Source of the DNA: Adineta vaga
Taxonomy: Eukaryota; Animalia; Rotifera
NCBI GenBank assembly: GCA_021613535.1
Contig: CP075492.1
Location: 12,338,001 to 12,402,000, forward strand
Reading direction: 5' to 3'
DNA length: 64,000 nucleotides
Shown here one piece after another: positions 1 through 64,000 of this stretch. Under the pieces are notes generated by a model. That model did no database searches, was not told where the DNA came from, and was given only the letters and a program-made list of their open reading frames with translations. Position 1 is the stretch's first letter, and each line of letters starts with the position of its first letter. A program made the translations under genes and the position numbers.

Positions 1-1770
1 GAAAATTTCGGTAATTGATCAAAACTTGATATACGTCTTTAAAGAAAATAAAGATACATCAAAATTTTCATCATAAAAACGTCATTTAATCTACGTTAAG
101 ATTGTCACTTGTTCATTCGGTCGACAATAGATTTCCATTTTATGTACGATTAAATCTGCAATCATTCGATAATCTTCTTCTTGATTTTCACCAATGAGTT
201 GCATTGTACAATCATTAATTTGAATAATATATTCTTTTCCATCATTTGTTTGAATTAATTCAATAGCACATAGATCAAGTCCACCAAATATTTGACTGAC
301 TTCATCAAGCCATAAACGATATCTTAAATGTAAAATGAATTAATAGAGAAAAAAGAAAATTAGATCATTCAAAACCTTTCAGTCAATGGAATTTTTTCAA
401 TTATACATGAACCAATATTTGCTTTCCAATTATTTGATAATGATGTTCGTCTAAACAAAGAAATAGTTCAATTATAAAGTTACCTACTGAAAAACTCGAC
501 ATTTCTTCATTATTAATGAAAGGAAAGATCATTAATTTTGAAGTATCTTTTGAAACATGACTTGTTTCTACATATTAGTATTCAACTTGCATTCAATAAC
601 GTCTATCTTGTTAGTAATACACAAATGAGTTTCTATTTTCTCACTTCGTCAGACAATGATGAATATTGTCTCAATTTACCTCAGTGCTTTGTAATGTTGT
701 CCAATTTTTTGTAAATAAATATCACATCGTCCAGGAATATACGGTTCAATTGTTGAATAACATTGACTTATTTCAATAATTCCAGTTATTTCATGATAAT
801 CATACGTATTTTTGATTAAAATCTAAGTATGAAATATTTGAAATGATTGCGAAAATGTTCTTGATTGAACATACTTTGCCTAAACCTTGATGTGCATGAC
901 CAATTTTAATCACCGATGGATATGGTGGTGAAATAAACTAAACATGATAGATTTTATCGATCAAATGAATAAAATTATTTACCATTTTTCGATGGTTTGG
1001 ATAATAAGTTTGACTAATCAATGGAAACTTTTCAGCACCTAATCGTCGTTGAATCTGACATAATTCTGCATACTAATTAGAAAGAAAATGATATATACGA
1101 AAGAAGTATATATAAAAACATACAATCCAAGGTCTATCTTGAAAGTTGTATAAAGCTCTCATTGAATTAATACTTGGTACTGCTCCATATTGCATTCCAA
1201 GAATAATATTAATCCAATTAACATCGACATCTTTGACATATTGTCGAACGAGTACAAAATCCGGATGAAATGATCTTTAAATAATGATTTTATATGTCAA
1301 TAGAAAGAAAAAACTTCGATTCTTTTTTGTTTTACCGAATAACAGGTATACCACTTCGAAAGGTATTGATACCAATCGAAATTCCACCGTTTGAATGCGC
1401 AGATAAACCGATTTCATTGAAAGTAGCCTAGAAAAATCCAGAAGAAAATGAATATTTATAAAATTTTATTCAACAGACGACATTTAAACATCAACAAGAA
1501 ACCTGTTCAATGCGAATATCGTAATCAGCAAAAAGTTTTCTATCTTTGAAATATTTTTTCCTACGAGCATGTAAAATCAATAGTAAAAAAGCTCAAATTT
1601 ATTTTTATTTACCAATCAACATAATGTTCATCGATGATAAATAATATTTTCGATTTATTTGATTGAATTTCTGAATGATTGAGTAATTCTTTTGGTGTAA
1701 TACTACCGGAGTTTGGTAAATCATGTTGAAAATCTCCTGAAGGCAAACGTCGTTTGATATAATTTATCAT
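1..1770 (-). CDS. Syn: Synapsin (ATP-grasp C domain), multi-exon, probably runs off the left edge of the window
   Basis: Spliced translation: MINYIKRRLPSGDF (domain A), ILFIIDEHYVDW, DIRIEQA, FHPDFVLVRQ, GMQYGAVPSINS, YNFQDRPWI, PSVIKIGHAHQGLGK, RRTSLSNNWKANIG, FGGLDLCAIE, IIQINDCTM. An in-frame TAG at 91-93 overlaps a likely ~58-bp GT..AG intron, after which the frame stays open to base 1. Confidence 0.93.
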
Positions 1771-2905
1771 TACTCTAAAATTATCAAGAAAAAGAATGAA
1801 TTATTTTCTGAAAATAGATCTTAGTTTTTTTTTGTTCGTTAATGTGTTTGCATGTTAAGAATTCATTTTCAATGATTATATTTTGAAATAAAGAACAAGT
1901 TAATATTCATATTCATATTATTATTATTATTGAAGATTCTCTTATTGATCTTACCGAAACAATGAAAAATATTATAAATGACAATAGTTCAAGAATCATC
2001 ATCATCGTCGTCGTCGTCGTCTAGTTTTCTTTTCTTTTCTTTTCTTATTATTTTACTGATGACACGATATAAGACATGGAAGAGAACGGAAGAAGCTATG
2101 CAAACTTTCATTAATCATGACTTGAAGTCTTTAAAAATTAATCCTGAGAATAAATAATTCCTTGAATATTTTATCAAAACAAAAATCGACTTTTACGTCC
2201 TCTTTCTTTTTTCAAATGACAAATCAGATATCTAATTGATATGTACATACAGTTGTTCATATTCATTCTTTATCATGATTTTACGTCATATCAATAGTAA
2301 TGACAAGATGTTACTTTTACATGAACATTATGATAGATAACAATTATTGAAAGAAAAGAAATTTTTTTTCTCGAAAAGGTTACACGAAAGGGAGTGCAGG
2401 AAAAAAAAGAAGAAGTCAAGGTAAAATAGACGTATAAATGAACGAGTGAAATGATGCATGACCTATCGTTTGTTTAAATAGAAAGAAGGCATATGTAATG
2501 AACGAGAAAAAAGAAGAATTCCAAATGTTCTGAATAGATTTTTTCATTGATATGATGTACAAGTGATGGTTAGGGTACAATATAAATATCTATAGCTAGA
2601 TAAAATTCATTGAATTGATGATCACCGTTGATCTATGACATTGAAATTCGCAAAATTTTCAAGGAAGTTATTCGATACATATTGAAAAGCTTGAGGGTAA
2701 GAGATTAAATCATAACCTTGTATTTATATCACGATGAGAATTAATAAGGTATATGACACATTTGAATATTTATTGAGCATTTTTATTCGTTTCAGACAAG
2801 TTTGAGAAAGAGAGAGAGAGAGAGTGACAAGTGTGAAAACTGAATAAAATCGAAACAAAAAACGAAGAAAGTATTTCATTATTCATTTACTTTTAGTTAT
2901 TAATT

Positions 2906-3631
2906 ATGAACTATCCATATTCAACGTCTTCACCTTATATTCAAGCGGCAATGTCCCAAGCCGTTCAAGCTATTATGAGCGGAGCACCGTTACCTCCGAA
3001 TTGTTTAGTTATGGCAGTACCATATCAACAAGTTTCTCCAATGATGCCACAAATAAGGATGAATCCTGCCATGTCAGCTAAGGATCAAATGATACTTTCT
3101 CAAAAATCTCCATATTATGGTCCATCACCATACCGTAATCCTCCTTCAACAACACGTGCTCCTCCTCCTCAAACATTTAATTATGCGGTCGTACCTTTTA
3201 TGAATAAACCTAAATCGAAAGCAAAAAATCGACAACCTCTTCATTCGAATCTCTATAATTCTTCATCGTTTGATTCTTATATGCGTAATTTAAGTTGGAG
3301 TCGACTATTTCATCATCGTCCATCACAAAAAACTTCCAAACGAGCAAGTGATGATGAACCAGCAGCGAATTCTGATAAGAAAACAAGTTCAACGAAGAAA
3401 CAACAATCGAATTCATCTCTATCATCTTCATCGTCATCGTCATCGTCATCTTCAACCACAAGTGATGAAACTATTCGACGAGTTACTGTTACCAGTCGAC
3501 CACCATCAAATATGAATTCAAAACAGCAAACAAAAGGTAGTTTACCATTTAAGTATTCATCTGAATTTCTTCCAGGTATAGGCAAACAACAAGTGAAACA
3601 AAACGATGTCTTCATTATCAATAAAGCTTAA
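2906..3631 (+). CDS. Pro/Ser/Gln-rich low-complexity protein of unknown function (single coding exon, 241 aa)
   Basis: Long uninterrupted ORF in AT-rich DNA with coding-like composition, a ttttag acceptor just upstream of the ATG and a poly-Ser tract. No recognisable domain. Confidence 0.7.
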   Translation: MNYPYSTSSPYIQAAMSQAVQAIMSGAPLPPNCLVMAVPYQQVSPMMPQIRMNPAMSAKDQMILSQKSPYYGPSPYRNPPSTTRAPPPQTFNYAVVPFMNKPKSKAKNRQPLHSNLYNSSSFDSYMRNLSWSRLFHHRPSQKTSKRASDDEPAANSDKKTSSTKKQQSNSSLSSSSSSSSSSSTTSDETIRRVTVTSRPPSNMNSKQQTKGSLPFKYSSEFLPGIGKQQVKQNDVFIINKA

Positions 3632-3805
3632 ATTCAAACGAAATCTTTTTTGTGTAAAATCGAACAACTCAATTCTTTTCATCTTTTCTTTTCTCTTTTT
3701 TTTCTGCAATTTACAAAAAATTAAAATACATCAACCATCAGGATATTAAATAAATGACTCATCTGACACCAATAAACGAGAGACATAAAAAAGAAAAGAA
3801 AACTT

Positions 3806-4508
3806 TCAACGAAAAAATTCTTCAGGGATTGTTGGTGTTATTTGTTGTTGAATTCGTTCATTGACTCGATGTAAGCGAAAATGTTGACTGATATGATCAA
3901 CATTATGTTTCTTCAGAGGAGTTTGTAAGAGACGAGCATTAGAATTTTGACTTCCACCATCAACATCAATTACCATACGTGTATGTTTGACGAAGATTAG
4001 CATATCATTTGACTGATCATTTGACCGTTCAAAGTTGACTGTTTGATATGGTGTACGAGTTCCCATATATCGACAAAGAACAACCGGTGCACATGGTGAT
4101 GGTGAACCACTAATTAATAGATATTGAATTTCAAAAATGATTAAATAACAAAAAAATAGTCGATATTTACTTATGTATTGTAAGTACAAGACCTGTTAAA
4201 TGATGTCGAATAATAAAATCTCGATAACCAATATGTTGAATTTCAAATATTTGTGATTCTCCATTATTCTAAAAGATTTTAAAGAGATTTAATCAGAAAG
4301 AAAATTCGTTTAATTTACTTCAAGATTTTGATCTTGTTGAACTAATGTTGAACGGTCTGGTGTAAAGGTTACAAATTTTCCTGATTGAAGAACTTCAATT
4401 AAATACAGACCTTCGAGAATTTGTTCACTCTAAAAAACAAGGACATTTTCGATTGAATAAAATTTAACGACGTAATTAACGTACTGCAAAATACCATTGA
4501 TCGTGCAT
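3806..4508 (-). CDS. Ricin-B-type beta-trefoil lectin-like protein (4 exons)
   Basis: Spliced translation: MHDQWYFA|SEQILEGLYLIEVLQSGKFV...SQIFEIQHIGYRDFIIRHHLTGLVLTI..GSPSPCAPVVL..YQTVNF..MLIFVKHTRMVIDVDGGSQNSNARLLQ..SQHFRL. This gives three Y/F-x-I...SG/TG-x-V-L...Q-x-F subrepeats typical of ricin-B (RicinB_lectin_2-like) domains. No signal peptide. Confidence 0.7.
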
Positions 4509-6457
4509 AATAAACGAATAGAAATGTGTCCTACCTGTATTTATTTTTTTGTTTTTGTAAACGTTAATATTCTTAGTTATATCGATAAATAAATCGTTCT
4601 CCTAAACAAAACTGTAACCTTATGATCACATGTTCTAGAATAGTAATAATAATAAATAATCAAAAAAGAGAGAAAGGCCAACTTATCTATTATATACGTG
4701 TTTTTGCAATACATAAATGATGTGTTGTTTACTCATATTTGAAGGATATATTAATTCAATTCTTTTTAATAACATATAATTATGTAATAAACGTTTTTCT
4801 TAGAACTGAATCAACTCAAATAGAAATTGAAAATTGTCTGCTTTTGTTTCTATAGTTGCCAGAGAACCGAACATTGCTGAGGTTTTGTTTCAGCTTATCT
4901 TTTAATGAAAACCACAAATCTCTTCTTGATTGAATGTATCGTTATGTATTATTCTAAAAGAATCACGGACGAATTTATTTACATATATGTAAACAAACAT
5001 GTCAATTCTAAGATTTCTATCTTATAATTATATTGTCTTTTTATTAGTATTGAATTTGATTAAATATATCGGAATAAATTAATGAAAATTTGAAATCAAA
5101 TGAAAAGAAAAAAAGATTTATCTGTTTGACGGATTTACTTTTTATATGTTAACGAGACTTCTGAGTACAAAGAAAAAAAATGAATGTGTTTCGTTTAAGA
5201 TTCCGGCAAATTGATCAATTGTGATTGTTCTGTCTTTTTTTTCTGTCCTTTCTTTTTTTTATTTAGTTTAGATACCAAATCAACAGTAAGAATCGATGTT
5301 TTAGACGGTAACAACAAAAGAAATTTCAGTTTTTTTTTTCTTCTCTTTTAAAAGTGTACTTCTTAACAAGAGGCATTTCTTTACTAGGGAGAAGTATAAG
5401 ATGATAAGCGTTAGAATAAACAAAGCTAAAAATATTTTCGCTACCATGACTTCTCTGGCAATTTAGTTTTCATGTGTTCATAGAGAATATTATTTTCTTG
5501 TTATGACAAAAACATGTTTTTACTCATCTTAAACAATTGTGTTCCTTTTTCAATCAGTGCGCAGAAGAAAATAAGTAAGTACTATTGTCGATTTAAATAA
5601 ACTCTCGACATGTTTCAAATTTTATATCTTTTTATTATCGACGCAATTAAAATCAGTTGCTTGAAAACGAAATATTTCGTTTAGTCTTATAAATTTGCTT
5701 ATCATAACTGATCTATTTATGAAAAGTTCTTATTGATATTTATCTGCTTTGCTCATTAGGAAGTTTTGGATGTTTGAACTCATCAATACTTTGGCTATAA
5801 GTAAGAGAGAGAGCGAGAGAAAAACAATTATTTACGTAGTCAACTAATGTAAAGAGAAAAACTCCAATATACTTGAAACATAAAAGACAACAAAAAACAA
5901 TGCTTTTCTCTCGTTGGATACAATTACGAAAAATTGAGATTTAAACATCGATAACTGAATCATTTATAATTGATACATTCATACGAAATGAAGAAAGAAA
6001 AAACGAACAGTTGAATTGTTGCTCTGGAACAGTTCGTTGCTGGGTTAGTTAGAGGCTTGAAAACAAACTAAAGGTGAATCAAACATCGTGATCGTCTCCA
6101 TGGTTGTTGTAACAAGTGTAATTTTTTTTCTCTTTCCCCGCCTTCGGGAGGTTTTTTTTTATTTTTTTTTTCATTCAAGTTGTATGAAACTGAATGCATC
6201 GTACATGTATTTAAATAAGTGCAGACTCTTTTTTTCAAAGATTGCTACTGTCAATCAATCAATCAATCAATCAAAACTAGTCATTTTCTAATCCTTTGGA
6301 AAGAGAAAAGAACTGTATATTAATTCTTCTTCTTCTTGATCTCCTTCTTTTCAAACGAAATTAATAGAAAAAAATCTTAACGTTTTCTCATTGATTCTAG
6401 ATTTTGCTATCCGGTGAATATATATTATGTGAAATATAACCGAACAATAGAGAAAAT

Positions 6458-9400
6458 ATGACGAGTTACGTTTTATTATTATTCATAATGCTATTATTAT
6501 GGCAAGTAAGTGACTGATTTTTTGATATTTTTCGTTAGTGAAAATGATTTTATATTGAATCTAGACATGTTTATCTACACATGAGTGTAATAGAACCATA
6601 CTTGGAAAAAATATGACATTTACATGTCCAGTAGCGGTTGGTAATCAACTGCTGAGATTGTACGATTTAACTAGTGAAGAATTGGAAAATATTACTTTAT
6701 TCATTGCAGAAGGTTGGGTGGTACTACTTCAGGTCCATTCACATCCATTCCTCCAAATCTATGTTTAATGCCAAACTTACAAGTAAATACTACGAAATTT
6801 TTTATAAATTTTCTCAATAGAAAAAACAACTTTTTTAGACCATTATTTTTTCAAATAATCTCATTGTATCTGTTGATCCAACGGATTCATTGAGTAAATG
6901 CTTTTCCAAGGTGATTACACTTGATGTTAGTACGAATCGAATCACCAATTTTCCGTCCTATCTGATTTATAACATGCCAAATTTGAAAAATCTTTATTTT
7001 CAACATAATAATCTTACTGAAGTACCAGCTAATGCATTTTCTAACGTTTCATTATTGGAAACTGTCGATTTTTCTTATAATCAATTGACAACTTTCGAAC
7101 TATGGGCTTTGGATGTCAAGACAAAAGCTGATTTTAGTCACAATAAAATTACTACAATCACAAATAAGTACTTTTATACGTCGGATGTAAATCAAACTAC
7201 TCCACCAACGGTGCTTTTAACTGGTAATGGACCAACAATAAACTTTACTGATGCAATTTATGAAATGTATGATCAATGTGAAGAAGTTCAACAGTGGTAT
7301 TTTACAGATGAAGTATCACTGACTCCGCCATTATTTACAGGAAAACTACGTTACATCAATTTTGGCACTACACAAATTGATTGCAGTTGTAATCAAATTT
7401 ATTTTCTAAAGGTGTTCATAGCTAGTTACCAGAACTGAATATCCATACTCCATACTTGACACAATGTGTTCAAACAGTTCACAGAACAGTAGCAACGTAA
7501 AATTTTTCAATTCCAGTTGTATTGATTCTACATTCGATAAAAACTCGACTCTCGATTTTACTCAAGTATATCCTAGATACTGTAAGATACAGTCGAATGA
7601 GGCTGGTAGTTTGACACAAACAATAGAATTTCCGGCACCATCATCAAGTGCGGTAAGATTTCTTAACTTGAAGAAAAAACATTCTAACTGAAAACAAAAC
7701 TTTTTCATCAATAATTAAAATGACATATTGAATGTTTTTATTTTTAGTCGACGTATCCTCACTACGAAACCGTTGACATGAATCTCGGAACATGTTTTTT
7801 TACTTTTACGAATACAACTACAATGAATATCGCATGTACGAATGATACATCAAATACTTTATCACAAATACCTGCAACATTGCTAGGCGGTACTTACATG
7901 AGTAATATAACTCACGTAACATTCAGTTCTAATATTTCTATACTCCCAACATACCTTTGTTCATTACCATCTCGTGAAATTGATATAAGTTATCAAACAT
8001 TTACAACACTTAGTGATACAACATTTCCATGTCTAGATTCATTTCGTAAAGTATCATTATCTCGTAATCAAATAAGCTCAGTGAATATAGTCAATGGTAA
8101 TTTTCAAAATTTAACATCATTAGATCTTTCAGCCAATCAATTAACATCAATACCTTATTCGGTTCTTATGCCAACACCAACTTCATTACGTTCTCTTGAT
8201 TTACGAAATAATTCAATTAATTACATTGATCTCTTCGTTTATACACGAAAAAATATTAATATTTATCTTGATAATAATCCTATTAATAGTACAAATATTC
8301 TTAATCCACAAAATACGACATTGATATTTACTACAAATTCAACAGCAAATGTTACTTTTCCTGCAAGTGTAACAAGCAGTACAATTATTATTGATGATTC
8401 CATAGCAATTACCTATGGTGTATGCAATGATTTTCAATCATTAAGAAATATGCTTCTCAGCCTTGAATCAACAGATGCTGAAGTTCAACTTGATTGTTCA
8501 TGCAAATCAGTCAATTTGAAACAAATCTATCTGAACAACAATCAGAATATTCTTGTTGATTTCAGTTGTTCAAATCCATCACAAGCGGAAACCTTTTTTA
8601 GCGTGTCAATGGCTACGTGTCCAACATATGCTAATTTTTCATCTGGATTATGTACTAATGAGGTATGTTACAATATCTTTTTAATTTCACACCTAAGCTA
8701 ATTAGCAAGTCTTTTCTAAAAGAAATGTCATGTACCAGCATGGGCCATGAAAATATTTTGCATGTCTATTTAATCACTTGAATGCGCTTTTCTTTCACTT
8801 TCTGTGCAAGAATCTTCTACAACTTTAGCTTTTCTATGCATATGCATGCCTTATTTCTCTGTACCGCTCTTCACTTGTTTTTGAACATAGAATGAAAACA
8901 TATCTTCACATGTCCGCGTTGTTGTCAACTATTTGAGAGACACAATTGTTAGGATTGTTTGTTTCTTTTGTTACTCAATCGAATATATGTATAGACGTCA
9001 GCAACTATCACAACAATGCAGACTGTAAATCCTACCACATTCACGAGTGTTTATACCGCTACTCTAATGATGAATTCCACAACAATAAGTACCACTGCTA
9101 CTGCTACTGCTACTACATCTAACACGACGTTAGCTGGATCGGGAAATATTACGACAACCACACCCACAACAATGCAGACTGTAAATCCTACCGCATTCAC
9201 GAGTGTTTATACCGCTACTCTAATGATGAATTCCACAACAATAAGTACCACTGCTACTGCTACTGCTACTACATCTAACACGACGTTAGCTGGATCGGGA
9301 AATATTACGACAACCACACCCACAACAATGCAGACTGTAAATCCTACCACATTCACGAGTGTTTATACCGCTACTCTAATGATGAATTCCACAACAATGC

Positions 9401-10539
9401 AGACTGTAAATCCTACTACATTCACGAGTGCTTATACCGCTACTCTAATGATGAATTCCACAACAATAAGTACCACTGCTACTGCTACTACATCTAACAC
9501 GACGTTAGCTGGATCAAGTAATACTACGACGACCACAACAACACAATCACCTTTCGGCACTACTGTTATTGGTGGAGCAACTACAACAACTGCTACCATC
9601 GTTACTACTACTACTACTACTATCTCCATATCACAGTCTAATTCGAGTAGTTCAGGTGTAAGTGATGATGTACAATCATAAAATGAATACTCATCAATAA
9701 TATTTCAGAAATATAATACATTAAACTTTCTCAACACCGCATTCAGTTTTTGATTTGTTCACTTGATTAATCTCTCATTTATGTTCTCTGTATCTATAAT
9801 CATGACAAATATACTAATTTTCTAATATGAATTCTAGAACAACTACTAATAGATTCTATTTAAACTGATTCATATCATTTATGTTTTCTATAATTTATTC
9901 AATTTTTAGGGAACTGGAAATGTACAATCGAGTAATAATTCAGATTCAAATCGTACTGGATTAATTGTTGGTCTAGTAGTTGGTATAGGTGGCTTTTTAC
10001 TATTACTTGCTGCTATTATCGCTGCAATTATCTTACTCAAACGATGTAAAGGAGGTGGAGGTGCAGGAGACAAAAGACGTGTAAGTCGTATTTCGGCCAA
10101 GGGTTCAGCTGCTCCGGATGGTCAAAAGGCTCCGGTAACTCCTTCTACGCGTTTGCAATCAAGAAATCCACGAGGAATTCAATTGGCAGCAAGTCCATCA
10201 ACGTCATCTCAATTACCATCAAGACCTGTTGAAATTATGGTACCAAATATACATAATGATCCAAATTTACGTAAATCAACACGAGGAATTCCACTTCGAC
10301 TTGATCCAATCAGGTAAGAATCAAACTTGCTTTTTGCTGTTTACTGAAAATTAATACTTATAAATTTGTTCTTCCTCAGACCAACATCTGGTGCGAACCC
10401 GTTAAGTCCACCTGTGACAACTACACTAAGCAATCCAACGACTCTTCGTTCTACGAACAGTTTACCAATGAATCCACCCTCATTATCACAACCACCACCA
10501 CATCAAGTTCTTAACATAGGTGGCGATGTACGTTTTTAA
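6458..10539 (+). CDS. Single-pass LRR receptor-like protein: signal peptide, two LRR modules, Thr-rich mucin stalk, TM helix, Pro-rich tail (two apparent frameshifts)
   Basis: Exon 1 MTSYVLLLFIMLLLWQ; LRRs such as LKNLYFQHNNLTEVP, LETVDFSYNQL, LTSLDLSANQLTSIP and LRSLDLRNNSI; DCSC caps; Thr repeats at 9016-9620; TM GLIVGLVVGIGGFLLLLAAIIAAIILL followed by KRCK; ends GGDVRF* at 10537-10539. The frame breaks at ~6716 and ~7430. Confidence 0.85.
9010..9520 (+). repeat. Coding tandem repeat, 156-bp / 52-aa unit (two full copies, one 69-bp partial, one near-full)
   Basis: The unit MQTVNPTTFTSVYTATLMMNSTTISTTATATATTSNTTLAGSGNITTTTPTT starts at 9016, 9172, 9328 (truncated) and 9397, with near-identical DNA. 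Confidence 0.95.
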
Positions 10540-11223
10540 GACAATTAAAATTCAATCTATTAAATCAAATTTCTTTGTTTGCAAAAGATTTGTATGCATG
10601 CGTTCGTTCGTTTTCTTTCTTATATTTTCATAGGATGCGATTTGTACTTTTTTCTGTTTCAATAAAAGAGAATTAACCTTAATTTTATCGATGATTGTAG
10701 AAAGACGAATGCTAAATAAAATAGATGCCGCTTGTTATTGATATATGACCGTTATTCTATTCGATATTGAAACAAGTGAGTATAAAAGTCAAAAAAGTAC
10801 GGGAAAATTTTCTTTTCTTTCTATGAATGGACATTAAAACGTTGTTCTATTTGAATACACAGATATAGTCATGATCGTGTATTGTGCTTATATTGCCCCC
10901 CTAATTTTCTTCCTAGTCATTATATAGTAAGAGAGACAAACAGGAAATGTCACACCTATATCTATGAATGATAAAGCTTCATGCATTGTTGAACAATTAA
11001 ACGCATCAATGAAACTGCATGGTTGACTTCTTTAAAGATGAACGAAAGTTCATTATTCTCTCTCGAATCTATAAACACGTGCTATTTACTAAGAAAAGAA
11101 AAGGAATGTGATGTAAATTCATTATATCATCTATATGTATATATGTTTGTATATACGAATGAATCATTGAATAGTCCATTGTATTTCAAGACTGCTTTAT
11201 TTTCTTTTTCTTTTCGAATAGAT

Positions 11224-12447
11224 ATGTTTTTTGATCGTGAATCAACAGTAGTTATCACGAAACTACAGAATTTATCTGAATCAGTATTAACTGCTTATTG
11301 TCAAAAGTTTGGTAAAGTTCTTCGATGTTTTATTAAAACGTCTCCACAAACACCCAAAAAAGAGCCTTGTAAGTTCGTCAATTAGAATTCACTCTTTCAT
11401 CTCTTTTCAAATCGCTGTTTTTTCAAAACTCGAAAAATTCTGTAGGAAAAACAAAACGTCTTTTCTTTGATTGAGTATAAACTAATGAATTCTTAATTCT
11501 CTATTTTAGATGCTTTAGTGAAATTTGCTGACGCATCGAGTGTTGTTTCAATTATTAGTCATCGTAATCATATAATAAATGGTGCTCATGTAGCTATGCG
11601 TGGTTATCATGAAGATCGAACAAATTCTTCTTCTTCTTCTTCTTCTTCTTCGTCGTCGTGTACACAATCTATACCAACTTTAATGTCAGTAAACCAACAA
11701 AATCAAAATTTACAAAATAATAATCAAACAGCTATCCAGTATGATCAATTAGTTCAAGAAAATCAAGCCTTAAAATATGAAATAGCTAATCTTCAAAAAT
11801 CCTTAGCTGAAGCTCAAACATATTCGAAAACGGCTTATGAAACATTTCAACTTCTAAGAGAAAAATTTGGTTAGAGAGAATTCATATATTTTCTTTCACG
11901 ATAATAACTTTTTCCATTTTCAGAAGCAGAACAAGCTTTAACAAATAAATTAAAAGAAGAACATACAGAAGCAATCAAATCTTATGAAGCTCGATTAAAA
12001 CAAATACCATCACCATCATCAGTACCAAGAATACAAACAGATAAAGTTAAAGATGAACCACTTGATTGTCATAATCAAGAAAATAGACTTGAAAATCATC
12101 GATTAGAAATTCAAATAGTTAAAGATTGTTTAGAACAAGCACAAATTGATTTAGGTAAATGTCAAACAGAAAATGCGATTCTTAATGCAAAAATAAATTC
12201 TCGCGAACAACAATTCGAAGCACGTTATAAAGATTTAAACAATCAATATTCATTTATGAAGAAAAAATATGAACATATTTCGTCATGTGTCAAAGATTTT
12301 CATTCCAAATTATATCCAAGAAAAAAACTCAAAATAGAATCCAAAGAACAGAACAATAGTAAAATGAATGGCGAAACAATGGATGATTCTAACGATGATA
12401 TTGTGGAAATCGTTATGCAAGTAGATACCCCACTGGCTGATATTTAA
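11224..12447 (+). CDS. RRM-domain protein with C-terminal coiled coils (3 exons)
   Basis: STVVITKLQNLSESVLTAYCQKFGKVLRCFI...YALVKFADASSVVSIISHRNHIINGAHV gives an RRM-like pattern. A poly-Ser tract and heptad-rich helices follow. Exons ~11224-11368, 11510-11869 and 11924-12447. Confidence 0.8.
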
Positions 12448-12924
12448 TAGTTGTTATTTTTCATTTGTTTCTATTTCGTATTCCTTTGTCATATAAACCT
12501 TTACTAATGTTGAATATACATCTGTTTATGCTTTTACTAAATGATTCAATAAGTTTTTATTTTCCGTATTGATTTCTATCAATAGCTCTCAGAGTATATT
12601 TTCGATTTACTAATGAATATGACATAACCGACTAGTACAAAACATCGATCTATCGTTCTTTACTGGAGAGTATTAGTACTATATAATGATATTTGAATCT
12701 TTTTCTCCAACAAATAATTCGATTAACTTTTGTAAGCATTACAAGTTCTTCCTCACAATAGACATATCTTTGGATAAAGAAAAATAATTCTGAAATAAAG
12801 ATTAAAAAATAGTATTTTTTTTTAATTCATACAGAATAAATCAAAATAAACACAACTGCTTATTCTATGTACTAGAATCACGATTAAAAGAAAAAAGAAA
12901 ATTTTTTACTTTCATACAATCTTC

Positions 12925-12925
12925 A

Positions 12926-12948
<23 letters not shown>
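12925..12948. repeat. (AT)n microsatellite
   Basis: About 12 AT units in the convergent intergenic/3' UTR region. Confidence 0.9.
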
Positions 12949-12956
<8 letters not shown>

Positions 12957-13087
12957 TCTGATGTATGTAAACGAGAAGCAAAAAATATTTCATTCTATAG
13001 AATAAGTTGTTAACAACAACAATAATAGTGGCAATAGAGAAAACCTAGACAAAGAAATTACAAAGAAAGATAGATATAATTTTGCTT

Positions 13088-15970
13088 CTATAATAAAGAT
13101 TCAGATATTGAAGATGATGATGACATTGATAATTGAGATTGTGCTGATAATAAATCATTTTGTAGAAGTGATTCCGGTATATTTTTCATTGTATAAAATA
13201 ATAAGCGTTTCGCACGATTTGTTGTTTCACTCAATGTTATCAATGTCCACGTTGTTCGATCAAGTATAACAGACCATGGTCGTTCAACATGTAAAATTTT
13301 ATTGGCTTTCAAATATTCATTTCGTCGGATTTGCCAGATACATGAGGCATTATAATCCGCAATTAACCATCCACCAAAATGATCTGTACTTACTTTAAAT
13401 CCTGTCACTTCAATTTGTCGTAATAAATTCAATTGATAATCAAATATAAGTAAAGCAAAATCACATAGAACAGCTAAATGTTCTGTAAGATCATCCGCTT
13501 CGATATCCCAAATAGTTGATGATTCAAGTATATGTTTACATATCGATTTTAATTTATAATCATAACGTTCAAGTAAAAATTGTGGACGATCTTTGTAAGA
13601 TGAACGAGTATAGGATGAATTAAATGTTTTCGTATTTGATGCTGACCGAAGTTTATATGTATGAAAAACTGATGAGCAACATGATGTAATACGTTTTGGC
13701 CAATCACCATTGATATCCACAGTATTGATAATTTTACTGAATGAACGATTGCATATTATCTAGAAAACAAAATTAAAAAAAAACGAATGAAAGATTTTCT
13801 TTTTCGGTTAGAAATTTACAATTTGCGTTTGTGTTGCTATAACCCATGTATTGGTAGATTTTGACCATGATAAATCAATAATGCCATCATATGGCCATGA
13901 AAATGATAGAAGAGAAGTATCTGGTTTAAATAAAACAAATTGTTTATTAAGTTGATGATAAAGACATAAGTGTTGACTTCCACTAATTTCTAGAAAACGC
14001 CAAAATTCATTTCCTAAATCAATTATTTGTGTATAAGTAAATTCTAATTTTTCAAATAGAGAAACATATTCATTTCGTGATATTTGCTCATAGAGATCGA
14101 TAATCGTTGTTTCTTCATTAGTTTGTTTATTTGAACCGTAATCATCTAAGATAAATGAACTATCTATTAAAGTAACAAATACAATTTCTTTCATACCTGA
14201 ATCAGCAAATGAAACAACAGTTATTCCTTGTGCATCCGTTGTTGGTCTCCAACCATTTTCTAATAGATTCGCCCAATGTTCTTGTCCAATTTCTAACCAT
14301 GTACCATTTAAATTCGAATCTGTTGCATCGAGATGTCTTCGTAGATGTAACTGCGTACCTCGAATATCATCTGTCGAATGACGAAATGATAAACGTTGTG
14401 AACGATGTCTATGTAAATCACCTCGATTATATATATCTTGTTTCATGTTTGATGTTGATGTTGTTGCTGATGATGAACAACCATACATTTGATTATCCAC
14501 CGCACGTAATTGATTACCTTCCAATGTTTTCGAACGATATTTTCGATCTCGTGTTCGATTAGTTGTATTTGTTTCGTGACTACGTTGTCGTTGTTGATGA
14601 CCAAGATTATTTTCTGTTGTTTGCGTTGGAGGAATAATTCGTTCGATTGGAATATTAATTGGTTGAAGAATTTCATTCGTTTTCGGTGGTGGAGATGGAG
14701 AATCATCATATTTATAACGTAAATTTTTTCGTACTTCACGTAATCGTTGAAAACGTCTCATTGAATCATCAAATGATTCAAATGAAAAAGGTTTATGATC
14801 ATTGTTAATTGACGGTGTTGGTGTCGTTTCATCTTCTTCTTGTTGTTCAGGTAAAACATTGGTTATAATACGAGCATGTCGTCGATTCTTATCATCTGCA
14901 TGTGTTGGACGTTTTGATTGAAATGTTGTACTTGTTTTTGTTGTTGTTTGTTTCGCTTTCGCATCATACGAATATTCAGCATGATCAAGGGATTGTAAAG
15001 GTGTTTGCTAAAGATATATAAAAAAATCCAGGTAAAAAACAAGCTTGATTCCTTACAATAAAAACGTTTTTAAACCTATTATCAAATATTCAATATTTTC
15101 TTTCTTTTCTGGAATTTTTAATCGATCGAAAGCCTACTCTATTTGGTGAGGTAAAAGAAAGTACTCGAAAATGATTTTGACTTTTAATCAATCATGCGAA
15201 TAAAATATTTTCATTTATTCAAAAGAAATGAATAGAGAATCAGTTAGATAAATAAAGGCGATGATGACGTTATTGTTAAGATAAAGAAATATGAAAGTCA
15301 AGACATTTACATCGAAAAGATAAGAGATTCGTATTTATATATAACTTCTAAAATTAAACAAGTAAATTACCTCATCGGCTGATAATGATGATGAAGAACA
15401 TTGAGGACTGGTACAGATTTCTAAAACACGTTTTAATTCTAAATTAAGATCGTTACTAGTTGAAGATGAATCATAATTTTTATGTACAGCTGTTTTCGAT
15501 GATGATGATGATGATGTTGAATGATCTGTATAACGTGATGTTTCAGCTAATTTATCCTGTCGAAGATTTTCCGATGATAATTCACCAATATTATCCTTAG
15601 CAATATTTCCAGCTAAAATTAATTTTGATTGTTCTAATTCTTCACGAATAGATCTTAAACTTGTTGATATACGATCAATTTCACTTTTATTTAAATAATC
15701 TAATGGTTCACTTTGCCAACGTCGTTGTTGTTGTGCTCGTTTACGTTCGGTTTTTTCAACAAATAATTGAGTATCAAATTCGAGTCGTTCGAATTTATCT
15801 AGAAGAGTTTTTTCTAATTCACGTTGTCGAGCTAGAAGCCGTTTTATGGCTGCTTCTCGCCAATGTTCTAATTTTTTAATCGCACGTGTTCGAAGTGTTG
15901 GTAAATCATTCAACATTGATCGAAGCTTATGAACCATTTCTTCGTTTGCATACTGTTGACGAATCGTCAT
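13088..15970 (-). CDS. N-terminal coiled-coil, disordered linker and C-terminal degenerate beta-propeller (NHL/WD-like) protein
   Basis: Exons ~15970-15371, 15007-14197, 14146-13820 and 13759-13088 join at GT-AG sites. The N-terminal helical KLEHWREAAIKRL segment resembles a B-box-associated coiled coil. The C-terminus has blade-like motifs (IIDLSWSK, IWDIEAD, GWLIADY, ERPWSVIL). Confidence 0.7.
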
Positions 15971-17855
15971 TGTTGTAATCTTTCTTCTGTCTATTAGTTA
16001 ACGTGCTTTCTATTTTTCTTCTAATGTTCCATTTCAAAAACAAAATACGCAAAGTAAATAATCGATAATAACTAGAAAAAGAAAAATCGGACATAGACAT
16101 TTCTACTCCTACATAGTATAAGTAAACAATATATATTATATGATCAATTCCTATTAAGATCATAATTGTTTCTCTCTCTATAGAAGAATTGATAACCTAA
16201 GCCAGATTAGTACTTACCACAAAGTGAAAACAACTACGCTAATGATGAAATGCAATCTCACACTTGTTCTCAGGTGTTTGCTGTCGGCTACAAAACTAAG
16301 CAGTCGTTTTGTTTGTCTGTTTTATTTTGTTGAAAAGAAAGAAAACGAGAGAGAGAGAATGAGGGGAAGACAGAAGAAAACAAATCTCGTCTTCTCCTCC
16401 CTTTTTTTTCTCTTCTTAAGTGTAAGGTACTTTTTTTATGCTGTATTGCGTCGTCGAACAAGAATAACAACAAATACCACTTCCACCATCAGTGGTTGGC
16501 GGCTTTTTCTCTTCACTAACTATACCGTTCTTCCTGACAAGAAATAAATAAATAAGCAATAGGTGCAAAAAAATAAGAGTTTTTTTTTTCGTACTTGTGT
16601 GGAAAGAGCATATAAAAAACATCTCATCTTTTTTTTTCTCTTTCTCTTTCTCTTTCTTTTAAGTACAGATAAGACGTACATAATATACGAAAGGTAAAAT
16701 TCGTGTGCATGTTTATAACCTTTACTAAAACTTGAAAATGAAAATTAGCATGACGAATGATTTTTTTACTTGTCGAATTCATTGATTTCTTTTCTTCTTA
16801 GTTACAAATATTGAAAGAAAAACTCTAATAATCATTTTTCTTTTGAAAGCAAATTCATGTACAATAGTCTTGCGTTTTTTTTTTATCAAAAGAATAAATT
16901 TATTTTCAAAGCAAAAAAACAAATATATATCACGATAAAGAAACGAGAAATGAATGTATGACGTCGAAGGTTACTTACCGCAATAGCAAATAGAATTACA
17001 AAATCAAAAGTAAATTCAATAATAATAACCACAAATAGATCTTGGAGTTTACTTTGATCACTGATATTCAAAAAAGGAATTGATTCAAATCAAGAAATTT
17101 ATTAACGAGTTTTTTCTTCGAATCGTTCTCTTATTGATTCTACATGTTCATGTGTGGCTTCTTTGTAAACAAAACAATACAATGTATTTTTCTTTTAACC
17201 TTCACTTTCATCATTCAATCGCTGAAGAACATCGAAAATTTTCTAATGAAAAAAAAAGAATTGAATCTCAACACGTCATAACTCACGCTTAAAATAAGAT
17301 GTTTTCTTTTCTATATGAAAGAAGGAAAAAATCAAATAACAGTTGGCATATACAAAATATAATTGTATGCCATACATATGCAAAACAAGCTTTTGTTCTC
17401 TTGATCAAAGTTCGATTATATTGAACTCGTTTTTTTCGCTCGCTCTCTTGTCAAATTTATTCGATGAGAAGATATACGAATGCAAACGAACGAATAATGT
17501 TCATTGAAACAGATCAAATGTCAACTTCATATTGAAATTTAATGCATAGATACCTTTTCACTAAATAAATACAGTTAATGCTAATATCAAAGTAACAGAA
17601 CAGATGGATCGAATCAATCATACGCAATACAGTGGTCCCATACTGCGATAGTTTATATATTGAAACCTATTTTGATTTTCATTACAATAGTCAAAAAAGA
17701 AGAAGAAGAACGAGCAGAAATAGTTTGTAAAAGTCGATATCAATGGGAGATAATTTTAAAAAAATGCACATACACACAACAGCAAAAACTAGTAAGAACT
17801 GAGATTAAAAATATAAGAAAAAAAAAAAGAAGAGTTGAAATATTCATGTCCTGAA

Positions 17856-20142
17856 TTATAATTTATTGTCATCATTACTACTTTGTTGCAAATTCATTTT
17901 AAGAATGTCATCTTCTGTATTCCCTGTTAAAGATTCTCCTTCACCTGCAACAACCGTCGATTGCTTAGTTCGGAAACTAAATAAACATTGAAATAAATAT
18001 CGAGAAATCTATAGGAAATCATTTGTTTATTTACCCGATTATACCCATACGTTCGACTTCAGCGACCGTTTGTGGAAGTGGTTTGTGTAACGTTTCCGGA
18101 AACATTAAAGCAAGAACGGCAGCCGAAAGTGAAACAATACCGTAAAGAACTATGGGTAAATAAAGCCAAATACGTGTCTGAATAAAGGCGGAAAATAAAT
18201 ATTCATGTTTTTCTACTATTCTCAACTTACTAAATAATCATTGCAAAATGTACCAATAATAGCGCCAATACGGGCAACCATTGAACAAATTCCCATGCCT
18301 GTATTTCGAACATTAGTTGGAAATAATTCATTGGCATAAATATAAATAATCGCATAGGATGCTGATGCAAAAAATTTCAATGCAACATTAATTATATTCA
18401 TGAGAGTTATTTGAGCTAGAATTTGCAAAAGAAAAACATTTCATTCGTCTCCTTCTTTTTCGTAACAAACCTGAACTATCTTTTGTCATGAATTTTTGAA
18501 CGGGTATAGCAAGAAGTGCAACTATACCGAATAGAATTGCAAATAGACAATAGGGTTTCTTTCGGCCAACACGATCGAGTATTAAATGAACGATTACATA
18601 GGCAGTCAATTCAACCAAAGCACTGACAGTAAATGATAGATATGGATTTAATTTCCATGAACCTGTATTTTGTGAAACACCATAAAACACAAGATTTTGT
18701 ACGAGCCTTAACGAAAAAAATCGAGAATTATTAATTTTGTTTTTGTTTTGAATAAAATCAAACTTACCATTGAAAGAAAAGATTAATACTGATAATAAAC
18801 ATAATTTTTGATCTAAATAAAGTCATAATACCTGCTTGATTTTGTTTATTTCCTATATTCTATTTAAAAACAAAATATTTTAAACTAAAAGATATGTTTC
18901 TTTTGTCTCGAGAAACAAACTCGTTCTTGTTCTTCTTTCATTTGTTGATAAGCAACTTCATTGAATGGTCGTTTATTTTCTTTTGCAATATTTCGTAAAA
19001 CTTTTTCAGCATCATCAAAATGTCCTTTACTAACAAGCCATCGTGGACTTTCTGGTAGAATACTAAACGATAATTTTCATTTGTTTTTTTCTGTTTCAGG
19101 TTGACAATCTTTACTTACAAATAGAACAACATGAATGGAATAGTAAAAATCGAAATAGCCCATGTTAATGTTCTCCATGTACGAATAAAAAAAGCAAAAC
19201 CAACAAGAAAGAATTGACCAAACGCAAAAAAATATTCAATCACAATTCCAGTTAATAAGCGTTTACTTGGACCGACTAGAAATTATGAATTTACGAATTG
19301 ATCCATCTATGAGAAGAATTCTTATTCTTACCGATTTCTGAACCGAGTACAAAACCAGATACAGATATACCTCGTGTTGAACATGCTAATAAAAATCGTG
19401 CAAAGATGAAAATTATATACGATGGCCAAAATCTTAATGATTCTTGTGGACCAAATGCACAGAGAAATCCCGAAAAAGTCATTAGAATAAAACTAACACT
19501 CATTATTGGTCGACGCCCGTATCTGTAAAATAAACAAAAAAGCAAATGATTTTATAAGATCTTCATATTTATATATTCTTACTTGTCAGCTAATATGCCA
19601 AAAACGATTGAACCCACCATATAACCAAAGAAGAAAATCATTTGAACTGCTGAACGATAATTAACTCGATCACAGACCATACTCCACTAAAAACAAACCA
19701 ATCAACAGAATACGAGTTATTCCATCTTTATTTAATAGATAATCTTTACTTCTTCGACTAGCGTTTTTGTATAATGAGTTTTATCATAAACATAATTTTC
19801 ACAGCTTTCTAATTGATTCAATGATTGATTTTCATGGCGTAGAAAAGTTCTTCGTCGGTAACAACGTTGACATTCTTTGAGTGATAAACCATTTTGTTCC
19901 TTATTACATTGATATGCCGTTGGTTCATATTCCAAGTGAAATATTTGGTTGGATGAATTTACATAACTATCCTTCGATTTCAAAACAGGATTTCTACATC
20001 GAAAATCTGGTGTTGCTGCAGTAAATGTATATGTATAGACCATAATTGGTGGTAACATATAAGTCAAACATATAAGAGTATATTTCACTTTTTGAAATTT
20101 ACCCCAATCACCAACTGTTTCAAGAAATGTATCGAATTTCAT
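17856..20142 (-). CDS. SLC22-family organic cation transporter (MFS)
   Basis: [17 protein letters not shown], a large Cys-containing first loop, [43 protein letters not shown] and FPET. About 10 short introns; stop at 17856-17858. Confidence 0.93.
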
Positions 20143-20395
20143 CTACAAACAAACGAAAAAGTAATGCAGTTGGAAAATATTGCGATATGGAATGACTAAA
20201 AAGGATAAAATGACTAGTACATATATAAATAGACACTAAAAAAAAGCAATAAAAGAAACAAAGTGAGAAAGAAAGAAAGAGAGAATGAATTGACTGTATG
20301 TGCATGGAAACTTTGATTATGAAGAATGACAAAAGGTAGACACTAAACATATGTCAGGAGATACAACATATAGAATAAATATTGACTAGAAAGTT

Positions 20396-27858
<7,463 letters not shown>

Positions 27859-27919
27859 TTTATCGTAGGTTTTTCGGAAAAAAAAGATTTATGGAAAAAT
27901 AATAAACAGAACGTTTTTT

Positions 27920-27946
27920 TGATTGGCTTTAAAATCAACCAATCAG
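27920..27946. promoter_or_regulatory. Pair of oppositely oriented CCAAT boxes in a putative bidirectional promoter (Synj / NHL gene)
   Basis: tgattggc at 27920-27927 and aaccaatcag at 27937-27946, inside the 321-bp gap between divergent start codons at 27858 (-) and 28180 (+). Confidence 0.5.
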
Positions 27947-28179
27947 ATAACTGCCGAGAAACTTAATTAAATATTATCAATAAAACAAAATTCTATTTGA
28001 ACGAATCATGTTAAAAATGTTTTTAAATGAAAATGAAATAGAAATTTTCCAAAAGAAAATCTATGAGGTCACTAGCTTTGCTGTTTTTCGTTCTATGGAT
28101 CGTCATTTATTGAATTCATTATTTATATTCTTGTGTATGTGTGTTGTGTGTGTGTGATTATATTTACAGTTAGATAGTC

Positions 28180-29894
28180 ATGTCGAATACAGTAACTGAA
28201 AATCAAAATTCATCAACAAGTGAAGTTTCGAAACAAAAATTAGATTCGAATGATGGATATACAGAAAGACAATTACAAAGTTCATTTCAACCATCATCAT
28301 CGACAGTAATCCTTTGTTTAAATCTTTTTGTTGTTTTTTTTTCTGTACTTTGGAAAATTTTTAATTAGAATGTGGAACACGTAACGGATCAATTACAATC
28401 ATTGAATGTTGCATCGAAAGTAACTATGCGAGTATGTGAATTATATGATAAAAACGAAATGGCTATGTATGAGAATATTTTTTGATTATTTAGTCTGATG
28501 CTCCACCATTTACGCCATCATCTGAGGCAACAAAAGTATCGGCAAAGGATGATTCGGAGAGCAAAATCAAAACAGAATTAGTATATGATTTGAAAAAATA
28601 TAAACATGATTACTTTATATCGGAACTTTCGTGTAATTTCGATCGAGAAAATAGCAAATTTGGCGCACCAACAGGAATATGTGCCTTACCTGATGATCGT
28701 TTATTGGTGGCAAATTTTGATCGCGATTCGGTTTTACTTCTCGATATTAATGGTGTTGTTCATCAAATTTTCAAAGATTTACCAACACCAAAAGCAGTTA
28801 TTTACAATTCAACTGGCTCAGCACCACAAGCAGTTGTTGCAACAAGAAAAGAAGCAGTTATTTTAGATTTAAATACCAATAAAGCTGTTACCAGAAGTAA
28901 AATCCGAGGATTTTATCCATGGAATATTCAATATATTCAAGAACGAGGTGTTTATGCCGGTAAGTTATCTTCAATCGCCATTTTCATTTTCTAAGCTCAA
29001 CCGATATGTTGTTATTATGCCCTTATAACCTATGAGTTCTTTTGATTGATAGCTATTGTATATACTAGTATCTATCAACAAGAAAATACTGAATTCTATT
29101 CAATGTTTTTTTTATACTTGAATAGCAAGGTCTTCTTGATAATCGAGATATCGTGTATAATGATACTCAGATAAACATCATATTAACAATCTTCGAAGAG
29201 TTTATAGAAATTGTATCATTCTATTTTCTTTATCACAGTGTAACGTTTATAAAAGTATTATGTTACTAGTTTATAACATTATTTTCCAATGCAATCTTAC
29301 AAATGAAGGCCATTGCTTTCGGTATTCTTATTTTGTACATAAAAAAAAGTCTATTCATGTTTATTATTCTAACTCTCCTTTCTTCTAGCATGTGATCCAT
29401 CCGGTGAACGCATTGTTTTTCTTGATAATAATCTTGCTGAAATCGGTGTTTGGTCATTTCATGATTCAGCTCAAGATCACTTACTTCAAACAACACCTCA
29501 ACTTTATCAAAAAGTTTATCCATATGCGGCTTATTTCTTAGCAAATGATACATCATTTGTTTTAACACACCGTCAAGATAAATGTCATCTTCATGAATAT
29601 GATGATTCTAGTGCAACACCGAAATCAACATACAATATTCCTCAATCATTACAATCGTATTCGATATTTGTTGATAATGATAAGAAATGTTTAATACCGG
29701 ATAAATTAAATCATCGTTTGGTTTCTATTGATAAAGATTCGAATATTGAAGAATATAAATGTAAATCAATTCAAGAACCTTATTCCATCACATTCTTATC
29801 AACAGGTACATTGTGTGTTACGGATTGGAATAAATCGCATGGAACAAGTGGTGGTATATCAGTCATTAGTGAAGTCAATTTAAAACAAAAATAG
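28180..29894 (+). CDS. NHL-repeat (6-bladed beta-propeller) protein
   Basis: FGAPTGICALPDDRLLVANF, LPTPKAVIY, FYPWNIQY, SYPYAAYF, CLIPDKLNHRL, EPYSITFLSTGTLCVTDW. Exons ~28180-28304, 28369-28419, 28494-28959 and 29389-29894. Confidence 0.85.
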
Positions 29895-30547
29895 TCAACA
29901 TTGATGAGCAATGATTTTCCAAAAACACATGAAGACATCACTCTTTTTCTCTCGCTCTCTTTCTATTCATAGTATGTAGTCATTGGATTATTTTAAGCAA
30001 AAAAAGAAAAAAAACCCTATTACTTATCTCACTAGTCTCATTGTCAACATAAAAATTTCATGTTGATATGACGATAAAAAAAATTAGTCTATTACTTCTC
30101 TTTTTTTTTCTTGCATCTATTTACGTCTATAGTCATTTTTCTTCTCGGTTCTTATGATTATGATTATTATTGTTGTTGTTCTAGTTATTGTTGTTGTTGT
30201 TATTTTTTTTGTTATCTACGTCATTTTTTTTTGGATATCTATCATCAACAGAGAAAAAAGAATAAACTTAAGAAAATATTTCTTTTTCGATCGGTCTGCA
30301 TGTTTATCAGACGATGGGAAAGCAGACAGCAGCAGTAATAATCGAAGGTTTTTTTTCATAATATTGATAATGAAATCATTTTATACGAGAAATTGTTCAT
30401 ACTGTGAAATGTATTTGATATTTTATTTCCGATATATGATTTATATATGAAGAAGTTTCTAAGCACACTCAAACACACTCACACAAGCATATGCATAAGT
30501 TCTATAATCGCTATACTGTTTCAGTTAAAAAATTGAACACCATTGAT

Positions 30548-32298
30548 TTAATGTGAACAGAAGGTTTTTAAGAAAGCCATATCATCTAGAACACATTACA
30601 AAAGAAATTGTAGTTTTGCGAGAAAAGAAAAATGTATCAAACATACCTTTATCAAGACCAAGACATGTACCCCATTCGTCAGATGATATCTTATTATCAT
30701 TATTAATATCACAATGATCCAAAAATGGTTGAATACAATGTTCGAGAACTTTAAGTGATCGAACAAAACGAGCTATTTCTTCACTGTTAACCGCACTATA
30801 AATTAATAACAAGACAAAGTTTCTTGCTTTCAAAGTCAATACCATCCAACTTACTTATCATGAGTTTGATCAAGTTCACAGAATTCCCAAAGGACAGCAT
30901 TACGCCACCATTTTTCTGTATTTGATAATTTCATTTTACGTGCTTCATCGACTAAGACAGCATATTTAGCATCGAGATCTTTTCGAATAAACTAAAAACA
31001 AAAGAAGCAATGAAACAATATGTCATTTCTTACATACCAATGCATCGAGAATTTCACCAAGCCAAATATTCATTCGTTTAGGAAAAACTTCCAATTCAAA
31101 ATCAGTACAAATACCAATATCTATTAAGCAAAAATTATATTGAAATATCACTAGACTATATTATCTTACTTTGACATCGTCCAAAATAATCAATTGAATC
31201 TGTTAAAGCTTCTTGTCTTGAACAACGTTCATCTTTCTTACGACACCAACATTGCATTTGAAAGAATTCACAATCCGATGTGTATGTATGATTTGCTTTT
31301 GTACAAACCTACGATTAGATTAACAAAGTTTATCTTTAACGGAATAGATTTCTTTCTTTCTTTTCCGTACCATCAAACGTTCATCTTTAGGATCTTCACA
31401 TTGTGAAATACAAGCACATTCAGCATCACCATCTTTATTTAAAATACATGTTTCACCATCTCGACATTTTGTACTTGCACATCGATCTATGATTATACTC
31501 ATAATTCTAATATTCAATCAATATGAATATCTACCTTGAAAATCATTTAAAATTTTTGCATCATCAGTTTGTACAGCTCCATTTTGTACCTCAACTTTGA
31601 TTTCTGATTCTGCCTGAAGTATGAAAAGAAATTACGATTATTTCGAGACATTGACCAGAACAATGTGGAATGTTCCTTGACATATCAATTCTTCTTTCTT
31701 TTAACTATTCCAAGAACTAATCCATATCTATGATGCAACTACATAGTAATGGGAAAGGAAAACTCAATATAAACAGCAATTATCTCAAAGAAAAATCATG
31801 TTCAAAATTCTTTTGTGGTTTTCTTAGTCATATGTCAAAAGAATTTTTCTTGATGAACGATTTGGAGGCGTATATCTGTCAGCAGCTGAGATATATTTAT
31901 TTAACATTTTCATTCGAAAAAGTCATTGGATGTCGCTTTTCTCTCTCTCTCTCGACGTATATATATATAATCATCGTATATTTTAATAGATCTTATAGTA
32001 TTGCGTTGTTGTTTTTTTGGCATGTGATTAGTGTTGTTTCTATCGAAGACAGAAATATATCTATCATTTAATTATGAGATATCATCGAATCAGACGTATT
32101 CGTATGACCCGTCTTTGTCCCTCGATCTCAAGATACTCAAATAACCTAGTTTAGAAAATGATGCATAAGAATGCAATTGTATTGATTAGAACATATTTGA
32201 TTTTTATTATCAATAGTATATTGACTTACTCGAATGAAAAATAATTGTTGACATGAAAGAATAGTTATTAAAAACAAAAGAAACGATTTTGATGCCAT
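30548..32298 (-). CDS. SPARC: SPARC/osteonectin (follistatin-like + EC calcium-binding domain)
   Basis: Signal exon MASKSFLLFLITILSCQQLFFIR|AE; FS domain CASTKCRDGETC...CACISQC...VCTKANHTYTSDCEF; IDYFGRCQ; ELEVFPKRMNIWL; VLWEFCELD; LEHCIQPFLDHCDINNDNKISSDEWGTCLG. Confidence 0.93.
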
Positions 32299-34026
32299 AT
32301 GAATATATATTTTCTGAATTAAGACGAGTTGTTAGATGCGTATGTATGTGTGTGTATATTATTGTTGGATAAGAAAGAATGATGTTGGGAAAAAAGTCTT
32401 TACCGGGAGAATATTTTTCTCCTCTCTCTCTGTCTCTCTTTTCCATAGAAGTAGGCGAGTACACAAAAAAAAGGATAAGGTTGATTGGCACCCCTTTATC
32501 AACGATATCTCTCGTTCTCTCGTTTTTTTTCCTATGGATTATGCGAGTAGTATCGTATCCTAGTAAACAATCCGTATGTATTTGTGTATACTATAGTTAA
32601 TGTAAGAATGAGACCGGCGGACAGACAGACAGACAAAAAGACCAATAAATTGACAATCTAGGCATTCGCCTGTTCTTCGATGTGTCATAACCTTTGTATA
32701 CTGAGCAAGCATTAAATAAGCAATTTAGTTGATTAGATGAATAAATCAGCTTTAGTAACAGATGAGAGATAAGTGTCGTATGAGAAAGAATATTTCTAGC
32801 CTTAGAACTGAGGTCATGGACAAACTTATATATATGAATAATTTTTTTTATATCAGAAACATCTGTAACATATTGTAGTATATCCAACAAATAGAGAATT
32901 ATCTATTTTATGAGAGTTTTAGATTAGATAATCAATAGATGAAGAAGTTAAATTAGTATTAAGTATATCATCTATTCAATAAATCAAACTCGAAGTAATA
33001 CGAGGTCAACGGAAAAAATCTTCAGCACGTTAAATGTCATATTAGCATAATCTAATCGTTATCAAAACAAAAAAACGCGTTGATTGATTCAATAATCAAT
33101 ATAACATTGATATTCTAAAGAGAAGAAGAAGAAGAAAAAACACAAAACAGAATCTGAATTTGATGAATATCAACCGCAGAAGATTTTGACTATTGTCACA
33201 GAGTCATTAATAGAATGTCAGACTCTCTGAGCAACAATCAAAACGTCATGACGGTTTGTTTGTCTTGTCGAACGATCTAAACTAAACTAAAAAGAAAGTA
33301 CATGAACTTCATTCGTATTTATACTTCATCGGAATACACATAAAAAGAGATTCATTGTTCCATTTGTTAACTGATGGCAACAACTGACGTTTGATCACAC
33401 ATCTCTGCATTTAAATGATGATGAAGTAAGAAAAAATGAGAGTGTGATTTTTTTATGTCGAAAAAAGGAGGAGAAGAGTACAATTATAGTTGATGATAAT
33501 AGGTGGTCACAGATGGAGATTTTTCTTTCTTTTTCTTCTTCTTCTATTGATCTACGGAAAAAAAATACAGACAAAGTATGGATGCGCTGCTGATGCAAAA
33601 GAATGATTTCAATCTGTATACTATTATTTCAAAAGCGATTAAAAATTAGCAATGTACTTTAGATTGATTGATTGTTTTTTTTTTGTTAGTCCTATGATAA
33701 TGAGAAGTGAATGAATATCTTTAGAAGCTTTTCATGCATCACATGGTAGACATAACTTTGTCGTTAACTGTCTAATGATTGTTGTTTCGAAATGTTTTCA
33801 CAAGCAACTGACTGACAAGGCTAATAGGATAGACTTACATGTCTATACATTAAAGAACAGTTGTATTATTTAGCCTTTAATGTATTTTTGGAAATATATC
33901 GTTCAAGAGATAATGTTATAAAAATTTCTCTCAATTAATCTTTCACGGTAATCTTCTATCGTCTGTAACTAACACAATCATTCATTTTCACAGTTAATTA
34001 AAGTAAGACTATTTACATCTCGTTCG

Positions 34027-34882
34027 ATGTCGATTAAGCAAACAAATAGTCAATCATATATACAAAACAGATATAGTAACAGTGGAACACAACGTACTTC
34101 TACTCGATCAATTTCAAAAGATAAGAAATCAATTGACATCGTTTCATCAAATACACAAATATCTGATAATAAAAATATTCTTTTAAAGAAATCAGCAAAA
34201 CTCATCGAATCATCCAAACAAAAACGATCAATTCCACCTGATAAACTCAAACTAATGCGTCATGTTTTCAATACAATTAGTAATTTTCAATCGAGTAAAA
34301 CGATGAGATTGATAATTTCTATGTGAAGATGACGTATTCTAGTGCCTATTGAACGTCTTACTGATGCTTTGATAGCATTAGATCATGATCCACGAAAAGA
34401 TATTCTCTATCAAGATTTTTTAATTGAACATCAATTGAATGAAACATTATCTGGTTTACTTGATTTTGAACATTTTGCATTACTTGTTCTCGAATATGAA
34501 GAAAAACTACGTTTAAAAGAAGAAGCAATTCGACGTCTTGATCTGAAAATAGCTTTCGAATGTTTCGATATAAATAAAGGTTAAATTCATTTCCATTCGA
34601 TTTTTACTCTACATCAAACAATAATCTCTGTTCTAGATGGAATGATTGATGCGAATGAATTATCTGAAATAATGAATATCTTAGATTTACCTATTACTGA
34701 TCAAGAAGCAAAAGATATGATTGATTTTGCTGATCATGATCGAGGTAAGTGACTTTTTCCTTTCTACTATAAATTAAGATTATATTTCCATTAAAAAAAA
34801 ATAAGATTCTCTATTATCTTTCGACGAATTTCTTACTGTTCTCACTCAAATCTCTGCAATCAATACGTTATCAACCAATTGA
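34027..34882 (+). CDS. Calmodulin-like EF-hand protein with basic N-terminal extension (4 exons)
   Basis: LDFEHFALL, DLKIAFECFDINKDGMIDANEL, EAKDMIDFADHDRDSLLSFDEF. The N-lobe EF loops are degenerate. Confidence 0.85.
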
Positions 34883-34911
34883 ATCATCTGTTTTTTATTT
34901 ATTCGATTAAC

Positions 34912-35567
34912 TTATGCATCATTTGCTTTACATTGACTAGCAAAACAGAAAAAGAATGCGACATATGAGTTTTCTTTTTGAATGAATAAAGCACCATCTT
35001 GATAAGCATGTCCATCTTTACCAACAATTTGATTCATATGAATATCATCGATACCACGTGATGGTTTCTTTTCCTTGAATGCACGTTGAAGACCATAATG
35101 ATTTTCATTGGATAGATGTTGATCATCGTATTTAGTTCCAAAAACAATCACATTCGGTTGGTCATGTTTAAAAACGCATCAAGTTGATTTGCAATTTGGT
35201 CTGCATTTAATGAAGGAGATTTTGTTAGAAGATCTAAATCAAATATTGGTCGTCGAATTAAATCTAATGCTAAACTATCACTATCCATAGATGGTAACGG
35301 TGTAAAACCAATTGGAATATCAGAAAATGATATAGTAGAATTGTTAAATGGATCAATAGAAATACATTTCACATTCGCTGATTGAAGTGATTGAATATCG
35401 ATATTGATTTGATATTGTTCTGTCGTTTGACCTTGTCCATCATCAACAGAGATTAAATTATAATGACTTTCGTCAGTTTTATGAGAATGATCTTCACCAT
35501 TATCAGCGACTACACGTGCTCGTAAGACACCATATATTTTCCCTTTAGCAAATTCGATTGAAGACAT
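34912..35567 (-). CDS. YukJ/DUF2278-like protein, intronless, split by a -1 frameshift at ~35166-35172; horizontal-transfer candidate
   Basis: YGVLRAR, YQINIDIQS, PIGFTPLP, LALDLIRRPIFD, VIVFG, GIDDIHMNQ, QDGALFI and AFFFCFASQ match my recollection of the bacterial/fungal DUF2278 motif series. The two ORFs (35148-35600 and 34912-35151) join in the -1 frame. Confidence 0.75.
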
Positions 35568-35979
35568 TAAAATATCTAAAATTTTATGAACGACAAACAC
35601 TACGATACATATATTTCAAATTTAATCTTCTTTAGATCTTCCACATTGATTCATCTATCTATGTAGGTTTATCTTCGAACGAATCAATGAAAATATTTAT
35701 TGATAGTTTGCGCTATTAGACGATGTCTTAATTCAATCAGTATGCATACTTATTGTATGAAAAGAAAAATTCGGTATTCATACTTTATACATAGCACGTC
35801 AAAGTTTGATAAAGATATAAATATTGTGTTTATGATATCAATTCAAAAGCATCATTTAATCTAAGTTCAGTTTTATTTTGTTTAAGTAGAACAATATGTA
35901 ATAAATTATCATGACTATGTACGTTCATACGAATTGTATCACAGTAAAAATATGAAAGATTCACTTCAATTATGTCTTT

Positions 35980-36689
35980 TTATGTTCCCATGCAGTCTTT
36001 GACTATCTGTAAACAAAACAAAAAAAAAGAGAGAATATCATAACTTTATAAGAACTACGTCTATAGTAATACATAAAAGAATGATTGACTTACTTGTTTT
36101 TTCAAATGTCAGTTTCAAGAATAGGTATATATGTTTGACGTGGGTCAGTTCTCAATCGTGATGTTTCAATTGCTTTTGACAAACATTGTGCTGATGCTCT
36201 TGAATTATGTAACGCTTTATATGCATTAGCTAAATGATAATAGTGAATACTAATTGTTTTATAATCCACTGGTGTATGTTTCAATAGTATGGCCAGCGCT
36301 AGATGAAGTCCTTCAACTGCTTGTTGAAGTGCACCAAGTGCCAAAAATGACGCAGATAATACACTATAAAAATTAAAGAAAATATAATGATCTTTATCCG
36401 TAGGTAATAAAGCTTGTAAGCCTTTGATAACACGTTGTTCACAAGAAATAGAGAGTTTCCATTCTTTTTGTAGACCATGATATAGGGCCATCATATGATA
36501 TTGATATAAATTCAATAATTGACGTGCTGGAAGGCTAAGAATCGTATCTCGACAATGTTCCGGTATTCCGGCAAATATGATTTGAAGCTGTGTTATTTCA
36601 GCATGTGTAAGCGATGTAGATCGACGTCGAAGTTTAGATAAAGATAAATGTGATGTAACAACAACTACTAAACTTTTGCAACAACCCAT
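35980..36689 (-). CDS. TPR-like helical-repeat protein with an MGCC N-terminus
   Basis: ORF 36689-36102 has TPR-like helices (YSVLSASFLALGALQQAVE; YYHLANAYKALHNSRASAQCLSKAI). Adding one T at ~36105 reads TDILKKQ|gtaagt and splices to a last exon IVKDCMGT* (36006-35980). Confidence 0.7.
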
Positions 36690-39435
36690 TTTAAAAATTT
36701 GAAAACAATACGTTCCTAATTGGACTAGTAAAAAGTATTCAAATAATCATAGTTGCAGCTTTTCTAAATGCCAACATCAAATTTGTATGAGAACAAATAT
36801 ATATATAGCATCAAGTAGATCTCGATCAATGCAAAGAACTTCGTAGAAAGAAACTGATTAATGTCAACTTTATTTGTCAGATCAACAAGAAAAACAGATG
36901 CAATCGATTAGTATGAATAATAAAGTTGATATGTGTACACATCATTCACAAAGTCATTCCTTTCTTATCAACAGGAATAAAACATCGTCTTCAGTTTTCT
37001 TCTATGACTATGGATGTTATCTAAATCAACCGAAAGAAAACCTTTGAATGCATACATATGAATCTTCTTTTTTCTAGTCGAATCATGAATGTTAATGACT
37101 AATTTGACGTTATAATATAAGAACATATTTTGGTTTGTATTGATCAAATGAGAAAACCAATGTTTTTTGTGAAAAAAAACGATAGTTTGTTATAATAAAT
37201 ATAAAATCACTTTTCTCTAGAGCTTGTATAGACATTTCTATCAATAGACTCGTTTTTCCTAACACAGAAACGAAAATAATATTGAGATGAGTAAAATTAT
37301 CATGGATTTTTTCCTATTTGTAAATACTCACAAACTCTATTACTACATATTTCAACAGTATTTCCCTATTTGAATTCTTTATATAACATTGCTTAAGAAA
37401 CTATGGAACGAAAAATTTTCAAGTAGTAATCGAATGTATTTTTCATTCCATAAACAAATGACTTTTATGTGAAGCAGAAGTTCATAAAAGAGATAGTATG
37501 CATATTTACAGAATGCGAATGTCTAGGTCATTGTCGTTTATAATATAACACGTGTTATTACTATTGTTTCCCTTCTTTCTATCTTGTTTGACAAATATAT
37601 CATACGAAAGTTAGTGTGTTTTTCAATACCACTTGAAAGATTCGAAGGGTAGAGCTAAAGAGATATAGACTTGCCTGTTATTGTTGTAATTGTAAACTTT
37701 CTGTTTGATAAAGACATCTTTACCTCTCTATAAAATACAATGAAATCAATGTGGTCATAACTTTGTTCGAATGATTTCTATACATCATATACATGATGAA
37801 CGGTCAAACAAAATAGGTAATTTTTCTCATCAATCAATAAAAAGTTAGTATTCTTTGTTAACTTTTTTGAATAAATTTCACAACTATCATACTAATACGT
37901 TCGAAGAGAAAATATTCAGAAAAAAATTTATTTCTGCTTGAACGAATAGATTAAAATCAGTATGAATTTAATGTAATGTAATAAAGATCACTTGCATCAG
38001 TTTACTGTTTCTTGTCAATAAAATACTCGATTGTTTGATTTACTAGTAACGTTCTATCATTTCCAATTTTCACTTTTTGTTTATTCAGAATAACGACAAG
38101 TCGAATATTCTTGGTCATGTACATTGAGAAAGAATGAACCTATATGACCTGAAGACTTTCAACAGACATCGGACAAGGCGAACAACAACAACATCGAATA
38201 ATTTGCATTAAATTAAGATTTTTCTTCAAGAAAAGAAAAAAAAAGCACTTTTATCAATATGAATCAGTTTACTTCAAATTGTCGTACTACTGAATCAAAA
38301 CTATGTTAAGAATCCTTCAAATTCTACCTGCTGTTCTCTTTATAATGGGAATCGTTCTTGAACAATCAATGCATGAGAATAAGGTGACAAAAAAGACTAA
38401 ATAACCAATAAAAAAATCGCATGTAAGAGCGATTGAACACTGCATAATATCATCACATATATCAGTATCATATTTCACCCTCATTACAAAACACATACTT
38501 CATGCTATAAATCTTAAAAAAAAATGACCAACAAATAATGAGATAATCATCTTTCACGGATCGATTTTTATCTCTCATGTAAAATAACAATCATTGGCAT
38601 CATTTTCTTGATGATAAGAATGAAAAGTTGCATAATTCGCTTTGATTTACTGAATAGGATAGTTGATACAATACTTGTCAAGTAGAACTGTAATCGGAGT
38701 GCAAATGATGTGACTCATCAAACGAAATCATTCCTATATAGAACAAAAGACAATCATGAAACGTGTACTTGGACAAATACATATTTTTTTCTTATCTTCG
38801 ATATGTTTTTACATATGTATATAAAACAAACTCATTGTACTTATTCACTTCGTTTATTTTTATTGATCAGAAATTATAAATGTCATACTCTCATGTAACT
38901 ATATGACTAATTTGCAGTCAATTCTGTTAATGGACTTGTCTGAATTGATTTTTCGTTTTTATAGTCAAATATTATTGACCATCAGAGACTAATGTCGGCA
39001 ACAATGAACAATGAACGAATGACGCATGCAAATAGCTATAGGCAGTAAACAATTGAACACAACAAGAATTAAAAACGAGGTGTGGTATGTGTCTATTCAG
39101 ACTTTTCTTTTTTTTTTTTGATACAGACATTCGGTGATTCGCTCAATATATGCGTATATATATGTAGGGGCGTTGAGTGCCACTGTGTGGGACATTACAG
39201 AATAGAACAAAATATCGTGCATGCGTGTCACTGCAATAGTTGGACATAGAGAGAATAAAAGTTCAATACAATGAAAGAGAAGTAACACAAACAAATTCGT
39301 CTCTTCAGACAGAGAAAAAAATTTCTCTCAGATAAGTAAGAAGAGAGAATACAGGAGAGAAGAGAGGGAGAGAGAAAATCGTTCATGCACAATCAAAATC
39401 CAACTTCTTGACGCGATAGCATCTTTTAGTTCCCC

Positions 39436-39454
39436 TTCTCTCTCTCTCTCTCTC
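39436..39454. repeat. (CT)n microsatellite within a GA/CT-rich upstream region
   Basis: ctctctctctctctctc, with GA-rich tracts at ~39340-39377, upstream of the giant DSL/EGF gene. Confidence 0.8.
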
Positions 39455-39900
39455 AATTTACCTTCCATTCATTGATCGAACTATATACCGTTGTCACCGC
39501 CTCCTGACATATAGAACTCTGTAGGATAACTAGAGGGTGAGAAGGCGTTCTTTTTTTCTCTTTCGTCATTGTTACTGCTACTGCTGCAGTTCTACTTTTT
39601 AACGTTAGTCTAACAGATTACTACACAACTAACATAGAGCGACGTGACAAACTTGTACGAGTTTTTTTGTCTCACCTATTCATTCATTCATTCATTTCTT
39701 AATATCTAATAATTATATAGGTCGAGTATGTGAGCATGAACATGTAGGAGGAAGAATCAATATTCGTTTTCTCTCTTTCTCGTTCTTTTCAAGGAACGAA
39801 ATAAGACGACAAACATTATCATCTTGTGTATTTTGTGATGTTCAACAACATATATGAGAATTGACACTTTTTTGTTTTGTTTTATTCAAGATTGTTTCAT

Positions 39901-42900
39901 ATGGGAATGAATACGTTTTTAATTGTTTTATTATTATTGTTATTGTTCAATAATCGACAGGTAAGATTTTCAACATATATATGATTATTTGCATTAATTT
40001 TCAAGTGAAATCATAAATCTTTTTTCTTTTGGAGTTCGTTTGATTTCATTTTTCTTCTCCCCCTTTTTTTTCCTTGTCACAAAAGTCAAAGTTGAGCATT
40101 TGGTGTCTCTCGACCTAAAGTACTTATGTGTATGTGCATCGTTAGTTCATCGATGATGGTGAAGTGTATATACCGGTACTTGTCCGGAAAAGATAAGAAA
40201 ATGAAAGCTTATTTGAACAATTGATACGCAATAAAAAAAAATTTCTCTTCAATGCACCACCATCATCATCATTAACTGATTTTCAATCAAGTAGATAAAA
40301 GAATTCCGTAATTTTTTCTTTCTATAAAATTAGATTGATTGTCAAGAATCTTCATCAATTTTACTTGTTGATCTACTTCAATTTCACAATCCAACTGGTA
40401 TTACTATCAATGGACGATGTTGTGATGGTTCATTTCCTTCTGCAAATATCTGTCCGATGTCAATATCCTGTAATCTACATACAATTGTTTGTTTGGATTT
40501 TGTCAATAGGTACAGTCATTGAATGCAAGAAAATCTCAATATACATAATTGATTTTTGTGTTCTGTTATTTGCTTATACACATGTGTATGAACGATAAAA
40601 GGTGATGCCACTTGTCTGGCATAACACTCGATGTCCTGGTATCAGTTTAGATTGATCATGCAATATGAAAGAGAGTATAACCCTCGAGACAAAAAAGAAG
40701 AAGGGAGAGAAATTTGAAAAGCAAATATAAACGTCTACATCGCCAAAAGATATTTTTATTTAAATCTTTAGTGAATTACAATCAAACTGGACTTCATGTC
40801 CGTTGGGAAAAAAATCTTTCGAAATCAAAGCAAATAGTACGAGTTTATTAAATTATTATACACCAAATAATACAACAAATCTTTTCCCATTACAATTTGC
40901 TTTACCACCGATAAATGATGTAGGTTATCAAATATCATTCTTTCTTTCAACTTTTGTCTTTTCATCGGATAGAATTCTATCGGTATCAAAATCTTCGTAT
41001 TTTATAATAATAATATAAGTATGTTACTCAATCAATTTCATACAACATTTCATATTGATATATCTGACGGATTATTTCAACAATCGACCTTAATTGATAT
41101 CTCAAACAATGTCTCAAATATCAATCAGTATGTGTTATATTAATAGATTGCGAATGAAAATAATATGTTTGATTTGTCTCAATTAGAATGATTATTGGAT
41201 TGAAAAGTTATTGTCGAGCGACATTTTATGGAAAACAATGTTCCGTGCAATGTATTCCAAATGATGATTGTACAAGTTCATATACGTGTCATTCAATAAC
41301 AGGTGAAAAAATCTGTTCACTTGGTTGGTACGGAAATGAATGTTCCATACGAAATACATCGATGACATGTTCATCATCATCATCACCAGGTATAAATAAA
41401 TCTTTTGATTTTATCGCATGTCTATGCAATTTTTTCTTAAAGATCTAATCTGTCACAATGGTGGTTTTTGTCGAAGTAATCAATCAACAACTTGCTGTTG
41501 TCCTCATGGTTTGTTATGAATTGAAAAATTTCATGAAAATAATTCTTATTTTTCAAGGTTTTACGGGTACGAACTGTCAGTATCTTTCGACATGTAAATC
41601 AGATGAAACATGTTTAAATGGTGGTTCCTGCCAATCATCGTATGATTTAGCATCTCGAAGTTATTATTTTGTTTGCAATTGTCCGACTGGGTATGAGAAA
41701 AACAAGATTATTCTTCGAAAAAAAAAACGTTTTCATTCTTTTAGTTTTACTGGTTTATATTGTCAAGTTAGACAACGATGTCCACCAACATTCTATGGTC
41801 CAAATTGTACAAATCAATGTTCGGCACCTAATTCATGCTCTGAAGGACATTTTCACTGTAATTCAGCTGGTGAAAAAGTTTGTTCCTATGGTTGGGGTCC
41901 AATCAATTTATGTACACAAAAATTAATTGCTCCGATCTTTGATACGGAATGTTCGAATTCGAATGGATGTTTAAATGGTGGTTCATGTTTTAATGGTACA
42001 TGCTGTTGTCCCGTCGGTTATACAGGTAAGACACATGTTCATTATTGAATATAATTACTAAATGTGACAATATCAAAGGACGTCTATGTGAAACATCTAT
42101 TGACCCATGTATGAGTAATCCTTGTGAAAATAATGCTTTATGTTTGTCGACGTCTACGGGATATAAATGTTTATGTTCAAGTCCTGTTTATACAGGTTCA
42201 TTATGTGAAATTAATCAAAATCCATGTCAATATTCGCCATGTCAAAATGGCATTTGTCAATTATTGACAAATACCAGTTCGTTCAGTTGTATTTGTTATC
42301 CAGGTTATACCGGACAATTTTGTCATATTAAAATTAATTATTGTTTATCACAACCATGTGAAAATCATGGTATTTGTGCGAATATAGCTACAGGTTTTAT
42401 TTGTACTTGCTTATCGGATTTTACCGGACCGACTTGTTCAAGTCGAATAAATTCATGTTCAAATCCATTATCTTGTTCAAATAATAAAACCATCCATTGT
42501 TCAATGGGTTTTACTAATCCTCCGAATTGTCTCGACGATATTAATGAATGTTTATTAGAGAAGGAACCATGTAAAAATGGTGGTTCATGTATTAATACGA
42601 TGGGTAGTTATTATTGTCAATGTAATAAAGATTATCAAGGAAGTGATTGCAGTATTCCAATCGATCCATGTTTAAGTAATCCATGTGTGGCATCAAATTC
42701 AATATCATGTACATCAATTATGATCCCGGATAATTCAATTAGTTTTAATTGTACATGTCGCGTAGGATTTACGGGTAAGATGAATTGTATTTTTGTTTGT
42801 CAGAATAGAAGAATCGTTTTTTCTTTTTCATTTAGGACATCATTGTGAAATTGAATTGAATCCATGTATGAATAGTCCATGTTTACATGGTAAATGTCAA

Positions 42901-45900
42901 GTATTGACACCGTTAACAAGAACTTGTATATGTGAACCAGGTTGGACTGGTATTGAATGTCGAGAGAATATTGATGAATGTGTATCACATCCATGCTTCA
43001 ATGCTGGTCGATGTATTGACGATGTGAATAAATATCATTGTGATTGTTTAACAGGTTTTATTGGTGACCATTGTCAAACTGAAATTGATCTATGTTCAAG
43101 TATGCCATGTCTAAATAATGGTAAGTATTTATTCAAGAAATGAAAATATATCAATATCAATATATTATTACTAAAGGTACATGTATCAATCAAATTGAAT
43201 CATATTCTTGTTTATGTCAATACGGATGGACAGGAAATCTCTGTGAAGTAAATATTAATGAATGTTCATATCCATTATCTTGTCATCCAAATGCGACTTG
43301 TATTGATCAACCTGGTTCATATCAATGTTTATGTCCACCATGGTTAACAGGTGAAAGTTGTTTGATAGCTATCGATCAATGTGAAACATATCCTTGTTTG
43401 AATAATGGTGTTTGTGTAAATAATTACGGTAGTTTACCAACTTGTCATTGTCAAGCTGGTTTTACTGGTATTTATTGTGAAGTAAATATTGATGATTGTC
43501 AAGCAACACCATGTTATAATAATGGCACATGTATTGATCAAATCAATAGTTTTGTATGTTTATGTTCATCAGGTTATACTGATCTACGTTGTCAAACACG
43601 AATCAGTCAATGTAATAGTTTACCTTGTATGAATGGTGGAATATGTCGAGATTCATATGATGATGATAGTTTTCATTGTATTTGTCCACCATTTTATACT
43701 GGTAAACAATGTGAACAAGTAATGAATCCATGTTTAAGTTTTCCTTGTACACATGGAAGTTGTATACCATCCATGTCTTCATATACATGTCAATGTAATA
43801 CGGGATACACAGGTGAAACTTGTGCGATACCCACTGATCAATGTGCATCAAATCCATGTGGATCAAATGGAAATTGTACAAGTTTATCGACAAGATTTAG
43901 TTGTTGTTGTGCACCAGGTTATACAGGATCAGGATGTAATCAATTAATTGATATTTGTTTAACAAATCCATGTTCTATCGAAGGTGTTGAACGTTGTGTA
44001 TCAACAGGAATTTCATCATTTAAATGTTTGTGTAAACCGGGCTATTCTGGACGACATTGTGAAATCAATATCAATGAATGTTTATCTGAACCAGTAAGTT
44101 AATTTTATTGATGATGATGTAGATAGCATTTATTAATCATTAATCATTTTAGTGTTTACATAATGGAATATGTATTGATTTTCAAAATAGTTATCAATGT
44201 ATTTGCCCATTGATATATACAGGAATCAATTGTGAACATCTACAAGATAAATGTATAGGAATTCAATGTTTAAATGGTGGACAATGCGTAAATAATGGCA
44301 CAAATTTAACATGTCTATGTGCACAAGGTTTTCAAGGCGAAAATTGTGAATTACTTGTTGATTATTGTCAATCGCAACCAGTAATAGATTGTTCTTTTTT
44401 TTTTACTCATTCATTGTCATATTTATCCGTGTTTTTCTTTCTACCTAGTGTGTCAATGGTGGCATGTGTTCAAATACGCAATTAGGACCTCAATGTACTT
44501 GTCCGAATGGTCTTACTGGTTCATTTTGTGAAACAATTATTGATCAATGTCAATCGAAACCATGTAAAAATAATGGTACTTGTCGATCATTAATTGATAA
44601 ATATGTATGCCTCTGTTCAAATGGCTTTACTGGTAAGGAAAAGAAAATGAGAATTTAATTATGAACGATGTATATATTTATATTATGATTTGATTGTTTA
44701 AGGTGTTCAATGCGAGAATGAAAGAGATGAATGTGAACCAATCAATCCATGTTTAAATTCTGGAAGATGTATTGATGGATTCAATAATTTTTCCTGTATA
44801 TGTAATTTAGGTTTTACTGGTTATTATTGTGAAAGTCAAATTGATCAATGTCAAACAAATCCATGTTTAAATGGTGGAATTTGTCGAACTTTAATTAATA
44901 ATTTCAAATGTGATTGTCCACAAGGTTATACGGTAAGCGTTTTTGAAAATAATATCGAACATAACTATTGATATTTATCATAAAGGGATCGACTTGTTCA
45001 TCTATGATTAATTACTGTTCAAGTAATCCATGTATGAATAATGGTTTATGTATACCATTAATTGATGCATATCGTTGTGTTTGTTTGGATGATTTTACTG
45101 GTGAAAATTGCGAGAAAACTTCGAATGAATGTTTATCAAATCCATGTTTAAATAACGGTACATGTATAGATGCTGTATGGAATTATACATGTCAATGTGA
45201 AGCTGGTTTTACTGGATCAAATTGTCAATTACAAAAGAATTATTGTGATACTTCACCATGTCTTAAAGGTTTATGTGTCAATAAGGTAGAGAAGAAAATA
45301 ATTGTAAGAAAATTTGAAATTGTTTTTTTATTTTTGTCTTTCAATTTAGTTAAATGGATATGATTGTATCTGTCCTTCATCTTCATATACAGGTGTTCAT
45401 TGTGAAATACAGATCAATAAATGTTCATCGAATCCTTGTCTATCTGGTGGAACGTGTATTGATGGTTTAGAAAATTTCATGTGTATTTGTCCAGCCTGGT
45501 ATGCTGGTCTGACATGTTCAGAACGTATTGATCCATGTTTAAATCATTCAAATTGTGCTAATCATGGCACTTGTATTACAAATCTTAATGTCAAACCATT
45601 TGGATACACATGTCAGTGTTCACCGGGTTTTGCTGGACAAATGTGTGAAGTAAATGTTGATGATTGTGCCTCACAACCATGTAAACATGGAAGATGTTTG
45701 GATAATATCAATGGATTTTTTTGTCAATGTTATGATGGATATGATGGTGTTTTATGTGATGTAAGTTTGCAGACAAAATAATATTTTCTTCAGTAATAAA
45801 TATTCTATTCGTAGCATGAAATTAATCAATGTGAAAACTCACCATGTCAAAACAATGGTACCTGTCAACCATTGATCGGTTCTTATCAATGTCTTTGCCC

Positions 45901-48900
45901 ATCAGATTATCAGGGCAAAAATTGTGAAGCAATCATAACAAAGCCATGTACAACAAATCCATGTTTGTTAGTAGACATTGCTTTTGATTGAAAAATTTCC
46001 TAAACAAAACATTTGATTTTTTTCGTTTGTTTTTAGTAATAATGGTACATGTACAATAACAGCGGATGATAGTATGCAATGTACATGTTTAGTTGGATAT
46101 ACAGGACAAAAATGTGAATTACAAATCAATGCTTGTAATCGTAATCCGTGTTCTCATGGAATGTGTCATCAAATGTCGAATGGATTTTATTATTGTACAT
46201 GTTTACCAGGTTATACAGGATTTGATTGTCAAATAGAAATTAATCCATGCGATAGTTTGCCATGTTTAAATAATGGAATTTGTAGTAAATCAACGATGAA
46301 TACATTCAATTGTACATGTTCAAATGGATATTCAGGTAATCAATGTCAATATGGTGGTTATCAATGTCAGTCAGCTCCTTGTTTAAATAATGGAACATGT
46401 ATGATTAATGGTAATAATTATCAATGTTTATGTCCACCAGGTTTGACAGGTAATCGTTGTGAAAATGATATTAATGAATGTGAATCAATGCCATGTCAAA
46501 ATAATGGTATATGTTTGCAAACAAAATTAAATGAATATCAATGTCTCTGTGCTACAGGTAGAAACAAAAGATAAAGAATAAATTGATGAGATCTATTTCT
46601 TTTCTTTACTTTTCCTCTCAAAGGTTATACTGGTTTTCATTGTGAAGCAATTATTGATCCATGTTTATCGATATATTGTTTAAATAATGGAACATGCATT
46701 CGAACAAGTTCAACAACAGGTATTTGTTCATGTCAACCAGGTTATACAGGTTCATCATGTCAAAATCAACTGAATACATGTTTAAGTGCACCATGTTTAA
46801 ATGGTACTTGTATACCACTAATTAATTCATATCAATGTAATTGTTTTCCTGGTTATACGGGACAACGATGTGATTCAATCGTCGATTATTGTTCATCCAA
46901 ACCATGTTTTAATAATGGTACATGTATTAATCAAGCTACTTCATTTGCTTGTCAATGTCCATATGGTTTTCAAGGTCGAACATGTGTTATACGGTTCAAT
47001 CTTGTCAATCATCACCATGTTTAAATGGTGGAACATGTAATGATGTTGCACCTGGTTTACATAATTGTTCATGTCCAATATCTTATCATGGAGAATTTTG
47101 TCAATTACGAGATTCATTTTGTTTAGAAATGCCTTGTCAAAATCATGGAGTTTGTCTAGATACATTAAATGGTTATCAATGTATATGTCAACCTGGTTAT
47201 GATGGTATCAATTGTACAAATGAAATTCAACCATGTATATCAAATCCTTGTTTAAATAATGGTTTCTGTCGGAATACAAATAATGGACTTAGTTATCAAT
47301 GTTTATGTGAAAAAGGTTATGCTGGACTTCGTTGTGAAGTTGAAATGAATTGGTGTTCATCAAATCCATGTCAAAATCAAGGCACTTGTATATCTCAATT
47401 AACATCCTTCAAATGTCTATGTTCATCAACATATACAGGAGTTATTTGTCAAATACCCATCAGTAATTGTTCACAGACAACATGTAAATATGGTTTACCA
47501 TTAGTGACTAGTTCCACAAGTTGTTCATGTGTATGTTCAAATGGTTATACGGGTAATCGATGTGATATACCGATTAATCCATGTTTAAATGAATCTTATT
47601 GTATACGTGGCAAATGTCATTATCTTAGTCCTGGTGTCGCAAATTGTACATGTCCATATGGTTACAGTGGACTTCGTTGTGATACACGATTATCGAATGG
47701 TGCATGTTCATCATGTCCTTGTTTATATGGACGATGTCGAACAATTGATACTAACGAAGATTATATATGTGATTGTTATCAAGGTTATACAGGAAAACAA
47801 TGTGATATATCTATTGATTTATGTACACCATCTCCATGTTTATATGGTCAATGTGTATTAGATGCTATGCATGGTTATCAATGTCAATGTTCACCAGGTG
47901 CACAGGGACGAAATTGTTCTAATTTAATTAATACATGTGGATCTAATCCTTGTTCGAATAATGGAGTTTGTGTTCAAGGTTTAAATACCTATCAATGTGT
48001 TTGTCAATCAGGTTATGCTGGTATTCATTGTGAAGTATTAATTAATCAATGTACATCATTAATATGTTTAAATAATGGTACATGTGTAAATCTACCAACA
48101 AATCCACCTACAGCTATATGTCAATGTCCATCATTGTTTACTGGTGTTCAATGTCAATATCCATATGCACCTTGTGCATCTCAACCATGTCAAAATCTAG
48201 GAACATGTATTACAAATGAATTATCATCGTCATATACTTGTCTTTGTCCAAATGGATTTACAGGATCTAATTGTGAATTTAGTATTCAGGTTTGTCATAG
48301 TCAACCATGTCAAAATGGTGGTATTTGCTCTGAACCAGCACCTTACTATTATATGTGTCAATGTCTATGGCCTTATTATGGAAGTAATTGTGAATTAATG
48401 TCAGATCCTTGTTTAAGTTATCCATGTCGAGGACCATTATCTCAATGTATATCGACACCAATGCATCAAAATTATACATGTATTTGTGCTGATGGTTTTC
48501 AAGGTTCGACTTGTTCTATACCTTTTGATCCATGCCATATTCGTCCTTGCCGAAATGGTGGTACATGTATGCAAGCAAGTTCATTGAGATATTCTTGTTC
48601 ATGTCCAATCGGTTTTCAAGGACAAAATTGTGAAATTGAAATAAATCCATGTTTGACTTATCCATGTCGAAATGGTAAAGCAATTAGAACTTCAGCGATT
48701 ACTTGTGAATGTCAATGTTCAGAATCATATTATGGGAAATTTTGTGAAATCAATCTTTGTGAAAAGAATCCTTGTGCAAATGGAAATTGTATTTCGAATG
48801 GAAATTATACATATACTTGTAGTTGTCCAAATGGATTTCAATTTCTCATGGGAGTGTATGTATTTTTTTCTGAACGAAAATATGTGATTTATTCGTTGTT

Positions 48901-51900
48901 TGTTTTTAGTTGTGCGGATATCAATGAATGTCGAACAAAACCAGGAATTTGTGGCAATGGTGGACGATGTTTGAATACCTATGGATCCTATTCGTGTTTT
49001 TGTAAAGCAGGTTTTCATGGTAAGAATTGTGAATATTTCAATCCATGTCGATCAGTTCCTTGTATAAATGGTGGAACTTGTATGATAAATGAAAGTTATC
49101 CATATTGGCAATGTCATTGTCCAACATTGTATACTGGTTCGTATATCGAATAACAAACAAACTCTATTTTCATTACAATTCTTTTAGGTTCACATTGTGA
49201 AACACCATTACGTCGTTGTTCATCAAATCCATGTAGAACAGGAGTTTGTATTGATCTTCCCAACGATCAATATCAATGTCAATGTTCAGCTGGAATTACA
49301 GGTGTACATTGCGATACACCATTATTACCATGTGATTCGAATCCATGTTTAAATAATTCAACATGTTTAACATTATCATTAACAAATTATACATGTGTAT
49401 GTCCACCAGGATATATGGGTGCAAAATGTTCCGAACGTCGAACATTATGTTCGAAAAATTCTTGCCAAGCAAATGCAAAATGTATTGTTGATCAAAGAAA
49501 AGGTGAAGAAATTTGTCAATGTCCAGTTGGACGCTATGGAATTCAGTAAGCTTGAAAAGAAAAAAAATGTATCACTTAATAGAAATGATTATTTCCTAGT
49601 TGTGAATTTATTTCGGCATGTGGAATGAATCCATGTGTACAAGGGACATGTCAAAATAAAAATCAAACAACTTTTCAATGTATATGTAATCCTGGATATA
49701 CTGGTAACTAAAACATTTCTTCGTATTGATCAAGTGATGTTTTTTTTTCATTGTTTAGGTAGGATATGTGATACTTCATTAGATGTTTGTGAAACAAATC
49801 CTTGTAAGTCATTTTTTTGTTAATTAATTCTCAAAATCATTGATACAATCGAATAGGTTTGAACGGTGGAGTATGTTCAAATCTTGGTCAAGGTTCCTCA
49901 GTTTGTTCTTGTCCAGTAGGATTCTCTGGTAATTTTCTATTCATTTTCAAATGGTTGCGACTATCATCGATCCCTTTTTTTTTCTTCTTTTTAGGCTCCG
50001 ATTGTAGTGTTCCACATTGTCTTAAAAACAGTTGTTTCAATAATGGTATTTGTTCTATTCAAAATAATTCTCTTCAATGTCAATGTCCATGTGGATTCAC
50101 TGGTAACATCAAATTTTGTCTCGAGAAGAAAACTAAAACTTATAAATAAAACACTTTCTATTCATTAAAGGATCTCGTTGTGAAACACCATATGATGTTT
50201 GTTCGTTAACTGTCTGTCAAAATAATGGTACTCGTTTTCTGAATATAACTCAATGTCAATGTTCATGTTTATGTCCTTCGACATTTACTGGTCATCTTTG
50301 TCAACAACCAGTTATAACAAATGATCGAACATATTCAGGACAAATTGCTATTCCAATCAATCGTTCTCGAGGTAAAGAAGAATGCATTTGTATTTCATCA
50401 TTAAAATCATCCTTAAATCTTTAGGATCACTCTGGGAAAGTGTTTTACAATGTATAGATCAAGTATGGAATAATCTCAATGTTTTGCTTGGTAAATAATT
50501 TCCTTTTGAACGTTAATCATTTTTTTACTAAGAAAATACTATTCTAGTTTGTCCATCATCATTTTCTCTTGTTACTCCAACAACATTCTATCCATATTGT
50601 TATCGAATTAATCAACAAAATTTTCTTAAAAATCAAAAACAAGCATTTCAAGAATGTGAACAACAAAAAACACAACTTGTTTGGTTTCAATCTATTGATG
50701 AATTAGAACAACAATTGTTACCAGCTCTATCATCACATGGATTAACACGAGGTTAGTTTGAAAATACTTTATCAATATACTTGCTCAATTATTATGGAAA
50801 ATGAAAAACTATATAACTATTATTTTTCAATTTAGATTTTTGGACAAGTGGAATCTATGATTCGAAATCTCAACGATGGCAATGGTTATTATCAAACAAT
50901 AATACACGAATGGATCTTGATCCATCTATAGTTTCACATTTTGGAATCAATTCTGATCATGAATCACTCTATGTTTCATTCAATCAATCCACAAATCAAC
51001 GTTTAACAACAAGTCCATCCTTCGAAACATATTCAACAATATGTAAAATATCAGCAACAAATCTTCTATTCAATAATCAAACACGTTCTATTGAACTTAT
51101 TTCTCATCAAACGACACTTAATAATCAGTAAGTCAAAAAGAAAATATATATTTACAAGCATAATTCTTATCGCTATGACAATTATTTCTCTTAGATCGGA
51201 AGTAATTGTCTATAATTTTAATTACACAATTCTTCCAACTATTCATTTCAATACACCTATTCAACAACCAACAGATGCTCATTACGCTGCTATGTGTGGT
51301 GCTATTGGCAATCCATCGCCTTCCGTTGAACCATATACAATTGATATTTGTGGATATTTTTCAACAATTACAGATCGAAATGTACAATTATTAATGGAAA
51401 CAATTGGAACATACTATTCAACTCGACGAGTATCTATTACATCAATACGTAAGTTTTTCCTATACCAATCAACATCCGTATTGATATTTTTTCTCATCAC
51501 TAATAGAACCATATGCCGCTGTTCCATTAACTGTTGAACATTACACAACTATTGCTGGTAATATGATGACACGAATTAAATTTATAATAACTAGTGGATC
51601 ATCATTAATTCTTGGTTCAAATATTGAACCATTAGCATCAATGAATGATATGTTAAATACCATTCCATATCGATCTTATCAGCAATGTATTCCATATATA
51701 CCTTTAAATATTCTTCTACAATTAAAATTATGTATTCCAATTCATGAAATTTCTTCATGGATCAATTCGATTACAAAAGCTGTTTCAGTGGCAACTGGAC
51801 AATTGAATGTTAATATTATGTTGAAAGGTGTTCAAGAAGGTGTTACAACTACTGGGTAAATTACTTTCTTTTTTTTCGAAATGAAAATTAATAAAAAAAT

Positions 51901-54900
51901 TTGATCTTTTATGTTTTCTTTTAGTCAACCAGCAAATATTGCCTATTTCTTAGTAACAATCAATGGAATAACATCGAATCAAACATGGAATACTAATTTA
52001 TCAATGAATTCAATTCTTCTCTCAACTATTCAACAAGAAAATGACAAATTATTATGTTCAAAAGATACATATATACTTTCATTAGAGCATAGTATTCGAA
52101 ATTTTTATGTTCCATGTTCCATTCCACAAATGTAAGTAATTCTTAGGAAAAACTATCGATTATTGATCAATTTATTGTAGTCTTGAAAAACAATTGAATA
52201 ATGCATTACAACAAGCAGGCATTTATACAATAAATCTAGTTATACATGGTAATGATGAAGCTGTTGATGATCTTGGGTAAGTTAATCTTTTCAAGATATA
52301 TCTCATTTGATTTTATCTGTATATTAGACAAATATATCATTTACCAAATATATTCCTTCAACATATCAATGGTACATGGTTAGATAGTTCATTTGAATTA
52401 AACAATCAACTTTATGAAATATTAATTGCAAATCAATTACAACGATTAACAACTAATGTTTATCGATTATCGAAAGCATATTCTTATTTTTATGCTAATC
52501 CTCTTTCAGAAAATGATCGTGATTATCTTCAAAATCTAATTCTTACTCTATACAATCAACGAAGTAAAAACAATTCATTTTTTTTTCTTCTTCAATTAAC
52601 TTTCATCTTTTTCTAGATACGATTGCTGGTAATCATATTGAAATTATCTATGAAGATTTATATCGAAATTTAACATCAATGCAATCTATTCGTCGAGTTT
52701 ATCTATTCATTTTCCATGATGATGAAGTACTGGATGGAAGATATTTATCATCGATAGTTTTATCAAAGACACAAATTAGTCATATTCAAAATCCATTGAA
52801 TTACATATCGAATCAAATTCCAATCAATCTAATTAAACAACGTGATATTCAACATATAACATTTTCAGGCAAAATTCATCAACCTATTGCAGAAAGAATC
52901 TTACAAGATTATTGGCAAAATCCAATGAAACAAGGATTAAGCAATGCAAAAGTTATAATCCTACGATTACAAGAATATCTTGCCTATTCATCAAAGTAAT
53001 TTCGAAGTTTTTTCACTAAAAATTTTCATGTCTTTCAATGTTTTGTTTTTAGACAATTCTATACTACAATAACATATATTGTTACAACTACAGATGATAA
53101 GTCAATTCCAAATACATGTTTTGATTCAAATTTAATCGAAACAATGGATAATTTATGTAATACACAGAATACGTACTTAGCAAAAGTACCCGATGGATAT
53201 ATTCCATCATTTATTGATTTGAAAGGCATTCATTCACAAGTTCAACTTGAACAAGATAAATTTGATATATTAATTAGTTTAGCATTACAAAGAATGGATA
53301 TTACTGGCAAAGGTAAATCGATATAGAAAAGAACTAATCAAATCATATCTCTTTTATTTAGCTTCATCGATATTAACGGAAACACGATTCGGATTGGATA
53401 TGTCAACAATTACACGAGTTTATTATATGGTTCTACCTGATCAAATGATTCTACAAGAACAAATACAAGAACAACTTAGAGTAAAATCTTATTCAAAATG
53501 TTCTATTTCTTCTTTTACATTCTATCTTTTCTTATTTAGTTTGTTTTCTCAGCAATACAAACACTTACATATCAATTGTATCCATCTGATCAAGTAACTC
53601 TTGCACATGATGATACTCATGAATATATTGCTAATATTTCATTACCAATTACGGATTCTATTCGAAATGAAATCGAAAAACAATTAACATCATGCAATCC
53701 ACGTATGTATTCTCATTCATTAAATTCTAATTGATGTATTCATTATTACTTTTTTAGAATATGGTAAAGCAAGAATTGTTTATTTTGAATCAATCAATTC
53801 CTATCAAACACATTTTTATTTAACAGTAAGTCGAAAAACTGAATCAAACCTATTTCATTTATATTTATATTTTTTAGTTCATTAATGAAACACAATTGTT
53901 GACACGATGTGATTTTTCATTGTATTATCCAGATATGGATACTTATCAAGCCGAATATTTGGGTATCAACAGTCATTATCTCGATCGATCGACTTTTCTT
54001 ATTCAATCTGCATCACTTATTGAGAATATTAAACAACTACGGACGAATGATACTTCTCATGTCTCGATAGAATTACAAAAACAAACTCAATATATTTGTT
54101 CAGATGGGTATGTTTAATGCTAACGAATGAAATCTGTAAGTTTAAATGACATTTATACTTTAGAAAACGATCTGTACGAATTGATTATCATGTACAAAAT
54201 CATTCATTGCCAATAAATGTAATAACTGGAAAATATCCTAATAACTGTACTGCCTACCCCATTCATTCTCTCTATCTTATTGAACCACGTCCATCACATC
54301 GACAAATTTATGATGCCTTAACAGCTGCTTGGCGACAATCGAATAGTAATCATTACTTCTATATCTTAAAAATCTTCTCATTTCTTTTTCTAGATAATTA
54401 TCCAATCAATATTTCCTCGGATTTCTTCATAGATTCATCTTATTTAACAAATAAAAAGTAATGTTTTTCTTCTCTATCTTTTCTCGTTTCATCCTGTTTT
54501 TTTTTCTAAATTTCTAGTCAAACATTAACACGTTTAATCTATACAATTAATTCCAATTCAATTCGATTTCTATCACCATTGATAACTTCAATTAATTTAC
54601 CGAATATTTATACGAACATTCCATACAAACGATATGCAATTTTTCTTGAAAATAAAGCTTCTAATTCAACTATGTTATCAATCATTAATACAGCATTGAG
54701 ACGTAGTTGGTCAATGGCAAATAGTTATCTTTTTTCAGCAAGCGATCTATCCGTACCATCAATGAATACGATTCTATCGAAGTATGTATTTTGTTTCTTT
54801 AAAGAAATATTCTAAATTGTTGTTGACCTTTAGAAATGAACAAATGAGACTTGATTATTTAATTGGTTTATATTCGAATGATATCGGTGATTATTCTCCA

Positions 54901-55573
54901 CCATCGGAACAAATCTATTCACAAATATTTAATGCAACTGGTTTAGAAACATTCATTCAACTTCGTTATATACCACGAAGTAGTGGCGATACTATACTTA
55001 ATGATGATCAAATTTCATTCTTTCCATTCGGTACACGATCTGATGGACATATCTATGGAGTAAATAGTATCAATAGGAAATAATTCTCATCTTATTTCGT
55101 TTTCTTTTTCTTTTTTCTAGCTTGATTGGTGGGTTATTTTAGTTATTATTATTGCTATCTTAGCTACATGGTTAGTTTTATGTTTAATTTGTTATATTTG
55201 CTTTCGTAAACGGTAAGATTAAGAAAATATCTCAGTTCTCATATATGAACTTTTGTTCAACTCTAGATCTACAAAACAATATCATCATAAAATTTCAAAG
55301 CAATCATCAAGACGAGTCGATGTTCTTGCTCGTGAACAAGATCATTATCTACGTCCATCATTGTCTTCCTTAGCCTTCGATGGACCATATGCTGAATCAG
55401 TCGATTCATCTGTTGATGATCATCAACGTATTTCTGTTCGAACAATGTCTTCCCATCCTGAATTACAAGTTCGTCGTTTATCTGAACAAGATTGGCCACA
55501 TTTTGCTATGAATAATCCTTATGGTTTATCATCACTTCTTTCGGACACAACAAATTCCAGTCGTCCTTTATAA
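39901..55573 (+). CDS. Giant Notch-ligand-like type I membrane protein: SP - MNNL/C2 - DSL - 2 EGF - DSL - ~60 EGF - C-type lectin - repeated stalk - TM - cytoplasmic tail
   Basis: Signal exon 39901-39960; MNNL-like LLQFHNPTGITINGRCCDG...CNLHTIVCL; DSL motifs at ~41212-41343 and ~41779-41913; ~65 EGF repeats by manual count (~41440-50305); CTL-like CP...YCY...AFQECE...LV...FWTSG...WQW at ~50548-51050; TM WWVILVIIIAILATWLVLCLICYICF-RKR at ~55121-55212; stop at 55571-55573. One -1 frameshift at ~46987. Confidence 0.88.
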
Positions 55574-57842
55574 TCTTGTTTTACAACATTTTTAGTATTA
55601 ATTTCAGAAGAAAACAGCATGAAAATCTAAATTAACTGTGATTATGTGAAAGAAAATATATTATTAGAACTGAGTATTAAAATTTTTGATGTAAGATAAT
55701 ATGTTTGTGTCTTTTGATTGAATATTTTTTTTGCTTTTCGTTTGTTTAACAAAATCAAATAATAAAATTATTCACATCAATTAATTAAAAAAAGAAATAT
55801 TTTATTGACTAGAAAAGAATTAACGATGATTATATTTAATCATATCCAAAGTTTAAATAATCAAAAGTCATCGGTGGTCTTTGTAATTGTTTTTCTTTTC
55901 GATGTTCTTCAACTAATGGCCAGAGACAACAGCCCTAAAAAAGAGAATGATCAATTCGAAGAATTCGCTTTTGTTCTCACTCACCAAGAGAATTAATGTA
56001 CAAACGACAATGACAACACAGATTACAACGATACCGAAAATAATGAATGCTGAAGTCATACTTTTTTCCTTGATAGTGATTGAGTATTATACTGATGAGA
56101 AGGTTAGGAGAGATAGTTTTTTCTTCATTTTTACCTTATGATGATTCGTTTTAAAGGGCACGTGCTATAAGAAAAAAAATCACCAAACAACAGAACGAAT
56201 AAATAAATAACATTGCCTTTTATATTTTGTGATCTATTTGCTTTCTATATGAATGACTGTAGACGATACCTATTCAACATGATTGTCACATATATATGTA
56301 CACAAACTAGTATAACGTGATCAATTGATGTTGATTTTGTTCGTGTGAGAAGAATGATTTTTGTATATAAATTGTACACACGTGTGATTAACTATAGTCC
56401 ATATGATCATTACACGGAACCTTTTTTTTTTGGATTAGAAATAATAATCTTCTCAGAAGTTCAAATTGTCAGAGCTAATAAAATTATACTTCAGTGTTTT
56501 TTGTTGATGGTCAAGACATGTGTGTTAAAGAGCATATATTCGAATAAATTATCGACTACTTCCAGTGCAAAAGTTCCTGCTTGTTGCTTAAATTTCAAAG
56601 TGAAGTGATAGATTCTCCCTATGAAACAATACATATACACACATTGAATGCTCGTTGTAATTAAATAATAACATTTGTTACAGGCATTTATACAAACATG
56701 CCTTCACATACTCTTCTTCAACTGTTTCTCTTATCTTCTATACACATTCTTTTTCATATCGTTTCGAGTGAAGAAATCGCTAATAACATCGTAATGTATT
56801 ATAAAAAATTGACATGAACTTCATGAACAACTTCACAAAGCGATTCTATTATTTGTTAATTCATGGAATGAAAGAATGATCGAAGAAAAAACTTTGTAAG
56901 ATTTTTTCCCACAAATTCACTTGGTAGCCAGATAAGTTTTTGACGCCAGATGTCGGTATCTCAGTAAAAATGGTGCTCGCAAGATGATGGTAGACAGATT
57001 TAAAAAATAAAATTACGATTAAAGTCGTTACTCGAAAAGTAGATAAAAGGTGACACGAGACATTCTTATATAGACAGACGTACACATAATAATAACACAC
57101 AGAACTTTCCTTCTCTTTTATTTTTAACTGCACTTATTTTTCTTTAAATATACGGTCTGTGGTAGACGAAGGTTTATTTTTCATACTGATGGCAATGCTT
57201 TTTTTTGTTTTCGGTTTGATTTATTTCGAATTAGATGTAACTAAATTTGAGAATTTTCTCCCAGTTAATATTTTCTTCTCTTAGTAAGATGTAATATATT
57301 CAAAACATAAATTCATCAAATGTTGTCCACGAGAGTTTTATTCATGTTACTAAGTAACGAGTTCATATTTCCCAGTTGTTTGCTTATAGACAGAATCAGT
57401 TAATCGAAGTTTCATTGTATATTACGTAGTACATATATATTGCAATAGGTAATCATAAAAATGATCTGTTGTATTAAACAATCGTTAATTTTCAACATCT
57501 ATGTTTATAAGCAGTTGACGAATAACTTTTATTAACTGTAATAAGGAAACAGAATGCAGGATACTTAAGAAAAAATGTGTTTTTTTTACACCTTCTTTGC
57601 ATTTCCAAAATAACATAAAGAGTATGGCAGTTTATGAAAGAAAAAGACAAGTCAGTCACTGAGGTTTACAAATACATTCTTAGATAGGGGTTCCATTTTA
57701 CTTTTAGAATAGAGATCTCCCGAAATCATATTATACAGATTACTAGCTTTAGAAATGAAAATGATGAATCGCTCAGATCTTCACAAACTTTTGCTCAAAT
57801 ATTAAATATTATTTTTCACTTATTCTAGATTAGATCTGCCAA

Positions 57843-60800
57843 GTGATATATATGCCTTTATTTAATAGATTCCTTAAGTTGGTTTCTAGCTTATTGAATA
57901 CGGAAAGAAGAGTATCGGAATCTGCAGCTCGATTAGTACAAGTATTCGATGACAGCAATGGGGATCAAGCATTCTTTGATCTTATTTATGCAAGTTTTGA
58001 GAGCTATGACGAGTCGAATCGATGTCAAAAGAACGAACATTTTACGGCAGATATTGATCTTATTATACAATGCACAATAGAAAGTCTGAATGATCCGGAA
58101 CTTTCGATTGTATTTCCACGACGAATTGATGCATACTTTTATATATATCGTCGAATAAAAGAATATATTCAACTCAATAAGAAGCCTGAATATCAAATGG
58201 AAAGCTTGCATAACAGCTTTCGAGAGAAACTCTGTGATACGTTTCAATCAACACAAGGTCTACATCCAATTCTATGCGTAATAGATAGGGATGTAATTAG
58301 AAAAATAGATGTTCAAGAACATTTGTCTCTAATCAAAGAGATTAATGATACTCAGACATTAATTATATTCTTATGTCTTTGTAAATTATCTTTCCAATCG
58401 CTTTATCAGTGGTCAATGGATATCATGATCCTCTATTGTGGAGAGATGTTTTATCGCAAATCCACCGTTGGCATATCCTCTTGAAGGATTTCCTTCAAGT
58501 TTATCTTCAATACAAACAAGCATTCGAATTGTATCCACTCGATGAATCAGGTTTCGTATATCTTGTTCAGGCGATGCATCCTCCGAAGAGCTGTCTAGTA
58601 TCGTCATTTGGATTTATCGTCGATGCGCTCGACAAACTAAATTTGAATCACAGGACATTCTTTCTTCAATATCGACCTTTATTTCAAGATGGACTAAGAA
58701 ATAATTTATATGAATATTCACACGTTGTCTCACTGCTCTCAATGTTAAGTTGTCGGGATGACTTACATGAACAATATTTATCAATTTTTATGTCAAATTT
58801 GTCCCAAAGCGATCTATGGAAGAGATTTTTACTCATAAGCGAAAAGGGTGATATAAATGAAGTAGCACAAAAACATTTGACTACCATTTTAACACAGCGA
58901 ATGCAAAATGTACCAGTCGAAGAATTTATACGATACTCTAAATCTGTTAAAATTGATTTAAACTCTATTAAAGAAGGAAATCGACCATATTTCTTAAAAG
59001 TGTCTGAAGCGGTAACTTATGCTTTTCTGAATAAACAACTTAACGATGATTCATATCGATATAAACTCTCGGAAGGAAATTTAAAAGAGTTGGTTAATAT
59101 TACTCACGACCTCGCATCAATACATGGTCTTCTCAATCGATCGTATATACTTGTAATTCAATATTTACTATTTCGATCAGACGAGCATGTAAAACTAAAA
59201 CCAAAAAAGATCAAACGTATTTTTGATAAGCTAAATGATCTAAGTCAAGGATTGCACGCCACAGATGATTTGGTTAATATTATTCAAGATGACTGTTTAA
59301 GTGATCATCTTATTAATATTCCTCAAGAATGGATGAGAGTGTCACCATATGATTATGAGAGTCTCTGTACGAGTCATCGCAATAATAGTTTGTCAATTCA
59401 TATTTGGTCAAGAATTGTATGGCTGAGTCTTTCTAAAATAGACGCTGTGAAATGGAATGAAATTCTCATAGAATTAAACAAATGGTTAATTAGTGTTAAA
59501 CATCAAGTTTTTGATGAGACCGACATCCTGACAATTATATTCATCAAGAATGTATTCGAGTTCATGATTACTAGACAAACGAAATCTATATTATCTTTTT
59601 CGAATATTGAATCAATACTTCAGTATATTCTAAAGATTAAAGAGAAAGCACCAAGTCAAATAGACGCAAAATTAATTGATGATTTTGTTGAACGTGCAAA
59701 ACAATCAGTTGCTGACGTTCTATTATTGAATGGTAAGTGTAATTCTCAATATTCCGTTGTATCTGAGAGTATTCTAAATAAATAAGATAATAGTTTCAAT
59801 ACGCTACATTTCCTTAGTCAGAATGACCGAAACAGAACGCATATATAGCATATTCGCTATAACGTATTATATGTGAATCATAAACTTTCAGAATAGTCAG
59901 TTAAATAGATTCCCTGGCATAACGATATAATGTATGTTCTTGAAAGCTAAATAATATTTTCAATACATAGTACGTATCTTATTATATATGATGATAAACC
60001 GCCTTTTTTTGTTATTAGGAACACGTACGATATATTTGGAATTGTCGGATAAGTCAATCGCTTATCAATTTCTTCCTCAAATTGATTTGAATAACATTCT
60101 CACTTCACAAGATCCTCAAAAATATAAATTTCCTATTACAAGTAACCCAATCAATTGTATCATGTCAGTTTCAAAACCAGATGATATCGACATCATCCAA
60201 ACTGACACAAGAGATCAATACTTTCTTCGTTTTATCGAACAAGTAACTGCATGGATACGATGGTTTGATCAATTTATCGATATTTTTCAATATGTGATCG
60301 AACGCTTCATAGCATGGAAAATGGAAGGCGCTGAGCAATTATTTAAAGATATACATACGATTAAACACGATCCAGAAACTACCCTGACTAAGATGAAAAC
60401 TATAATTCAACAGCTACTAAAAATATTCAATGCATTCGATAATTTACATCGTTTATGCGATTTATTTGATTTTCTAAAACCATTTCAAATTATTTGTAAC
60501 GGTGCATTGAGTCATCGAGGTCAATTTAAATCTCATATGGAAGATATTCAAAAATCCTTTCCTAATAATACGTTTACAGTGAATGGAAGAACTCAGGAAC
60601 AAAAATGTTTACCTATTTATGAGCATCGACATGTTCATTGGTCAGTTGCTTGTACAGAGCATCATTGTAATATAAAAGTAGAATATCGATTACAAAATAT
60701 TTCGAATCAAATTCACGAGTTGTACAACGAAAAAGATGTTATGATTGACAAAAATTATCTTTATGGTGAATTCAAAACACAACATTCTGGTCAATTAGTG

Positions 60801-63800
60801 ATAACGATTAATAATCAGAATCCTCACACCCAGCGAACATTATGGTACTCAGTGGTACAGGATAGTATACCAACATGTCATCTCTTTCAAGGTATTCTAG
60901 ATGTCTATTATCAAAAATATTTCAAGCAATCAACTCAATTAGTTAAAGAAAAAGATTTAAGTCAACTGATTACTCGTGTATTCTCATTTATTGATAATCT
61001 ATTAAATGGGAATACTACTTTACAAGAAATGGATTGTTTGAGAACAGTTTTCCATGAAAAAATGTCAATGTACGCAATGAAGTAGAGAAATTATTTACAA
61101 ATCGTTCAATGATAAAACCAATGAAAGAATCAGTTACAACAGACATATCAAATAATATAGATAATCATGAAATTGAACAAGTGTGTGAATGGTTACGAAC
61201 TTATCAATATTATAGTCATCTAAGTGATATAATTACTTGCATGCGTATGTACAAAATTGTTTCTAATACTGAAGAAAATGATCAATCGATTTATAATTTA
61301 TTACAAATGAATATCAAAGAAGATTGCACTTTGAAAGAAATTCCCGAAATCTACAAAGAACTTCATGAACGTTTTCGAAAATTAACGAATCATCATTTAC
61401 AATTAATTAAAATCGTTGTTGAACGTTCAAATGTTGTTGAATTAATGAAGAATGCAAATTTATATTCAACAAATGGATTACGACGATTTCAAGAATTACG
61501 AGATAATTTAACAACACAATTTCAATTACAAGAACGAAATAGTACCATTCTTAATTCTTGGATTATTACATATGCTTTATGCGAACCATTCGTACGTCAA
61601 GTCGATACTTTAGATGAATTTGTCGATAATATTGCTCGATTATCAAATATCGATGAAACATCTTTGGAACATATTAAAAGTAAGTTAACCATTTCTATCG
61701 CGATTGTAAATGTTAATATTTTATACTACAGTTATACGTTTGAGCAGAAGATATGAAAGCTTATGTTAAGTCTTCATAATAAGTAGACGTTTAATTTCAT
61801 TCTAGTTGTTAGCGATAATATACAAATTGTAACTATGTGGTTATCAGCAGAAAATATAACAATGTTAGATAATGCTCTTATTACCATGGAACATATATAT
61901 AAAACTGGTGTAGTACATATATCTCTTCGACGTTTATTGAACGAACAATCCGATCTAAGAATTCAATATTCAATAGAAAAAATATCCACAGAAATCGATG
62001 ATGTGGTCAACGACGACGACGACGACGACGATGATGATGATGATGATATGGTACAACAGGAACAACAGGAGATTCATAAAGTAATATTATCGATAGACGA
62101 TATCGATGATCATAAACGTCAATTGACATTCTGTAATGTTGATCTACAAGAAAATATGATTTTTCAAAAGATCTTATTAAATGAACAATTGCAATTATTT
62201 CAAATAATCGAAAAGATCTATTCAACTTTAATTGAACTTGAAATGAATGGTCATCCAGAGTTTCAATTAAAAGACAATTGTTATGAAATTTATGATCCAT
62301 ATGGTAAGATTTTTCATGTTAGTTTATGAACCAATGTGTATCTGTTTAGGTAAAGTGAAGCGAATCTTATTATGTGCAAAAAATCTTCGTATGAATAATC
62401 GACAACAACAACAAGATTTTGAAACTTTGATTAAAGATCGAACACATGATTTCGAATTAATCTCTCGCGATTTAAATACTAAACATGAAATGTGGATAAA
62501 AGATTTAGAAAGATATCGATATGAAAATCGATTATTGAAATTATTTTCTAATCGTCAAATCATGATTATGATTATTTTATTAACAACATCGACATTACAA
62601 GATTCTATACAACGAAAGTTTCTTAACAAATTATTCTTATTTAAATCGAACACTATCGACGAAATTCAACGACAATCTAACGTAACTATTTGTTGTTTAA
62701 TTCATTATTTACGATCGATTCGAATCAATGATTGTGATTTATCGATAGATAATATTACAATTTTATATCAAAAATATAAAATTGAACAAGGTACATCAGC
62801 CGATGTAAGTCTTAAGCATTTATGTGGATTTTTAAAAGAATTATTTAATAATGGAAAAGAATTGTTAATAAAAAATACAATAAATAATGAAAATCAACAG
62901 TTTTCAATCACGTTAAGTTCATCAGAATCAAGTTCGGATAAAAGAAAACTTGAAAATGATTTCAATATGGAAATCTATTGTATTCTTTTGGATATATTTA
63001 ATGATCGATTACCATCTGCCTATCAAATTCTTTGGTGTTCAATATCGACTGAAAATGATATTCGATTATTTTTTTCACGTATACGAACATTTCCTTCTCT
63101 TACATTCGCTATCATTGATATCGACAAAATGCATCATCGATTACGTGAATTATTATTAGATGAACAAAATTCTTTGACGAAAGAAACAAAATCTCATGGT
63201 TCTGTTTATTATTTCTCTAGAGAATTATTAACATCTAGAAAAGGTTTACAACCATTCATTATCCTACCGAAACACCGAAATTCAACGCATATGCATACAC
63301 AATTAATAACATCATTACGACGAAATAATATAGTATTACCACAAATTCAAATCATTGCTGGAGCAGCTGGAATTGGTAAGTTTTCTTTTTTGATAGGTGT
63401 GGGTTTGTCTTCATTACAGACCCACATCTTTCTTTCATTGTTCATATATTTCAGTTTCTCTATTTAGGAAAAACACATAAAATAAAAACGCAATACAAAA
63501 ATGAGAATATTCTATGTATTAGTATTAACGATAAAATCGATGTATCCTCTTTAATTCGATCATTGCTATTGTTTGAATCACAAACATCACATACTCAATT
63601 ATTCATCTATCTAAATATTTCGATTCATGCACCATTTGAACAATTGAATCGTATTCTTTTCTCTTTATTACTATGTAATTCATTACATGACGTTAGTACT
63701 GGTCTAACATTTTCTTTCTCAATGAATAAACAATGGAAATTTATTATTGAAGTACCATATACCGATAAATGCAATGTAAATATCAAAGAAAATTTTAATC

Positions 63801-64000
63801 ATATCCTTCCATTACTTTCAATTATCTCACCGAATACATTAGAAGAAATTACTAATCAAAATTATCATTTATATATTGGCGAAGAAGAAGAGTTTGTAGC
63901 AAGATTTCTTAAAGCTTATGAAAATCAAACTATTGATCAATTTTATCGAGAAACACGTTACGGTGATGGAGAACGGATAGAATTTGATCCCTTAACTGAT
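57843..64000 (+). CDS. RNF213/mysterin-like giant AAA+ ATPase, 5' part (continues past the window; start uncertain; two apparent frameshifts)
   Basis: LPSAYQILWCSISTENDIRLFFSR..FAIIDIDKM, then Walker A GAAGIG|KT (split by intron 63376-63467), IYLNIS, LFSLLLCNSLHD and FIIEVP. The order and pattern parallel the RNF213 pre-AAA1/AAA1 region. A long helical N-terminal stalk precedes it. Possible first exon at 57624. Frame breaks at ~58403 and ~61060. Confidence 0.8.
62011..62047 (+). repeat. (GAC)n(GAT)n trinucleotide repeat encoding poly-Asp
   Basis: Twelve consecutive Asp codons inside the RNF213-like coding exon. Confidence 0.9.

Follow-up and report, generated by a model that had tools for sequence, protein, structure and literature searches.

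A type I membrane protein of Adineta vaga with two eight-cysteine DSL domains and about 65 EGF repeats: a new architecture around the Notch-ligand head

DSL (Delta/Serrate/LAG-2) ligands have a highly constrained architecture of one C2 domain, one DSL domain and 1-16 EGF repeats, and to our knowledge the characterised animal proteins that combine an MNNL with a DSL domain are Notch ligands. What, then, is encoded at positions 39901-55573 of a 64,000-nucleotide stretch of DNA from the rotifer Adineta vaga (contig CP075492.1; 'the window', meaning the whole stretch analysed), where a preliminary description made from the letters alone had seen a giant ligand-like protein with two DSL domains, and would such a protein bind Notch? 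We find that the gene is real and transcribed and encodes one type I membrane protein, which by identity and architecture is almost certainly a member of the DSL ligand superfamily, and which represents a new architecture within this known family.

Splice modelling by dynamic programming resolved positions 39901-55573, on the + strand like all features given below, into a single gene of 47 exons and ~4,149 codons (~4,150 residues), with short GT..AG introns of 42-373 nt (median ~55) and an unbroken path from ATG to stop. Exon 1 (39901-39960), read directly from the sequence, carries the ATG and a hydrophobic N-terminus read as a signal peptide, 20 codons in all, followed by a GTAAGA donor, and has an equivalent in a second genomic copy on contig C6. 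Two elements proposed by the model were set aside, namely an 18-nt 'exon' at 40146-40163 that had no support (exon 1 joins 40334 in phase) and a 119-nt 'intron' at 46975-47093 with poor GTCGAA..GGAG sites, for which a 1-base frameshift was preferred. Family, profile and fold searches were run exon by exon, whilst motif counts and the comparison of copies used the joined translation, with an X at the frame break.

The frame break (46992-46994), located by alignment with the C6 copy, is the absence of one T after 46993 in an EGF linker, between GRTCVIR and VQSCQSSPC. A contig from a 2013 DNA run (X1) has a T inserted behind 46993 at full depth, the frame is open through this site in the C6 paralogue and in the orthologues L010/L011 and L013, and the ~2,300 codons 3' of the break stay open. 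Every further indel that separates the reference from X1 lies inside a predicted intron, and the listed substitutions are 19 synonymous, 13 non-synonymous and 8 intronic. RNA-like contigs (X3) contain five GT..AG joints, each exactly at a predicted intron, that together run from the last EGF through the lectin-like domain into the stalk: 50371/50425 joins the last EGF exon to a linker exon, 50751/50836 joins the two lectin-like exons, and 51127/51195, 51855/51925 and 52131/52181 lie on the stalk side, whilst one X3 contig spans exactly exon 49188-49545. The contigs behind this RNA evidence are short and of low depth, do not amount to one molecule and reach from 46600 to 52590 only; the RNA-labelled runs X6-X14 hold almost nothing of the gene (X11, compared with the stretch, gave none), so that expression is probably low. 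The earlier reading of one gene, with a continuous spliced frame apart from one indel, was upheld by the unbroken splice path, by the spliced contigs that cross the EGF/lectin/stalk junction and by the C6 copy and four environmental loci, which are collinear and keep the frame and exon structure.

The C6 copy is full-length and collinear with the window copy, which lies on contig C3; the two share 60% identity, the C6 copy has no stop in ~4,100 codons, and both of its DSL domains pass the Pfam cut-off. Between the copies dN/dS is ~0.4 overall (0.24-0.52) and dS ~0.74, and the C3 and C6 genes are two old duplicates. Collinear environmental orthologue loci were found at L005, L006, L010/L011 and L013. 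One environmental orthologue is full-length, in a genome of 47.6% GC, and the genomes with the gene range from 31% to 48% GC. The full plan has been kept under purifying selection in other rotifers, which are probably bdelloids. The preliminary description had missed the second copy, the eight cysteines that mark the DSLs and how strongly the tail is conserved.

The head of the protein begins with an MNNL/C2-like domain at 40334-41202 (exons 40334-40509, 40772-40919 and 40973-41127 and the start of the next). The Pfam MNNL family (PF07657) scores 23.6 bits at 40334-40519 against a cut-off of 22.5, over profile positions 4-48 of 157 only, and reaches 28.8 bits in L010 and 25.3 bits in L013; Pfam gave no MNNL match in the C6 copy and no match to the later MNNL exons, which hit no solved structure either, profiles of the MNNL exons found no C2 domain among solved structures, and hhalign of the window MNNL with a canonical MNNL from the same genome returned a probability of 63%. 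Detection of the domain is marginal by these scores and confined to its start, and the MNNL/C2 region appears degenerate.

The DSL domains lie at 41212-41370 and 41779-41952 and score 43.4 and 31.2 bits in Pfam (PF01414, cut-off 24.2 bits), with positive scores also in C6, L010/L011 and L013. Among solved structures they match DSL domains best, those of DLL1, Delta, Serrate and Jagged, headed by DLL1 for DSL1 (E 4.6e-6) and Serrate for DSL2 (E 7.4e-5). The ligand-like start with two DSL motifs seen in the letters is thus recovered by Pfam above cut-off in the window, L010/L011 and L013, marginally so for MNNL. Both DSLs are eight-cysteine variants, DSL1 having an extra cysteine in the loop and one after the cysteine C6; eight cysteines are found in every DSL of this gene's family, as against six in the three ordinary MNNL+DSL ligands of the genome. 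The DSL loops are near invariant across loci, that of DSL1 being CIPNDDCTSSYTC in the C3 and C6 copies alike, CIPNEDCTSSYTC in orthologue L010/L011 and CIPNHDCTSSYTC in L013. Two ordinary EGF repeats (41389-41763), placed by their cysteine pattern and the exon model, separate the two DSLs, and inspection of that pattern showed no GW-x-G DOS-type arrangement in them. In human Jagged1 the receptor-binding face of the DSL domain is formed by F199, R201, R203, D205 and F207 (PMC3415683), of which, in structure alignments, the D205 equivalent is the only one left in DSL1, and DSL2 has none. This loss weighs little, because the genome's own three ordinary ligands likewise lack most of these residues, and the Jagged1-type face would seem to be a weak feature in the lineage of the window gene.

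Behind the head lies an array of ~63 Notch/Delta-type EGF repeats (41956-50301) recognised by the Pfam families EGF, hEGF and EGF_CA. The whole translation contains 65 CxC...C motifs, 57 of them strict six-cysteine EGFs and eight with an extra cysteine; O-glucose consensus sites number 31 and O-fucose sites 27, and just six EGFs have the calcium-binding consensus. The number of repeats and of glycosylation sites agrees with the ~65 repeats, many with O-glycosylation consensus, first described. The EGFs match those of DLL1 and Notch1 among solved structures (E 4e-47 and 7e-40), and the Notch1 matches include its ligand-binding region, EGF11-13 (E 1e-25 to 7e-40). Three EGFs at 47936-48280 are absent from the C6 copy, and no furin-type site was found in the whole protein model.

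A short linker exon (50425-50490; 77% identity to the C6 copy) leads from the last EGF to a C-type-lectin-like domain at 50550-51044, interrupted by an intron at 50752-50835. A profile of the first half, built from five sequences, matched C-type lectin domains only among solved structures (best a mannose receptor, E 1.4e-6 for the whole chain and ~0.14-0.2 for the best single stretch), and Pfam hits to the domain were sub-threshold (Lectin_C at E 0.075-0.1, plus UL45 and A33R in orthologues). The second half had no profile match among solved structures, and no EPN/QPD or WND sugar-binding motif was seen by eye in the aligned second halves. Of the C-type lectin originally proposed, only the first half of the fold can be recognised, and this tentatively; the accompanying idea of glycan sensing is weak, no sugar-binding motif having been seen.

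The stalk of roughly 1,000 residues in the earlier account is present as 16 cysteine-poor exons at 51045-55059 without a known family; no stalk piece scanned matched Pfam, SEA included. The residues Ile, Leu, Ser, Thr and Asn are abundant in it and Pro accounts for 4.2%, so that its composition is not mucin-like, and residues 3021-3400 have the lowest dN/dS between the C3 and C6 copies (0.24). Within its own genome a stalk exon matched only the C3 and C6 copies, and a stalk-exon profile searched against 1.84 billion representatives found 10 short ORFs, all of them close relatives. Blastp of the stalk against itself gave no repeats, and hhalign gave one weak pair, exons 44-45 with exon 46, at a probability of 51%. 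AlphaFold2 models of exons 51509-51853 (14 sequences; pLDDT 56.8) and 54519-54779 (8 sequences; pLDDT 62.1) were of low confidence, and their comparison with solved structures returned nothing at E <= 0.001 with Foldseek and a best Z of 5.0 with VIA-align. These results speak neither for nor against a SEA-like fold. Bacterial Rep proteins, returned with a score of 0.86 in an ESM Atlas feature search on P0002, were dismissed as noise. The stalk is made of family-specific, probably globular modules.

A single transmembrane helix (residues 4020-4045; 55127-55204) forms the highest Kyte-Doolittle peak of the model and is followed by a basic stop-transfer RKR and a cytoplasmic tail of 104 residues (55205-55573, stop at 55571-55573). 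With the hydrophobic exon 1, this completes the course from signal peptide to membrane helix and tail that had been read from the letters; a signal peptide, 65 EGF-like modules, one transmembrane helix and a tail together give the type I topology of DSL ligands. Two blocks of the tail are conserved, DVLAREQD..YLRPSLSSLAFDGPYAES at 55319-55399 and PELQVRRLSEQDWPHF at 55457-55504, and the motif PEL.VRRLS..W (PELQVRRLS..W in the window) is invariant in 21 of 21 aligned tails, the C6 copy included. The tail shares 70-71% identity with L005 and L006, two loci whose overall identity is 35-52%; its 28 database matches, one of them labelled Adineta steineri, are all 65-88% identical, and it has no match in Pfam. 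Among orthologues the tail is the best-conserved part of the protein, above the head.

How does this protein compare with known systems? It shares with Delta and Serrate/Jagged the signal peptide, the MNNL/C2 start, a DSL domain, Notch-type EGFs, a single transmembrane helix and a short tail. It differs from them in having two DSLs, two EGFs apart and both of the eight-cysteine type, in its ~65 EGFs (Delta has 5-9 and Jagged 16; PMC3415683) without DOS-type EGF1-2, and in its added lectin-like domain, ~1,000-residue stalk and tail without a Pfam relative; unlike Jagged, it also has no cysteine-rich juxtamembrane domain, cysteine counts being near zero past the EGF array. The presence of several DSLs in a single protein is, going by published descriptions only, shared with a receptor tyrosine kinase of Capsaspora that has two DSLs and tandem EGFs (PMC4810162) and with Nematostella genes that have 1-11 DSLs, one of them an MNNL and three DSLs (PMC2770060), although for the latter misassembly was raised as a possibility by the authors themselves (PMC2770060). 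The Capsaspora protein differs in being a receptor tyrosine kinase and in lacking the MNNL found here; the long EGF rod is absent from the Nematostella genes, and the lectin domain, stalk and tail occur in neither. The claim that no such architecture had been described accordingly stands for the whole arrangement, of which the literature searched gave no example (nor did it yield a paper that deals with Notch ligands of rotifers or describes DSL joined to a lectin domain), and falls for multiple DSLs as such.

Drosophila Uninflatable (Uif), with 18 EGFs and an intracellular antigen at residues 3440-3548, antagonises Notch in cis via the Notch extracellular domain (PMC3340373). Both it and the window protein are type I membrane proteins of very large size in which many EGFs accompany a C-type-lectin-like domain, a functional analogy with no homology shown beyond the EGFs; in contrast to the window protein, Uif lacks MNNL and DSL and has CUB, CCP, FA58C and HYR domains. 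With the Notch receptor the window protein shares a long series of Notch-type EGFs that can be O-glycosylated, but it has a ligand-type head instead of the LNR, NOD, ankyrin and furin-type parts. The absence of LNR and ankyrin repeats remarked on earlier is borne out, the sole PF00066 matches in the genome being the three LNR repeats of one Notch locus (C2:6926290-6926672) and the scanned stalk and tail pieces having no Pfam match.

In the reading that we favour, the target of the C2-DSL-EGF-EGF-DSL head would be the EGF region of the Notch encoded in this genome, presented either by an adjacent cell or by the membrane that the protein itself sits in. The stalk and the glycosylated EGF rod would keep the head far off its own membrane, and the conserved tail would engage a cytoplasmic partner, with endocytosis or signalling as the outcome. 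By binding Notch in this way, the protein would modulate Notch or serve as a non-canonical ligand for it. We put the probability of the Notch-binding step at roughly 0.45, a tentative figure supported by the detection of MNNL and two DSLs, by the near invariance of the DSL loops and by the presence of a Notch locus in the genome. Several features would count against it: both DSLs have an extra, disulphide-capable cysteine pair in the loop that contacts Notch in canonical ligands, the Jagged1 face is mostly lost, DOS-type EGF1-2 are absent and the MNNL is marginal; a dN/dS of ~0.4 is relaxed for a core developmental ligand, and the near-empty RNA-labelled runs probably reflect low expression. 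We also know of no activating ligand with a geometry like that of a head atop a rod of ~65 EGFs. The suggestion in the preliminary description of a long-range or bivalent Notch ligand is wholly inferential.

It is possible, if doubtful, that the protein serves instead in adhesion or in an apical matrix, without a Notch role, the head being a co-opted cysteine-rich binding module, the rod, lectin and stalk a long tether and the tail an anchor to the cortex, as might be compared with Crumbs, Dumpy and Uninflatable. The huge EGF rod, the lectin-like domain and the family-specific modules would suit such a protein, as would the degenerate MNNL, the loss of canonical receptor-face residues with a disulphide-capable pair added in both DSLs, and a tail whose conservation among orthologues exceeds that of the head; moreover, three ordinary MNNL+DSL ligands are already present for one Notch. 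Against this, an MNNL adjoining a DSL is otherwise a ligand signature, and the DSL loops have stayed near invariant over deep divergence. Uif cuts both ways: it is a precedent for a large EGF and CLECT membrane protein with adhesion roles, and yet its effect on Notch in cis (PMC3340373) suggests that a role apart from Notch may be difficult to establish for a large EGF protein.

Self-recognition seems to us unlikely. Here the DSL head would bind the O-glycosylated EGF rod of another copy or of its own chain, leading to homophilic adhesion or auto-inhibition with signalling by the tail. The match of rod EGFs to Notch1 structures that include EGF11-13, the Notch-like 27-31 O-fucose and O-glucose consensus sites, the strong conservation of the tail and the occurrence of head and rod together in every locus seen are consistent with it. 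However, Notch ligand binding needs a pair of calcium-binding EGFs, and only six EGFs of the rod are of this kind; LNR, NOD and ankyrin parts are absent, as is a furin-type site from the model. An improbable extension would be a bidirectional, self-recognising receptor-ligand, with heads that bind the rods of other copies or Notch across a gap wider than juxtacrine contact and a tail that signals; if true, this would be a new DSL-EGF signalling mode, independent of Notch cleavage. Least probable, and indeed very hard to sustain, is that two neighbouring genes (one for a secreted protein of DSLs and EGFs, the other for a membrane protein of lectin and stalk) were read as one or that the locus is a frameshifted pseudogene, since, although a 1-base deletion does break the frame of the reference and the RNA is as sparse and as limited in reach as described, an independent DNA run has the missing T, the downstream codons are open, splice joints tie the last EGF exon to the linker, connect the two lectin exons and lead on from these into the stalk, substitutions are skewed to synonymous, and frame and exon lengths are kept in C6, L005, L006, L010/L011 and L013, where the EGF/lectin boundary shows neither a stop nor a start signal.

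Whichever reading of its function holds, this lineage retains, in two copies, a rod that exceeds that of Notch in length and bears a ligand-type head. If the head binds Notch, the protein would be a test of how far from its membrane a ligand can reach and of bivalent binding by two DSLs. If it does not, it would be a clean natural case of an MNNL-DSL module used otherwise, and such use outside Notch would bear on the origin of the module before canonical Delta. Rotifer biology, for its part, gains a surface protein, conserved and lineage-restricted, that brings with it ~1,000 residues of no known family and the tail motif PELQVRRLS..W.

In the AT-rich window (~30% GC), cysteine-rich open segments are densely packed on the + strand between 39.9 and 55.6 kb. 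A splice model built by dynamic programming, using the long open segments as its training set, joined them from an ATG at 39901, which opens a hydrophobic first exon of 20 codons ending in a GTAAGA donor, to a stop codon at 55571-55573 (+ strand). Curation left the giant gene with 47 exons, separated by 46 GT..AG introns (42-373 nt, median ~55), and with 4,149 codons including one X at a frame break; an unsupported 18-nt exon added by the splice model was removed and a frameshift was put in the place of a poor 119-nt 'intron'. The path is thus the single spliced frame with one indel, from signal peptide to tail, that had been proposed in the preliminary description. The joined translation (X at the break) was used for motif counts and comparison of copies, and database and fold searches were performed per exon. 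Other ORFs in the window comprise a leucine-rich-repeat ORF (7778-8698, + strand), a SacI-homology (synaptojanin-type) ORF (25090-25761, - strand) and, at the window end, a run of large ORFs with no Pfam match (57843-63467, + strand).

The 100.8 Mb genome consists of six contigs, with the window on C3, and a second, collinear copy of the gene lies on C6 (~2,689,700-2,705,000, minus strand; 49 modelled exons, 4,093 codons, no break). The two copies share 60% protein identity and many equal exon lengths, with dN/dS of 0.24-0.52 by region (dS ~0.74) and the minimum in the first part of the stalk. No stalk and tail were found in the genome beyond these copies. The pairing of C3 with C6 fits the AV20 assembly of Adineta vaga, in which chromosomes 1-3 of six are homoeologous to the other three and heterozygosity is 1.7% (PMC8494291). 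Relative to the C6 copy, which reads across in a single frame (GFQGTTCTVRVQACQSSPC), the reference lacks one T after 46993, in an inter-EGF linker. Contigs of X1, a 2013 DNA run (depth ~115), insert this T, the environmental orthologues L010/L011 and L013 remain open through the position, and ~2,300 codons 3′ of it are still open; the break is therefore no sign of a dead gene and is an assembly error or one-haplotype lesion. X1 and the reference differ by five further indels (49559, 49971, 50134, 51868 and 51908), each of them inside a predicted intron, and the 40 listed substitutions (19 synonymous, 13 non-synonymous, 8 intronic) create no stop.

Orthologues on environmental contigs were collinear and of the C3 type: L005 (residues 1394-4148, 52% identity), L006 (2703-4148, 36%), L010/L011 (21-3616, 67%) and L013 (24-4148, 56%; 47.6% GC). 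Since MNNL and both DSLs are Pfam-positive in L010/L011 as in L013, the entire plan has survived deep divergence and a large change of base composition. The L013 contig (47.6% GC versus 31% in the window, the protein plan being conserved despite the difference) has BTB and SPRY ORFs upstream of the gene and an arrestin-N ORF downstream. In L010/L011, three insertions of 1-3 kb (14484-16031, 19709-20750 and 22392-25523, combined coordinates), which may be mobile elements in introns, occupy sites that are introns of ~55-70 nt in the window.

The preliminary description had also predicted an MNNL/C2-like start with two DSLs, and all three domains scored above their Pfam cut-offs in the window. 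MNNL scored 23.6 bits (cut-off 22.5) on 40334-40519, and 28.8 and 25.3 bits in two orthologues, with the match confined to the first third of the profile; in the later exons a C2 pattern was visible by eye only, with no statistical match in Pfam or solved-structure profile searches, so that from sequence the MNNL/C2 domain is judged present but degenerate. DSL1 and DSL2 scored 43.4 and 31.2 bits (cut-off 24.2), with best solved-structure matches to the DSL domains of DLL1, fly Delta, Serrate and Jagged-1/2. All eight DSLs examined from the giant-gene family (two per locus, four loci) have eight cysteines, the extra ones lying in the loop matching the canonical RPRDD-FGH and after the sixth cysteine, and their loops are nearly invariant (CIPN-DCTSSYTC and [AT][PT]NSC..GH[FY]). 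Six-cysteine DSLs occur in this genome's three ordinary ligands, L007 (C1:7989141-7989836), L008 (C1:2604729-2605486) and L009 (C4:11844774-11845545), and these also lack the RPRDD-FGH motif that fly and vertebrate ligands carry; rewiring of the receptor-binding face seems to extend to the lineage as a whole.

Two ordinary EGFs sit between DSL1 and DSL2, and the array totals 65 modules (57 strict six-cysteine, 8 with extra cysteine), the number expected, with 31 O-glucose and 27 O-fucose consensus sites along the rod and only 6 calcium-binding signatures. Among solved structures it matched EGFs of DLL1 and Notch1 (E 4e-47 and 7e-40). EGF number differs between the genomic copies, three EGFs (115 residues, 47936-48280) being missing from the C6 copy. 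An intron splits the lectin-like domain at the identical place in all loci. For the C-type lectin proposed here, a five-sequence profile of the first half picked out C-type lectin domains and no other solved structures (best E 1.4e-6; mannose receptor, Endo180, DEC-205, snake-venom lectins and DC-SIGN), and the second half, where the sugar-binding loop is expected, matched no solved structure; 'lectin-like fold', rather than 'lectin', is a reasonable designation. A stalk of ~1,000 residues, as anticipated, leads to the membrane helix; it had no Pfam match, no repeats by blastp, one weak internal similarity and a composition that is not mucin-like. AlphaFold2 models of two single stalk exons were of low confidence, and fold searches found no match. 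One transmembrane helix is followed by a 104-residue cytoplasmic tail, the best-conserved part among orthologues (70-71% identical in L005/L006 vs 52% and 36% overall). All 28 tail database matches were at 65-88% identity, one labelled Adineta steineri at 82%. The tail motif PEL.VRRLS..W is invariant, the C6 copy included, and its RRLS would fit a basophilic-kinase site. No furin-type R-x-K/R-R motif occurs in the whole 4,149-residue model, which is unusual for an extracellular protein of such length.

Read contigs were compared across 46600-52590, covering the frame break and the rod/lectin-like/stalk junction. Run X3 (2018) behaved as RNA, and its five GT..AG joints (50371|50425, 50751|50836, 51127|51195, 51855|51925 and 52131|52181) all coincide exactly with predicted introns; one contig spans exon 49188-49545 end to end. 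These joints cross the junction and favour one gene over that stretch, in short, low-depth contigs rather than a single molecule. Expression is probably low, since RNA-labelled runs contain next to none of the gene. At ~50215, in the last EGF exon, two X3 contigs join the gene from unmatched sequence opening with an A-run (AAAAAAAAAAAACAATCGAAACACTCAAAA) and may be chimeric, stem from the second copy or mark an internal start.

Precedents for several DSLs in one protein exist: a kinase of Capsaspora has two (PMC4810162), and in Nematostella there are genes encoding 1-11 of them, or MNNL with three (PMC2770060). In the literature searched, no described protein has MNNL and two DSLs together with ~65 EGFs, a lectin-like domain and such a stalk and tail, as the preliminary description had supposed.

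We favour, at a probability of roughly 0.45, a protein whose head would bind the EGF region of Notch, as a non-canonical ligand or cis-modulator, with a tail that would serve endocytosis or signalling, because the head carries the defining module of Notch ligands, which is under constraint. Against Notch binding, most of the Jagged1 face residues (PMC3415683) are gone, although the genome's ordinary ligands are also without them, the extra cysteine pair changes the contact loop, the giant protein has no DOS-type EGFs and its geometry is without precedent. The main rival, a Notch-independent role in adhesion or in the matrix, is quite possible; self-binding of head to rod, within one chain or between molecules, is improbable; and two genes read as one, or a pseudogene, is unlikely given the X3 joints and the open frame beyond the break. 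The nearest functional analogue is Uninflatable, likewise a very large membrane protein with EGFs and a lectin-type (CLECT) domain, which inhibits Notch in cis (PMC3340373). The genome holds one Notch locus beside the three ordinary MNNL+DSL ligands, its LNR repeats lying at a single site (C2:6926290-6926672) though many genes have a homoeologous second copy; Notch may have lost its duplicate, with two copies retained in the case of the giant ligand-like gene.
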